In this document: in pieces, positions 1-58,588 of the stretch | Layout of the letters: each line of letters begins with the position of its first letter | Position numbering within the stretch: the first letter of the stretch is position 1 | Translations under genes and position numbers: made by a program | DNA from: Akkermansia muciniphila | GTDB taxonomy: Bacteria; Verrucomicrobiota; Verrucomicrobiia; Methylacidiphilales; CAMAQI01 | Reading direction: 5' to 3' | NCBI GenBank assembly: GCA_945883905.1 | Contig: CAMCYL010000006.1 | Location: 1-58,588 of the forward strand | DNA length: 58,588 bases | The notes under the pieces: generated by a model | What the model saw: only the letters and a program-made list of their open reading frames with translations | Told to the model about the DNA's origin: nothing | Database searches by the model: none

Positions 1-97
1 CCCTTTTATCAATCGCTAACCCTTTTTTGATCTTCTCTTACCATCTCTTTCCTCCCCAAGGCGACCCTCATGCCTTTTTCATGCTTTCTTGCATTCC

Positions 98-475
98 TTA
101 GAGATTTTTTTCTTTATTTTTTTGTTCTAATGCAAGAAATGGGATTAAAATAAACAGGGCACCGTTTTCAGTATAAGGAATGACATGGACCTGCGCGGGA
201 AAAACACTCGAATCTTTTCGATTAACAAGGGCCTCAAAAACCATCTTTTGATCATAAGAGCGAAGTGGAATCCCTAAAAACTGAAAGTACCCCTCGACAT
301 TCATTCCGATCGATTCTTCAACGCTATAGCCCAATAAACCAGAGGCCGTTGAATTAATTGTTTGAATCACCCCATCCGAGGAGAGGAATATCAAAGGAAA
401 TTCAGATAAATACCGATTAAAAACATCCTTTGTTAAAATGTTTGAAAGTTCAATCGGTGGAGTCTCTTCGTTCAT
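98..475 (-). CDS. Stand-alone PAS-domain protein
   Basis: PAS-like pattern (DGVIQTINSTASGLLGYSVEESIGMNV ... RKDSSVFPAQVHV); directly downstream of ppc. Confidence 0.7.
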   Translation of the reverse strand: MNEETPPIELSNILTKDVFNRYLSEFPLIFLSSDGVIQTINSTASGLLGYSVEESIGMNVEGYFQFLGIPLRSYDQKMVFEALVNRKDSSVFPAQVHVIPYTENGALFILIPFLALEQKNKEKNL

Positions 476-491
476 GAAAATAAACTCAGGC

Positions 492-3296
492 CTATCCTGT
501 TGTTCCTAAACCACTGGCAATAGCATTAATTGAAAGAAGGATCTGAGGGAGTAATCGACGCGTCGCATCTTCATCCTGTTCCAAAGAAGCAGAGCGCCAA
601 CGCTCAAGAAGATTCATTTGTTGATAATGAAGTAGCTTTAGAGCATCTGCTCTTAACTTTAATGTTTTTGCCATTCGAGGTCGACGAGCAGAAAAGGTTT
701 TTCCGAATACTTTCTCTAACATTTCTTGTGTCTTTTCATATTCTTCCGTGACTGTTTTCATGAAAAGCTTTCGTATCTTATCTTCTTTTACCAATTCAGA
801 ATAAGCGGTCATAATTTCTAGGTCGGCACTATAAACACTCGTTTCAACATTCGTTAAAAGATAATTTAAAAAGGCCCAGCCTTTCACATTACCAACAAGA
901 CTCTTAAATTCATCACTCTGATGATCATGTAGATCTTGAAGTGCAGATCCAACCCCATACCAGCCTGGGACATAAAATCGTGCTTGATTCCAACTAAAGA
1001 CCCAAGGAATAGCACGTAAATCTCCTAATGTTCTGGATCCAGTTCGCCGTGATGGTCGCGATCCAATACTACTATTTTCAAGAGCATCAATGGGAGTGGC
1101 TTGTCCGTAAAAGGTCATAAAACCATCCATCTCGAGAAACTCTCGAAAGGCCGTCCGACTCTTAGAACAGAGCCGATTCAATGTTTTATCGAGTCCGTAG
1201 TTTTTTAATTTCGTAAAACGATGACGAACTGTTTGTGCCGTTGCACCAGCCGTTAAAAGTTCGAGATTATGAGTCGCCGTAATTAAGTTGGCATATTTTT
1301 GTGCAACCGTTTCCCCCTGTTCTGTCACACGAAAATCCCCTTCAATCGAATTTTTTGGCAAAGATTCTAAAAACCAATGCGTCGGACCTGCCCCACGACT
1401 AATTGTACCTCCACGTCCATGGAAAAAGCGAATATTCACTTTGGCTTTACGCCCCGCTTGAGTAATTAACTCTTGTGCACGATGAAGCTCCCACTGAGCG
1501 GCTAATATTCCACTTTCTTTATTACTATCGCTATACCCAATCATGATCTGTTGACTCGGAAGGGGACGATTTCTTCCGGATGTTTTATTATCGAGCAAGA
1601 GCTGCGACTTTAAACTTCTCACCACCACAGGATGAGCAAGATAACGCTTCACAATTTGCTCGCTGGCCCTGAGATCATCGACGGTTTCAAAAAGGGGGAC
1701 TACTGGTAATTTACAGAGTAATCCCTCTTCCGTCTGCTCTGTTAGACCGGCCTCCCGAGCCAAGACATAAACAACCAGTAGATCCGATAGTCGTCGAGTC
1801 ATACTCACGATCAAAGCCCCTATTCCCTCTTGTCCATGGAGTTTTATTTGATCGTAAAGGACTCGATAACAGCTCAAAACGGCATCGGCTTCTTTGCCAA
1901 TCGATGACTCCCCATGGGTAAACGGTCGAGAAGATTTTAACTCCTCGTTCAAAAACTTAATCCGCTTCTCTTCTGACCATGCTAAAAATCCTTTTCCATT
2001 CATTCCTGCGGCATCCATCAACTGACTTAACGCAAAATCATGAAATTGACTGTTTTGTCGTATATCTAATTGTGCTGAATGAAATCCAAAAACCTCCAAA
2101 AGTCTTAAGACCGGTCTGACATCTGACTCCGCCACTCGAGTGGCTCCGACATCGACTAAGGAACGATAGAGGGCCTGCAAATCGTGACTCATTTGCTCAG
2201 GATAAGCGTAGGACCACTTGCGCTCCATAATCTCGATACGATTCCCACTGACTCTTTCTAGAGGAAGTTTTGATTGAATGAGAAGGGCAAACTGTCTCCA
2301 CGGTTCCTCAGGATGAAGTCCCATTAAACGCCCTGCACTCTCGCCAATCTCCTCCGCCATTCGGGAAATCACTGTTGTCATTTCCAAAGAAGGTTTTTGA
2401 ACAAAATGAGAAAGACTTAAACGCTCTATCACTAAATCCATTTGTTGATGAAGTACAAACAACGCATTTAAACGCAGCTCCTTAAAGGTCTCACGAGTGA
2501 TCTCGGCAGTCACAAAGGGATGTCCATCCCGATCACCACCAACCCATGTTCCGAATTGAATCATCGGAAGGTTTTGCCAATTGGCAAAAGAATCTCGTTT
2601 ATAGCCAGCATTTTCCCAAGCTTGAACTAAACGTAAATCTAACATCGGCAAAACTTTTGGAAAAACATTTTTGAGGTAGTGAATTACATTTCGACGCTCC
2701 TCCGAAACCTCCGGCTTACGGACTAAAATCTCTCCTGTTCTCCAAAGTCGCTCAAGTGAGGATTTAACCTCCTCCTTGATTTGCTCCTGCTCAAAAGGAG
2801 TCCACATGGAATTCTCTCGCTTCACTAACAACTGATAGATCGCACGATGTTGCTCAAGAACGGAGGATCGCTTTGCCTCTGTCGGATGGGCGGTCAAAAC
2901 AGTCTCAACTCTGACGTTCGATAAAACAGAAAGAATTTGCTCCTCCGTGATTTTCCCCTCTTTGAAACGACGGAGTTCATAGCCCCAGAGTCCCGGCTCT
3001 TCAAATAGTCCTAATGTCGTTTCACGCAATCGTCGAGTCTGTGCAGAGGCATTTTCCTCCACCATATTTAAGAGTTGAAAAGCCATCGAATAGATTTGTC
3101 CGACACGCTCAGGAAATCGAGTGACCGATGAAGGATCTAATTCCGATTTCCAAGGCAGATAACGGGAAAGATGTTTTTCGCCACACTCCGTGAGAACCTC
3201 TTCCAAGCAATCTAAAAGAAAAAATAAGTCTCGATCTACCTTACTAAAGCCCAACCCCAAAAAATCGGGATTTATTTTTGATTTTAATTCACTCAT
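492..3296 (-). CDS. ppc: Phosphoenolpyruvate carboxylase
   Basis: Motifs VLTAHPTE, WVGGDRDGHP, QIMIGYSDSNK, FHGRGG, LRAIPWVFSW; start moved to ATG 3296 (MSELKSK) to avoid overlap with the upstream gene. Confidence 0.96.
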   Translation of the reverse strand: MSELKSKINPDFLGLGFSKVDRDLFFLLDCLEEVLTECGEKHLSRYLPWKSELDPSSVTRFPERVGQIYSMAFQLLNMVEENASAQTRRLRETTLGLFEEPGLWGYELRRFKEGKITEEQILSVLSNVRVETVLTAHPTEAKRSSVLEQHRAIYQLLVKRENSMWTPFEQEQIKEEVKSSLERLWRTGEILVRKPEVSEERRNVIHYLKNVFPKVLPMLDLRLVQAWENAGYKRDSFANWQNLPMIQFGTWVGGDRDGHPFVTAEITRETFKELRLNALFVLHQQMDLVIERLSLSHFVQKPSLEMTTVISRMAEEIGESAGRLMGLHPEEPWRQFALLIQSKLPLERVSGNRIEIMERKWSYAYPEQMSHDLQALYRSLVDVGATRVAESDVRPVLRLLEVFGFHSAQLDIRQNSQFHDFALSQLMDAAGMNGKGFLAWSEEKRIKFLNEELKSSRPFTHGESSIGKEADAVLSCYRVLYDQIKLHGQEGIGALIVSMTRRLSDLLVVYVLAREAGLTEQTEEGLLCKLPVVPLFETVDDLRASEQIVKRYLAHPVVVRSLKSQLLLDNKTSGRNRPLPSQQIMIGYSDSNKESGILAAQWELHRAQELITQAGRKAKVNIRFFHGRGGTISRGAGPTHWFLESLPKNSIEGDFRVTEQGETVAQKYANLITATHNLELLTAGATAQTVRHRFTKLKNYGLDKTLNRLCSKSRTAFREFLEMDGFMTFYGQATPIDALENSSIGSRPSRRTGSRTLGDLRAIPWVFSWNQARFYVPGWYGVGSALQDLHDHQSDEFKSLVGNVKGWAFLNYLLTNVETSVYSADLEIMTAYSELVKEDKIRKLFMKTVTEEYEKTQEMLEKVFGKTFSARRPRMAKTLKLRADALKLLHYQQMNLLERWRSASLEQDEDATRRLLPQILLSINAIASGLGTTG

Positions 3297-3336
3297 TTTG
3301 CTCTCTTTTTTGAATGAGCAGACACTATCAATACCC

Positions 3337-4998
3337 CTATGAATGACCAACAAAAAAACGCACAAAAATTTGAGCCATAATTACTTTAATTAATAATGCC
3401 ATCGGAAAAAGCGTGGCATAAGCCAAAACAATTGGCGCACGATCCATTTTTTGAGAGGCAAAAGCTAAAGCGGCAGGTTGCGTATGAAGTCCACAACAGG
3501 AACCGACCCACATCTCTGGCGAGCGAAAACCAAAACGTCTTAATACAAAACACAAAACGATATGAGCAATCAGTGTAATGAGAATCACGGGCAGAATAAA
3601 ATTAAAGCCATTTACAGATAAAACCTCCAAAAATCCGTTCCCCGCTTGCACCCCTACACATGTCAGAAAAAATAAAATTCCTAACTGCCGGAGGGCCATA
3701 TTATTCGATTGCGGAATCAACCAAATCACCTTTCCCACTCTGCCCCACGCCCCAAGCAATAATCCCATAATAAGACAGCCTCCCGTCGAACCCAATTCAA
3801 ATGAGTCCTCCATTCCCGGAAATGAAATAGGAATAGCCCCCAATCCGATTCCCATTACAATACCTAGTCCAAAGCTGACATATCCACTTTCGGATAGAAT
3901 ATTAATCGAATTTCCAAAAAGTTTTCGAACCTCTTTCTCGGTTTCTTTTAAGGAAATGACTCGGATTCTATCGCCTAATTGGAGAACACTTCCCTCTGTT
4001 ACCTCGAGATCCATATCCCCCCGTCTCTGTCTCGTAATAATAGCTCCATATTTATCAAGTTTAATCTGACTAATCGGAATCCCAACAATTTCGGGATTTG
4101 AAACGTGATATCGATGAACCTCAAAGCCATGCATTTCATCAACTAAGTCAATATCTGCTATTTTTCCCACTGCCTCGGCTGCTTTCGCAATATTTTCCGG
4201 TCGTCCAACGGCCACAAAATAACTTCCTAAATCGAGAGGAAGATTCACATGCGTCATTAACGTCAGAGCACCATCGATGGGCTGATAACGAGTCATTTTA
4301 ATCAAATATTTTTTTTCAATTATTTCAGCAGTCCAATTAGAAAATCCGACTGGGGAATTTAAAATTTGCAACGTTTGTGCAGGATAAATAAAGTTAGGTT
4401 GCTTTCCTGAAATCGACCTTCCTTTTCTCCAACACATTAAAAACTCAAGGAATACAAGCAAGGTCACTACCGATATCGGGTAAGCGATTCCAAATCCTTG
4501 AACTAATGATTTATGTTTTGAGGACTCCCCCAGATCTTTAAGCAGATCCGCCGCTGCCGCCAACGCAGGAGTAGAAGTCAAAGAGCCACAAAAAATTCCA
4601 ACCCAAATGATCGAATCTCCAAAGTAAAAGTGGGCAAAGATCAGACAGACCAGAAAAGAGGCACATAAACCCAAAATCAATGCGGCGATGCACTTTAATC
4701 CCTGTATTTTAAAGTTTTGAAAGAAACCGGGTCCCGACTCAAGCCCAACACAATACACAAATAAGGCTAAACCTAAGGAGGAAAGAAATGGTGGAAACTC
4801 AAAACGAGAATCCCACATCCCAAACCCTAATCCAACAAACAAGACTGAAGCGACCCCCAATCGAAAACGCCCCCCCCAATTGATTTCACCCAAAGAATAT
4901 CCAAGGGCAATAATTAAAAATAATCGTGCTAAAAGGTTGTCGACCAGGAAAACTCGAGCCCATTCGATCAAATCGTAGATTGCCATAAAACTGATCAT
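3337..4998 (-). CDS. AspT/YidE/YbjL-family (aspartate:alanine exchanger-like) transporter with TrkA-C domain
   Basis: GLALFVYCVGLESGPGFF, GSLTSTPALAAA, duplicated TM halves, central RQRRGD...LQLGDRI TrkA-C-like segment. Confidence 0.88.
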   Translation of the reverse strand: MISFMAIYDLIEWARVFLVDNLLARLFLIIALGYSLGEINWGGRFRLGVASVLFVGLGFGMWDSRFEFPPFLSSLGLALFVYCVGLESGPGFFQNFKIQGLKCIAALILGLCASFLVCLIFAHFYFGDSIIWVGIFCGSLTSTPALAAAADLLKDLGESSKHKSLVQGFGIAYPISVVTLLVFLEFLMCWRKGRSISGKQPNFIYPAQTLQILNSPVGFSNWTAEIIEKKYLIKMTRYQPIDGALTLMTHVNLPLDLGSYFVAVGRPENIAKAAEAVGKIADIDLVDEMHGFEVHRYHVSNPEIVGIPISQIKLDKYGAIITRQRRGDMDLEVTEGSVLQLGDRIRVISLKETEKEVRKLFGNSINILSESGYVSFGLGIVMGIGLGAIPISFPGMEDSFELGSTGGCLIMGLLLGAWGRVGKVIWLIPQSNNMALRQLGILFFLTCVGVQAGNGFLEVLSVNGFNFILPVILITLIAHIVLCFVLRRFGFRSPEMWVGSCCGLHTQPAALAFASQKMDRAPIVLAYATLFPMALLIKVIMAQIFVRFFVGHS

Positions 4999-6689
4999 AA
5001 GTGATTTTTTATTAAGAGGCGAGAGCCCGATCTCCCCTCCTCGCTTTCAAAGAACATCTCTCCGATGACTTTTCTCCAAAACTCCCGATCCTTTGCATGG
5101 ATAATCAAAAGCAATCTCTGTTCCGACTTCCAAGAAACAAGAAACTTATCAAAATCAAGATATTGTTCTCTTCCAATCTCATACTTTCTCGTTGCATACT
5201 CCGCAAAAGGATTGGCTCTTACAAAAAATATTTTTTCCTCAAGATAATAAAAAAGACTTGAAGAAATGGGGGCGACTCCATCGACAATGACGGCGGTGTG
5301 AGGAATTAAAGAAATATAAAGAGCCGTTTTTTTTAATGAAAAAGAGTCGGACAAAATCCGAACCCCTTTTGAAGTTCCCCATAAGGGTCCTAGCATTGCA
5401 ATGATAAAAGCAATCAGAATTAAAGAATTTTTTTGTTTTCTGACGAGATAAACCCCACTCATTCCACCGATTAAAAGTGTGATCGCAGAAATAAAAAATA
5501 GCGATCTCATTTCAGTCGGAAGTTGAAATAAAATAGAAAACAAATGATCGGTCGAATCAGATCGAAGGGCATTATTTATATTGCCACTCCAAATAGATCC
5601 CAGGACGAAAAGAGAGACGCCGAGTCCAAAAAAAATCCAAAAAGGAAAAGCCAACCAAACCGATCGATCCCTTGAATGAAGACCGACAACCGCTAAAATT
5701 GAAAAGGAGAACCATGAAGCCATACTATAATAATCTTGTCGGGCAGAAAATAAGGTACTCACCAAAATGACCCCAGGAACGATCAAGAGCAGTTTTTGAG
5801 TCTGTTTCTGATCATCACGATCCTGGCTCTTTCTCCATTTCTGTAACGCATGCGGGGTCAATAAAAGAATCGGAAAAAGAAGAAACAGATGTTGAAGTAA
5901 ATAATGAAAAAGAGAAACTTGTGAATAAGTTAATGGAAAACGAAAATTGAGGGCATGACCCATTTGTTCGTTCCAAAGATTATCCAGGATATATCCTGGA
6001 TACTTTAACTCAACGGCAACATACCATGGTAAAGTAATCACTAAAAAAAGAATTAAATTTCTTAAACGCCAAAATCCACTCCAAGCCTCCGGTTGAAAAA
6101 GCGACATCGCACGCGCAATTCCTAAAACGGTTAAAGGCCAAAAAAGGCCGTGAAACCCTTTTGCAAATGAAGCACAAGCCATCATGACCCATCCAAGAGT
6201 CCACCATCGAAGACGTGCAGAATAAGTAACCGCAAGTAGGGCCTTAATAGAGGCCCAAAATGTCATCGCGATAAAAAAGGAGAACACTATTTCGGGCATC
6301 ACCATTCTCCCAAAAATAAAGAGTCCAAAACTCAATCCTAAAACGGTCGTCGCCATTAACGCACGAAAGGGATCCATGATCTCCACTCCGATTGCATAGG
6401 TCGTTAAAAGCAATCCCAGGATCATAACTATAAAAGGAACTCGCATTGCATATTCATCGTTTTTTATGAATGAAGCAGAGAGTTTCATTAGCCAATAAGT
6501 AAGCGGAGGCTTTTGAAGTCGAGGGATTCCATTATTTGTCGGAATCTCTAGATAAGACTCCATCGCTCTCACGGCACCCGCGTATTGTCCTTCGGTCTCA
6601 TCATAAATCGGGGTCTCTCGGATCGATAAAAAGTAAAAGAGTGCAAATCCACTCAGCAAAAGCACTATTTTAATGAAGTTAAAATTCAC
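4995..6689 (-). CDS. ArnT/PMT-like (GT39/GT83) membrane glycosyltransferase
   Basis: DETEGQYA, PRLQKPPLTYWL, AMR, FAKG motifs and many TM helices; GTG 6689 overlaps the upstream stop (GTGA). Confidence 0.85.
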   Translation of the reverse strand: MNFNFIKIVLLLSGFALFYFLSIRETPIYDETEGQYAGAVRAMESYLEIPTNNGIPRLQKPPLTYWLMKLSASFIKNDEYAMRVPFIVMILGLLLTTYAIGVEIMDPFRALMATTVLGLSFGLFIFGRMVMPEIVFSFFIAMTFWASIKALLAVTYSARLRWWTLGWVMMACASFAKGFHGLFWPLTVLGIARAMSLFQPEAWSGFWRLRNLILFLVITLPWYVAVELKYPGYILDNLWNEQMGHALNFRFPLTYSQVSLFHYLLQHLFLLFPILLLTPHALQKWRKSQDRDDQKQTQKLLLIVPGVILVSTLFSARQDYYSMASWFSFSILAVVGLHSRDRSVWLAFPFWIFFGLGVSLFVLGSIWSGNINNALRSDSTDHLFSILFQLPTEMRSLFFISAITLLIGGMSGVYLVRKQKNSLILIAFIIAMLGPLWGTSKGVRILSDSFSLKKTALYISLIPHTAVIVDGVAPISSSLFYYLEEKIFFVRANPFAEYATRKYEIGREQYLDFDKFLVSWKSEQRLLLIIHAKDREFWRKVIGEMFFESEEGRSGSRLLIKNHL

Positions 6690-8614
6690 AGCCGTCCAAA
6701 ACATCGATCAAAGTGCTCGATCAAGCGAGTCCCCTTTTGACGAAAACTCTCCGCCCCCAGAAGATCCCCTCTTCCCTCCGATTCTTGAGCGAGTGTAAAT
6801 AAATATTCCGGGTAACGAGAAAGGAGCAACTTTGGATTCCTTAACAATTTTGAGCGCTCCAACCACTTCGCTTGGAATCGTTTGGTATTGCGAGCGTGAA
6901 TATCAAAAATCGATTCCTGATGATCAAAGTATCGAACCACCTTATTCGCCTTGATCGTTCCGCTCCACTCATGATCATATTCGCTCGTCGGAGCAATCCA
7001 ACATTCCAACCCTTTTTCACGACATTGGAGCCCTAAATCCCACTCCTCAAAATAACAGGGGGTATAGTCATCCTCAAAAAGAAGATCTCCACTGACAAAA
7101 TGGGATCGTTTGACCGCAAAGAAAAAACCGGAGATAGCATCGACTTGAAGCGGTCGAGAGCTCATTCCTTGATCGAAATATTGATAATCGGTAGAGCCAA
7201 AGAAATTCACAAAGGAACCTTGAGGCCCTGCCACCGCCGCTTTTTCAATCCGTTGCAGTGTTCTTTCAATAACGGGTATCGATTTCGGACGAAAATGAAG
7301 ATCCGCATTAATCACAAATACAGTAGGAGTTTCGCTTAAATGAATCCCGACATTCCAAGCGCGGGCGACGCCGATATTTTGACTTAAAGTTGCCGCTAAA
7401 GTCACACGTGGATGCTTCGCATAGCTCGCCGCCATTTTCTCGGAGTTAAAGACCACAATCACATTGCCTTCCACCGATTCTAAATCCTTCAACAATGTTT
7501 CAATATTAAAGGGACTCGCTGGGGATTTATCAAGCACCGGAATCACAAAGGAGCGTTGAGGTCGCGAGGAAAGAACTGCTCCTCGCCATGGACTCTCCCC
7601 TAAAAAATAAGTGTCCTTCAGACCCAAAGAGCGATCACGCCACTGACGTGCATCGGGAGTTGAAACCGTTTCACCAAGGAGTACCTCTAGAAGCGCCGTC
7701 GCACGGTGATCGTACGTATGCGCACGCAAAACCTTCTCACGACCCGAGGCCGCAATTCTCTCCCGTTCCACCTCATTTTTCAAATAATAACCGATTTGAT
7801 CTAAAAGATTATCCGAATGATAAATTCCTAGATCCTCCCCAGGGGCAAATAATTCTGACAGCCCCGAAGCGACCCCGGGGTCATCCGTTAAAAGAAATGA
7901 GCCTGAAGCCATTGCCTCAAATACCCGCATATTCAAATCGTTTCGTACGCAATTATTAAAAACAATTTTAGAATGCGAAAAAACTTCCGACATCTCCGTT
8001 AAAAAACAACGACGAACGTGGAGAGGATAGTTCGATTTAATTTTCTCAAGCAAAGCACTCCGTGGATGTCCCTCTGCGATCGATCCAACAAATCCAACCT
8101 CAAACTCTTTCCCTCCCTTTTTCTGACCATGAATCTCCGGATCACATCCCAAGGGAAGCCAATGGACATTTTGAATCCCTGCTGATTGAAAAGCGTGGAG
8201 ATACTCACGTTGAGCAATAAAAACAAGATCAAATTGCTTCGCCCACTCTAAATGCCACGTTAAATTAATATGGGAATCGATCAAATAACAGACTCGAGGG
8301 CACGGGAGTTTGTCCATATTTTGAGGAAAATGTCCATAAACAGATTCGATCCACAAAAAGAAATCAGGCCGTAAATCTTCTGGCGTTTGATGATAAAGTG
8401 ACCCCACATCATACTCATAAGGGAGCGGAATATCATGATCAACCACCGGCGATCCCATGTTTTGAAGATTCCAGCTCTCGATCACAAACTCATCAATTTT
8501 TGGACCTAGCGTCGTCACCTTCATTAGTTTTCGAAAAGCTCTTTCAAAATAGACCGCAGTCGTTACTGGATAGGAGACGTAGGAGAGCCAAAGTCGATGT
8601 GAAGTAAAATCCAT
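6686..8614 (-). CDS. Two-domain glycosyltransferase (CgeB/Glyco_trans_1_2-like N-half plus GT2-like C-half)
   Basis: WLPLGCDP, LNMRVFEAMASG, HTYDHRA in N-half; NIGVARAWNVG, INAD, YFEEWDL in C-half. Confidence 0.8.
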   Translation of the reverse strand: MDFTSHRLWLSYVSYPVTTAVYFERAFRKLMKVTTLGPKIDEFVIESWNLQNMGSPVVDHDIPLPYEYDVGSLYHQTPEDLRPDFFLWIESVYGHFPQNMDKLPCPRVCYLIDSHINLTWHLEWAKQFDLVFIAQREYLHAFQSAGIQNVHWLPLGCDPEIHGQKKGGKEFEVGFVGSIAEGHPRSALLEKIKSNYPLHVRRCFLTEMSEVFSHSKIVFNNCVRNDLNMRVFEAMASGSFLLTDDPGVASGLSELFAPGEDLGIYHSDNLLDQIGYYLKNEVERERIAASGREKVLRAHTYDHRATALLEVLLGETVSTPDARQWRDRSLGLKDTYFLGESPWRGAVLSSRPQRSFVIPVLDKSPASPFNIETLLKDLESVEGNVIVVFNSEKMAASYAKHPRVTLAATLSQNIGVARAWNVGIHLSETPTVFVINADLHFRPKSIPVIERTLQRIEKAAVAGPQGSFVNFFGSTDYQYFDQGMSSRPLQVDAISGFFFAVKRSHFVSGDLLFEDDYTPCYFEEWDLGLQCREKGLECWIAPTSEYDHEWSGTIKANKVVRYFDHQESIFDIHARNTKRFQAKWLERSKLLRNPKLLLSRYPEYLFTLAQESEGRGDLLGAESFRQKGTRLIEHFDRCFGRL

Positions 8615-8615
8615 A

Positions 8616-9104
8616 TTACAAACTCTTTGCGAATTTTTCTTTCAAAATTTTCTCAACGTGAGGAGTCACAAAACTCGAAAAATCTCCTCCTAATTTAGCC
8701 ACCTCGCGAACAATCGAACTGCTTAAATAGGTATAACTTTCTCTCGGCATTAAAAAAATAGTCTCCACATCTTTACGAAGCTTTCGATTCATCAGAGCCA
8801 TCTGGAATTCAAATTCAAAATCAGAGACAGCTCGAAGCCCCCGTATAATCGCACAAGCACCCTGCGACTGAACAAAATCAACCAACAATCCGTTGAACGA
8901 GATCACTTCAGGGGGGTTTTCAAAACCTTTTACCGATTCCAAGGCTAGCGCCACTCGCTCCTCCACTGAAAATAAAGGGGCCTTTCCGGTATTCGCCGCA
9001 ACTGCGATCACGACCTTATCAAAAAGCCGTTGAGCCCGCTCAAGCACATCTAGATGTCCTTTGGTAATCGGGTCAAAGGTCCCAGGATAAACGGCAATTC
9101 TCAT
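8616..9104 (-). CDS. coaD: Phosphopantetheine adenylyltransferase
   Basis: YPGTFDPITKGH, IIRGLRAVSDFEFE, LSSSIVREVA. Confidence 0.97.
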   Translation of the reverse strand: MRIAVYPGTFDPITKGHLDVLERAQRLFDKVVIAVAANTGKAPLFSVEERVALALESVKGFENPPEVISFNGLLVDFVQSQGACAIIRGLRAVSDFEFEFQMALMNRKLRKDVETIFLMPRESYTYLSSSIVREVAKLGGDFSSFVTPHVEKILKEKFAKSL

Positions 9105-10810
9105 AAGCCTTCAATTTTCCATATAGAAGTTGCCACTTTCGCTAACTTTCTCTGTCTCTCTTCGATGATGCTAGGAGTCCATTCATCGTATTTAAGTTCA
9201 GATGTTAATTTATACTCGCTTAATAAATATTTTTCTTTCTTTTCATTAAAAGAAAGATTTGAGCATTCTCGATTTGATTTAGGCTCTAAAAGGAGATAAT
9301 TCCCTAATCGAGAGGTGTAATTTAATGCTTTTTCAGAACTAAAATCTTTAAGCCAACTTTCATCTGGATTTTCTGGAAGAACATGCTCAATCGATGCTGA
9401 GTGATTCTCATAACTATAGGTTTGTTGATACATTTGTCGATTGATTTCAAAAAGAATATATCGAACAAGCTTTGGATAAGAACGACTCGAAATCTCTTTT
9501 TTAGAAAACGATTCCACAAACTCGTCATCAGGTACATACAACGGCTTCAATGCTGCAATCACTTGCCGAGAACTAGTATATTCATTTTTAAAAACATTTA
9601 AGGCAATTTGATTATAAATATCTTCAATTTTATTAGTGCTTTTTTCACAAATGACATGATAACGGAAAGATAGAATATCGAGTGCTTTTAAAATTGCGCC
9701 CGTCTCCTCAAAGGTCAACCGATTATAGGCCGCAAAAATAAGAGGCCTATACTGAGTTACTCGATACATTTTTAGTCTACGTGCCGACTCATGAACCTTA
9801 GGATCATTAAAAAAATCAGGCATTGGATCATCTAAAGCGAGATGAATTAATGAAACCTTTTCTAATCCTTCAATTAAATCAAACGCTTCAGAAGGTGATT
9901 TATAAGACTCCTTAATCGTCTTATAGACCCTATCCCGTCTTACTAATTGCATGCGACTATTTAAATAATGCCTTAAAAAAGCAGTACTCTCTTTTGAGGG
10001 AATACTATTAAAAATTCTGTCCCAACGTACCAATGCAGAACAAATCTGAGATTCTCCTGCCTGACTCACCACCGAAAGTAAATAGTTTTTTAGTAAATCT
10101 CCAGCAGTTAGCTCGACCCCTCTTGCATTTAAAGTTTCAAAAAAGGCATAAGCTGAGACTTCATCTTCAACAGAAATTACAACAAATACGACATTCACCG
10201 CAAAAAAATCATAAAGATAGGCAGAAATTTTTTCGGCTCTTAAATTTAAATCACTTATTTTTGAAAACTTTTCTTTAATTTTAATCTCAAAAAATTCAAT
10301 CGCTTCCCACAAAAGTTTATCAGCACCTTTTAAAGCTGCTTTATGGACAATCGGATCTTTAAGATTTACAAGATAGGATTCATAAAATGGATTATCCCTT
10401 TTATTTAAAAACAACCTAGGCTCTTGCCTCAATGAAACTGGATTTTGAGATCCAAGCAATGAATCTCTAAGTTTCGTCCATCGTTTTCCCTCTTCTTTAG
10501 TACCTAAATACTCTTCTTCCGTTTTTTTTAAAAATCGCAGTGCCGAAATCACAAGCAATGAAAGTGTTACTAACCTTTGTTGTCCGTCAATAATTTGAAA
10601 AAGATGATGAGATTTTTGAACAAGAACAATCGATCCCATATAGTGAGGTTTCCTACTTGTCTCCGCCTCCTCCAAATCCAGCCACAAATCCTCCCAATGC
10701 TCTAACCTCCAAGAATAATCGCGTTGATAAGCAGGAATTTCATATCTTTTACCATTTGAAAAGACCTCACCAATACTTAAATATTTGGGAGTTAAAGTAT
10801 GATTGTTCAT
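9101..10810 (-). CDS. DUF262 + DUF1524 (GmrSD-like) NTPase/HNH nuclease, modification-dependent restriction family
   Basis: IPAYQRDYSW, IIDGQQRL, FETLNARG (DUF262); SIEHVLPEN, RLGNYLLL, NRECSN (DUF1524 His-Me finger). Confidence 0.9.
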   Translation of the reverse strand: MNNHTLTPKYLSIGEVFSNGKRYEIPAYQRDYSWRLEHWEDLWLDLEEAETSRKPHYMGSIVLVQKSHHLFQIIDGQQRLVTLSLLVISALRFLKKTEEEYLGTKEEGKRWTKLRDSLLGSQNPVSLRQEPRLFLNKRDNPFYESYLVNLKDPIVHKAALKGADKLLWEAIEFFEIKIKEKFSKISDLNLRAEKISAYLYDFFAVNVVFVVISVEDEVSAYAFFETLNARGVELTAGDLLKNYLLSVVSQAGESQICSALVRWDRIFNSIPSKESTAFLRHYLNSRMQLVRRDRVYKTIKESYKSPSEAFDLIEGLEKVSLIHLALDDPMPDFFNDPKVHESARRLKMYRVTQYRPLIFAAYNRLTFEETGAILKALDILSFRYHVICEKSTNKIEDIYNQIALNVFKNEYTSSRQVIAALKPLYVPDDEFVESFSKKEISSRSYPKLVRYILFEINRQMYQQTYSYENHSASIEHVLPENPDESWLKDFSSEKALNYTSRLGNYLLLEPKSNRECSNLSFNEKKEKYLLSEYKLTSELKYDEWTPSIIEERQRKLAKVATSIWKIEGL

Positions 10811-12072
10811 TTTTCTTCCCTTTGTCTTTCAATCACCGCTCCCACCGAGCGTAATTTCTCATCTATTTTTTCATATCCACGATCAATATGATAAACCCGA
10901 TTCACCGTGGTGACCCCTTTCGCCACCAACCCCGCAAGGACCAGAGCGGCTGAAGCACGTAAATCGGAAGCCATCACCGGAGCTCCTCCCAAATGATCAA
11001 CCCCATGAATAATCGCAGTACTGCCCTCAAGATCGATTTTCGCTCCCATCCGTTTAAGCTCACTTAAATGCATGTATCGATTTGGAAAAACTTTTTCTGC
11101 GATGACGCTGATCCCAGGTACCACACTCATCAAGGCACAAAATTGAGCCTGCATATCCGTTGGAAAACCGGGATAGGTTTCGGTGATCACTTCAATAGAT
11201 TTTAAAGAACCTTTAGCACGAATCTGCATCTCCGTTCCCTCCACTAAAATCTCAGCTCCCGCCTGTTTTAAGGAGTGAATCACCGCACCCAGATGCTCAT
11301 GAGTAAGGTGGGTCAATCGCAAATCACCCCCAGAAATTAAAGCCCCTACCATGAATGTTCCCGCTTCAATTCGATCCGGAATCACATGATGCTCAACTCC
11401 ACGAAGGGATTTAACCCCTTCAATTTCAATTCGACGGGTTCCCTGACCTTGTATTTTGGCTCCCATCTTGATTAAAAAATCGGCAAGATCACGAACTTCA
11501 GGCTCACAGGCGGCACTTTCAATGATCGTTTTCCCTTTTGCACGTGTCGCGGCCATCATGATATTATCAGTCCCTAACACCGTTGATCCGAACTTACCGC
11601 CCAAAAAAACCTCGGCACCGATTAACTCTGGAGCCGAAGCGATCACGTTTCCCTCCTCCACCTCAATTTGTGCCCCTAAAGCCTCAAGTCCCTTCAAATG
11701 AAGATCAATCGGACGATCTCCAATCACGCATCCTCCGGGGAGAGAAATTGTCGCTCGGCCTAATCGAGCCAACAACGGTCCCAAGACACAAATCGAAGCG
11801 CGCATCTTACGAACAAGATCATAGGAAGTTTCGGAATGAATATCGGCCGCACAGACACGTACAATTCCATTTTCAAAGGTCACCTCTGCGCCTAAATGCT
11901 GCAAAATCTGCAACATGTAACGAATGTCACTTAAATTTGGCACATTATGAATAATACATGGATCAGGAGTTAACAGAGTTGCAGCCAATATCGGTAAAGC
12001 CGAATTTTTAGAACCGCTGATTCTTAATGTCCCACGAAGTGGGTTTCCCCCATGTACCACAAATTTATCCAT
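10807..12072 (-). CDS. murA: UDP-N-acetylglucosamine 1-carboxyvinyltransferase
   Basis: [46 protein letters not shown]. Confidence 0.97.
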
Positions 12073-12229
12073 ACGCCTCTTATATCACACGGGGTTCACC
12101 ACTTTAACAAGACGGAAATCAAATCGACTTTCAGAAAAGTTTATTGATCGGGTGGGCTTAATATTTCTTTGCATTTTTCAGATGATAGGTTATGTTAAAT
12201 CATTACAAAAGAAAGGGGGTGAAATCAAA

Positions 12230-12415
12230 ATGATCAAAAATATTACTTCACGTATCAAATCCTTAGTTCCTCGTAACAAAAAAGGGCAAACTCTTGTTGA
12301 ATATGCATTAATTCTTGCATTTATCTCGATTGTCGCAATCGTCGTTCTACAAGCAGTTGGAACTCAAGTTAAGAGTAAATTCTCTCAAATTAGCTCAGCA
12401 CTCTCTGCTAGCTAA
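12230..12415 (+). CDS. flp: Flp/Tad (type IVb) prepilin 1
   Basis: KKG|QTLVEYALI prepilin cleavage site and Flp EY motif, hydrophobic helix; SD GGGGGTG before ATG 12230. Confidence 0.9.
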   Translation: MIKNITSRIKSLVPRNKKGQTLVEYALILAFISIVAIVVLQAVGTQVKSKFSQISSALSAS

Positions 12416-12430
12416 TATCAGACTTATTAT

Positions 12431-12466
12431 AAAACCACAGAGGATTTACCCCTCTGTGGTTTTTTT
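12431..12466 (+). terminator. Rho-independent terminator after flp1
   Basis: AAAACCACAGAGG-ATTTACC-CCTCTGTGGTTTT followed by T run. Confidence 0.85.
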
Positions 12467-12496
12467 ATTTTAAAAAGTAAAAGGAGGTGATATTTA

Positions 12497-12679
12497 ATGA
12501 TTAAAACTGTATTTTTAAAATTAAAATGCCTCTCTATGAATAAAAAAGGACAAACCTTAGTCGAATACGCATTAATTCTAGCGTTTATTGCAATCGTGGC
12601 AGTCGTTGTTCTTCAATCTCTCGGAACTCAATTAAAGAGCAAATTCTCTCAAATAAGCTCTGGGCTACAAGCCTCGTAG
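12497..12679 (+). CDS. flp: Flp/Tad (type IVb) prepilin 2
   Basis: KKG|QTLVEYALILAF; SD AGGAGGTG; near-paralog of flp1. Confidence 0.9.
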   Translation: MIKTVFLKLKCLSMNKKGQTLVEYALILAFIAIVAVVVLQSLGTQLKSKFSQISSGLQAS

Positions 12680-12708
12680 TTCCTATTTCTCGATCCTTAT
12701 TCCTATCT

Positions 12709-12746
12709 AAAAAACCACAGAGAATTTAGATCTCTGTGGTTTTTTT
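12709..12746 (+). terminator. Rho-independent (likely bidirectional) terminator after flp2
   Basis: AAAAAACCACAGAGA-ATTTAGA-TCTCTGTGGTTTTTT; lies between convergent genes. Confidence 0.85.
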
Positions 12747-12783
12747 ATACCCAGCAAGAAAAAAACAATGGCTGGATTTAGGT

Positions 12784-13317
12784 TTATTTCAAAATAGACT
12801 CAATCTCATTCGAGAGCTCTTCCGCAGAGGGGAGATGATGGGTCCCTAACCCTAATCCAAGGCAATACTCCTTTAAAAAAGGATCTGATGTGATTTTCTG
12901 GATAATCTTTTTTTGAGCCCCTGCATAAATTTGTTGAACTCTTTGTTTGCTGATCCCAAAAAGAGTCCCCATTAATCCAAAAGAAATCGGAATGTCCGTT
13001 GCAAGATGGGTTGCCGTTAAACAAATTCCTCTAGCGAAATAAAGACATCCTCTGTTTTCAATTTCAGTACTCTTCTCCCCGCAATCTTTGGTCTCGATAC
13101 AAAGACAAAGTCTTTGATCCCCTAAAAAATCACCAGGGGCTACCTCCATACCAAAAAGATAAAGGAGCTCTTGATTCCACCGTTTTTGAAGATTTTTAGG
13201 CCATTCAGCAATCGGTTTTTTAAGATAAATCCAACGTCCTTCAGACTCGAACATAGGAACTTTTTCAGTCGGCTTTCGATCTGAAAAACCAATCCACTCT
13301 CCTAGGTTCTCACTCAC
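12784..13317 (-). CDS. Hypothetical protein with C-terminal sigma-70 region-4-like HTH
   Basis: ISFGLMGTLFGISKQRVQQIYAGAQKKI resembles the sigma-4 HTH consensus (TLEEIG..FGISRERVRQIE..AL.KL); Cys cluster upstream. Confidence 0.55.
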   Translation of the reverse strand: MSENLGEWIGFSDRKPTEKVPMFESEGRWIYLKKPIAEWPKNLQKRWNQELLYLFGMEVAPGDFLGDQRLCLCIETKDCGEKSTEIENRGCLYFARGICLTATHLATDIPISFGLMGTLFGISKQRVQQIYAGAQKKIIQKITSDPFLKEYCLGLGLGTHHLPSAEELSNEIESILK

Positions 13318-13684
13318 CTTTTCCCCCTTGAGTGAAATTTCTTCGTTTGCTTAAATTTAAAAGGGTTTCAAATGACTTCTGACTCCGCTCCAAGTAATGA
13401 GAAACTGAATCCGTAGTGGCGATCTCCTTTGGTTGGAGAAGCTTTGCCGTCAACGTCTGTTTTAAAAGCTCTCGGTCAGAATGATTTAATGCGGCCCCTA
13501 ATCGCGATTCATAAATCGAGATAGACTCCTCAACTCTTTTTTGAATCGACTGTAACCCCTGAGCAATCTGCCTTTCCTCACCCTCAAAATTCAGGGGATC
13601 TATCGGAATCCGTGAAAGATTCATCAAAAGAGAGGCAACATCCTCTGACGTAAAGGGCTTTCCTCGGGGATTGAGATAATCCAT
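13310..13684 (-). CDS. Hypothetical helical protein
   Basis: 124-aa ORF tightly packed between rsfS and the HTH gene on the same strand. Confidence 0.6.
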   Translation of the reverse strand: MDYLNPRGKPFTSEDVASLLMNLSRIPIDPLNFEGEERQIAQGLQSIQKRVEESISIYESRLGAALNHSDRELLKQTLTAKLLQPKEIATTDSVSHYLERSQKSFETLLNLSKRRNFTQGGKGE

Positions 13685-13699
13685 ATCTCAAATACTCTA

Positions 13700-14050
13700 C
13701 TAAAGTTTTAAACGAGGAGCGTCTTTCCAAAGACTCTCTAATCCGTAAAATCCTCGGCGTTCTTGTAAAAAGAGATGGACCATAACATCCCCATAATCAA
13801 CGACGATCCATTTACTCGCAGGAAATCCATCGATTCTTGGATTACGATCAAGAACCTCTCGTACCTCTTTTTCAAGATAGTTAGCAATCGCCTTAAGCTG
13901 CGGCTCTGACTCAGCAGAAATAATCACAAAAAAATAAGTCGGTCCTTCAATCTTTCGTAAATCGAGAACAACAGGGTCCACTGCTTTTTTATCTTCTGCC
14001 AATTTTGCACAAAGTTTTGCGAGTTTCAAAGAGTCTAAAGTAGATGACAT
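13700..14050 (-). CDS. rsfS: Ribosome silencing factor
   Basis: DKKAVD, WIVVDYGDVMVHLF, RGFYGLESLW; start ATG 14050. Confidence 0.93.
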   Translation of the reverse strand: MSSTLDSLKLAKLCAKLAEDKKAVDPVVLDLRKIEGPTYFFVIISAESEPQLKAIANYLEKEVREVLDRNPRIDGFPASKWIVVDYGDVMVHLFLQERRGFYGLESLWKDAPRLKL

Positions 14051-14103
14051 ACGGTTTGACCTCTTGATTAACACTGAATTAAGGAAGGAAAAGAGAAATC
14101 GAC

Positions 14104-15285
14104 TTAGATTTCATAAAAAAGGACAACAGAAACAGAGTAGCCGTGGGCATAGCTTCTCTCCCCAACGGGTCCAATCTCTCCGTTTCCAAAAAATCCGGCC
14201 AGTGAAATCCCTGGAAAGATCTGATCCACCATCTGTGCATCATGGTGGGGTGACTTAAATAACTTCTCTCCTCTCCCAGTGCAGGTGCAGATCAATGCGC
14301 CAAAAGGAGTGCACCCCCCCAAGTCCTCCTCTGCTTTCGTGAGGAGATGACGAAAATCATCTGAGGCTGTTTGAGCATCTCTCAATTGGTACTGAAGGGT
14401 TTGTCCTACACGTGGAAAGGCTCCGATCGAAACGGCACCAGTTTTGGGATCTGCCCCAAAAATATTTCTGATTAGAAAATCTCCACTCTTAAACTCCTCC
14501 ACATACTCGCTCATTGCGAGTCCTGCAAAAATATGACCTTGAGCGATTTTTTTATCGGCCTTCGGAAGTTCCTCATAAACGGTATTTAAAACCTCAAGAG
14601 CCGGTCGTGAGCCTAAGGAGTAGAGTATATTTTCATTCACTTTCGTAATCGTCAACGGCTCACCGATTGGACGACATCCTTGAGAAACCAAACATTGAAC
14701 CCCAAAATCTCCATCCAATGCCAAAGCAATCGCTCCTGAAATTACCTTATCATTATGAAAAACAGTCGCCTTCTGCTCTTGCGGATCACCACTGGCTAAT
14801 CCCCCAAACAGCGGAACTCCAGGATAAGCCTGTCCCCATTCCTCCAGCCAATCTTCGATCGGAAATTGGAAAGGATTGATCAACGTCATCCATAATTTTA
14901 CCTCCTCAGGATTCACTTTTGCCCATTGAGCCCATGTCTTCGGTTGATCTATTTTCTGAAAACAATCGGCCTCAATTTCAATGGGAATTACGCTAACCCC
15001 TGGCATCGAAAAAAACATCATCGAAAAGCCAGGAACCCCCTCGATCTCTGCGGTTCTTCCCACAAGCCCCCACGCTGAAGCTCCAATCAGAACAGGGACA
15101 TGTCCATGCACTCGTATTACCTCAATAAAATCGTGCAGGTGATCCATATAATGGGGGGTCGCAAAAACAACTGCAAAGGTCGGGTTTTGACCTAGTTCGG
15201 TTCGTAACATGGCGGCTGCTTTTTGAACGATCGATTCCTGATAATATCCGGTTACGATCGTACTCGCTGAAGAAAAACGATTCAT
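14104..15285 (-). CDS. FIST N/C-domain signal transduction protein
   Basis: FGGLASG, VSQGCRPIGEP, CTGRG, GFFGNGEIGP; start placed at ATG 15285 (MNRFSS). Confidence 0.9.
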   Translation of the reverse strand: MNRFSSASTIVTGYYQESIVQKAAAMLRTELGQNPTFAVVFATPHYMDHLHDFIEVIRVHGHVPVLIGASAWGLVGRTAEIEGVPGFSMMFFSMPGVSVIPIEIEADCFQKIDQPKTWAQWAKVNPEEVKLWMTLINPFQFPIEDWLEEWGQAYPGVPLFGGLASGDPQEQKATVFHNDKVISGAIALALDGDFGVQCLVSQGCRPIGEPLTITKVNENILYSLGSRPALEVLNTVYEELPKADKKIAQGHIFAGLAMSEYVEEFKSGDFLIRNIFGADPKTGAVSIGAFPRVGQTLQYQLRDAQTASDDFRHLLTKAEEDLGGCTPFGALICTCTGRGEKLFKSPHHDAQMVDQIFPGISLAGFFGNGEIGPVGERSYAHGYSVSVVLFYEI

Positions 15286-15389
15286 TTGAATGAAACTTAT
15301 AATGCAGAAATTGGAGTTCGTCCAGTGTGACTCATCGAAGTTAAACACTACCGTCCAAAATAAAATTTAATTTCACAGGGGAAATGGTG

Positions 15390-15818
15390 GAGGGGGATTG
15401 AAATCCTAAAGCAGTTCTCGCGCAACGCCGCTACGCCGCCACGTCAGAGGGAGAGGATCGTGAGCTCTTTCCTTTCGGCGCCTCCCGAGAATCTCTCCCG
15501 TTTCTTTGAAAAAAGGATTTTCAAAAAACGATCAAGTTTCTCTGGAGGGGCTCGGTTTAACCTCTCCTCGGAAAGAGCTCACGATCCTCTCAATGGTAAA
15601 TTCTCGGATTATTTTTGTATGAAGGGGGGAAAGTTCTGACCCCAAGAGCGTAAGCGATAGATCCCTGTTTTTAAAAAGGGATCGAAAGCTCGTTTTCGAG
15701 AACTTTTTAAAAATAGGGAGGAGGCTCGAAAGAGCCGTGGTCAGAACGAGGGGGGGGAGTAGGGATTTAACGTCGCGTCGTGGCGTCGTTGCGAGAGACA
15801 GTGTATTTAAGTTTTTTT
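15390..15818. repeat. Dispersed non-coding repeat, copy A (longest), MITE/REPIN-like
   Basis: Highly similar to inverted copy 58188-58512 and partial inverted copy 56220-56331; outer imperfect IR 15416-15444/15770-15798 (24/29); inner perfect 22-bp IR 15451-15472/15570-15591. Confidence 0.9.
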
Positions 15819-15928
15819 TAGCTGGACACTAATGGAACGCAGAGAGGGAGTGAGATCTATTTTTCTGATTTCGCAGACTTCCTTAGAGATTTCTTAATCT
15901 TCCTTACGGAAGGATCTAGAACCGAAAA

Positions 15929-16750
15929 TTAAGAAGTCAGCGACTCTTCGACTCTCTTGGATACAAAAACCCCATCCCCTCTTTCGTTTGAATCTAAACG
16001 ATGTAATGAACGAAGGGCCTTCTTCCAACTCCCAAAAAAACGCGGCTTACAGATCGCCGAAAAAAGCGCAGAATTAATCGCCTTCATCTCGCTCCCCTTC
16101 ATCTTTGGATTGGCCTGAATGAACGGTCTAATTTGATCTAAAATCGATTCATGCGTCCAACGTTGTCGACGGCGAACTGTAGAATAATCAATGCCCGCAT
16201 CACTCACCGCTTTCTCCCACGTTCCAAAACGTCGGCGCGCCGTTGCAATGAGGGTATTCGAAGAATCATCCATCCTCTTTGAACTCAGATCCACGCCCCG
16301 AGCGTGTAACATCTTAATTTCATCGATAATGATCTGATCATCCCATGAACGATAGCGATAGATCTCTTGTGTCGGTAGCCCCGCCGACTCCAACGCCTTT
16401 CTCCAAGATCCAAAATGTTGAGCTCGAATCGCCGCATAAACCGTCGGTGCATATTGACTTAAAGAGAGGGATCGAAAGGAGAGATCAACTCCCTCACGAT
16501 AAAGTTTTTGAATCGTCTCAACGATCTTCTCGTTGGACCACTTATTGTATCGTCTCACCTCGTCATAAGAAAAACCGGACTCCTTCACCGCCTCTTTCCA
16601 TCCCCCAAAATAACGCATTCCCGCAGCCAACAACTCTTGATAAGTTTTTCGAATGTGATGCGAATACAACGGTTCCCCTTCACTATGAAGTCGTTGTATT
16701 TCTTGTGTGATAATTTCTTTCGACCAATTGAGGTTTTTTCGATTTTTCAT
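15929..16750 (-). CDS. Protein of four tandem ~63-aa repeats resembling the homing-endonuclease-associated repeat
   Basis: Repeats W(S/D/T)xxxI...FG(G/S/T)W..A..(G): RYFGGWKEAV, QHFGSWRKAL, RRFGTWEKAV, RFFGSWKKAL. Confidence 0.75.
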   Translation of the reverse strand: MKNRKNLNWSKEIITQEIQRLHSEGEPLYSHHIRKTYQELLAAGMRYFGGWKEAVKESGFSYDEVRRYNKWSNEKIVETIQKLYREGVDLSFRSLSLSQYAPTVYAAIRAQHFGSWRKALESAGLPTQEIYRYRSWDDQIIIDEIKMLHARGVDLSSKRMDDSSNTLIATARRRFGTWEKAVSDAGIDYSTVRRRQRWTHESILDQIRPFIQANPKMKGSEMKAINSALFSAICKPRFFGSWKKALRSLHRLDSNERGDGVFVSKRVEESLTS

Positions 16751-16902
16751 AGTTATTTTTTCTGTTAGGCGATAGGAACTATTAGCGCCTATTTTAAGAT
16801 TGTCAAATGGCAGTCTTGTGAATTTTTTTTCTTAATGGTAAAAAAAGGCAATTACACTCTATTTATAAAATCTCAAGATCCTTAAAAAAAAGGACTTACA
16901 GC

Positions 16903-17859
16903 TTATTTTAAAAATATTCGATCCAATACCTTTAAAGTCGTGATTTCCTTCATACAAGCCATCGAAATCGCTTGATAACACTCTCTTTTAAGACAAGGAG
17001 AACAAGCCACAGAGGATTGTATCACCTCAACCTTTTCTCCCACGGGGGCTGTTTTTCTGGGGTCAGTGGCTCCAAACAAGCTGATCGTCCTAACCCCCAA
17101 AGCGGCCGCTAAATGAGCTGGTCCGGAGTCCGTACTCAAAACAAGTCGACTCTCTTTTAAAACTTTCATACTTTGTTTTAAGTCCAATTGTCCACGAAGA
17201 TCGATAACATTCTCCCCTTCACAAGGAAACCACGGTCCATTTCCAATGAAGACGCACGGTTCGGGCAGTAATTTTCGTGCTAACTCCTCATAGTTGCGCC
17301 AAGGCCATAACTTACTTTTCCATCGCGTATAGGGATGAAACACAAGATAGGAGGAACAATGCTGAAGGACGTTTGGAAGCTCAACAGAGGTCTGTAATCG
17401 AAACAACAAAGGATCGTAGACAATTTTCAAATGATCCAAGACCTGCAAATATCGCGCAGCCGCATGAACAGCCGAATCCTGTACCACTTCGTTATAAAAA
17501 AACCGAGCTCCCTCTCGGGCCGAGGCTAAACCAATTTTTCGTTTCGCCCCAGCCAACCAAGTCAAAGCCCCACTCCGAAACAACCCCTGAAGATCGATAC
17601 TCATATCATATTTATTTTCCCGAAACCATCGCCAAAGGGGAAGAAGATCTTCTCCTCCTAACGACCAAGAAAGTTGCGGTTTTTGAATCGAAAGAATATG
17701 ATCAATATCCGGATGTCCCTCCAACAACTCGCCGTAAGGACTAAAAACAAGCCAATCAATTTGCGCCTCCGGATAATGTCGTCGTAAATGACAGAGAACA
17801 GGCAGGGCTTGAACAACATCACCCAAAGAACTGGGCTTGATGAGAAGAATTTTCATCAA
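16903..17859 (-). CDS. GT9 LPS heptosyltransferase (WaaC/WaaF-like)
   Basis: IKPSSLGDVV, IDLQGLFRS, STDSGPAHLAAALG, LFGATDP. Confidence 0.9.
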   Translation of the reverse strand: MMKILLIKPSSLGDVVQALPVLCHLRRHYPEAQIDWLVFSPYGELLEGHPDIDHILSIQKPQLSWSLGGEDLLPLWRWFRENKYDMSIDLQGLFRSGALTWLAGAKRKIGLASAREGARFFYNEVVQDSAVHAAARYLQVLDHLKIVYDPLLFRLQTSVELPNVLQHCSSYLVFHPYTRWKSKLWPWRNYEELARKLLPEPCVFIGNGPWFPCEGENVIDLRGQLDLKQSMKVLKESRLVLSTDSGPAHLAAALGVRTISLFGATDPRKTAPVGEKVEVIQSSVACSPCLKRECYQAISMACMKEITTLKVLDRIFLK

Positions 17860-18581
17860 GTCGCACTCGCAAGCCGCTCCGCAAGACGGGGAGGAAGACC
17901 TGCCATCAAGATTTTATTTTGAGCTCGAGCAAGATCATAAGGAAGACGACGCAATTCAATAGAATGATCCTCGGTATCGTAAACGACATAGGCAGCGCGC
18001 CAATCCCCATCTCGAGGCTGCCCTACGCTCCCCACATTGATGAAATATTTGCGCTCTGGCTCGAGTTTGAATTTTCGATAACTAAATTCAGAAACCTGAT
18101 CTTTCTCTAAGATGTAAACCCGTGGGACATGCGTATGCCCATAAAAACAAAGATTCGTCTTTTGATGCTTAAAACTCGCATAGGCATCTTCGGTCTGAAA
18201 AATATAATTCCACCCATTGGGACGTTCCAAGGTCGCATGGACAATGGTAAAATCTTGGATCGGGCGATGATACGGCAGGGCTCTTAAGAAATCTTTTCCC
18301 TCTTTTGTTAACTGTGACCGCGTATAATCCATCGATACTTGAGCAAGATCATTAAAATGACTGGTATCAGAGGTTTCACAAGCCTCCTCATCATGATTTC
18401 CTTTAACGATTGGACATCCTAACGCCTTGACGATCTCCAAACACTCTCGCGGATTCGCATTATAACCAACAACATCCCCAATGCACAAGGTATGGGTCAC
18501 GCCAGTCGTCTGCATGTCCTCTAACACAGCCTCAAAGGCCTCTAAATTACTATGGATATCTCCAAAAATCCCGTATCTCAT
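17856..18581 (-). CDS. Metallophosphoesterase (calcineurin-like, YfcE/MJ0912 type)
   Basis: GDIHSN, GDVVGY, GNHD, GHTH, NVGSVGQPRDGD. Confidence 0.9.
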   Translation of the reverse strand: MRYGIFGDIHSNLEAFEAVLEDMQTTGVTHTLCIGDVVGYNANPRECLEIVKALGCPIVKGNHDEEACETSDTSHFNDLAQVSMDYTRSQLTKEGKDFLRALPYHRPIQDFTIVHATLERPNGWNYIFQTEDAYASFKHQKTNLCFYGHTHVPRVYILEKDQVSEFSYRKFKLEPERKYFINVGSVGQPRDGDWRAAYVVYDTEDHSIELRRLPYDLARAQNKILMAGLPPRLAERLASAT

Positions 18582-18637
18582 TTTTACCAGTCAACCGTTT
18601 CCATAAAAAAATTCCAAAAGGTTCTCTGAAACTCTTT

Positions 18638-19369
18638 TCAGGGAAGCGGCTTTAGGGGAGAAATCATAGAGTCTTTTTCTAGTTTAAGCAATCGTTTCTC
18701 AATGAGGGTCCGATCCGCCGGATTTGAACTCCTCTCAAGCAGATCGTTCCAATACTCAAGTGCCCTCGCTCGATCTCCTTGCTTTTCAAGCGCATAGCCC
18801 GCCAATCGCGCCACATAACCTGGAGCCCCCTCAAGGTGAGAGGCCCTTAAAAAACAATCATAGGCAGCACCAAAGTCGTGCCGTCGCTCCTGATGCAATA
18901 ATCCTAATTGCAACCAAATCTTGAAATGATTCGGATGATAACGGACCCCCTCCTCCAATAAACTCCTTCCCTGTTCAATCCAATAAAGCTCCCGTTCATG
19001 TCGCTTCTCCATTTGACTCTCCAACCGATTATTCCGCTCCCCCAAAGAGGCATTCCAAGCCAAATGCCATGCCCCAATATCCCAAAATAAAAGAGATTCA
19101 GGCTGCATTCGTACCGCCATCCGAATGTTTTCATGAAGTCGACTCCATTGTCGACTCTCCCACGAGGTCGTCACTCTCAACCAAGCCAAATCAGCAACGA
19201 CCGGACGCCACCCTCCTAATACCCCGCAAATCAATTGCTGTTCAAACCGATTCCCCCACGATAAAGAGGTCTTATTTTCTGGAGAGAGATTCATTCCCTC
19301 ATAAAACAACTTTCCCCCGCCCCCCCATACGATCATCAAAATCAAAAGTACCCTCTTCATAGGTCTCAT
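18638..19369 (-). CDS. Exported TPR-like protein (PilG-like accessory of ABC system)
   Basis: N-terminal hydrophobic segment, VADLAWLR motif, TPR-like helices; ATGA overlap with permease. Confidence 0.6.
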   Translation of the reverse strand: MRPMKRVLLILMIVWGGGGKLFYEGMNLSPENKTSLSWGNRFEQQLICGVLGGWRPVVADLAWLRVTTSWESRQWSRLHENIRMAVRMQPESLLFWDIGAWHLAWNASLGERNNRLESQMEKRHERELYWIEQGRSLLEEGVRYHPNHFKIWLQLGLLHQERRHDFGAAYDCFLRASHLEGAPGYVARLAGYALEKQGDRARALEYWNDLLERSSNPADRTLIEKRLLKLEKDSMISPLKPLP

Positions 19370-20229
19370 CGAAAATCACGCGATTCAAAGAGCCAAGTCG
19401 ATAACCCTAAAATCCAAAATAAATTAAAAAAGGTATACCCAAAGGAAGGAATTAAAGAGCTCAAACCGGGACTCGCCCCCATCAATATCCGATCAGCCCC
19501 CTCATAAAAACTCATGTCCGGCAAGATCACCGTCATGAATCCCACCCCCCACTTCATCCCCACGGAGATTCCTTCCGAGCTCATCATCCACTCCCTTGCC
19601 GTCGATTGAAGATGCCCAATGACATAAATCATCAAGGAGGTAAAAATCGTAAATAAAGAGGAACTCGCAACGGTCGAAAATAAGATCGTAAATCCAACCA
19701 TCAAAATGAGTTTAAAATAAAGAATCAACAGCGCCATTAAAAGTGCCGGATTCCAGATCTGATCTCTCAACCCTTGCAGCTCTTGTGCGGACAACGGATG
19801 GGTCGCATTCCCCACCGCGGCCTCGATGAGCCCCTTTTCCTGCAAGGCAAACAAACCGGCCGAAAGCACCCCTAAAATCAACAATGCAAGGAAAAGAATC
19901 CAACTCATTCCCAATCCTTTAGAAAAAAGATACTCCCATCGATCTATCGGCTTGGCTAAAATCGTAAAAATTGTTTTTTGCTCCAGATCATTGGAGATAC
20001 TTTGAGCCGTCGCGATGATCGCCAAAAAAACGCCGAAAATACTCATTGTTCCATAACAAAAATCACGCGTAAATTTAATCTGCTCCTCAAAAGTTAATGC
20101 GGTAAATAAGGGTAAAGTCAAAAGCGTCAAGACCGCCGGAATTAAAATCAGATAAAGAACATTTTGTCGCAATAATTCTCGAACGATTAATCCAGTCAAG
20201 GTCGCAACCCGAAATCCTAAAGCTCTCAT
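19366..20229 (-). CDS. ABC-2-type transporter permease (PilI-like)
   Basis: DLEQKTIFTILAKPIDRWEYLFSKGLG, six TM segments, C-terminal FESRDF. Confidence 0.85.
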   Translation of the reverse strand: MRALGFRVATLTGLIVRELLRQNVLYLILIPAVLTLLTLPLFTALTFEEQIKFTRDFCYGTMSIFGVFLAIIATAQSISNDLEQKTIFTILAKPIDRWEYLFSKGLGMSWILFLALLILGVLSAGLFALQEKGLIEAAVGNATHPLSAQELQGLRDQIWNPALLMALLILYFKLILMVGFTILFSTVASSSLFTIFTSLMIYVIGHLQSTAREWMMSSEGISVGMKWGVGFMTVILPDMSFYEGADRILMGASPGLSSLIPSFGYTFFNLFWILGLSTWLFESRDFR

Positions 20230-21068
20230 TTTGTATAGCTCCGAAAAAGTTTCTCCAACGATCCGGAGGAGGGAGTCATCTCCACAGAGGTCGCCCCAAA
20301 ATCGGTCAATGCAGCCTTCACCCCTGCAAGTTGCTCCGAACTCAATCCCGTCACTTGTATCGTGGCACTCTTCTGTTCTTTTAATAAAGTCTCGATCGCT
20401 CCCTCAACGAGTTTTTTTCCCTGATACAAAATCGCTACTCGGTCCGCCAAGGTCTCCACTTGCTCTAACAAATGAGAGGTAAAAAGAATGGTTTTTCCGA
20501 GAGAACGTATTTTTGTCATCGCCTCCCTCATCCCATCCACTCCTTGAGGATCAAGCCCGGTCATCGGTTCATCGAACAAAAGAAGCTGGGGATCATGAAT
20601 TAAGGCCTGACCAAGACTCACTCGCTGAATCATTCCCTTCGAATACGTATGAAGTGCTTTCTCCGCAAATGAACTCATTTGGGTCAGCTCCAAAATGATC
20701 TCAATGCGATCACGAAGCTGATGAGGAGAGAGACCGGAAAGCCCTCCGTAGGTCTCCAAAATCTCGCGACCGGTGAGATATTTCGGAAAATACGGATTTT
20801 CCGGAAGATATCCTAAATAGGATCGCGCCCCTCTCGTTCCCGCACGCTCTCCATGGATAAAAATAGATCCTTGCTTCGGCTTTAAAAATCCGAGGATTAA
20901 TTTAAATAGCGTTGTTTTTCCTGAACCGTTCGGACCCAATAATGCAAAAATCTCTCCCGCCTTTAACTCAAGATTGAAACAATCAAGCGCGACCACTGAC
21001 TTGCGATTCCAAGACAAGGAATATCGGGCTTGAAGATTTTGAATTTCCAACGGAGGAGAGAGGTTCAT
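20226..21068 (-). CDS. ABC transporter ATP-binding protein (PilH-like)
   Basis: Walker A GPNGSGKTT, signature YSKGM, Walker B LLLFDEP, H-loop TSH. Confidence 0.93.
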   Translation of the reverse strand: MNLSPPLEIQNLQARYSLSWNRKSVVALDCFNLELKAGEIFALLGPNGSGKTTLFKLILGFLKPKQGSIFIHGERAGTRGARSYLGYLPENPYFPKYLTGREILETYGGLSGLSPHQLRDRIEIILELTQMSSFAEKALHTYSKGMIQRVSLGQALIHDPQLLLFDEPMTGLDPQGVDGMREAMTKIRSLGKTILFTSHLLEQVETLADRVAILYQGKKLVEGAIETLLKEQKSATIQVTGLSSEQLAGVKAALTDFGATSVEMTPSSGSLEKLFRSYTK

Positions 21069-21156
21069 GAAATCGCTCTTAGTTTAACGGGGCCTCCCCT
21101 TTAAGTGCGAGATAAATTTCTCTCACTTTTTAAAACTGAATGGTTCGCTTTTACTT

Positions 21157-21780
21157 TTATCTCCGACTCAGCCTCACCGGCTCAAAGCTCATACGATGAA
21201 TCGGCGTTGGACCCCACTTCTGAAGCGCGGCTAAATGAAAGGCGGTCCCATAGCCCTTATGCTTTTCCAATCCATAACCAGGATACTGCTCTGCTAACAA
21301 TTCCATAGTCTCATCACGATGCTGCTTCGCAATAATAGAGGCGGCCGCAATCGAAGGAGAAATGGCATCCCCCCCCACAATCGTTTGAATCGGTACTCCT
21401 AACTTCGGATCTTGATTGCCATCCACAAGCGCAAAATCCGGCTTTTGCAAAAGCCCCTCAACCGCCCGCCGCATCGCCATAAAGGTCGCCTGAAGAATAT
21501 TATGAAGGTCAATCTCCTCCACCGTTGCCTCCCCTAAAGCCCAAATCACCTCTGGATCCTCCCGAAGTTCAGTCGCTCTCTTTTTTCGCTTCGCCGCGGT
21601 GAGTTTCTTGGAATCATTCAACCCCTCTAAATGATATCCCCTCGGCAAAATCACCGCCGCCGCTACCACCGACCCCGCTAAAGGACCTCGTCCCACTTCA
21701 TCCACCCCCGCAATTCGTATCAAACCTCGTACATAGAGCTCACTCTCATACTTCCATGATATCTCTGTCTTTAAATTCAT
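21157..21780 (-). CDS. rnhB: Ribonuclease HII
   Basis: GVDEVGRGPLAG, LNDSKKL, DGN, SIAAASIIAK, HKGYGT, HRMSF. Confidence 0.96.
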   Translation of the reverse strand: MNLKTEISWKYESELYVRGLIRIAGVDEVGRGPLAGSVVAAAVILPRGYHLEGLNDSKKLTAAKRKKRATELREDPEVIWALGEATVEEIDLHNILQATFMAMRRAVEGLLQKPDFALVDGNQDPKLGVPIQTIVGGDAISPSIAAASIIAKQHRDETMELLAEQYPGYGLEKHKGYGTAFHLAALQKWGPTPIHRMSFEPVRLSRR

Positions 21781-21844
21781 CCTGATGACGATAAAAAGCT
21801 TTATTCCTTTCGAAAAGCGATAATTTTAAAATTGACTTAATTTT

Positions 21845-21868
21845 ATATTTCGATATTTATCGAAATAT
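21845..21868. promoter_or_regulatory. ArsR/SmtB-type operator palindrome overlapping the arsR start codon
   Basis: ATATTTCGATA-TT-TATCGAAATAT, perfect 11-2-11 inverted repeat; TTGACT at 21832-21837 is a possible -35. Confidence 0.75.
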
Positions 21869-22181
21869 GAAACTAAAAAAGATTGCGGATATCTTTAAAG
21901 CACTCTCCCACCCCCATCGCCTTGCTCTCTTCTTAAAGCTCTCCAAATGTTGTGAAAAAAATAATTGCGATGAAGCCACCTGCTCTCGTATTTGTGTGGG
22001 TGAATTGGGCAAAGGCCTAGGAATCTCTCCCTCCACTCTATCGCATCATCTCAAAGAACTTACTCGTGCCGGCCTGATCTCCACTCGTAAATCCGGCCAA
22101 AATATCGAATGCTGGGTCGCCGAAACCACCTTAAACGATCTTTCGCTATTCTTTATTCAAGCCAAACAACTAAAACCGTGA
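21867..22181 (+). CDS. arsR: ArsR/SmtB-family metalloregulator
   Basis: [32 protein letters not shown]; Cys-rich insertion [12 protein letters not shown]. Confidence 0.88.
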
Positions 22182-22197
22182 CTCAACGATTCCTCTC

Positions 22198-22638
22198 ATG
22201 TCCATAAAACCTTCCGTTCTTATTCTCTGTACCGGTAACTCCTGTCGGAGTCATCTTGCCGAAGGCATCCTACGAGAACTCGCCGGAGATCTCTTCGAAG
22301 TCTTCAGCGCAGGATCTGCCCCCGCGGGTTACGTTCACCCCAAAGCCATTCAAGTCATGCAAGAAATCGGCATTAATATTTCTCAGCATCGATCAAAATC
22401 AATGAATGAATTTCTAGATCAGAAGATCAATACGGTCATCACCGTCTGCGGAAATGCAGATCAGGCTTGCCCCCGCTTTCCGGGTCAACTTAATCGTTAC
22501 CATTGGGGATTTCTCGATCCTGCCCATGCACAAGGAACGGAAGAGGAAGTGATCACTACTTTTCGTAAAGTCAGAGATGAAATTAAACTGGTATTGAATG
22601 CCTATGTCGCCGGCTACAAAGAGGGAAAAATAAAATGA
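22198..22638 (+). CDS. arsC: Arsenate reductase, thioredoxin-coupled LMW-PTPase family
   Basis: P-loop [26 protein letters not shown]. Confidence 0.9.
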
Positions 22639-23099
22639 ATCTCAATGAACTTAAGTTAATTTTAACTCAACATTCAGGAAAAAAGATCCTCTTTCGTCTT
22701 CCCGATCAAACAACAATCCCCCAGCACTTTCATATCACTGAAGTGGGACATGTTGTAAAAAACTTTATCGATTGTGGAGGGGAACTTCGACAGACCTCCA
22801 CGTGTCTCTTACAAGCTTGGACAGCGAACGATACCGATCACTCCCTGAGCGCCGGAAAGCTCCGCTCGATTCTCTCTCTATCCGATCGAATTTTTCCCGC
22901 AGAACCCCTTTCCGTCGAAATCGAATTTGAGACTCCCTACATCTCTCAATTCCCTGTAATTTCCTATACGATTGAATCGGATACTCTCTTTTTTCAATTA
23001 GGAGTAAAACATACCGATTGCCTCGCTAAGGAAAAATGCGGAATCGAACCAGCTTCAACTCCCTCACCCTGTTGTTCACCTCAATCCGGATGTTGTTAA
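22635..23099 (+). CDS. DUF6428-like protein of ars operons
   Basis: [25 protein letters not shown]-terminal CC...CC; ATGA overlap with arsC. Confidence 0.75.
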
Positions 23100-23317
23100 G
23101 CTTAAACACAGATTCTGCCTTCGGAATTTAAAAAATGGAGCGCCGGCGGCCCGACGTCATGGGCGAAGGGGGATGTTTTTTGATCTTTCCTTCCTCCTCC
23201 TTCAAATCCACCCCTGATCCATTGCGTGACTCCGCAACCTTGGCGGTTAAAACTCCCATTCCTATTCCTGCTCCCGTGCCTTCCTTAGAGAATTCCTATT
23301 GCAAAATTTGGGTTCAA

Positions 23318-24319
23318 CTATCTTTTTCCTAAATCCTCTAAGAAAAATCGGATCGATTTCTTGACTTCCTGAATCATCACATTCACTGAAAACATTCGCT
23401 CGACCCCTTTGCGTAATTGCTTCATCGAAATCGAAGTATAATCACCACGCCAAACCAAAGTCGCCGCCGTTTTTCCCACCTCTAATGGATGAAGTTCATA
23501 ACAAGTAAATGCAACATAGTACCCACTCGTCACATACCACTGTAAATCAACGACCTGCACCCCTCCATTCGATAGCTTATTTTTATAAATCGTCCCCAAC
23601 ACTAAAACCGCCGTTCCATCGACATTTTGCATCTGCCAATAGTGCTCTCCCTCATTCGGCCTCTCCTTTAGTTTTTGAAATAATTCTTGAAACTGCTTCG
23701 AAACCCCCGGTTGCTCTGCTAAAATCGCATCGACCTCCGCCCCCACTTGTACTGATATCTTACAGGCATTATAAGCCGGTAACCCTTTGAGTCCCCCGGT
23801 TTGATAAGCGAGAAATCGACGATTTAAAATTGAGCTCCACAACTGATTCGCCGTCGTCACACTCAAAGTCCCTTGTTTCGCCGCCACTTGGGTCGCCTCT
23901 GCAATCGAAAGATGGAGCGGGCTTTCCTGCGGTCTCGTATCCCCTGTTTTATCAATGAATTTTGAAACCGGTCGTAGGGAGGGAATAAAACTCAATTTCG
24001 AAAAATCGGGGCTCCCCTCCGCTACTATTTTTCCTTGAATATAAATCCCTAAATCAGAATACGGCGTTTGATCCCAAAAAGTAACTCGATCCAACACTTT
24101 CTCTAAAGGATGCGCCACCAAAAAACAGGTCTCTGAAGAGATCCCTCGTTCAAAATCCATCAACCCTCCCTTAGCAGTCAAGATCTCCCCCGGTTTTACT
24201 GCCTTAATCTGAGTAAGTTCAAAGGAAGAAAAAGATTCAATCTCCTCGGTGGCTCCTCCAAAAATGAAGATTCCAAAGGATAAAAAACAGATCCAAACGA
24301 AAACGAATAACTTCACCAC
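23318..24319 (-). CDS. Hypothetical exported protein
   Basis: 333-aa ORF with N-terminal signal-like hydrophobic stretch; fills the gap between flanking genes. Confidence 0.6.
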   Translation of the reverse strand: MVKLFVFVWICFLSFGIFIFGGATEEIESFSSFELTQIKAVKPGEILTAKGGLMDFERGISSETCFLVAHPLEKVLDRVTFWDQTPYSDLGIYIQGKIVAEGSPDFSKLSFIPSLRPVSKFIDKTGDTRPQESPLHLSIAEATQVAAKQGTLSVTTANQLWSSILNRRFLAYQTGGLKGLPAYNACKISVQVGAEVDAILAEQPGVSKQFQELFQKLKERPNEGEHYWQMQNVDGTAVLVLGTIYKNKLSNGGVQVVDLQWYVTSGYYVAFTCYELHPLEVGKTAATLVWRGDYTSISMKQLRKGVERMFSVNVMIQEVKKSIRFFLEDLGKR

Positions 24320-24413
24320 CCTAGATTGCCTTCCCCTTCCTTAAAATCGAGCATAAAATGAGCCGTGCCTATTTTTGCTTTCCCTCCTTTGGAATCAAGT
24401 TTACCTTCCCTGC

Positions 24414-25304
24414 GTGCACAAATCTGCTCTTCCTTTTTTAATCCTCTCGCTGGCGACCTTATTCCTTCCACTCTCCGCTCAGAGAACTCCTCTTAAATCC
24501 AATCCCACCTCGGAGCAACAAACCCCCGCCACCCCTTCAATCACGGCTCCCCCCCAAGAGAACCGATCCTCTCCCTCCTCATCCGCCGCCGAACCGAAAA
24601 AAAACCAAAAAAAAGCGGAAAACGAGCCCCCAACCGAACCCCCTAAACGAGTCAATGTCCGTTGGTACGGCCACTCCTTTATTCATTTAACCACCACCAC
24701 CGGCGTTCGAATCTCCATCGACCCCTACGGAGAAAGTACGATCACCTATCCCTTCCCCCCAAAGCTATCGGCAGATGTCGTTCTTATTTCCAATGAAAGT
24801 GATGCCTACTCCGCCGCCGAACGTATTTTTGGAAGTCCTTTAGTCTTCAGAAGTATTACCTCCATCGGACTCAATCGAGCCTCCGGCTTCACTTTCAAGG
24901 GGGTTCAATCTTTTAAAGATCGCGACAAAAATCAACGAAGTGGAATGAACACGATTTACACTTTTACACTCGATGAGATCCGCTTCGCCCACTTAGGCTG
25001 CCTCGGCCATCCCTTAGATTCTCGACTCCGTGAACAGATCGGTTTCGTCGATGTCCTTTTTGTCCCCGTCGGCCTCAAATCCCTCGCGGTCGAGGAATGG
25101 CGACGTATCGCCAAAGAGCTGCAAGCCCGTATTATCGTCCCCATTACCTATAAATCAAATTTCAATGCGAACCTTGATCTCCGTTCGGTCGAGGACTTTA
25201 TCCAAGGCGAAACCTTAGTGATTCCATTGAAAGTCGACCAATTTGAAATCAGCCGCGAAGAGCTTCCCTCTCAACCGGCTATCTATATCCCTCAATACCC
25301 ATGA
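24414..25304 (+). CDS. Exported MBL-fold metallo-hydrolase-like protein with degenerate metal motifs
   Basis: VRWYGHS, IDPY, FAHLGCLGH, VDVLFVPVG; signal peptide and Pro/Ser linker; GTG 24414 preceded by TACCTT-N6. Confidence 0.7.
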   Translation: MHKSALPFLILSLATLFLPLSAQRTPLKSNPTSEQQTPATPSITAPPQENRSSPSSSAAEPKKNQKKAENEPPTEPPKRVNVRWYGHSFIHLTTTTGVRISIDPYGESTITYPFPPKLSADVVLISNESDAYSAAERIFGSPLVFRSITSIGLNRASGFTFKGVQSFKDRDKNQRSGMNTIYTFTLDEIRFAHLGCLGHPLDSRLREQIGFVDVLFVPVGLKSLAVEEWRRIAKELQARIIVPITYKSNFNANLDLRSVEDFIQGETLVIPLKVDQFEISREELPSQPAIYIPQYP

Positions 25305-26566
25305 AAATATTGATCATCGGCAGTGGCGCTCGTGAACATGCAATCGCATGGAAAGTCAAACAAGACCCGCGTGTCTCTCAAATCTATCTCGCCCCCGGAA
25401 ATGCAGGGACCTCCTCGATTGCTCAAAATATCCCCATCCCCGTGACTGATCTCGAATCGCTTCTCGCTTGGGCAAAAAAAGAGCGCCCCGATTTCACTAT
25501 CGTCGGACCCGAGATCCCACTTTGCCTCGGAATCGTCGATCTCTTCGAAAAAGAAAATCTCCCCATTTTTGGTCCCAACCAACAAGCCGCTCAACTCGAG
25601 GGAAGTAAAATTTTCACCAAAAATATTTTAGTCAAATACGGAATCCCGACCGCGCTCTCCGGAAGTTTTACCGAGCTCGACAAAGCCGAGATCTTCTCCC
25701 AAAAGCTCGGATTCCCCCAAGTCATTAAAGCGGATGGACTCGCTGCTGGAAAAGGGGTTCTCATCGTTCAAAACTTTAAACAAGCTCAAGAGGGACTCCG
25801 TCAAATCCTCGTTGATCGACATTTCGGAGCCGCTGGAAACTCCGTCCTGATTGAGGAGTTCCTCGATGGTCAAGAGGCCTCAATTCATGCCATTACGGAT
25901 GGAAACTCTTACCGTATTCTCCCCTCTGCTCAAGATCACAAACGAGTGGGCGATGGTGACACAGGCCTCAATACCGGGGGAATGGGGGCCTACTCTCCCG
26001 CTCCCTGCGTCACTCCAGAGCTCTTAGAAATCGTTCGCAAAACGGTCTTTGACCCTCTCCTTATCGCCTTTAAAAAAGAAAATATCGACTACCGAGGAGT
26101 CCTCTATGCGGGTCTGATGCTCACCTCCAAAGGACCCAAGGTCTTAGAATTTAACGCCCGTCTGGGGGATCCTGAAACACAAGTTCTTCTCCCCCTCTTA
26201 GAGACCTCCCTCATCGATGTCGTTGAGGCCGTTTGGAAACGAACGCTTGATCAAATCAATTTCAAGGTCTCTCCCCTTCACGCCATGACAATCGTCATGG
26301 CCGCCCCCGGTTATCCCGAAAATCCGATCACCGGCACTGAAATCAGCGGACTCGAAGTCAAAGGAAAATCGAATACGGCTATTTTTCATGCCGGAACCAA
26401 ATCAATCGCGGAGAAAATAACAACGGCGGGCGGGCGCGTCCTCACCATCACCGCTTGGGCCGAAAGCCTTCAACTCGCCCGCGATCTCGCCTATGAACGA
26501 CTCTCCCTCGTTTCTTTTGAAGGGGCCCACTTTAGACGTGATATTGGTCATCGCGCCTTATTCTAA
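25301..26566 (+). CDS. purD: Phosphoribosylamine--glycine ligase
   Basis: GSGAREHA, KADGLAAGKGV, QDHKRVGDGDTGLNTGGMGAYSP, EFNARLGDPE. Confidence 0.97.
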   Translation: MKILIIGSGAREHAIAWKVKQDPRVSQIYLAPGNAGTSSIAQNIPIPVTDLESLLAWAKKERPDFTIVGPEIPLCLGIVDLFEKENLPIFGPNQQAAQLEGSKIFTKNILVKYGIPTALSGSFTELDKAEIFSQKLGFPQVIKADGLAAGKGVLIVQNFKQAQEGLRQILVDRHFGAAGNSVLIEEFLDGQEASIHAITDGNSYRILPSAQDHKRVGDGDTGLNTGGMGAYSPAPCVTPELLEIVRKTVFDPLLIAFKKENIDYRGVLYAGLMLTSKGPKVLEFNARLGDPETQVLLPLLETSLIDVVEAVWKRTLDQINFKVSPLHAMTIVMAAPGYPENPITGTEISGLEVKGKSNTAIFHAGTKSIAEKITTAGGRVLTITAWAESLQLARDLAYERLSLVSFEGAHFRRDIGHRALF

Positions 26567-26628
26567 CGCTAAATCACTCCTCCTTTATAAAGGATTGTCG
26601 GCAAAAAAAATCCTGTTACTTTCCCGAC

Positions 26629-27081
26629 ATGAGTCTCACTGCCCAAATTGATGCCGACCTAAAAAAAGCGATGATCGCCAAAGAAGCGGATAAGCTTTCT
26701 GTCCTTCGAATGCTTAAATCCGCCGTGAAATACGCTGCCGTCGATAAAATCGGTGCCGATGGAGTTCTCCCTGACAGCGATGTCATCGCAGTGATCCGTA
26801 AAGAGCTCAAAAAACGCCAAGATTCTATCGAAAGCTTCACCACTGCGAACCGAACGGATCTTGCAGATAAAGAGAAACTCGAAGCTAAATTTTTAGAGGT
26901 CTATCTTCCTGCCGCCCTTTCTGCGGAACAAGTAGAGGCCTTCGTCAAGGAGGCAATCGCTGAAGTCGGTGCCACCGGTAAAGCCCAAATGGGTCTCGTG
27001 ATGAAAGCGGTTCAAGCCAAAGTCGCAGGACAAGCCGATGGGAAAACGATCAGTCAGATCGTTCAAAAACTTTTACCCTAA
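26629..27081 (+). CDS. yqeY: GatB/YqeY domain protein
   Basis: DLKKAMIAKE, KKRQDSIESF, YLPAALS, MGLVMK. Confidence 0.9.
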   Translation: MSLTAQIDADLKKAMIAKEADKLSVLRMLKSAVKYAAVDKIGADGVLPDSDVIAVIRKELKKRQDSIESFTTANRTDLADKEKLEAKFLEVYLPAALSAEQVEAFVKEAIAEVGATGKAQMGLVMKAVQAKVAGQADGKTISQIVQKLLP

Positions 27082-27157
27082 TAGTCACCGAATTTTTGAC
27101 CTATTCCAAAATGATTTTGATTTGAGTTTTGTTGCTTGAATTGTCTTATTGATCTGA

Positions 27158-28132
27158 TCAGTTAACAAGAACTCCTTGGCAAGAGGAGCCGCATCCCGCA
27201 GTACAACCAAAGCAGTGCTCACTGAATGTAATCGGATGCGTCTCAATTTCAGAGGGATCGATCTCCCAAAGTAAGCGAGGCTTTTCAGACCCCCATTGCA
27301 GTCCAAGTTGCTGATTAAAATCGCAGTCATAAACCTCCCCTTGCCAGCCGATGTTAACCGTATTGCGACACATCAGTCCTGGAATAGAGGCAGGATTAAA
27401 GGCCTCTCGGAGTAAGGTCATATACTCCTCCAAATGACCGTTATTTTTAAGCCACGATTGATAGCGAGAGATCGGCATGTTCGTGATGGCAAAGAGCTGA
27501 TGAAAAACAATATCAAAATGATTTTTAAGTTCTCGTTTATAGTCGAGTTCAAGCTCTTTTTGATCCGGAGGAAGAAAGGGACCACCGGGATTATAAACGA
27601 GATGAAGCGAAAGCGATTCCTCTTTTCCAAATCCTAGCTGATTTAATTTTTGCAACCCCAGAATACTAGAATCAAAAACCCCCTCCCCGCGCTGCGCATT
27701 GACGTTGGCCGCTGAATAACAGGGCATGGAAGCGACAATCTCAAGACGATGCTCTAAAAGAAAAGGCGCAAGCCATTCGTAACCGGGTTCATTTAAAATC
27801 GTCAAATTACAGCGATCGATAATTTTTTTCACCTTTGGCAAAGATCGAAGTTCTCTAATTAAATATTGAAAATCAGGGACCATTTCGGGAGCCCCCCCCG
27901 TTAGATCAACGGTTGCAATCTCGGTTTGACGAAGCCAATCGAGAATCCGATCGATCGTTTCACGAACAATAATCTCCTTGCGCTTCGGTCCTGCATTGAC
28001 ATGACAATGAGAGCAGGTGAGATTACAAAGCTTTCCAACATTAATCTGAAGGATTTCAGTTTTTGTTCGAGGAATCGAAATGAACTGTTCGTTCAGGAGT
28101 TTCTCAAAACTTGAAAGAGTAGAATTTTTCAT
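27158..28132 (-). CDS. arsS: Arsenosugar biosynthesis radical SAM protein (radical SAM + DUF3641)
   Basis: LQINVGKLCNLTCSHCHVNAGP (CX3CX2C), DLTGGAPEM, MCR, YDCDFNQ, HCFGCTAGCGSSC. Confidence 0.92.
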   Translation of the reverse strand: MKNSTLSSFEKLLNEQFISIPRTKTEILQINVGKLCNLTCSHCHVNAGPKRKEIIVRETIDRILDWLRQTEIATVDLTGGAPEMVPDFQYLIRELRSLPKVKKIIDRCNLTILNEPGYEWLAPFLLEHRLEIVASMPCYSAANVNAQRGEGVFDSSILGLQKLNQLGFGKEESLSLHLVYNPGGPFLPPDQKELELDYKRELKNHFDIVFHQLFAITNMPISRYQSWLKNNGHLEEYMTLLREAFNPASIPGLMCRNTVNIGWQGEVYDCDFNQQLGLQWGSEKPRLLWEIDPSEIETHPITFSEHCFGCTAGCGSSCQGVLVN

Positions 28133-28212
28133 AAGAAAATTTTAGGAATAAGATACGAGTCGATGGAGGTTAAAAAATAGAGGATCATTTCTTAAATCTT
28201 TCATTTTAATAT

Positions 28213-28965
28213 TTAAGAAATGCTTTTTTTCGAGCGAAAGAGAAGGCCCGCAATGGTACTTAAAATAATTACCCCCGCCGTCAGACTTCCTTTGAGATTT
28301 CCAGAGATTTTCGAAACTCCCGCAAGACGCGGAAAAGTACGAACAGGAATTTCAATGATTCGCAGTTTTTCTTGAACTGCTCGAACTTGCATTTCAACCG
28401 TCCACCCAAAACCACGATCTTTCATGCCTATTTTTTGATAGGCAGAAACTCGAATCGCCCGTTGAGGTCCTAAGTCAGAAAAGGAGTTTCCCCAAATGAG
28501 TGTCATTAAAAAAGGAGCAAGCCAATTTCCAAACCGTTGAGGGATCGTCATATGAAGCCGATCCTCAGCGTGAGTACGAGCCCCCAGAATAAGATCGTAA
28601 TCAGAGGCGAGTTGGGCAAAGCGCTCATAGGCCTCAAAATCGTCACTGGCATCGGCGTTGCAATAAAGAAGCCATTCAACTCCCTGCGGAAGGTTCAATC
28701 CCCCAAGCCAACAAGCAAGCCCGTAGCCTCGTTGAGGATCCGAAATAACCTCCGCGCCTGCTGCTCGAGCAATTCGGGCAGTGGCATCAGTACTGCCATT
28801 GTCGATGACTCGAAGATAGGAAAACCCACGATCTTGTAGTCGTCTCACGATCGACTCAATGCAAGCCTCCTCGTTATAGGCCGGAATGATCACGACCGTT
28901 CGATCGGCAAACGAGCTAAAACTCGAGGGATCGAGCTCCCGATTTGGATGAGAGGGGAGAATCAT
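28213..28965 (-). CDS. GT2 glycosyltransferase (DPM1/polyprenyl-phosphate type)
   Basis: IIPAYNEE, IDNGSTD, RGYGLAC, DLGPQRAI, FGWTVEMQ, SKISG; DxD reads NAD. Confidence 0.88.
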   Translation of the reverse strand: MILPSHPNRELDPSSFSSFADRTVVIIPAYNEEACIESIVRRLQDRGFSYLRVIDNGSTDATARIARAAGAEVISDPQRGYGLACWLGGLNLPQGVEWLLYCNADASDDFEAYERFAQLASDYDLILGARTHAEDRLHMTIPQRFGNWLAPFLMTLIWGNSFSDLGPQRAIRVSAYQKIGMKDRGFGWTVEMQVRAVQEKLRIIEIPVRTFPRLAGVSKISGNLKGSLTAGVIILSTIAGLLFRSKKSIS

Positions 28966-28969
28966 CTTT

Positions 28970-30115
28970 CTAACAGCAGCTGGTCGTACTACAGCACTCT
29001 GAAGGAGCAGTCGTCGCTTGATAGTTCATCCCTTTCGTTTCTTTCGGATGACGAAGGGAAGTTCTACTACAATCAAACGGGAGGGCCTGCTCCAGAGAAA
29101 TCGGCTCCATCGGTTCGATAAACTCAAAATAGGAGATATAAGGGGACTTACGATAAAGTTGAAAGGTTTTATCGCAAACAGCATAGCGAACGCCTCGCTC
29201 CATCCGATGTCCGTCATCATCTAAGACCTCTTTAAAGGGCCCTCGATAGATAACGGCTTGATTTCGTTCAAAACAGGGACCGATTTTTCCCTTAAAGGCT
29301 TGAATCGTCATCGATCGAAATTCGATTCCAGCAACGGTTTGCCAAGGCTTTTGATCCATTTTAAGGATCTCAATTCCATGAAAACCGGCATCGGCAAAAG
29401 CTTTCAGAAATCCCTCTTCGGTAAGAGCTCCTGAAATACATCCACTCCAAAGCTCAGGATCATTTTGAAGCTCGTCAGGGACAGACTCATCGGCAACGAT
29501 ATCGGAAATCACGGCTCGACCCCCGATTTTAAGGGTTCTGAAAATCTCTTGAAAGAGTTGTGGTTTGGCGTGGGAATCAACGAGATTGAGAACACAGTTA
29601 GAGACGACGACATCGATCGAGTTTGAGGCAACAAGGGGGGATTTGACCCTAAGCTCCTCCGCTAATTCATCGGCTGCAAGAAAAGAGGCGACATTGGAGA
29701 TCGGGCGTTTCTTAAGTTCTTCATCGAGAATTTCGAGATCGAGAGCGAGATCCTGAATTCGTCCTTTACGAAACTCGACATTTGCATATCCGATCGATTT
29801 TGCCACAATCGGAGCATTGCGACGGGCGACCTCCAGCATATCATCGGTCATATCAACCCCAATAACTTTACCTGTTGGCCCGACCACTTGGGAGGCAATA
29901 AAACAGATTTTGCCTGTCCCCGAGCCAAGATCCAGAACCGTTTCCCCCTTTTTAACATATTGAGAGGGATCGCCACAGCCGTAGTCCCTTTCAATGACCT
30001 CCGTAGGTATTATTTTTAAATACTCTTTATTATACTCTACGGGACAGCAAAGTTGAGCTTCTTGAGCTTTAGAGGCAGCGGCATATCTGTTTTTAACAGC
30101 AGTTTCGTTTTTCAT
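28970..30115 (-). CDS. arsM: Arsenite S-adenosylmethionine methyltransferase-like protein
   Basis: LCCP, YGCG, VLDLGSGTG, GVDMTDDML, SNCVLNL, WSGCISGA; Cys-rich tail CCSTTSCC. Confidence 0.85.
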   Translation of the reverse strand: MKNETAVKNRYAAASKAQEAQLCCPVEYNKEYLKIIPTEVIERDYGCGDPSQYVKKGETVLDLGSGTGKICFIASQVVGPTGKVIGVDMTDDMLEVARRNAPIVAKSIGYANVEFRKGRIQDLALDLEILDEELKKRPISNVASFLAADELAEELRVKSPLVASNSIDVVVSNCVLNLVDSHAKPQLFQEIFRTLKIGGRAVISDIVADESVPDELQNDPELWSGCISGALTEEGFLKAFADAGFHGIEILKMDQKPWQTVAGIEFRSMTIQAFKGKIGPCFERNQAVIYRGPFKEVLDDDGHRMERGVRYAVCDKTFQLYRKSPYISYFEFIEPMEPISLEQALPFDCSRTSLRHPKETKGMNYQATTAPSECCSTTSCC

Positions 30116-30261
30116 AAATTTAGTATAAGAGAAGCAAAGCTCACGTTTATTCCCAAGAAAAGTCTATTTTATAATTATTACGATTTAGTGAAGAAGTGAA
30201 AAAAATCGCAATTCAATTTTAATGGGAATAAATAAAAGGATCAAGACTCTTAGTTAAAACC

Positions 30262-31614
30262 ATGAGCAATCGTCATATTGTTGTTTTAGGAAATGGAATC
30301 ACTGGAATCACCGCTGCCCGTACACTACGCAAGCGTTCAAATCATCGAATTACGGTGGTTTCAGGAGAAACCGATCACCATTTCTCTCGAACTGCTCTCA
30401 TGTATATCTTTATGGGAGATATGCGCTACGAGGATACGAAACCGTATCCGGATGATTTTTGGCCGAAAAATCGTATTGAGCTTAAAAGAGGATGGGTTCA
30501 GTCGATCAATACTCAGCAAAAGCAGCTTTTATTCAAAAATCAAGAGTCCCTAAGCTATGACACCCTGATCTTAGCGACCGGTTCGAAACCGAATCGTTTT
30601 GCGTGGCCGGGTGAGGAACTTGAGGGTGTTCAGGGGTTATATTCTTATCAAGATCTAGAAATGATGGAGCGAAACGTAAAAGGGGCGAAACGCGCCGTTT
30701 TAGTCGGAGGAGGTTTAATTGGGGTTGAGGTGGCTGAAATGCTTTTATCGCGAGGAGTTCAGGTCACCTTCTTGGTTCGCGAAAAAACTTTTTGGGGCTC
30801 TGTATTACCTAAAGAGGAGTCGGCGATGATTAATCGTGAGATTCGTGCCCATGGGGTCGATCTTCGATTAGAGACCGGCCTTCAGGAGATCTTGGCAAAT
30901 ACAGCAGGAGGAGTTCGTGCCGTTCGGACTCTTACAGGAGAGGAGATTCCCTGCGAAATGGTCTTTTTGACCGCAGGAGTCAGTCCTCAAATTGAAATGG
31001 TTAAGGATTCGGGAATTGACTGTGATCGTGGCATTTTAGTGGATCGTTTTCTCAGGACCTCGGCCCCTGATGTTTGGGCTGGGGGCGATTGCGCTCAACA
31101 TCGTGAAGTCCCCGAGGGACGACGTCCCGTCGAACAGGTCTGGTACACCGGGAAAATTCAAGGAGAACGAATGGCAGCCAATATCTGTGGTGACCATTCC
31201 GAATATGACCCAGGGATTTGGTTTAATTCAGCCAAGTTCTTTGATATTGAATATCAAACTTACGGATTGGTGATGCCAAAACTCAAGCAGGGAGAGAAAA
31301 CTTTTTATTGGGAACACCCCGAGGGAAATAAATCGATTCGCATCAACTTTGAAGAGTCATCTGGCGCGGTCTTAGGGATGAATGTCTTCGGAATACGCCA
31401 TCGTCATGCCCTCTGGGAAAAATGGATTTTAGAAAAAACCTCTATCCAAGAGGTATTGAGTCATTTAGGAGCCGCGAATTTTGATCCAGAGTTTTATAAG
31501 CAATATGAATCAGAAATCATCCATGCCTTTAATCTTCACTATCCCAATCAATCGGTCGAACTAAAAACAAAAAAGGGACTTTTTTCGAAGTTCCTTGAAG
31601 AGTTTTTTAAATAA
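30262..31614 (+). CDS. NAD(P)/FAD-dependent oxidoreductase (ferredoxin/rubredoxin reductase-like)
   Basis: GNGITG, LILATGS, VGGGLIGVE, TSAPDVWAGGD. Confidence 0.9.
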   Translation: MSNRHIVVLGNGITGITAARTLRKRSNHRITVVSGETDHHFSRTALMYIFMGDMRYEDTKPYPDDFWPKNRIELKRGWVQSINTQQKQLLFKNQESLSYDTLILATGSKPNRFAWPGEELEGVQGLYSYQDLEMMERNVKGAKRAVLVGGGLIGVEVAEMLLSRGVQVTFLVREKTFWGSVLPKEESAMINREIRAHGVDLRLETGLQEILANTAGGVRAVRTLTGEEIPCEMVFLTAGVSPQIEMVKDSGIDCDRGILVDRFLRTSAPDVWAGGDCAQHREVPEGRRPVEQVWYTGKIQGERMAANICGDHSEYDPGIWFNSAKFFDIEYQTYGLVMPKLKQGEKTFYWEHPEGNKSIRINFEESSGAVLGMNVFGIRHRHALWEKWILEKTSIQEVLSHLGAANFDPEFYKQYESEIIHAFNLHYPNQSVELKTKKGLFSKFLEEFFK

Positions 31615-31633
31615 ATTCAAAAAAGAGAAACCC

Positions 31634-33007
31634 ATGAGTGATATCACCGCCAACCTTGCCTATGAAAGTCATTCCATTGCTCATCATGGACCTCGTCTTA
31701 GAATCCGTGAAAAAATAGCTCTCACCGCAATGGCCTTAGGCTCGATGTTTTTAGCCCTTTCACTCATTGCCGTGAATGCGGGAACTTCGGAAATGATCAA
31801 AAGTCTCTGGTTTAATTTCTCCTGGATCCTCGCGATCGGGGGGGGTGGCTACTTTGCTCTTTCAAAGCATCTGATGGATCGTCCAGGAGTTCGAAACCAA
31901 GGAAAAACAACAGATAGTTTAACCTCGCGAGGAGCTTGGGGGTGGATGATCGGAATTGTTTTTACCTCCTTTTATATTTGTCTTTATTGGTTTCCTGGAC
32001 AACTTGAAGGGCTTGTCCGGATCCATGATCCATTCAGTCTATTCATGCGTGGGCGTGCGGCTGATGAATGGTTTGTCTATGGCACGATCTACACGATTTT
32101 AACGCTTTTGATGGGAGCTAAGGCGATTGCGAAATATCGACACAATCGGTATCAAATCATTCGAACCAGCGTAATCATGATCGTCCAGCTGAGTTTTTCT
32201 TATCTTTTTCCAGTGCTTGCTGCAAAATTCTCTCAACCTGAAATCTATTTTAGCTATTTATGGCCTCTCGCTTACGATAAACTTTTTCCCGGATCGATTG
32301 ATCATTTTCTGCATTCAGGAGCGATTGGCTATTTTATCATTGGCTGGTTTGTGATTGGAACCTTTGTTGCAACTCCTGTTTTAACTTATTACTTTGGAAA
32401 GCGTTGGTACTGTTCCTGGGTGTGCGGCTGCGGGGGATTAGCAAATACAATGGGGGATTCCTGGAGACAAGTTTCAGACAAATCTTTAAAATCATGGAAA
32501 ATTGAACGATGGACGATTCATACTGTTTTGGCTTTTATCGTCATCTTAACTTTAATTCTTTGGTTTGAGCCTTATCTACCTGTCCTCTTTAAAGAGATCG
32601 CTTTTCAAATGAGAAAGTTCTATGCCTTTGTAATCGGTGCTGCATTTTCTGGAGTTATTGGAGTGGGATTCTATCCCTTGATGGGAACAAGAGTTTGGTG
32701 TCGTTTTGGATGTCCCATGGCGGCGGTATTAGGGTTATTACAACGATTCAATTCTCGTTTCCGAATTACGACCAATGGGGCACAATGTATCTCCTGCGGA
32801 AATTGCTCAAAATATTGCGAAATGGGAATCGATGTTCGTCACTATGCACAACGGGGACAAAATATTATTCGCGCCTCCTGTGTCGGCTGTGGAATTTGTG
32901 CGACCGTTTGTCCTCGGGGGGTCTTATCGTTAGAAAATGGCCCCCAGGAGAATCGTTACAATCAGGAGCAAGGCTTATCTCTCTTGGGAAAAATGAAATC
33001 AAAATAA
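31634..33007 (+). CDS. Membrane-bound 4Fe-4S protein (NapH/MauN/YccM-like)
   Basis: RWYCSWVCGCG, WCRFGCP, two ferredoxin motifs CISCGNCSKYC and CVGCGICATVCP; multiple TM helices; start likely ATG 31634. Confidence 0.85.
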   Translation: MSDITANLAYESHSIAHHGPRLRIREKIALTAMALGSMFLALSLIAVNAGTSEMIKSLWFNFSWILAIGGGGYFALSKHLMDRPGVRNQGKTTDSLTSRGAWGWMIGIVFTSFYICLYWFPGQLEGLVRIHDPFSLFMRGRAADEWFVYGTIYTILTLLMGAKAIAKYRHNRYQIIRTSVIMIVQLSFSYLFPVLAAKFSQPEIYFSYLWPLAYDKLFPGSIDHFLHSGAIGYFIIGWFVIGTFVATPVLTYYFGKRWYCSWVCGCGGLANTMGDSWRQVSDKSLKSWKIERWTIHTVLAFIVILTLILWFEPYLPVLFKEIAFQMRKFYAFVIGAAFSGVIGVGFYPLMGTRVWCRFGCPMAAVLGLLQRFNSRFRITTNGAQCISCGNCSKYCEMGIDVRHYAQRGQNIIRASCVGCGICATVCPRGVLSLENGPQENRYNQEQGLSLLGKMKSK

Positions 33008-33134
33008 AGAGGCTGACCTTCCCGCCTCAATGAGCTCAGGAAAAGAGAAAAATGCTCGATTCTAAAATCATTTATCTTTTTTTTCTCATTTTGAAATATA
33101 AACTCGTTTTAACCCCTAAAAATTAAAGGACACG

Positions 33135-33902
33135 ATGATAGGACTTATTTCAGGCTCTGGATTTTATGACGTCGAGGGTTTTAAATCTTGCGTTGTGGAG
33201 AATCGCTACGGCTCCGCTCAACTGCTACAGGGGGAGATCGCTGGTAAAAAAATCCTCCTGCTTCCACGACATGGAAAAGATCATCAATATCTTCCCCATC
33301 ATATCAATCATCGAGCAAATCTGTTGGCCCTCAAACAACAGGGAGCAACGATCGTTATTTCAACCTCCGTTTGTGGATTACTTCGCTCCGATTGGTCCTT
33401 GGGAGAGCCGATGCTCGGGAACGATTTAATCTTTGAAGAAAACCGACTTCCTGGAGGAGAGATCTGTACTATTTTTGACCAACCTGGTGAAACGGGTCGT
33501 GGACATCTCATTGCCGGTTCTTTTTTTGACGCGGAGCTCAATGCGGTAATTCGTCAAACTTGGGAAAAAGAGTTTCCGATCATTCGTGAAGGCACTTATG
33601 TCCAAGCCAATGGACCCCGATTTAACTCGAAAGCAGAAATAAAAAAAATACGTTCTGCAGGAGGAGACTTTATCTCCCAGACTTGTGGTCCCGAAGCGAT
33701 CTTAGCAAATGAGTTAGAGCTCCCCTATGCGCTTGTCGCTTTTTCAATTGATTATGCAAATGGAGTTACGCAGGAACCCACCTCAATGGAGGAACTAAAC
33801 TCCAATCTCAAAAAAGGGAGTCATTTGTTTCATCGACTTTTAGAAACATTACCCTCAGAAATTACGAAGATCTCCTTCAAGAACTTCCTCTATCGTTTTT
33901 AG
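33135..33902 (+). CDS. MTAP-family purine nucleoside / methylthioadenosine phosphorylase
   Basis: IGLISGSGFY, LPRHGKDH, INHRANL, NGPRFNSKAE, PEAILANEL, DY. Confidence 0.85.
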   Translation: MIGLISGSGFYDVEGFKSCVVENRYGSAQLLQGEIAGKKILLLPRHGKDHQYLPHHINHRANLLALKQQGATIVISTSVCGLLRSDWSLGEPMLGNDLIFEENRLPGGEICTIFDQPGETGRGHLIAGSFFDAELNAVIRQTWEKEFPIIREGTYVQANGPRFNSKAEIKKIRSAGGDFISQTCGPEAILANELELPYALVAFSIDYANGVTQEPTSMEELNSNLKKGSHLFHRLLETLPSEITKISFKNFLYRF

Positions 33903-33963
33903 GTTGAAAGATCGGTGAACTTCTCAGACACCGCAATCATTGGGGAGGTTTTTTCTTGATAAA

Positions 33964-34587
33964 TTAAGTGATAGATCTCCATTCACTTTGACGACTGCGC
34001 TGAAGTGCGTCGAGGTCATCAATATCTTCAACAATCGCTAAATCATAGACCTTAAGTTTAAGATCGTTTATCGCCAACTTTGTATCGGAAAAAACCGTTG
34101 AACTGCTCCAGGGAATATCTCGAAATAACTCTGGATAGTATTGGTTTAAAATCAAAAGTGCATATCCTCCATCCAAAGTCGGAGCAATGGTGGCGTCAAA
34201 CAATCTCGATTCTTCTCCCGCCTCTTGCAGATATTTTAGGGTAAGATCTGGGCAATCCCCTCCCATCAACGCCACTCGATCTGCTCCTTGGGATAAAGAG
34301 TTCTGAAGCGCTGCCGTTAATCTCACCCCAAGATCTCCTTCAGGCTGTGGAAAAAAAGAGATTGCTCGCGATCTCAAAGGGGAGAGCCATTCCTGCATCT
34401 GCTTTTGGGCTGCGACCGGAGCAAAATAAATGTCGATCTCCCAATCTGCGGGAAGCTGAGAAAGCTGCCATTCAACGAGCCGTATGTAGATCCGTTTCGC
34501 CTCTTCCGCCCCTAATGATGAAGCAAGTCGTGTTTTAACGGTTCCAAGAATAGGTGCCTTTAAAAGGAGCGCGGCACGGATTTTCAT
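33964..34587 (-). CDS. TIGR04282/DUF2064-family arsenosugar-associated transferase (CofC-like fold)
   Basis: KAPILGTVKTRL, QPEGDLGVRL, MGGDCPDL, PTLDGGY, IPWSS, DIDDLD; true start ATG 34587 (ATGA overlap). Confidence 0.88.
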   Translation of the reverse strand: MKIRAALLLKAPILGTVKTRLASSLGAEEAKRIYIRLVEWQLSQLPADWEIDIYFAPVAAQKQMQEWLSPLRSRAISFFPQPEGDLGVRLTAALQNSLSQGADRVALMGGDCPDLTLKYLQEAGEESRLFDATIAPTLDGGYALLILNQYYPELFRDIPWSSSTVFSDTKLAINDLKLKVYDLAIVEDIDDLDALQRSRQSEWRSIT

Positions 34588-35867
34588 GAATTTCTCTCCT
34601 GAGGCAAGGAGCGCATCGATAATAAAAATCCAAGGATCAGAGGAGCCCACATTAAAAATGCAATTTGAGGAGGGAGCTCCCATTGCCCCCCAGGCGATTG
34701 AAAGTAATGATGAATCGAAAAATAAAAAAAACCGCTGATCGAAATCGCAATCGACCCCCGATTTCGCGTCAGAACAGCAAAAGGAATCATCCAAGTAAAA
34801 TACCAAGCATGCATCATGGGAGAGAAGATCCAGAGAAGAAAGAAAATCCATTCGACCGCTCTTTCATAGCTCCGAATTCGAAAGATCGTCACAAGCCAAC
34901 AAAGAGCCAACGGAAATAAAAACCAATCGTTATGCTTCAAACTTTCTTTCCAGAAATAACCGACAAAGGCAGGAATGAGTTCAACACTTCTTACATATTG
35001 AGTGAAATGCTGTGGGAAGATCTGCAAAGTCCATTCGTTCGTCCAAAAACTCAGTAAGGTCCAGGAGCCGATCATCGGCAGCGAAAGGGCGAGGAAAATT
35101 AAAAAAAGTTTTTGATGTTTTTTTGAGCAAAAGACCTGCCACAAAATCCAACCGGCGAGAGGAAGGGCGATCCATTTTAGAGCGATTCCGGCCCCAATCG
35201 CAAAAGAGGCCTGAATTAATTTTTCTTTTCGATAACAGATCCACCCGAAAACCAATGCAAGAATAAAAAGACTGTCGTAATGCCCCCCTCCAGCAAAACA
35301 ATAAATCACCAAGGGGTTCCATGCATAAAGTCGAGACTCTCTTTGTCCGAATTCACGAACGAGTAAAAAAAGAACGCTGAGATCCGCACAGGCAAAAACA
35401 GTTTTAAAGAAGAAGGGAGTTGGTGAAAGAATTGAGAAAAAAGCGAAAAGGAATTCGGCAAAGGGCGGATAGATGGCTGTTACCCCCTTGTACTCCACCG
35501 CTTTCCATACGGTATCACGAAGACCTTCCAAAAGCGCAGCCTCTGGCGGATGTAGATAGGGATTCAATCCGGAAAAAAGAACCCTCCCCTCCCAAATATA
35601 GCGATAGATATCATCTCCGGGAACCTGCCATAAAAGAATCAACCGAGGAAGGATAGCCACTCCCCAAAAAATCGCTGGAGAGAGATTTGAAACTTGAAAA
35701 CTACAAATAAAACCAAAACAAAGTAAAAGGGCTCCTAAAAGAAAAAAGGGGACCGTTCCGAACTCATTTAAACGCCCAAAAGAAAGCATCAACAGAGCCC
35801 CTCCGATAAGAAAGAGAACTGAAAAAAAAGTTGTCACATTATTTTTGGAGGAAAAAATTAATTTCAT
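34584..35867 (-). CDS. GT-C (GT87/mannosyltransferase-like) integral membrane glycosyltransferase
   Basis: DDIYRYIWEG, NPY, IYPP, YAWNPL, GHYD, SPMMHAWY; about 11 TM helices. Confidence 0.82.
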   Translation of the reverse strand: MKLIFSSKNNVTTFFSVLFLIGGALLMLSFGRLNEFGTVPFFLLGALLLCFGFICSFQVSNLSPAIFWGVAILPRLILLWQVPGDDIYRYIWEGRVLFSGLNPYLHPPEAALLEGLRDTVWKAVEYKGVTAIYPPFAEFLFAFFSILSPTPFFFKTVFACADLSVLFLLVREFGQRESRLYAWNPLVIYCFAGGGHYDSLFILALVFGWICYRKEKLIQASFAIGAGIALKWIALPLAGWILWQVFCSKKHQKLFLIFLALSLPMIGSWTLLSFWTNEWTLQIFPQHFTQYVRSVELIPAFVGYFWKESLKHNDWFLFPLALCWLVTIFRIRSYERAVEWIFFLLWIFSPMMHAWYFTWMIPFAVLTRNRGSIAISISGFFYFSIHHYFQSPGGQWELPPQIAFLMWAPLILGFLLSMRSLPQERNS

Positions 35868-35977
35868 CTCAGATAAGAGACATTAACTCTTCATTTTATT
35901 CTTAAAATAAGAAAAAAGGGCAAATACCCGTTCAATTTCTTGCTTTCCTGATGCAAGCGCACTCTTATAATCCTGAG

Positions 35978-36790
35978 ATGAACTTAGATCTTCCCATGAA
36001 TGAAGGACTCTGGTTTTTAATCGGAACCGTTCTCGTTGGAATCGGAACCTTCGTCTCCTTTCTTTCGAACCGAAATAGTACCTTCTCTCGTCGAGGAGTC
36101 CAACTCCTTCTCGGCTTTGCTTTAATCGCGCTCTCTCTCTTTCTCCTCCAGCGAGGAGAAATCATCCATCGCTGCCCGCTCACCAACGGATTTGAAGCCA
36201 CTGTTTTTCTAACCTGGGGTCTGATTCTCACTTACTTCCTCATCGGAACCTCCTACCAACTCTCCATCCTCGGATCCTTCACCGCTCCACTCGCCCTCCT
36301 CTTTCTTGTTTTAGCCGGACTCTTCGCCTCCGATCAGCCCTCCACAAATCTTGATCCCATCCGTTGGAGCTCCGAATTTCATGCCGCCATTAGTATTCTC
36401 TCCTACGGAACACTCGGACTCGCCGCCATCTGTAGCGGAATGTATCTCATCCAAGAACATCACCTCAAAAATCATACCTTCTCAGGATGGTTCAATCGAC
36501 TCCCCAGCATGGGAGATCTCGAAATTGTCCTCCATCGTCTCCTTCGTTGGGGATTTCTCTTGATGACCCTCGGAATGCTCAGTGGCCTCGCCTCTGGACT
36601 TTTTAATCAGGTCTCCTCTGTTAAACTTCTTTGGGCAACGATTGTTTGGATCTGGTATTTTGGCCTCCTCCTCTCCCCCTCTCTCCTTCGCCTCAGCCAC
36701 CGCCGTTTTGCATGGGCCGCCCTGCTCGGATATTTTCTTGTCCTCCTCTCGTTCTGGATCATGAACTCTCTATTAGGGAAAAATCCATGA
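35978..36790 (+). CDS. ccsA: Cytochrome c biogenesis CcsA/HemX-like membrane protein
   Basis: RCPLTN.FE, FHAAISILSYG, MYLIQEHHLK, RLPS; coupled to hemA; ATG 35978 preceded by TATAAT-N6. Confidence 0.8.
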   Translation: MNLDLPMNEGLWFLIGTVLVGIGTFVSFLSNRNSTFSRRGVQLLLGFALIALSLFLLQRGEIIHRCPLTNGFEATVFLTWGLILTYFLIGTSYQLSILGSFTAPLALLFLVLAGLFASDQPSTNLDPIRWSSEFHAAISILSYGTLGLAAICSGMYLIQEHHLKNHTFSGWFNRLPSMGDLEIVLHRLLRWGFLLMTLGMLSGLASGLFNQVSSVKLLWATIVWIWYFGLLLSPSLLRLSHRRFAWAALLGYFLVLLSFWIMNSLLGKNP

Positions 36791-37842
36791 CCGGACCTCG
36801 CCTCGTCTGCGGAGGAATTAGCTTTCATGAGGCTCCTGTCGAAATCTTGGAAAAGGTCTCTTTTCCAAAAGAGAGCCATCCTCAACTCCTTCGCCAACTC
36901 CAATCAGAACTCGATCTTGAGGAGATCGTCCTCCTCTCCACCTGCAATCGAGTCGAGTTTTTTGCCATTGCCAAGCCCACCTCAATCCCCTCCGTGCAAT
37001 GGCCTGATTTTCTTCAACGCTACCACCAAATCCCTGAAACCATCTCCGACCATACCTTTTGTGTCGAAGGAACCGCTTGTATCGAACATCTCTTTGAAGT
37101 CGCCTCCGGACTTCAATCCATGGTCGTTGGTGAAACTGAAATCTTCGGACAAATCAAAGAGGCCTACGAAACGGCAACAACCTATAAGACGACCGGAAAA
37201 TGGCTGCATAAACTTTTCCAATCCTCTTTCAGCGCGGCAAAAGAGGTCCGCTCTCAAACCGCCATCACTCGAGGCTCGGTCTCCGTCGGCTCGGTCTCCG
37301 TCGAACTCGCAGAGAAAATTTTTGGCTCCCTCAAAAACCGCAAAGCACTCGTTATTGGAGCAGGAGATACTAGCGAAAAAACGGCCCGCGCCCTCCAAAG
37401 TCGTGGTATCGCCTCACTCTTTGTCACCAATCGAACGGATGATCGAGCAGATCACCTCGCCCAAACCCTTCAAGGGGAGGCGATCCCATGGGATTTATGG
37501 AAAGAGAAAGCGATTGAGGTTGATATCCTCATTAGCTCAACCACAGCCCCTGATTTTCTTCTCCTTCAAGAAGAGGCGCAAACACTGATTCAACGACGAC
37601 GAGGTAATCCTCTCTTTCTCATCGATCTCGCAATCCCTCGTGATTTTGATCCCGAGATCAACAACCTCGATGGACTCTATCTCTATAATCTAGATGACCT
37701 ACAAAAAATCTCCTCGCAACATCTTCAAGACCGTGGAGGAGAGATCGAAAAAGCACGCCAAATTCTCCGGCCTCATGTTCATAAACTCATCGAATGGATC
37801 TCTAACCATAAAAAAATGACCCAATCAAAACTCAATCATTAA
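36787..37842 (+). CDS. hemA: Glutamyl-tRNA reductase (short C-terminus)
   Basis: LSTCNRVE, VASGLQSMVVGETEIFGQ, IGAGD, IDLAIPRD; start ATG 36787 overlaps the ccsA stop. Confidence 0.95.
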   Translation: MTGPRLVCGGISFHEAPVEILEKVSFPKESHPQLLRQLQSELDLEEIVLLSTCNRVEFFAIAKPTSIPSVQWPDFLQRYHQIPETISDHTFCVEGTACIEHLFEVASGLQSMVVGETEIFGQIKEAYETATTYKTTGKWLHKLFQSSFSAAKEVRSQTAITRGSVSVGSVSVELAEKIFGSLKNRKALVIGAGDTSEKTARALQSRGIASLFVTNRTDDRADHLAQTLQGEAIPWDLWKEKAIEVDILISSTTAPDFLLLQEEAQTLIQRRRGNPLFLIDLAIPRDFDPEINNLDGLYLYNLDDLQKISSQHLQDRGGEIEKARQILRPHVHKLIEWISNHKKMTQSKLNH

Positions 37843-37890
37843 TTTAAATACAAATTTACACTTCCCTCTCGCTTCTGTAATCATCAAGCC

Positions 37891-38664
37891 ATGGCTAACA
37901 ACACAAACTCCCTCATCCCTGTTTTGATCACCTCTCCCGAAGGAAAAGCAACACAACTCCTTCACCTCTCCCCCGCTGATCATACCCCCATTGCGGCACT
38001 CGATGTTCGCCCCTCGCTCCTCTTCACTCAAGAAGATAACCCTGGTCAGATCAATGATGAACTCCTCGACTTCAGCATCGAAGCGATTCGCGAAGCTCGA
38101 AAAATCGACCTCAGTGAAATCTCCGCCAGAATCGATCCCTCCATGACGAAAACCCCGAATACGTGGCCCGGACAACACTACAAACTCCTTGCCGCCATGA
38201 TAAAAAATCGGCAACCAAAACTTGTCATCGAAATCGGTACTGCAAGCGGTTACTCCTGTCTTAGTCTTAAAAAATCACTTCCCGCCGATGGGAAAATCGT
38301 CACTTTTGATATTATCCCTTGGCAACAATACCCCAATGTGGTGCTCACCGAGGAGGACTTTGCCGATGGACGCCTCAAACAGCAAATCGCCGATCTTACC
38401 CAGCCCCATGTCTTCAATTCCTTTAAAAAACTTCTCTCCCAAGCCGATTTCATCTTTGTTGACGCCGCAAAAGATGGCGTCATGGAAAAGACTTTCTTAA
38501 ATTTCTTTGAAAGCATTCCGTTTCAAAAGCCGCTCTTTATATTCTTCGATGATATCCGCCTCTGGAACATGCTCGAAATTTGGCGCGAAATCAAACGCCC
38601 CAAAATCGACCTCACCTCCTTCGGAAGCTGGAGCGGCAGCGGTCTCATTCACTGGATTCCTTAA
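37891..38664 (+). CDS. Class I SAM-dependent methyltransferase (Methyltransf_24-like)
   Basis: VIEIGTASGYS, VTFDI, FIFVDAAK, FFDDI. Confidence 0.8.
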   Translation: MANNTNSLIPVLITSPEGKATQLLHLSPADHTPIAALDVRPSLLFTQEDNPGQINDELLDFSIEAIREARKIDLSEISARIDPSMTKTPNTWPGQHYKLLAAMIKNRQPKLVIEIGTASGYSCLSLKKSLPADGKIVTFDIIPWQQYPNVVLTEEDFADGRLKQQIADLTQPHVFNSFKKLLSQADFIFVDAAKDGVMEKTFLNFFESIPFQKPLFIFFDDIRLWNMLEIWREIKRPKIDLTSFGSWSGSGLIHWIP

Positions 38665-38884
38665 AATTCAATCCAAAAACAGTTCTCGCGCACTCCCATC
38701 GCAGAGCGAAAATCCAAAAGGCAATCCGTCTGACCATAGGCCTCAACCTAAGTAAAAACGGGGTTCACCGCGGTGAAAATTAGATTTTCTCTTCTCCTTA
38801 AGTTAACGCACATGGTCAGCTAATGGGAAAAAACACGATGAAATCGTTGCATTTTAAAATACCCTTCTCTAATGATATTGCTCA

Positions 38885-39499
38885 ATGTATCTCCCTTTTC
38901 CTGAAGTGGATTCACTTCTAAAAAAATATGAGACGGAACCGGAACATGTTTTCCACGTCGCCACTTTAACCCTTCAGCTTTTCGATCAACTCCACCCTTG
39001 GCATCAACTCCCCCCCCGTGATCGAGAACTCCTCCATGCCGCCGCCCTCCTTCATGACATCGGATGGTCCCAAACAACCGATGGAAAGGGTCACCACAAG
39101 GAATCCCTTCGTTTAATTGATCAATCGACCTGGAGCTCAATCACTCACGAAGAGAAAAATATCCTCGCACAATCCGCTCGCTATCATCGAAAATCGATTC
39201 CCAATGCAAAACATGATCGTTTTATCCTCCTTCCTGCTTTAGAACAAATCAGGGTCCAAAAACTCTCCTCTCTTCTCCGAATCGGAGATGCCCTTGATCG
39301 CACTCACCGCCAACTGATCCAAAAAATTACGGTCATTATCCTCGATCATGAATTTCATTTTAAGCTCCTCTCTCCATCCCCTCTCGAAGCAGAAATTAAA
39401 ATGGCTGAAAACAAATCCGACCTTCTCCAACAAATCTCAGGTAAACAACTTTTTTTTAAAGTTGAAACCCTCTTCAAAAAAAATACTCTCTCTTTATGA
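38885..39499 (+). CDS. Stand-alone HD-domain protein (Ppx/GppA C-terminal type)
   Basis: HVFHV...LFDQL, AALLHDIG, HHKES, ARYHRK, LRIGDALD. Confidence 0.85.
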   Translation: MYLPFPEVDSLLKKYETEPEHVFHVATLTLQLFDQLHPWHQLPPRDRELLHAAALLHDIGWSQTTDGKGHHKESLRLIDQSTWSSITHEEKNILAQSARYHRKSIPNAKHDRFILLPALEQIRVQKLSSLLRIGDALDRTHRQLIQKITVIILDHEFHFKLLSPSPLEAEIKMAENKSDLLQQISGKQLFFKVETLFKKNTLSL

Positions 39500-40014
39500 C
39501 CGCTGCTCAAGCCTACAATTTTGCCTCCTCAGGAGGAGCAAACGATTTTGCAGAAGTCATTGCGATTTGCGAAAAATCAGGGCCTTATTGCTTAATCGGA
39601 GGACTTGCGCTCAATAGTTATATTGATCCTGTTTACACCTTGGATGCCGATTTAGTCGTTGCAGGAAGCTCGTTAGAAGAGCTTACTCAAAAACTTTTAA
39701 AGGCAGGATTTGAAGTTGAGGATTTTCCTTACACCTTAAATGCAATCAAGCCGATGAGTGATCTGCGAATTCAATTCACCAAAATGCCTGAGTACGCCCA
39801 TTTTCCCTCTCGTGCAGTGATTAAGTCGGTTTTTGGAATTCAAGTGAAGGTTTCAAGTATCGAAGATTTATTAGCAGGGAAAATACTCGCCTTCAGCGAT
39901 CCGACAAGACGACTCTCAAAAAGAAAAAAAGATGAATTAGATTTAATCCGAATTGGAGAGAGCTATCCTCATTTAATTTCTCTTATGCCCAACGTCATTC
40001 AAGATCAATTTTAA
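39496..40014 (+). CDS. Nucleotidyltransferase-fold protein (AbiEii-like)
   Basis: LIGGLALNSY...TLDADL catalytic motif, EDLLAGK, KRKKDELDL; ATGA overlap with the HD gene. Confidence 0.65.
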   Translation: MTAAQAYNFASSGGANDFAEVIAICEKSGPYCLIGGLALNSYIDPVYTLDADLVVAGSSLEELTQKLLKAGFEVEDFPYTLNAIKPMSDLRIQFTKMPEYAHFPSRAVIKSVFGIQVKVSSIEDLLAGKILAFSDPTRRLSKRKKDELDLIRIGESYPHLISLMPNVIQDQF

Positions 40015-40027
40015 CTTAGTTACCAAT

Positions 40028-41752
40028 TTACTCCTTCTTCTTCATCCATCGAGGACTGTCAGAAAAATAAATATAGGCCTCCTGACCAGAGCCTAGTTTT
40101 GGCGGGAGCCCCGTTACACTGGTTAAAGGAAAATTCGCAGGAAGCCCCGTTCGTGTCACAATTTTCTCATAATCAATAAGAGCAGGGGATTTAATCTCAC
40201 TAATTTTTTGATCAAGCGTTATAGGACTGATCAACATCGCTGAAAGTGGACTCACATAATCATGAATCCAATATAAATCTTTAATCTTCACAGGAAGCCA
40301 AAGGGAAGTACGCCCGCCATACCACGCCGTCGCCCACGGCATATCGGTAACAATTACTTCATTTTTTTCGCTCCATTCGGTTGAAATTTTAATGATCAAA
40401 GGATAATAGGGAGGAAAACGAACCGGAATCTCCCTCGGAGGAGCTAACGTCAGAAGATAGGGAATCGCATTTAAGCCAATAAAAAGACCAATAATCGTTT
40501 TTGCGATCATAGGATGCCTTAACTCCATGCGATCTAATAATATATAGAAAAAAGCAGCCCCACAAATAATGAGTAGCGGTAAAACAAAAACGACCATATT
40601 CCATGCACTCGTAAGTCCAGGATACGCATTAACAAAAGAACCCCCTAAAACAAAAAACGGCAACAAAATAAAAACTCCGTACTGAAAAATACGCGCTCGC
40701 TCACGACGAAAAAGATGGAAAACGGAGGCAAAACCAAGAATCGCCGCAAAACTCCCTCCCAAGATTCCTTGTAAATTTTGCATCGTATGCCCCGCCGCTT
40801 GAACCATATGAATCACAACCATTTTTAAATAGGAAAAGGTTTGCTCCGATTGAAGAAGGCAAAACTCATTATCGGACATACTATTACTACTTCCCCATCC
40901 CCCCATCACATTTCCTGTTAAATAATAATTCCGAATTAAGTAAGGAACGACAGGAACGGAAAATCCAATTCCGTAAAGAAAGAGAACCCAGAGCTTCGTT
41001 CGGAATGCAACCGCTGACAGAAGCAGCATCGGAATCAAAACCCAAATTAAAGAAAGCCGTGAAAGCACGGATAGTCCAAAAACAAACCCAGAAACAGCAA
41101 TCATTGCGATCATCCTCTGAAATCTATTCTTTTCTTGAGAAATCATTCCCTCATTCAGTAAAAACCACGAAGCGGTTAGAAGCAACATCACCAACGAAGT
41201 CGAAAGCCCAGAAATTGAAAAACTCCAGATCAGATTAGAAACTAAAAACAAAGCCGAGGATAAAAGTCCTACCCTCCCATCAAATAATCGTGCTCCAAAA
41301 ACTAAAATAATTAAAGCGGTCAAATAGGTGCAAAGCACATTAAAAAAACAGATCACCCATTCTGCCCTAAAAGGAGAATCCCTCATCTCGGCCTCACTAA
41401 CCTCATAAGGCCTCCCCGTCATCTTAAATAAGCCCCCTAAAATATAGGGATAAAGAGGGGCTTGATAAATTTCCGGAAATGATTCTAACTTATTTTCGCT
41501 CTTACTCTTAAGTCGTTCTTGAAAAAGAGTGATCGCCTGCGGTCGTATCCACTGTGTCGTAAACCCCTTTCCCTCCGCAATCTGTCTCCCCACTTGTCCT
41601 GCATCCATTGCCTCTCTCTCTTTAAATCCATGAAACTCAGAGACAAGATACCATAACGAAAGGACGCCGATCAAAGCCGCCATGAGCAACTTATTCATCC
41701 ACGCCTTGCCCTTACCTAACTCTAAAGAATACAGAAGTTCGTGCAGTGTCAT
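40028..41752 (-). CDS. GT39/ArnT-like membrane glycosyltransferase
   Basis: EAMD..QVGRQIAEGKGF, APLYP, PYLIRNYYLTGN; many TM helices. Confidence 0.7.
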   Translation of the reverse strand: MTLHELLYSLELGKGKAWMNKLLMAALIGVLSLWYLVSEFHGFKEREAMDAGQVGRQIAEGKGFTTQWIRPQAITLFQERLKSKSENKLESFPEIYQAPLYPYILGGLFKMTGRPYEVSEAEMRDSPFRAEWVICFFNVLCTYLTALIILVFGARLFDGRVGLLSSALFLVSNLIWSFSISGLSTSLVMLLLTASWFLLNEGMISQEKNRFQRMIAMIAVSGFVFGLSVLSRLSLIWVLIPMLLLSAVAFRTKLWVLFLYGIGFSVPVVPYLIRNYYLTGNVMGGWGSSNSMSDNEFCLLQSEQTFSYLKMVVIHMVQAAGHTMQNLQGILGGSFAAILGFASVFHLFRRERARIFQYGVFILLPFFVLGGSFVNAYPGLTSAWNMVVFVLPLLIICGAAFFYILLDRMELRHPMIAKTIIGLFIGLNAIPYLLTLAPPREIPVRFPPYYPLIIKISTEWSEKNEVIVTDMPWATAWYGGRTSLWLPVKIKDLYWIHDYVSPLSAMLISPITLDQKISEIKSPALIDYEKIVTRTGLPANFPLTSVTGLPPKLGSGQEAYIYFSDSPRWMKKKE

Positions 41753-43131
41753 ATCTCCTCAATTTTATAGTCGTTTAACTTTCGATGCAATGTTCTTCGG
41801 CTAATTCCTAATTTAACCGCCGCCTCGGTCTTATTTCCATGACTCGAGCGGAGGGCCATCAAAATCATTTTTTTCTCCATCTCCTCTAAGTTTAAACTCT
41901 CGGAATTCAATCCCGAAAAACTTTTAAGACTCACAGGAGCAGACGTAAAAACTCGTTCAGGCAAATCCTGTACCCCAATCTTCTCCCCCCTCGCTAAAAC
42001 CACTCCATGCTCTATGGCCATACGCAATTCCCGAACATTTCCCGGCCAACGATATTGTAACAAGGCCTGCAAAGCCTCGGTCGTTAATCCACTCACACTC
42101 TTACTATTTTCTTTCGCTAAGCTCCTGACAAACGAATCCACCAATAACGGGATATCCTCTTTTCGCTCTCGAAGCGGGGGCAAAACAATTCGAATCACAT
42201 TCAATCGAAAAAATAAGTCGTCACGAAATTTCCCCTCCTCCACCCTCTTTTCCAAATTCCGATTCGTCGCAGCGATCACTCGGACATCGACTTGAAACGT
42301 CTGATTGCTCCCGACTCGCTGTATCGTCCTCTCTCCAAGAACCCGTAAAAGTTTCACTTGAGTCGCAGGATCGATCTCCCCAATCTCATCTAAAAAAATA
42401 GACCCATGATTCGCCTCTTCAAAACGTCCAATCCGTTTCTCCATCGCCCCAGTAAAAGCCCCTTTTTCATGCCCAAATAATTCACTCTCTAAAAGTTGCG
42501 GAGAGAGGGCCGCACAATGAACCGCAGAAAAATGATTTTCGCGGCGACTACTTAATTGATGCAACGCTTTTGCGACAAGCTCCTTTCCTGTTCCACTCTC
42601 TCCTTCAATTAATATCGTAGCGCGAGAATTGGCCACTTGTTGGATTTTATCAAATACCTCTCGCATCACCGGAGTTGATCCAATCAAATTCTCCAAACCA
42701 AACTTCTGATTCAACGCCTGCTTGAGATCTCGATTTTCACTCTCAACCCGCCTTGACTTCAAGGCTCGAAGCAGCGTTATCTCAATTTCATCTAAATTGA
42801 GGGGCTTGGTCACATAATCGTATGCCCCTTTTCTCATCGCCTCAATCGCTGTCTCCACCGATCCATAAGCCGTCATCATCACGCACAAAGGAGGCTTAGG
42901 GAGGGTTCGCAGACGCATTAGTAAATCAAGTCCATTATCCCCCCCCAATTTAATATCACAAAGAACGAGCTCTAAAGTCTCCGCCTGTAAAATATTCCAT
43001 GCCGACGCAATGTCAGGGGCTAAGTAAACTTCAAAATGATCGGAAAATGCGCGCCGCAATCCATCCCGAGTATTCTTCTCATCCTCAACAATCAATAAAC
43101 CGGGAAGATTCGCTGGAAATTCAATAGCCAT
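41749..43131 (-). CDS. Sigma-54-dependent response regulator (NtrC/AtoC family)
   Basis: Receiver domain; GESGTGKE, ELFGHEKGAFTGA, FLDEIGE, WPGNVREL; Fis-type HTH. Confidence 0.95.
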   Translation of the reverse strand: MAIEFPANLPGLLIVEDEKNTRDGLRRAFSDHFEVYLAPDIASAWNILQAETLELVLCDIKLGGDNGLDLLMRLRTLPKPPLCVMMTAYGSVETAIEAMRKGAYDYVTKPLNLDEIEITLLRALKSRRVESENRDLKQALNQKFGLENLIGSTPVMREVFDKIQQVANSRATILIEGESGTGKELVAKALHQLSSRRENHFSAVHCAALSPQLLESELFGHEKGAFTGAMEKRIGRFEEANHGSIFLDEIGEIDPATQVKLLRVLGERTIQRVGSNQTFQVDVRVIAATNRNLEKRVEEGKFRDDLFFRLNVIRIVLPPLRERKEDIPLLVDSFVRSLAKENSKSVSGLTTEALQALLQYRWPGNVRELRMAIEHGVVLARGEKIGVQDLPERVFTSAPVSLKSFSGLNSESLNLEEMEKKMILMALRSSHGNKTEAAVKLGISRRTLHRKLNDYKIEEI

Positions 43132-43181
43132 AGAGGAGACATTTTGTCCCTATTTCCTTAAAAATCAATCTCTGAAAAAAC

Positions 43182-43487
43182 CTAAATTCTCCCCAAAATC
43201 TCACGAATCTCCGCCTCCGGTCCCTCATGCTTTTGGGAAACCGCTAATTCTAATCCCCTTTGATAATACTCTCTGGCCTTTATGAAGTCCCCTCTTTGCA
43301 TGAACAACTTTCCAAGGAGCATCACAACGACCATCCAATCCGGTTTTTTTTGAATGCAAAATTCTAAATGAGGAATCGCTGAATCGGCCTGCTCCTGATC
43401 CATAAGCCCTTTTGCTAAACTGAACCGAAATAACTCGTTTTCAGGAAATCTCTGAACCCGTTGCTCTAACTGCTGAAGATCGCTCAC
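43182..43487 (-). CDS. Small TPR protein
   Basis: FPENELFRFSLAK, TPR-like helices, A.EYYQRGLELA. Confidence 0.75.
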   Translation of the reverse strand: MSDLQQLEQRVQRFPENELFRFSLAKGLMDQEQADSAIPHLEFCIQKKPDWMVVVMLLGKLFMQRGDFIKAREYYQRGLELAVSQKHEGPEAEIREILGRI

Positions 43488-44086
43488 TATTTCGGAAGCT
43501 GATTGGGAGCAGCCTCAAGCTCTTTTTCGGTCCAAGAGGCAGTTCGTGCCGCCTCCTGCTTTCGAACGGCAGCCACCATCTCTGGAGTAATCGGAGTCGC
43601 ATTATTACCCCAATCAGACCGGATATAAGTTAAAACTTGAGAGATTTTCTTGTCATCTAAAACATCTTTCCAAGGAGCCATATTTCCATTGTAAGGCTTC
43701 CCCTTCACTGTTATCGGCCCCACCATTCCATGGAGTAAAATACGGATCACATGCGCCTCACTTCCCAGCACAAATTCCGATCCAGCCAGAGGCGGATATT
43801 GTCCCTCGACTCCAAGTCCCGTCACTTGATGACACTGCGCGCAATTCGCTTTGAAAACTCGTGCGCCTAAAACCTTCGGATCCTCTACCGCCGCAGCTCC
43901 CCCTTTGACAGGACCATAAGTCACCGTCGACTCGTCATAGATCTCTCCGCTAAATCCACCCGAATAGCGCATTAAATATGCCCCCCCCCAGACAAGAAGT
44001 ACGGCAAAGAACCAATACATCCACGTCGGAAGCATCGATTGATGTTTAGAATTTTCGTTTGATTGATTTGAAGAATGATCAGACAT
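43487..44086 (-). CDS. Membrane-anchored monoheme cytochrome c
   Basis: TM anchor, CAQCH, YPPLAGS, YNGNM, WGN. Confidence 0.92.
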   Translation of the reverse strand: MSDHSSNQSNENSKHQSMLPTWMYWFFAVLLVWGGAYLMRYSGGFSGEIYDESTVTYGPVKGGAAAVEDPKVLGARVFKANCAQCHQVTGLGVEGQYPPLAGSEFVLGSEAHVIRILLHGMVGPITVKGKPYNGNMAPWKDVLDDKKISQVLTYIRSDWGNNATPITPEMVAAVRKQEAARTASWTEKELEAAPNQLPK

Positions 44087-44100
44087 ACACCCGTTCCTCG

Positions 44101-44754
44101 TTATGGTTTCACCGGCGCTTCAGGCAGCGCATACGTACGATTTAAAGAGAGAAGATAAGCCACCAATGCCTTCGCATCCTCAGAAGGAATCACCTCTTTC
44201 CCCTCTTCTGTTTCAAAGCCAACAGGAAGACTCAATCCCATTCCTGAAGGAATCCCTTTAATCTCTCTTTTCTCATACAAAAAAGAGTAGCTTGGATGGC
44301 TCGATCCACTCACCGATTTTGGGGCATAAAAAAGTTGATGAAGAGAGGCGGCGTCATACTTTTTCTTAGGTCCCGAGTTGGTATTCAAATCCGGACGATC
44401 TGCCCCCAAATTAGCAAGATCCGGTCCTAAACGCATCGCTCCTAAATTTGGATTCGATTGATGTAAATAATCCCGAGCAACCGTTTGGCGTGTTCCCCAT
44501 TGGCGAGCAATATCGGCTCCTCCACTCTCCGAACGAATCTGTTGAGTATGACAACTTGCACACCCATTTGCCGCATAAACCTTTGATCCCCGTTGAGCCA
44601 GCCCACTCAAGGCCGGAGGATTCATATCACCAGTCACTTGATCCTCAAGAGGCATCAAGTTTCCAACTTGATTTAAAGGGACTAAAATTAATGCAACCCA
44701 AGACAAAACAAAGGCCGCAAGAATACCAACAAAAAGACGTCCGTAACCATTCAT
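44101..44754 (-). CDS. CcoO/FixO-like monoheme cytochrome c
   Basis: CASCHTQQIR, RLGPDLAN, ALVAYLLSL; start ATG 44754 overlaps the upstream stop. Confidence 0.85.
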   Translation of the reverse strand: MNGYGRLFVGILAAFVLSWVALILVPLNQVGNLMPLEDQVTGDMNPPALSGLAQRGSKVYAANGCASCHTQQIRSESGGADIARQWGTRQTVARDYLHQSNPNLGAMRLGPDLANLGADRPDLNTNSGPKKKYDAASLHQLFYAPKSVSGSSHPSYSFLYEKREIKGIPSGMGLSLPVGFETEEGKEVIPSEDAKALVAYLLSLNRTYALPEAPVKP

Positions 44755-46226
44755 GAACAACATCCTTCCTTATTCGAATTACAACAAGCAGCCAAAAGAG
44801 TAGCCGCTACGTTTTTAACAAAGATTAAATTTGCAAAAAGAACCATCGCTCCTCCTACCACTGAGAGCCAGAAAAAAGGACTCGCTAAATTTTTCGTCGC
44901 CACAAAGGCCATCGGAGCGAAATTAATTCCCAATCCCATAAAAACTCCCGCACAGAAAGTTCCGGTGAAATAAGTAATAATCCCGCAAAATCCCCACCAA
45001 AACTGGCACTTTGAACAACACGTCACACAACAAGGAAGTTCTTTTCCTGTCAACTTCGGAAGAATCGCATAAATCGATCCAAACAAAACCATCGACAAAA
45101 AGGAATACTCCAAAACCGCAGAGACCCCCATTTCAAAATAGCTGAATCGTAAAGCGGCGCTCACCCCTCTCAACGAAAGAAAGGCCTCAAGAGAAACCCA
45201 AACGACAAAAGAAATTCCCCCTGTCGCTAAATACCAAAGAACAGGATTCGACTTCACTTTACACCAGTGGGACCAAAGCGGAACCATCTGATGATTCGCA
45301 ATCATAATCGCAGGAATCAAAAGCAGAACCCCCGCAACAACACTCGAGGTAATCATCCACGCGGGAATCGGCCCTCCCACCAAATGTCGAACTCCCGTCC
45401 AAGCCCCTAAAAAGGCAAAAAACCAGAAAGCTCCTTTCGCAGAATGAACTCGGTTTAAAGCCACTCCCAAAAGGGTCGGAATCCAATAGTAAAGCGCCGC
45501 AATCGCCAAAGAACCAAGGACAAGCACTTCAAGTCCCCCGATATACCACGCATGCACTAAAGCCGGCATCACCCCAAAGACGACCTTGCAAAACACAAAG
45601 TAGTAAGCAACCGCAAAAAACCAAGGAAACCAAAAAACCGCTCCCAAGAGATACCACTCCGCAGGGGTTGATTTCGTACAGCGCTTCATTGCAAAACGCA
45701 TTCCAATCCCTAAACCGATAAAGGCATAGGCCACAAAAAGAATCGCTGAGGCATATTTTGGAAAATCAAAGCCCGCAAAACCACTCGCCTCTCCTGAAAA
45801 TATTCCAACCACTCCCACGAGGATCCCCAGATTCCATAAAGCAATCGCTCCTAATAGAAAATAACTCCCTGCCTTACAGGGACTCTTTTGGGTTAAATGT
45901 CCAGTCAACCAAATCGCAACTCCTAAAAACCCTTGAACCAACCACCCATAAATCAGAATGCTCTTACTGGCAGCAACAGCGCGTCCGTAATTTAACCCTT
46001 GATGAATCAAATCAAAAAACCAACCGAAATACGGATTTTGAATCGCGCATTGATAGTCAATAAATCCAGGAAATTTCAACTGCCAGAAAGCAATGGCTGC
46101 AATAAAACTTGAAACAACTAACCACAAAGTAGCGCTCAGAAAAAGAAGACTTAAAGGCCCCTGTAAAGAGCGATCTAAATTCCCCTCTCCGCATCCCTCG
46201 AACTGAATATCTGATGAGCAATTCAT
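44751..46226 (-). CDS. CcoN (cbb3 subunit I)-like membrane protein lacking most heme/Cu ligands
   Basis: LNYGR...IYGW, WNLG, YYWIP, GAW.G..HL.GGPIP.W, G.IY..LPKL framework of CcoN; His ligand positions substituted. Confidence 0.8.
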   Translation of the reverse strand: MNCSSDIQFEGCGEGNLDRSLQGPLSLLFLSATLWLVVSSFIAAIAFWQLKFPGFIDYQCAIQNPYFGWFFDLIHQGLNYGRAVAASKSILIYGWLVQGFLGVAIWLTGHLTQKSPCKAGSYFLLGAIALWNLGILVGVVGIFSGEASGFAGFDFPKYASAILFVAYAFIGLGIGMRFAMKRCTKSTPAEWYLLGAVFWFPWFFAVAYYFVFCKVVFGVMPALVHAWYIGGLEVLVLGSLAIAALYYWIPTLLGVALNRVHSAKGAFWFFAFLGAWTGVRHLVGGPIPAWMITSSVVAGVLLLIPAIMIANHQMVPLWSHWCKVKSNPVLWYLATGGISFVVWVSLEAFLSLRGVSAALRFSYFEMGVSAVLEYSFLSMVLFGSIYAILPKLTGKELPCCVTCCSKCQFWWGFCGIITYFTGTFCAGVFMGLGINFAPMAFVATKNLASPFFWLSVVGGAMVLFANLIFVKNVAATLLAACCNSNKEGCCS

Positions 46227-46236
46227 AATAAAACCT

Positions 46237-46569
46237 CTATTTAACAACAATCACCCCTGCAGGACGAAGTGCTTTATTCTTGAGTGCCTCGACCTCGATC
46301 TCCATCGATCTCGAAATCGGAATTTGATAAATCCCTTTTGACTCATCGAGAACCGCATAATGATCCAAAATTGCCGCCTCTTTCGCACGCAACTCACTCA
46401 ATTTTTTCGTTCGCTCAATCGCACGAGTTTGATCGTAGGTTTTATTCTCCTCACGGTAATTACAAAGAATAGAACCTGTCACAAATCCAAATAAAATGAG
46501 TCCAGCAATAATTTTCAAGAAGGAACTGAACCCTCCTTTTTTTTCTGTCTCTATCGATGTATCGCTCAT
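46237..46569 (-). CDS. Small single-TM ACIII-associated protein (ActG-like)
   Basis: One TM helix, Y..LD...GIYQIPISRSME motif, position after actF. Confidence 0.6.
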   Translation of the reverse strand: MSDTSIETEKKGGFSSFLKIIAGLILFGFVTGSILCNYREENKTYDQTRAIERTKKLSELRAKEAAILDHYAVLDESKGIYQIPISRSMEIEVEALKNKALRPAGVIVVK

Positions 46570-46578
46570 AAATTCCTC

Positions 46579-47805
46579 TTAATTCTTTAAGTGAATGGAT
46601 TCATCCAAGCGTGGATCCTTCACCGGATAAAGATTAGCTTTCGTCAGATTTTTTAGAAACACAGCCGCAATCACACAACCAATTCCTAAGAAGCAACTCG
46701 CATTGAGAAGGAAATGCTTCCAGTCTGGAATTGGACTCTTTTGATAGACAGGCATAATAATCCAATAAAGATCACACATATGAATGAAGATCATCCAAGA
46801 GGCTCCCGCAATTAAACGCCAAGGAGTTTTCTTCGCCTTCTGTCCGAGGAGCCAGAGAAAAGGAATAATAAAGTGACCCACTAACATTCCAATACTGAGC
46901 GGAAACCACTCTGGAGTATTGCGAATTTTATAAAAAATCGTCTCTTCAGGAATGTTCGCATACCAAATCAACATAAACTGACTAAAAGCGATATAAGACC
47001 AGAAAATCGTAAAAGCAAACATCAGCTTTCCCACAATATGGAAATGCTCCTCGTTAACGAGTTGTAGGTATCCTTTCGCCTTCAATGAATGAAGAATAAT
47101 CGCCAACAGGGCCATCGCTGAACCGGCACATCCGGCGAAAATATACACCCCCCACATCGTCGAGTACCAACGATAGTCCATACTCATCATCCAATCGATC
47201 GCCGAAAAACTAATGCTAATCGCAAAAAGAGCGATCACCCCGTAGGAGGTCTTTCTCATCACCACCGAATGGATCGGATGACCATCGCTATCTTGCTGTA
47301 AAGAACGTCGTCGGAACCATGCCCCAACAAGAACAAAGGTCGCAAAATAGAAGGCTAAACGAAGATAGAAAAAAGCCGGCCAATCAAATCCGAGTGTAAA
47401 ATACCCCGCTTTTGCGTGATAGAGAGGATCATGAGCCGTCACCGCTGGATTCAACCAAGGCCAGAGGGAATGAAGTCGATCCCCTCCGACAATCGGTAAC
47501 AAAGGAATAAAAAATAAGGCAAGATATGGAAAAACCCCAACGACATTCTCAAGTTGACGGCGAACTAAAGTATTCCAACCGGAGTTCGTGGCATGTTGCA
47601 CCACAAGCCAGAAAAATGACCCTGCGGCCATTGTATAAAACACCATAAAGGAAAAAAGCCACGAAAAATTAAAGGCCTTTGGATTCAGGTGACAGCCAAT
47701 GGCAGCCCCGATCAACCCTAAAACGCCGATGACCCAAAGGGCGGTAATCGTCCCTCCAAGGTCCTCTTTCTTTAAACTCACTCGATCTTGAACTTTTGCT
47801 TCCAT
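46579..47805 (-). CDS. actF: Alternative complex III membrane subunit F
   Basis: DWMMSMDYRWYSTMWG, GKLMFAFTIFWSYIAFSQFMLIWYANIPEET. Confidence 0.9.
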   Translation of the reverse strand: MEAKVQDRVSLKKEDLGGTITALWVIGVLGLIGAAIGCHLNPKAFNFSWLFSFMVFYTMAAGSFFWLVVQHATNSGWNTLVRRQLENVVGVFPYLALFFIPLLPIVGGDRLHSLWPWLNPAVTAHDPLYHAKAGYFTLGFDWPAFFYLRLAFYFATFVLVGAWFRRRSLQQDSDGHPIHSVVMRKTSYGVIALFAISISFSAIDWMMSMDYRWYSTMWGVYIFAGCAGSAMALLAIILHSLKAKGYLQLVNEEHFHIVGKLMFAFTIFWSYIAFSQFMLIWYANIPEETIFYKIRNTPEWFPLSIGMLVGHFIIPFLWLLGQKAKKTPWRLIAGASWMIFIHMCDLYWIIMPVYQKSPIPDWKHFLLNASCFLGIGCVIAAVFLKNLTKANLYPVKDPRLDESIHLKN

Positions 47806-47818
47806 GACTTTTAACCTG

Positions 47819-48436
47819 TTATTTTTTCAGCAACTTTTCACGTTCTGTTTCCGGAACGTCACTCAACGATGCCTTCTGACTTCGTTGCAATGCCCGAATA
47901 TAAGCGACAACCGCCCAACGATCTTGAGGAGTAATATTCGCTCCATACCCCATCATCTGACCTTTTCCTTTCGTAATCGTATTGAAAATCTCTCCATCGG
48001 ACATCGCACGAATCCGCTCATCGGTCAAATTCGCCACCCCTGCTAAACCGTACTGCGTCACGATCCCATTCCCCATTCCGGTCGAGCCGTGACAAACACG
48101 ACAGTTAATCTCATAACGCTCTTTTCCCGCAGCCATAAACTTTGAAGAGACCGTAACACTTTTCGGCATTCCATCTCCCCACTGATTTCCAATCGCTCCG
48201 GTAACAAAGTATTGATCATCAATCGGAATCGTTGCAGGAACGGTTCCTGAAATTGGCATCCGCGAGGCTTGACCATCCGCAAAGAATTCGCTCGGCTTCT
48301 GATATTTGACTTTGGCTTGACGATCCATGTCATCAAATATCTCGATCGGGGGTCGCTCCGTCTTTTGACCTCGAAAACCAACGACACAGAGAACGACTGT
48401 GACCGCTACAAATAATCCTAGAAGGTAGTATCTCAT
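47819..48436 (-). CDS. actE: Alternative complex III monoheme cytochrome subunit E
   Basis: DMDRQAK, FFADG, CRVCHG, GKGQM, DRWAVVAYIRALQ. Confidence 0.9.
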   Translation of the reverse strand: MRYYLLGLFVAVTVVLCVVGFRGQKTERPPIEIFDDMDRQAKVKYQKPSEFFADGQASRMPISGTVPATIPIDDQYFVTGAIGNQWGDGMPKSVTVSSKFMAAGKERYEINCRVCHGSTGMGNGIVTQYGLAGVANLTDERIRAMSDGEIFNTITKGKGQMMGYGANITPQDRWAVVAYIRALQRSQKASLSDVPETEREKLLKK

Positions 48437-49020
48437 TTTGAAATCACCGTGATTTGGGTTCCACCCAGTTCCGCTAATAGCTTCTTTGTCTCCTCTTCTG
48501 CGTAAAGAGGATCTGCTGCTTCAACAATTAAAAAGAAACCGTCATCACTGGCTCTTTTACAAAAAAGCTCCCAATTGAAAACGGGATGATTTAATCGAGG
48601 CATAATATTTGATATCAACATTCCCAAGATGGCGCCAAAAGCCGAAAGCAAAATCGTCAACTCAAACATCACCGGAAAAAAGGCCGGAAGCGCCCAATAG
48701 GGCTTTCCATTCACAATCAAGGGATAGAAGAGATCCAGCAACCAACCGCTTTGAATATCTTTCAAAAATTCAGGACGAGGAATTGAGGTCAACGATTCCA
48801 AGGAAATTCCAAGCGTAAAGCCCGTCATACCTCCAAATAAGACAAAGGTTGAAACCCAAGACTTACCCGTTCCCATCGCATTTTCCATTCCGTGAATCGG
48901 ATACGGGGAATAGGTATCCCACCATTTGAATCCTTTGTCACGAATGACCTCCGCCGCATGATAAAGTTCTGTGGCCGATTTGAATTCAGCCCCTACTCCA
49001 TAAACCGGTGCATTAGACAT
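48433..49020 (-). CDS. actD: Alternative complex III subunit D (DUF3341)
   Basis: [20 protein letters not shown]; start ATG 49020. Confidence 0.9.
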
Positions 49021-50452
49021 GATGACCTCCCTTGTGATCCTCTTTCCCATGGAAGTGAGGATCCGCTTCAGGAACCACACTCTTTACCTCGGCAATCGCA
49101 ATCACCGGAAGGAATCGAATGAAGACCAAAAACAACCAAGTAAATAACCCACACGTTCCAACGAAAAGCGTGATGTCATTTAACGCGGGCTTGAACATTC
49201 CCCATGAAGAGGGAAGGAAGTCGCGATGAATCGAGGTCACGATAATCACGAAGCGCTCGTACCACATTCCGATGTTCGGTCCCCAAACAATAATCCAAAC
49301 CGCAACGACATTCTTCCGGAATTTATTGACCCAGAATAATTGAGGAATCAATACGTTACAAATCATCATTCCCCAATAAGACCACCAATAGGGTCCTAAG
49401 GCTCGATTCCAAAAGGCATATTTTTCGTAAGGATTACCGCTATACCACGCAATGAAAAGTTCCATGAGATAGGCATATCCGACGATCGATCCCGTTAACA
49501 AAATAATCTTACACATATTATCAATATGCTTTTCAGTAATCAAATCTTCCAAACCGAAAATCGCCCGGAACGGAAGCATCACGGTCAACACCATCGCAAA
49601 TCCTCCAAAGATCGCTCCTGCCACAAAATAAGGAGGGAAAATCGTCGTATGCCAACCCGGAATCACCGAGGTCGCAAAGTCAAAAGAAACGATGGAGTGA
49701 ACCGACAAAACCAACGGTGTACTTAATCCCGCAAGACAGAGATAAGCCATTTCATAATGCTTCCATTGACGATTCGAGGAGCGCCAACCGAAAGAGAGAA
49801 TATGATACAACTTCTTTTTCCAAACCTTTACTTCCCGATCACGTAAGGTTGCAAAATCAGGAATTAACCCTGTGTACCAGAAAAGGACGGAGACGGTAAA
49901 ATATGTTGAAACCGCAAAAACGTCCCAAAGCAACGGACTACGGAAGTTGGGCCAGATTGCATTCGCCTGGGGAACAGGAGCAAGAAACCACGCAAACCAA
50001 ACACGACCGACGTGAAAGGCCGGAAAGATTCCCGCACAGATCACGGCAAAAAGAGTCATCGCTTCCGCGGCACGATTAATCGAGGTCCGCCATTTTTGAC
50101 GAGTCAAAAAGAGAATCGCCGAAATCAAAGTTCCTGCGTGCCCAATACCGATCCAAAACACGAAGTTCGTAATATCCCACGCCCAACCCACAGGATGATT
50201 CAATCCCCACGTTCCAATTCCAGTTGAAACGAGATAAATCAAACTCAAGGGAACGAGAAGGGTAATCGCTCCGCTAATAAAGAATGCAATCCACCACCAA
50301 CGCGGGGTATCTCCCTCGATGATTGAACAAATTTTTTCGGTGATCCAATGAAAGCCTCGACCACTCCCGACGAGCGGGGGCCGTTCGACCTGCTTCGCCG
50401 CAGCGATGTAGTCCGGGCTATTCGCGTTCACTGATGTCGTGCCATGAGCCAT
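49013..50452 (-). CDS. actC: Alternative complex III quinol-binding NrfD-family subunit C
   Basis: [49 protein letters not shown]. Confidence 0.95.
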
Positions 50453-50470
50453 AATTGTTACCCTTGTGCT

Positions 50471-53400
50471 TTAGTGATGGGCAGGCTCAGTTGAATGAGC
50501 CCCCTGTTTTTCGCCGTGACCCTGTTCATGTCCATGCTCTCCATGGCCACCAAGGTGACTTTGTTTATCCCAATCACTCTTAAGTCCGACTTTTTCAAAA
50601 TCATCGGGGAGCAACGGGTTCGGATTACGAACTCGCGCCAAATAGGTCACACGAGGTCTTGTTCCAAGATAAGAAAGAACACCATAGTTTTGATCCAAGG
50701 CACGAAGCTTGGTCACTTCGCTCTCCGGATTGGCGATGTCACCGAAGACAATCGCCTCTGCAGGACAGGCCTGTTGACAAGCAGACTTAAAGGAATCGGT
50801 CGCAATTTTTTGTTTCTCGGTGTTTTTGGAAAGACGAAGCGCATTAATCTTCGCCTCTTCAACCCGCTGAACGCAAAAAGTACATTTTTCCATGACCCCA
50901 CGCATCCGAACCGTGACATTCGGATTCTTTTGCATCTCCGTCATCTTATCGTCGTTTTGCTCGCCAAAAGGTCCGAAATATAAATTACCAACCTCAAAAC
51001 CTAAAAGCTTATGGGACTTGTTTACTTTCCGCTTATTGTAATCAAAGAAGTTAAAACGACGTACTTTATAAGGACAGTTATTCGCGCAATATCGAGTTCC
51101 GATACAACGATTATAAGCCATCACATTGAGTCCATCCTCACTATGAATCGTCGCATTGACCGGACAAACGGTCTCACAGGGAGCATTTTCACAATGCTGA
51201 CAAAGCATCGGCTGAAGGGCCATTTGCGGATCGGTCGGTGACTCCGAATAATAACGATCGATTCGCATCCAATGCATCGATCGACCGCGACCGACTTGGT
51301 TCTTTCCGACAATCGGAATATTGTTCTCACTTTGACAAGCAATGACGCAGGCATTACATCCAACACAAGTCGTTAAATCGATCACCATTCCCCATTGATG
51401 AGGATCGGTCATTGCAGGACGATGACCCGTTCCCATTTGAGTCTCATAAAGTGACCGCATATCCTCGGGTTGGTGACCATCGATTCCCATGACCTTTACG
51501 ATCCCGGCGTTCTTATTAAATTCTTCAAGCGTCAACTCACGAACAATCGCACGCCCTTCCATGCTGAAATGATGTTGAGTTTGAGCCAGTTTAAAGTCTT
51601 TATTAGCACGAGTTAATTTGACGTTTTGCGCGACAAATAAATTTTGAGAGGTTCGAATTGAAAAAGCATTCGCCCCCACTTTATTTCCGACATAACCGTT
51701 AAACGAACGACCGTATCCAAGAGCAATCGCAATCGAATCATCGCTCTGTCCAGGCATTACATAAACCGGAATTTCAATCGATCGTCCCTCAACCTCAATA
51801 ATCACCACATCCGCATCATCCCCATCAAGCTCCAAAGTCGGATTCTCTTCACGTCGCTTTACTTCTACAGGATCTAAAGCAATCGTAATCGGCTTGATCT
51901 CAGCGATTCTTAATCCCAATTTACGAGCGGTGGTGTAGCTCACGTAAGCGGCGTTATCCCATGTTAATTTCGACTGAACATCGGGCAACTCTTGAAGCCA
52001 TCCGTTATTCGCATAACGACCATCATCAATTTTGGGACAGGCAAAAAAGGTGACTTCGAGTCCCTCTCGATAGCTTGGGAAGTTTTGCTTAATCGATTCG
52101 ATCACCGCTCCAGAGCGATAACTAGGCGAAACAAGCGCAAAGGCAGAACCGGACCAGAATCCGTCATGAAGTAACTTATTCCAGTTATTCGCCTTGGTCA
52201 CTTCGACAAAAGTTTTTTGAACCACTGTCATTTCAGGCGGAATCGGAAGATTGCTCGCTTGACCTGGTACCGTTGGCGCCGCGATCTTCGCAGGAGCGAC
52301 CACTGGCATCGGCATCAGACACTCCTTTTCCCCTAAAAGTGCGGCAAAGAGTTGAAGTTCGGAAATCGCACCAAACAACGGAAGGATCATCGGCTGAAGC
52401 GCAAGATAAGTTCCATCCACCGCACGGGCATCTCCCCATGTTTCTAAGAAATGAGAGAGCGGAATCGTCCAGTCGGCCTTAACCGCCGTGGTCTCATCTT
52501 CATGAGTTCCGATACGAACCACTTGCTCAACCGATTTCTGAAGTTCGGACCAATTTAAATCAACGGGAGTATTGTAAACTGGATTTCCGCCGATAATGAA
52601 AAGTGTTTTAACGGAGCCTGCCTTCATGGCGGACACGAGTTCCGAAAGCGGAGCGGCCGGAATTTGTACCGGAGCGGTCACGCGAATAACTTCATTCCGA
52701 TAAGCCCCAAGAGCTTGGTTAATCGCAATCGCAAGAAGATGAACCGCAACCGGTTGTTGACTTCCGACAACGACCATGCCTTTGCCGTACTTCACCAAAT
52801 CAATCGCTGTCTCACGAGCCCAACGTTGTTGAGCCTCAGTGAAAGGAACAGATCCAGAAACAGAATTCGCGATCGTCGTTAATTCAGCTCCCGCTCCGTT
52901 GGCAGCCATCTCTTTTGCAACCAAAGCAAGAAAGGCCGGTTGTTGAGAGGCTTTCATCCGCAAACGGTGATCAGCCATCCCACCGGTGCTGGTGATGCGG
53001 CTTTCCGCAACATAAAGTCGATTCATCGTATCGCCCGACTTACGAACACGACGTCGGGAAGCAAACCCCTTAATCGCTCCAATTCCCCCTTCATCGGTCG
53101 CACAAAAATCGCAATCCAACGAGAGAATTACATCGGCTTTGTCAAATTGTGGAAGAAGTTGAAGACGTTGCCCAAAAGCAATCTCCGTTGCCTTGAGCTC
53201 CGATTCAGTCGAAATCGCCTCGTAAGCCGAGATTAATGCCTTCGGAAATTTTGATTTAAATTCAGCGCGCAGACGTTGAAGCGTTGGGGAGGTACTAGAT
53301 TCCGTGAGGAAAGCAAGTCCCTCTCCTTGCGTCGCAGAGTAAGTTTTTGATACCTCATCAATATAACTCGCAAAAGCGGCGAGATCTACTTTCTTACTGC

Positions 53401-53869
53401 CTTTTTTAAAGGAACGAGTACGATCGGGATCGTAAAGATCAAGGATTGCGGCCTGAACGTGAGAATCAGAAAGTCCACTATTCAATAACGGATTGCCATC
53501 TAATTTTGTCGGACGCCCTTCATAAGTCGTGGCATGTAAGGAAATAGCCCCACGACGACGAGGCATTGCTGTCGAATAAAGGGTCGTTTTACCAGGAACC
53601 ATCCATTCGGGAGAATTAGTAAAAGGAACGATATACCCCTCAGGACGGCGACACCCGGTCATCCCCAGCCCTGCGAGAGCTAGTGATCCTCCCATTAAAC
53701 GAAGGAAGCTACGACGACTTACCGCATCGAGCTCGAGCTCATCGGCTCCTGCAGGAAATTCCCGTTGAAGCCATTTGCTAAACTCCGGTGTTCCGGAGAG
53801 CTCCTCTAAGCTGCGCCAGTATTGTTTACCGTTTTCTCTGTTTTCTGGATGTTGCCACTTGCGTTTCAT
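50471..53869 (-). CDS. actB: Alternative complex III subunit B (TAT-variant molybdopterin-oxidoreductase-like plus 4Fe-4S domains)
   Basis: YWRSLEE, SRRSFL twin-Arg, lipobox-like TGCRRP, CVGCNACVIAC, CQHCENAPC, CIGTRYC, EKCTFC. Confidence 0.95.
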   Translation of the reverse strand: MKRKWQHPENRENGKQYWRSLEELSGTPEFSKWLQREFPAGADELELDAVSRRSFLRLMGGSLALAGLGMTGCRRPEGYIVPFTNSPEWMVPGKTTLYSTAMPRRRGAISLHATTYEGRPTKLDGNPLLNSGLSDSHVQAAILDLYDPDRTRSFKKGSKKVDLAAFASYIDEVSKTYSATQGEGLAFLTESSTSPTLQRLRAEFKSKFPKALISAYEAISTESELKATEIAFGQRLQLLPQFDKADVILSLDCDFCATDEGGIGAIKGFASRRRVRKSGDTMNRLYVAESRITSTGGMADHRLRMKASQQPAFLALVAKEMAANGAGAELTTIANSVSGSVPFTEAQQRWARETAIDLVKYGKGMVVVGSQQPVAVHLLAIAINQALGAYRNEVIRVTAPVQIPAAPLSELVSAMKAGSVKTLFIIGGNPVYNTPVDLNWSELQKSVEQVVRIGTHEDETTAVKADWTIPLSHFLETWGDARAVDGTYLALQPMILPLFGAISELQLFAALLGEKECLMPMPVVAPAKIAAPTVPGQASNLPIPPEMTVVQKTFVEVTKANNWNKLLHDGFWSGSAFALVSPSYRSGAVIESIKQNFPSYREGLEVTFFACPKIDDGRYANNGWLQELPDVQSKLTWDNAAYVSYTTARKLGLRIAEIKPITIALDPVEVKRREENPTLELDGDDADVVIIEVEGRSIEIPVYVMPGQSDDSIAIALGYGRSFNGYVGNKVGANAFSIRTSQNLFVAQNVKLTRANKDFKLAQTQHHFSMEGRAIVRELTLEEFNKNAGIVKVMGIDGHQPEDMRSLYETQMGTGHRPAMTDPHQWGMVIDLTTCVGCNACVIACQSENNIPIVGKNQVGRGRSMHWMRIDRYYSESPTDPQMALQPMLCQHCENAPCETVCPVNATIHSEDGLNVMAYNRCIGTRYCANNCPYKVRRFNFFDYNKRKVNKSHKLLGFEVGNLYFGPFGEQNDDKMTEMQKNPNVTVRMRGVMEKCTFCVQRVEEAKINALRLSKNTEKQKIATDSFKSACQQACPAEAIVFGDIANPESEVTKLRALDQNYGVLSYLGTRPRVTYLARVRNPNPLLPDDFEKVGLKSDWDKQSHLGGHGEHGHEQGHGEKQGAHSTEPAHH

Positions 53870-53893
53870 GATCAGGAACCTCTTTAAAATGGT

Positions 53894-54553
53894 TTAGCGG
53901 TGACAGGCTTGACAGTTCTGTGAAGGGTTTACACCCCATTTTTTAACAAGTTCACGGCCTTGTTCAACTTGTGCCTTGGTACTGCCATCGCCGGCTTTCC
54001 AATCTAAATTAAAGACCTCTTCTTGAGGACGAATATGAAACTCCGGATTCCGGTGACACTCTAAACACCAGCCCATACTATGCGATTTATCATGCCAAAC
54101 CACCTCCATCTCATTAATCTTCCCATGACAGCTTGCACAACTAATCCCACGATTTAAGTGAGCAGAGTGATTAAAATAAACGTAATCAGGGGCTTGATGG
54201 ATTTTAATCCATTTCATCGGCTTGCCGGTCTCCCAGCTTTCGCGGAGAGGAGCGAGCTTCGGACTATTCGACTTCACCTGACGGTGACAATTCATACAGG
54301 TTTGGGTCGTCGGAACATTCGAATGGGAGCTGACCGTTCCAAAACTATGACAATAACGACAATCTAAGCCGAGTTGACCTGCATGGAGGGAGTGATCAAA
54401 GGCCACTGGCTGAGTCGGCTTATAGCCAATCCGAGTGTACTTCGGCGTGAAATAATAGGTAATCCCTAGAACAATCAAAATGACGGTAATCACCTTACAA
54501 AGGATGATTTTAATAGGGACGATATTCGTTTCTTTAGGAAATAGATTAGCCAT
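53894..54553 (-). CDS. actA: Alternative complex III pentaheme cytochrome c subunit A
   Basis: Five CxxCH motifs (CRYCH, CMNCH, CASCH, CLECH, CQACH) after a TM anchor. Confidence 0.93.
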   Translation of the reverse strand: MANLFPKETNIVPIKIILCKVITVILIVLGITYYFTPKYTRIGYKPTQPVAFDHSLHAGQLGLDCRYCHSFGTVSSHSNVPTTQTCMNCHRQVKSNSPKLAPLRESWETGKPMKWIKIHQAPDYVYFNHSAHLNRGISCASCHGKINEMEVVWHDKSHSMGWCLECHRNPEFHIRPQEEVFNLDWKAGDGSTKAQVEQGRELVKKWGVNPSQNCQACHR

Positions 54554-54737
54554 GGATCAAATCCTTGATGAAAGCTTTTCCGATGAAGGAAGACATAATG
54601 TTATATTGCGTAGAACTCATGAGCGCCCATTTGTTTAAGCAACGCAATTGATTATGGCAACCTTTTTTCCACAAAAACCCGCTAAAATTTAGCAAAATAA
54701 CGCTTGCCATATATATTGTCAAATCAGAGCAATAATC

Positions 54738-56144
54738 TTAAATCCCTGCCAACTCTTCGGCGGGATAGGTAATCATCTCCGATAAAGTGGGATGGTAATG
54801 AGGGATTCGAGCGATATCCAGAGCAGTTCCTTTAAAATACATGACGGCGATAATTTCATGAATTAACTCCGAAGCATGAGGTCCAACAATACTCCCCCCA
54901 AGGATTTTCCCGCTCTGAGGATCGCAAAGAAGCTTCATAAATCCGAATCTCTCCCCTTGGATCATCGATTTACCGTGATCTGAAAAAGGATATTGAGCCA
55001 TTTTATACGGTATTCTTGCTCTTTGAAGCTCTGCTTCATTCAATCCAACTTGCGCCACTTCTGGATGGGTGAAAATAACAGTGGTTTTGAGACGATCCTC
55101 AAAATGAGCCGAAAGGGGACTTCCTTTTAAAAGCGAGACCGCATTCTGAGCCGCAATCTCCCCTTGTTGAATGGCAATATGCACCACCTCGTAAAGACTG
55201 GTCACATCCCCCGCTGCAAAAATATGTTTCTGCGAGGTTTGCATCCGAGAGTTTACGAGGAGCTTCCCTTGATTCACTTTCACTTTTGCCGCCTCAAGAT
55301 GAAGCCCCGCAATTTGAGAAATTCGTCCCAATCCATAAAAAATCTCCTCGGAGTCTATTCGCTTGATCTTCCCTTTATATTTAAAATAGGTTCTTTTTTT
55401 TCCTTGAGTTCCTCGGAGTCTCTCAAATCGAATAAGTTCCGTTTCTGTGTAAATTTGAACTCCCTGACTTTCAAGTGCCTGACGAAGAGCCCCCGAAAGA
55501 TCGGAATCAAAATCTCGAATCAGATGAGAACTTCTCTGAATGACCGTGACCTTCGTTCCAAGGTTGGCAAAGAACTGAGCAAATTCTAATGCGATCGCCC
55601 CTCCTCCGAGAACTGTAATCGATTTTGGAAGCCTCTTGATATCGAGGGCCGAATCACTTGTTAGATAGCCCGTCGACTCTAACCCCTCTAAAGGAAGGAT
55701 TTGAATTTGAGAGCCGGTCGCCAAAAGAACTGTTTTCGAAGAGATGACTTCGGTTTTCTTTCCTGATTCAAGTTGAAGCTCGTTCGGCGATAGAAAACGC
55801 GCCTGAGCACGATAAAGCTTAAATTGACCGCTCAGAAGTTGTTTTTGACGATAGGAGGCAAAATCATCGATGAGCCCCTTCTTGCGTCTCATAATTGCAG
55901 AGAGATCCGGTCGAATCGCCTTCGCCTGAAGTCCAAACTGCTTGGCATGACGAATCTCATACCAACGTCGACTCGACTCCAGCAAGGCTTTCGTCGGCAT
56001 ACAGCCGCGAAGAATACAAAGACCTCCCAGTTCCTGGGCCCCATCAATGACCGCCACCTTAATCCCGAGAGCGATCGCCGTTCGTGCCGCCGCATAGCCA
56101 GCACTTCCCCCACCAATAATCGTCAAATCGTAAGATGGTTTCAC
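54738..56144 (-). CDS. Class-I pyridine nucleotide-disulfide oxidoreductase (dihydrolipoyl dehydrogenase family)
   Basis: GGGSAG, GGLCILRGCMP redox disulfide, GGGAIALE, AAGD, HPTLSE. Confidence 0.88.
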   Translation of the reverse strand: MKPSYDLTIIGGGSAGYAAARTAIALGIKVAVIDGAQELGGLCILRGCMPTKALLESSRRWYEIRHAKQFGLQAKAIRPDLSAIMRRKKGLIDDFASYRQKQLLSGQFKLYRAQARFLSPNELQLESGKKTEVISSKTVLLATGSQIQILPLEGLESTGYLTSDSALDIKRLPKSITVLGGGAIALEFAQFFANLGTKVTVIQRSSHLIRDFDSDLSGALRQALESQGVQIYTETELIRFERLRGTQGKKRTYFKYKGKIKRIDSEEIFYGLGRISQIAGLHLEAAKVKVNQGKLLVNSRMQTSQKHIFAAGDVTSLYEVVHIAIQQGEIAAQNAVSLLKGSPLSAHFEDRLKTTVIFTHPEVAQVGLNEAELQRARIPYKMAQYPFSDHGKSMIQGERFGFMKLLCDPQSGKILGGSIVGPHASELIHEIIAVMYFKGTALDIARIPHYHPTLSEMITYPAEELAGI

Positions 56145-56182
56145 GATTGAATTAAACCATTGAAGTTTAACAAAGCAAAGAG

Positions 56183-56331
56183 AAATGGAGCGCCGACGGC
56201 ACTACTGTCCAAAACAAACCCGAGAATTTACTACGGAGAGGATCGTGAGCTCTTTCCGAGGAGAGGTGAAACCGATCCCCTAAAGAGAAACTCGATCGTT
56301 TTTTGAAAATCCTTTTTTCAAAGAAACGGGA
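56183..56331. repeat. Partial copy C of the dispersed repeat plus REP-like GGAG-footed motif
   Basis: 56220-56331 is the reverse complement of about 15496-15608; 56183-56200 AAATGGAGCGCCGACGGC matches 23133-23150 at 17/18. Confidence 0.85.
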
Positions 56332-56345
56332 AGGAACCACTTTTC

Positions 56346-57053
56346 TCAATTTTTACGAGAGCTCGATGTACTTAGCTTTGAAATATTAACAATCAAAATC
56401 CCCCAAATCATCCCTGCCGTTAAGCAAACCGGATATTGAAGCGCCTCTGGCATTGAATAAATGACGACATCTGTTAAAGACCAAAACACAACAATCCCAA
56501 TCCACATCGGTAAATGTTTCTCGATAAAAAACAACTTCAATGAACCAAAGGAATTTAAAAGTCCGGTCAATTTAAAACCACAATCTCGCCATTGAAAGGC
56601 CACGACTTGAATAGGCACGGTCACAAAAAAAGAAAAAACAAAAAACTCAAATGTTATTTTTTTAATTAAAACAGCAATCGAACTGCTCTCCGTAAAAATA
56701 TAATTTTGAAACTGATAAAAATAACTCGTCATGGTGTAAATAAATCCCATTAAAAAAAACTTGAAAATCATATCCAAAACATGATTTCGATTCCACTTCC
56801 CTTGATCCACACAGTAAACCCGAAAAAACTCGGAAAGAACTCCAATCATCAGTCCTGAAATTAAAAAAATCTCCCACCAAACCGATTCTTTTTTCCAACT
56901 TGCAATTTGCTCAAAAACAGGGCGACTCTCCTCTACTAAAAAATAGAGCCCTGCAATGATGACCATAATCACCTGCAAAACGATCGCCGCAGAAAAATTA
57001 GTCCGAAGCGCTTGATAACTAATCTTTAAACTACGCTGAAGCTCAATAAACAT
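56346..57053 (-). CDS. Hypothetical membrane protein (possibly Mpv17/PMP22-like)
   Basis: Several TM helices; VIYSMPEALQYP and KK..FEFFVF patterns. Confidence 0.55.
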   Translation of the reverse strand: MFIELQRSLKISYQALRTNFSAAIVLQVIMVIIAGLYFLVEESRPVFEQIASWKKESVWWEIFLISGLMIGVLSEFFRVYCVDQGKWNRNHVLDMIFKFFLMGFIYTMTSYFYQFQNYIFTESSSIAVLIKKITFEFFVFSFFVTVPIQVVAFQWRDCGFKLTGLLNSFGSLKLFFIEKHLPMWIGIVVFWSLTDVVIYSMPEALQYPVCLTAGMIWGILIVNISKLSTSSSRKN

Positions 57054-57128
57054 CGGACTATATTGAGGTTCAATTGGAGTAAAGTCGATTGAATAACCGT
57101 TAAGCGATTCAGATTTCAGTGAAACGGG

Positions 57129-57917
57129 TTAATTCAATTTGACGGGACGATTTAAGATCGAAGACTGATACGCCGCAAAAATCAATTGGACTGAGTTACG
57201 CGCCTCTTTTCCAGAAATCATCGGTCTCTTTTTTTCTCGGATCGAACATACAAAATCTTCGATGAGAAGACGATGCCCCTCCATTCCAATGGCCTTAGGG
57301 TCTCTTGAACCTCCACCAATCACTCCTCCTGTTTCCGAACGAATAAGAGCATCCTCAGGCTCCTCCTCTTCAAACTTCCAAGAGATAATCTGATCATTTT
57401 CTAGAATCGCCGATCCTTTACTCCCGGCGATCTCGATTCTCAAGTTTGACCCTGGCTTACAAGCGGTTGAAGCCTCAATAACCCCCATCCCCCCATGAGC
57501 ATATCGTAAAGCGACCGCAATCGTATCCTCGACTTCAATTCGGTCGTGCGATAAGCATCCGGAATAAGCAAACAGCTCACTCGGCATCCCCACAATCCAT
57601 TGTAAAAGATCCACGGCATGAATCCCTTGATTCATGAGGGCTCCTCCCCCATCTAACTTTCGCGTTCCACGCCAAGCCGCAGAGTCGTAGTACGACTGAT
57701 CTCTCCACCATTTTAAATAGGCACTGCAAAGGGACAGCCTTCCAAATCGTTTGTCATCAACCGCTTTTTTCAATCTCCGAGCCCCATTTCCTACTCGCAT
57801 TTGAAAAATACCAGCTAAGAGGGCATTGTTTTTTTTCTCAGCATCGATCATTTTATCGATCTTTTCTAAATTAATATCGAGAGGCTTTTCACAAAGGACC
57901 GCCTTGCCTTGATTTAA
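57129..57917 (-). pseudogene. N-terminally truncated Gfo/Idh/MocA oxidoreductase
   Basis: Frame extends upstream of ATG 57851 through LNQGKAVLCEKPL to 57917, then unrelated sequence and a TGA at 57941-57939; GGGALMNQGIHAVD present, Rossmann N-terminus absent. Confidence 0.8.
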
Positions 57918-58140
57918 CCCAGATTCGTCATTAGAAATTCATTTCTAATGCAATGCAATAGAAAGTGAATAATACAAGCACCTGATTTCCAATGACTTCT
58001 AAATAATTAAAAGCAAAGCGAAGTCAGCTCATTCTTTCACCAAAAGGGTGAAATAAAATCGATCCAAATCTCCCTCAAGAAAGCATGGAGGCATGAAATG
58101 AAAAACAGAATGAATTCTGATGAAAATCGGAATCTGAATC
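57918..58140. mobile_element. Possible IS end/remnant interrupting the Gfo/Idh/MocA gene
   Basis: Begins CCCAGATTCGTCAT directly after AT-rich TTTAA at the point where oxidoreductase homology stops; no transposase ORF seen. Confidence 0.4.
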
Positions 58141-58187
58141 ACTAGAAAATTCGATCTCTTAAGACCAGTAGTGCCACTAAAAATAGA

Positions 58188-58512
58188 AAAACCTTAAATA
58201 CATTGTCTCGCGCAACGACGCCACGACGCAACGTTAAATCCCTACCCCCCCCCTCGTTCTGATCACGGCTCCTCCGAGCCTCCTCCCTATTTTTAAAAAG
58301 TTCTCGAAAACGAGCTTTCGATCTCTTTTAAAAAACAGGGACCTATCGCTTACGCTCTTGAGCTCAGAACTTCCCCCCTCACTTCATACAAAAAACAATC
58401 CGAGAATTTACCACTGAGAGGCCGAAAGGAATGAGCTCACGATCCTCTCCCTCTCTGACGTTGCGGCGTAGCGGCGTTGCGTGAGAACTGTTTTAGAATT
58501 TCAATCCTCCTC
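58188..58512. repeat. Dispersed non-coding repeat, copy B (inverted relative to copy A, internal ~110-bp module absent)
   Basis: Reverse complement aligns with 15390-15479 joined to 15586-15818; outer IRs at 58206-58234 and 58458-58486. Confidence 0.9.
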
Positions 58513-58588
58513 CTCAAATTCACCTACCAAATCCAGAGTTGTTTTCGACGGCAGTGCCTTAAAACAGGTTTTAAAGAGTGATTTTTAG

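Follow-up and report, generated by a model that had tools for sequence, protein, structure and literature searches.

A conserved putative arsenic-sugar gene cluster in a Methylacidiphilum-like verrucomicrobium, with candidate enzymes for passing the sugar to the envelope

The methylthioxylose (MTX) sugar of mycobacteria derives from S-adenosylmethionine; MtxS is a GT2 and MtxT a GT-C enzyme. In the MTX capping of mycobacterial lipoarabinomannan, MtxS (Rv0539) is described as making the decaprenyl-phosphate-linked MTX donor and MtxT (Rv0541c) as carrying out the transfer (PMC8780516, PMC12088412). The cyanobacterial arsenosugar pathway includes ArsM and ArsS and is marked by the families TIGR04167, TIGR04282, and TIGR04283. 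ArsS is reported to adenosylate dimethylarsenite, yielding 5'-deoxy-5'-dimethylarsinoyladenosine (DDMAA) (PMC13598754). When 14 control genomes were scored against the three families, Synechococcus elongatus was the only one above the cut-off for each of them.

Gene content and proposed route

We analyzed a 58,588-nucleotide stretch of DNA (the window) from a Methylacidiphilum-like verrucomicrobium. The earlier note had placed eight contiguous genes at 27158-35867, and every ORF was confirmed at its claimed position (Table 1). The set comprises ArsS, a DPM1/ArnC-like GT2, ArsM, a flavoprotein, a NapH-like membrane ferredoxin, an MTAP-like phosphorylase, a TIGR04282 protein, and a GT-C enzyme.

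Table 1. Features of the cluster, with positions in the window and the matches on which the assignments rest.
Feature	Position	Strand	Basis
arsS, radical SAM enzyme	27158..28132	-	TIGR04167 433.6 bits (cut-off 300); Radical_SAM PF04055 and DUF3641 domains
GT2, polyprenyl-phosphate glycosyltransferase type (DPM1/AglJ/ArnC)	28213..28965	-	Top NCBIfam matches AglJ (88.2 bits), Dol-P-hexose transferase, PpgS; all below cut-off
arsM-type SAM-dependent arsenite methyltransferase	28970..30115	-	NF040538 346.7 (cut-off 500), PRK11873 205.9 (263), NF038099 131.1 (400); all below cut-off
Divergent intergenic region, 146 bp, AT-rich	30116..30261	.	Separates the arsM and flavoprotein operons; sequence read
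Flavoprotein, NAD(P)H type (Pyr_redox_2)	30262..31614	+	PF07992 at 1.2e-52
NapH/MauN-like polytopic membrane protein with 4Fe-4S motifs	31595..33007	+	TIGR02163 60.5 bits (under cut-off); Fer4 family matches
MTAP-like nucleoside phosphorylase, proposed DDMAA phosphorylase	33135..33902	+	PF01048; TIGR01694 172 bits (cut-off 274.85)
TIGR04282 (DUF2064, CofC-like), proposed arsenoribose-1-phosphate nucleotidyltransferase	33964..34587	-	TIGR04282 152.6 (cut-off 134); PF09837; weak CofC match
GT-C membrane glycosyltransferase (MptA/B, GT87-like)	34584..35867	-	PF26314 precomputed for exactly this protein

Strand and spacing suggest three transcription blocks. The GT2 ATG follows the arsM stop by 4 nt, 80 nt separate GT2 from arsS, and the flavoprotein and NapH-like ORFs overlap. 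A promoter and terminator scan gave matches no better than chance, including the promoter-like ones in the divergent region. All eight genes occur in identical order, with 77-95% amino-acid identity, in a Methylacidiphilum sp. metagenome-assembled genome (L043), and sub-modules of the cluster recur across phyla; the arrangement therefore exceeds chance.

As in the cyanobacterial pathway, ArsS and TIGR04282 exceed their family cut-offs and an ArsM-type methyltransferase is present. The ArsS translation carries a CNLTCSHC cluster motif and a Cys-rich C-terminus. The predicted ArsM function is assigned by family, and orthologues with 68-71% identity adjoin ArsS in five other loci (L004, L007, L014, L017, and L020). 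Unlike in that pathway, however, the ArsM falls outside the NF038099 "AsSugarArsM" type (131 vs 400), and a GT2 resembling polyprenyl-phosphate glycosyltransferases appears to stand in for TIGR04283 (34.3 against a cut-off of 182), no member of which was found in the source genome (best score 59.8). The cluster further adds the GT-C enzyme, the flavoprotein/NapH-like pair, and a dedicated phosphorylase.

The locus can thus be described as a putative conserved arsenic-sugar cluster with additional enzymes that make good candidates for freeing the arsenic sugar from adenosine and passing it to the envelope. By analogy, its closest known counterpart would be the MtxS/MtxT system, which by description loads a 5-deoxy-5-substituted pentofuranose onto polyprenyl phosphate and then onto an envelope glycan (PMC8780516, PMC12088412), although the 5-substituent here would be dimethylarsinoyl rather than methylthio. 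We tentatively propose, at a little under an even chance, that the cluster makes an arsenic-containing ribose conjugate through the phosphorylase, TIGR04282, GT2, and GT-C. Judging from gene linkage, fusions, and folds, the phosphorylase would convert DDMAA and phosphate to adenine and 5-deoxy-5-dimethylarsinoyl-alpha-ribose-1-phosphate, which TIGR04282 would couple to an NMP, giving NDP-arsenoribose. The GT2, acting in TIGR04283's stead as the proposed synthase of polyprenyl-phospho-arsenoribose, would move the sugar onto polyprenyl phosphate. After flipping, the GT-C, proposed to use a lipid-linked sugar outside the cytoplasm, would attach it, at the inner membrane's outer face, to an acceptor that is either a lipid or a glycan.

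The phosphorylase clade and TIGR04282

The phosphorylase shares its fold and phosphate-binding residues with 5'-methylthioadenosine phosphorylase (MTAP/MtnP) of methionine salvage. In the PDB it is matched best by MTAPs of archaeal and human origin (E about 1e-28 to 1e-26), and the MTAP catalytic scaffold is kept (R45, H46, H50, H124, T183, and D206). It differs, however, in its sub-cut-off TIGR01694 score, in a conserved C-terminal YRF, and in pocket positions altered throughout its clade, namely Met to Q182 and Asp to A208, together with N164, N209, and C111. In the tree, this clade is split from canonical MTAPs by a branch length of 1.23 (SH-aLRT 99), and a gap in bit scores also separates them. 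A search of the phylum was likewise bimodal: six genomes gave matches at 44-56% identity with 219 bits or more, and the best of the remainder reached 37% and 120 bits.

The phylum sample consisted of 18 ArsS-positive and 382 ArsS-negative genomes (ArsS threshold E<=1e-40). The clade was found in 5 of the former and in one of the latter, an enrichment with arsS that the earlier note had anticipated. The lone ArsS-negative genome holds a cluster with ArsM, ArsC, TIGR04282, and a different radical SAM enzyme. Across many phyla of bacteria and archaea, ArsS, ArsM, TIGR04282, or TIGR04283 lies in the flanks of 55 of 73 clade loci, and of 29 of the 34 having at least 5 kb on either side. TIGR04282, not methionine-salvage genes, is the genomic partner, no more than 300 bp away in 27 of the 73 loci. 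On these sequence grounds, the phosphorylase is placed in a distinct ArsS/TIGR04282-linked clade and not in the housekeeping MTAP clade.

Such an enzyme might instead clear 5'-deoxyadenosine or methylthioadenosine, inhibitors of radical SAM enzymes and methyltransferases, and stay outside arsenic-sugar synthesis. This would agree with the retained phosphate- and ribose-binding scaffold, with the lack of the clade in 13 of the sample's 18 ArsS-positive genomes, and with its being the sole MTAP/PNP-family match in the source genome, so that a housekeeping role may be retained here. We nevertheless judge clean-up as the only function to be very unlikely. The clade is linked more tightly to TIGR04282 than to ArsS (5/73 loci), and it accompanies TIGR04282 and TIGR04283 where ArsS is absent within 10 kb (L082, L091, L094, and L098). 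Moreover, residues conserved in canonical MTAPs are altered clade-wide, and in seven ArsS-positive genomes the canonical MTAPs are distant from ArsS or on a different contig. Release of the arsenic sugar from DDMAA is our preferred function for the phosphorylase. Since the clade was absent from those 13 genomes and from all 80 metagenome GT-C loci, the phosphorylase step would be either not obligatory or replaced elsewhere.

The TIGR04282 protein matches PDB entry 3cgx (E 3.3e-22), and its family was present in all 18 ArsS-positive and all 10 GT-C-positive genomes of the phylum sample, compared with 23 of the 382 ArsS-negative ones. It resembles the MobA-like 2-phospho-L-lactate guanylyltransferase CofC/FbiD in that the CofC model matches both the window protein (E 7e-5) and the TIGR04282 domain of L017 (2e-14), where TIGR04282 is fused to TIGR04283. 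A further shared feature is the K..G.VKTRL motif near the N-terminus, which the alignment with 3cgx shows. In contrast, the NCBI name of the TIGR04282 family is glycosyltransferase. Among the literature matches listed, none reported an activity for the family. A 295-aa ORF for this gene was rejected in favor of 207 aa from 34587, whose start codon shares the sequence ATGA with the stop codon of GT-C.

GT2, GT-C, and the lipid carrier

The model of the GT2 (pLDDT 83.5) has a C-terminal helix at 224-249, and Foldseek placed ArnC at ranks 1-6, followed by GpgS, DPMS, and GtrB. The GT-C model (pLDDT 94.1) gave as best matches GPI mannosyltransferase I with Dol-P-Man, PimE, ArnT, and ALG6, which depend on Dol-P or polyprenyl-P, and the atlas neighbors of this protein bear PF26314/GT87. 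These folds recall the ArnC/ArnT pair for lipid A aminoarabinose and other GT2 and GT-C pairs (GtrB with Gtr enzymes, DPMS with Dol-P-Man transferases). On the other hand, identity is just 12-20%, the sugar would be different, and relatives fuse both enzymes in one protein. Among 80 metagenome loci of GT-C relatives, the GT2 type is directly upstream of GT-C in 44, and in 33 of these pairs the two form one fused open frame; of the 64 loci with enough upstream sequence, 42 have this GT2 type within 300 bp of GT-C. The fusions support a lipid-carrier pair.

The early steps up to NDP-arsenoribose would be shared by another reading, in which the GT2 works at the cytoplasmic face in the manner presumed for TIGR04283, loading the sugar directly onto a phospholipid or an acceptor of the glycerol type and yielding ordinary beta-arsenosugars or arsenosugar phospholipids, and the GT-C does something else, such as further glycosylation or product handling. 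Two inverting transfers would lead to an alpha-riboside, whereas known arsenosugars are beta-ribosides, and this counts against the route through polyprenyl phosphate; a single inverting transfer from an alpha-NDP-sugar would yield the beta linkage. The GT2 fold is also nearly as near the soluble glucosyl-3-phosphoglycerate synthases, which use a three-carbon phospho-acid acceptor, as it is to ArnC. In L004 and L014, the GT-C takes part in an alternative common fusion with a TIGR04283-like domain (132-164 bits), an arrangement that recurs in L007 and L038-L042. Arsenosugar phospholipids are, in addition, reported as products of a cyanobacterium and algae (PMC11009773). Direct loading nonetheless seems unlikely, as the GT2 has polyprenyl-phosphate glycosyltransferases as its three best NCBIfam matches, ArnC leads its structural matches, and the simplest reading of a cytoplasmic GT2 fused to GT-C is an enzyme that makes the donor linked to one that uses it.

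A further question is whether the module handles an arsenic sugar at all. The GT2–GT-C–TIGR04282 (–DUF547) genes could be a module that serves general glycosylation of the envelope with an arsenic-free sugar, such as 5-deoxyribose or methylthioribose from other SAM by-products or a common hexose, and that only shares TIGR04282 or genomic space with ArsM/ArsS. The GT-C type (E<=1e-30) was found in 6 of the 18 ArsS-positive and 4 of the 382 ArsS-negative genomes, in agreement with the expectation of the earlier note; the computational test it had set, enrichment of phosphorylase, GT2, and GT-C homologues with arsS, came out largely in its favor. More distant fused GT-C forms adjoin ArsS in L007 and L014, and in the window the arsM-arsS operon encloses the GT2, translationally packed between the two genes. 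Six metagenome loci cluster the module with ArsM, and five of them (L159, L160, L162, L163, and L201) also contain ArsS. Against this stand the four GT-C-positive genomes in which no ArsS was found (G048, G180, G213, and G290), which carry the module; the presence of TIGR04282 in all ten GT-C-positive genomes and in the ArsS-negative genomes counted above; and the 21 full-flank metagenome GT-C loci, only 4 of which have ArsS within 10 kb. In L035 and L036, moreover, the module lies downstream of a protease gene and a gene for a heavy-metal sensor kinase, and its surroundings contain no ars genes. Weighing both sides, we consider a module unrelated to arsenic improbable.

The route from arsenite through lipid-linked arsenoribose to the envelope, as earlier put forward, is thus upheld in part: the arsS linkage and GT2–GT-C fusions speak for it, and the occurrence of the module without ArsS speaks against it. 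To call the enzyme set complete was too strong, since no GtrA-family flippase was found in the source genome (96% complete), another difference from the ArnC/ArnT-type pairs.

The flavoprotein and NapH-like pair

The redox role of this pair is the least certain part of the proposal. The flavoprotein is proposed as the electron donor to the NapH-like protein, itself a proposed membrane electron-transfer or reductase component, and together they may supply NAD(P)H electrons that keep methylarsenicals trivalent or reduce the ArsS cluster. In relatives, the NapH-like protein is fused to or beside other flavoproteins, namely a TrxR/YpdA-like domain (L004 and similar loci) and an FNR-like one (L033), so that three unrelated flavoprotein types partner it across these clusters. 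Homologues of the flavoprotein in L143 (68% identity) and L043 (86%) both have the NapH-like gene directly after them, and NapH-like homologues adjoin ArsS in 5 of the 18 phylum loci and also in L160 and L162.

Layout, conservation and arsenic core of the cluster

The eight open reading frames that the earlier note had placed at 27158–35867 were present as described, on alternating strands. Its three transcription blocks follow from strand and spacing, as the promoter and terminator scan gave counts at the level of shuffled sequence. The ATG of the GT2 gene lies 4 nt past the arsM stop, and the TIGR04282 gene starts at 34587 with an ATG that overlaps the GT-C stop as ATGA and is preceded by a GGAGAG motif. 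Judging by the names of homologues and by the best-matching related locus, the window belongs to Verrucomicrobiota, near Methylacidiphilum. All eight genes were found in identical order, with 77–95% amino-acid identity, in L043, a locus from a Methylacidiphilum sp. MAG. The cluster is flanked by the housekeeping genes purD, yqeY, a ccsA-like gene, and hemA. A chance juxtaposition with such neighbours was rejected, as these flanks were not kept with the cluster in other loci.

L043 also contains an additional gene, for a PiT/PHO4-family phosphate transporter, between GT2 and arsS, where the window has 80 bp only. The L043 protein matched no homologue when used as a query against the window's own genome. 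A phosphate or arsenate carrier within the L043 arsenic-sugar operon may supply the pathway.

Coordinates and distribution of features in the window and in homologous loci (L numbers)
Locus	Position (strand)	Feature	Remarks
Window	23318–24319 (−)	333-aa open frame	Just upstream of the cluster flank; no Pfam match at E ≤ 0.001
Window	27158–28132 (−)	arsS	
Window	28213–28965 (−)	GT2	
Window	28970–30115 (−)	arsM-like	
Window	30262–31614 (+)	Flavoprotein	
Window	31595–33007 (+)	NapH-like	
Window	33135–33902 (+)	Phosphorylase	
Window	33964–34587 (−)	TIGR04282	
Window	34584–35867 (−)	GT-C	
L043	3446–4567 (−)	PiT/PHO4-family transporter, 373 aa	PF01384, 2.7e-62
L035 (G180)	8711–11280	Fused GT2::GT-C, then TIGR04282	Fusion of 667 aa
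L036 (G213)	8751–11338	Fused GT2::GT-C, then TIGR04282	
L033 (G370)	7854–14822	ArsS-less variant cluster	
L118 (G080)	contig C35:70000–76500	Canonical-clade MTAP and TIGR04282 match	
L004	7664–8404	DUF547 protein	
L143	9147–9782	DUF547 protein	
L160	14173–14895	DUF547 protein	
L004	3728–5203	490-aa processive-type GT2	Also L007, L014, L038, L039, L041, L042, L141–L146
Window, L043, L143		Pyr_redox_2 with NapH-like	
Opitutia-type loci		Fused TrxR/YpdA-like domain with NapH-like	
L033		FNR-like 2Fe-2S reductase with NapH-like	

The ArsS protein scored 433.6 bits against TIGR04167, above the curated cut-off of 300. It contains the radical SAM CX3CX2C motif (CNLTCSHC in translation) and matched PF04055 and, at 2e-53, PF12345, the C-terminal Cys-rich DUF3641 domain. 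According to PMC13598754, ArsS adenosylates dimethylarsenite to 5'-deoxy-5'-dimethylarsinoyladenosine (DDMAA). The ArsM-type protein fell under all curated cut-offs (NF008823, 205.9 vs 263; NF038099, 131.1 vs 400; NF040538, 346.7 vs 500), and its best family matches together with the gene context suggest that it is ArsM-like. Its cysteines occur in the contexts CC, GCG, NCV, and GCI of the translation; these may correspond to the cysteines that act in catalysis in ArsM enzymes already characterised. An insert of ~30 residues (around 131–162) splits the methyltransferase matches into two stretches, and a Cys-rich C-terminal tail terminates in ECCSTTSCC. The best model for this protein was the arsinothricin-type ArsM, not the arsenosugar-type, as in an arsinothricin cluster; that assignment was nevertheless ruled out, the radical SAM enzyme being ArsS at 433.6 bits and not ArsL.

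TIGR04167 was above its cut-off in 19 of 401 sampled phylum genomes, the window's own included. Up to 20 kb around ArsS was taken from the other 18 and searched by tblastn (E ≤ 1e-4) with window and locus proteins; four of these loci are cut by contig ends, and divergent homologues may be missed. ArsM was detected in 9 of the 18 loci, DUF547 in 7, TIGR04282 in 5, and a NapH-like protein in 5, each time fused to a TrxR/YpdA-like flavoprotein domain (750–788 aa). An MTAP-like protein was present in three, adjoining TIGR04282 each time; GT-C in three, each with a fused C-terminal TIGR04283-like GT2 domain (667–694 aa); and the window-type GT2 in one. None of these seven was found in 7 of the 18 loci. 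DUF547 proteins also recurred in 16 of 73 phosphorylase loci and in 36 of the best 80 of 380 GT-C loci. None lies within the window cluster, and the family search of the window's genome, which gave no match, is uninformative, as control genomes also gave none.

The MTAP-like phosphorylase and TIGR04282

The phosphorylase scored 172 against TIGR01694, under the MTAP cut-off of 274.85, and was the sole MTAP/PNP-family match in the window's genome. Its best solved relatives were archaeal and human MTAPs (E about 1e-28 to 1e-26). Across the 401 phylum genomes its matches were bimodal: five at 51–56% identity (278–321 bits) and one at 44% (220 bits), the next best being at 37% and 120 bits. All five genomes with the closest matches were ArsS-positive, and in two of them the phosphorylase lay on a separate contig from ArsS, again adjoining TIGR04282 (L031, L032). 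Members of this clade were not found in 13 of the 18 ArsS-positive phylum genomes. Canonical MTAP-like matches in seven ArsS-positive genomes were either distant from ArsS or on a different contig. At L118, a locus of an ArsS-positive genome, ~3 kb separate a canonical-clade MTAP (40% identity) from a TIGR04282 match, which is part of a 441-aa open frame; in that genome, an MTAP of the housekeeping type may stand in for the dedicated clade.

The sixth phosphorylase genome gave no ArsS at E ≤ 1e-40. Its variant cluster, L033, encodes a Rv1681-family-like radical SAM enzyme (105.9 bits, compared with 59.9 for the ArsS model), the clade member at 44%, an ArsC-like reductase, ArsM, TIGR04282, an FNR-like 2Fe-2S reductase, a NapH-like protein, and a TIGR04283-like GT2. 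In this genome, a related arsenic pathway may begin with a radical SAM enzyme other than ArsS.

A wider scan with an alignment (A1) of seven clade members against one genome per species of bacteria and archaea yielded 73 loci, in Verrucomicrobiota, Kiritimatiellota, Acidobacteriota, Aminicenantes, Bacillota, Actinomycetota, Thermodesulfobacteriota, Spirochaetota, and several archaea. Their flanks contained TIGR04282 in 37 cases, ArsS in 32 (27 at identities of at least 40%), TIGR04283 in 28, and ArsM in 11. At least one of the four was present in 55 of the 73 loci, and in 29 of the 34 whose flanks reached 5 kb or more on each side; TIGR04282 was within 300 bp of the phosphorylase in 27 of the 73. 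Contig ends shortened 13 of the 18 partner-less loci. In a tree of 98 rows, 2 of 100 candidates having been removed by a 200-aa filter, a branch of length 1.23 (SH-aLRT 99) divided 78 clade rows, the window phosphorylase among them, from the 17 canonical MTAPs of the phylum. Clustering in the tree was expected because the loci had been picked by the clade's own motifs; the gene neighbours are an independent property. Active-site residues common to the clade and canonical MTAPs include R45, H46, H50, H124, T183, and D206. Clade-wide differences are Q182 and A208 (Met and Asp, respectively, in 17/17 canonical rows), as well as N209, G210, N164, D97, N103, L105, C111, and T216.

The window TIGR04282 protein scored 152.6 against a cut-off of 134 (PF09837, 85.8 bits), and matched CofC models and 3cgx, a structural-genomics entry named as a putative nucleotide-diphospho-sugar transferase. 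The family was present in 18 of 18 ArsS-positive, 23 of 382 ArsS-less, and 10 of 10 GT-C-type phylum genomes, and one locus (L017) has it fused to TIGR04283. TIGR04282 therefore sits at the centre of the system. Some loci pair it with the phosphorylase and others with the GT2 and GT-C, a pattern expected of a sugar-1-phosphate nucleotidyltransferase acting between them.

The GT2 and GT-C pair

The top three NCBIfam matches of the 250-aa window GT2 were all to polyprenyl-phosphate glycosyltransferase families, every score being under its cut-off (AglJ, 88.2 vs 325; Dol-P-hexose transferase, 44.6 vs 375; PpgS, 37.3 vs 370). It was likewise under the cut-off of TIGR04283, the 'arsenosugar' GT2 (34.3 vs 182); this family had no member in the window's genome, where the best score was 59.8 vs 182. 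As a PDB sequence search gave only weak N-terminal matches to glucosyl-3-phosphoglycerate synthases (GpgS), a fold model and structure search were used. The model (pLDDT 83.5) has a C-terminal helix at 224–249. ArnC occupied ranks 1–6 (TM 0.61–0.71), soluble GpgS followed close behind, and DPMS and GtrB ranked lower; the predicted fold is therefore ambiguous between ArnC and GpgS.

The GT-C protein is a 427-aa polytopic protein. A local Pfam scan gave no match at E ≤ 0.01, and TIGR03459 reached only 23.7 bits; the protein database records PF26314 (MptA/B) for it and most homologues, and its atlas neighbours were PF26314/GT87. Its model (pLDDT 94.1) matched the GT-C folds of 9wno, 9dm5 (PimE), 5f15 (ArnT), and 6snh (ALG6) with probability 1.00 and TM up to 0.62. 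These best matches, which include GPI mannosyltransferase I with Dol-P-Man, use polyprenyl- or dolichyl-phosphate sugars, and ArnC/ArnT is the closest solved GT2 and GT-C pair. D86, in the first outer loop (PGDDIYRY), was invariant in 52 sequences and is presumably catalytic, as judged from other GT-C enzymes. A predicted complex of GT-C and GT2 scored 0.00 against a mark of 0.32, a value that counts neither for nor against binding.

Ten other phylum genomes contained the GT-C type (E ≤ 1e-30), 6 of them ArsS-positive and 4 not, mostly within frames of ~690 aa. Two kinds of fusion were observed: the window-type GT2 N-terminal to GT-C (L034, L035, L036), and a TIGR04283-like domain C-terminal to it (L004, L007, L014, L038–L042). 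No ArsS and no phosphorylase-clade member was found in the genomes of L035 and L036. In L035, genes for a DegP-type protease and a heavy-metal sensor kinase precede the fusion.

A metagenome scan with the GT-C alignment was evaluated for the best 80 of 380 loci. Within this set, a window-type GT2 lay at most 300 bp upstream of GT-C in 42 of 64 loci with room, and TIGR04282 at most 300 bp downstream in 25 of 61. Where GT2 and GT-C adjoined each other on one strand, they formed a single open frame in 33 of 44 pairs, which indirectly backs the GT2 as a putative user of polyprenyl phosphate. The window layout, a separate GT-C followed by TIGR04282, was seen in 14 of the 19 closest relatives (at least 44% identity) among these 80. 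ArsM was present in 8 of the 80, ArsS in 5, and the phosphorylase in none. Five loci (L159, L160, L162, L163, L201) combined GT2, GT-C, TIGR04282, ArsS, and ArsM in one cluster, to which L160 and L162 add DUF547 and a flavoprotein–NapH fusion.

A proposed route beyond DDMAA

Much of the arsenic that algae and seafood contain is in the form of arsenosugars and arsenolipids. The literature searched yielded nothing on the steps after DDMAA, although papers outside the search and supplements may hold more, and no paper linking arsenosugars with a methylthioadenosine phosphorylase. Judged by titles and abstract openings, none on TIGR04282, TIGR04283, TIGR04167, or DUF2064 dealt with arsenosugar synthesis. 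For the conversion of the ArsS product to arsenosugars and arsenolipids, which we did not find described, the cluster offers four candidate enzymes: a phosphorylase, a nucleotidyltransferase, a lipid-carrier GT2, and a GT-C. The order of these candidates makes chemical sense, and the cluster is of interest because each of them can be assayed with available substrates.

From DDMAA onwards, we infer the following chain. The phosphorylase would release arsenoribose-1-phosphate, TIGR04282 would activate it as an NDP-sugar, the GT2 would load the sugar on polyprenyl phosphate, and GT-C would move it onward outside the cytoplasm. The four-step chain is chemically coherent. Because arsenic occupies C5, the ribofuranoside cannot be reached by way of PRPP. 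Phosphorolysis would yield the alpha-1-phosphate; inversion by the GT2 would then give a lipid donor in beta linkage, and a second inversion by GT-C would give an alpha-glycoside. Such a glycoside would differ from the known beta-arsenosugars, whose configuration a single TIGR04283 transfer would account for. As the window's genome lacks TIGR04283, a product unlike classical arsenosugars is expected.

The earlier note had read the same genes as a route from arsenite through lipid-linked arsenoribose to cell-surface glycosylation. This interpretation is partly supported, by the linkage of phosphorylase and TIGR04282 and by the GT2–GT-C fusions. Against it stand the 13 ArsS-positive genomes lacking the clade, the occurrence of the module without ArsS, the ambiguous GT2 fold, and the flippase: the GtrA family PF04138 had no match in the window's genome, which is 96% complete, so that its absence is not proven.

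A joint reading that goes further is possible, and we place it somewhat on the improbable side. The cluster would make a polyprenyl-phosphate-linked arsenoribose, the first metalloid-containing lipid-linked sugar donor, and GT-C would attach dimethylarsinoyl-ribose in alpha linkage to a membrane lipid or to a glycan of the envelope. Arsenic natural products of this kind would form a new class. In more general terms, TIGR04282 would be the central nucleotidyltransferase of a pathway, widespread but so far undescribed, that turns SAM-derived 5'-substituted adenosines into activated 5-deoxy-5-X-riboses for envelope glycosylation. Here X would be arsenic, whereas genomes without ArsS might use methylthio, seleno, or deoxy variants; the mycobacterial methylthioxylose (MTX) cap would be one known relative. 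If the lipid-carrier branch is true, some bacteria build arsenic into their envelope, arsenic cycling and 'detoxification' read differently, and the large DUF2064/TIGR04282 family gains a function.

The named arsenosugar set shares its ArsM/ArsS/TIGR04282 core with the window cluster. For the extension, the closest functional analogue is MTX capping in mycobacteria, the likeness being one of pathway logic. According to two papers, MtxS (Rv0539) makes a decaprenyl-phosphate-linked 5-deoxy-5-methylthio-pentose and MtxT (Rv0541c) moves it onto lipoarabinomannan (PMC8780516, PMC12088412).

The two remaining genes encode a Pyr_redox_2 flavoprotein and a NapH/MauN-like membrane 4Fe-4S protein. Across loci, the NapH-like protein was paired with three unrelated types of NAD(P)H flavoprotein. 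That non-orthologous flavoproteins replace one another in this way points to a constant function, the passing of electrons from NAD(P)H to the iron-sulfur protein in the membrane. The pair would most plausibly keep methylarsenicals trivalent for ArsM and ArsS, or prime the ArsS cluster. In relatives, the flavoprotein–NapH fusion and the GT-C fusion are often separated by a 490-aa processive-type GT2 (CelA/PgaC-like; TIGR03030, 122 bits), which is absent from the window.
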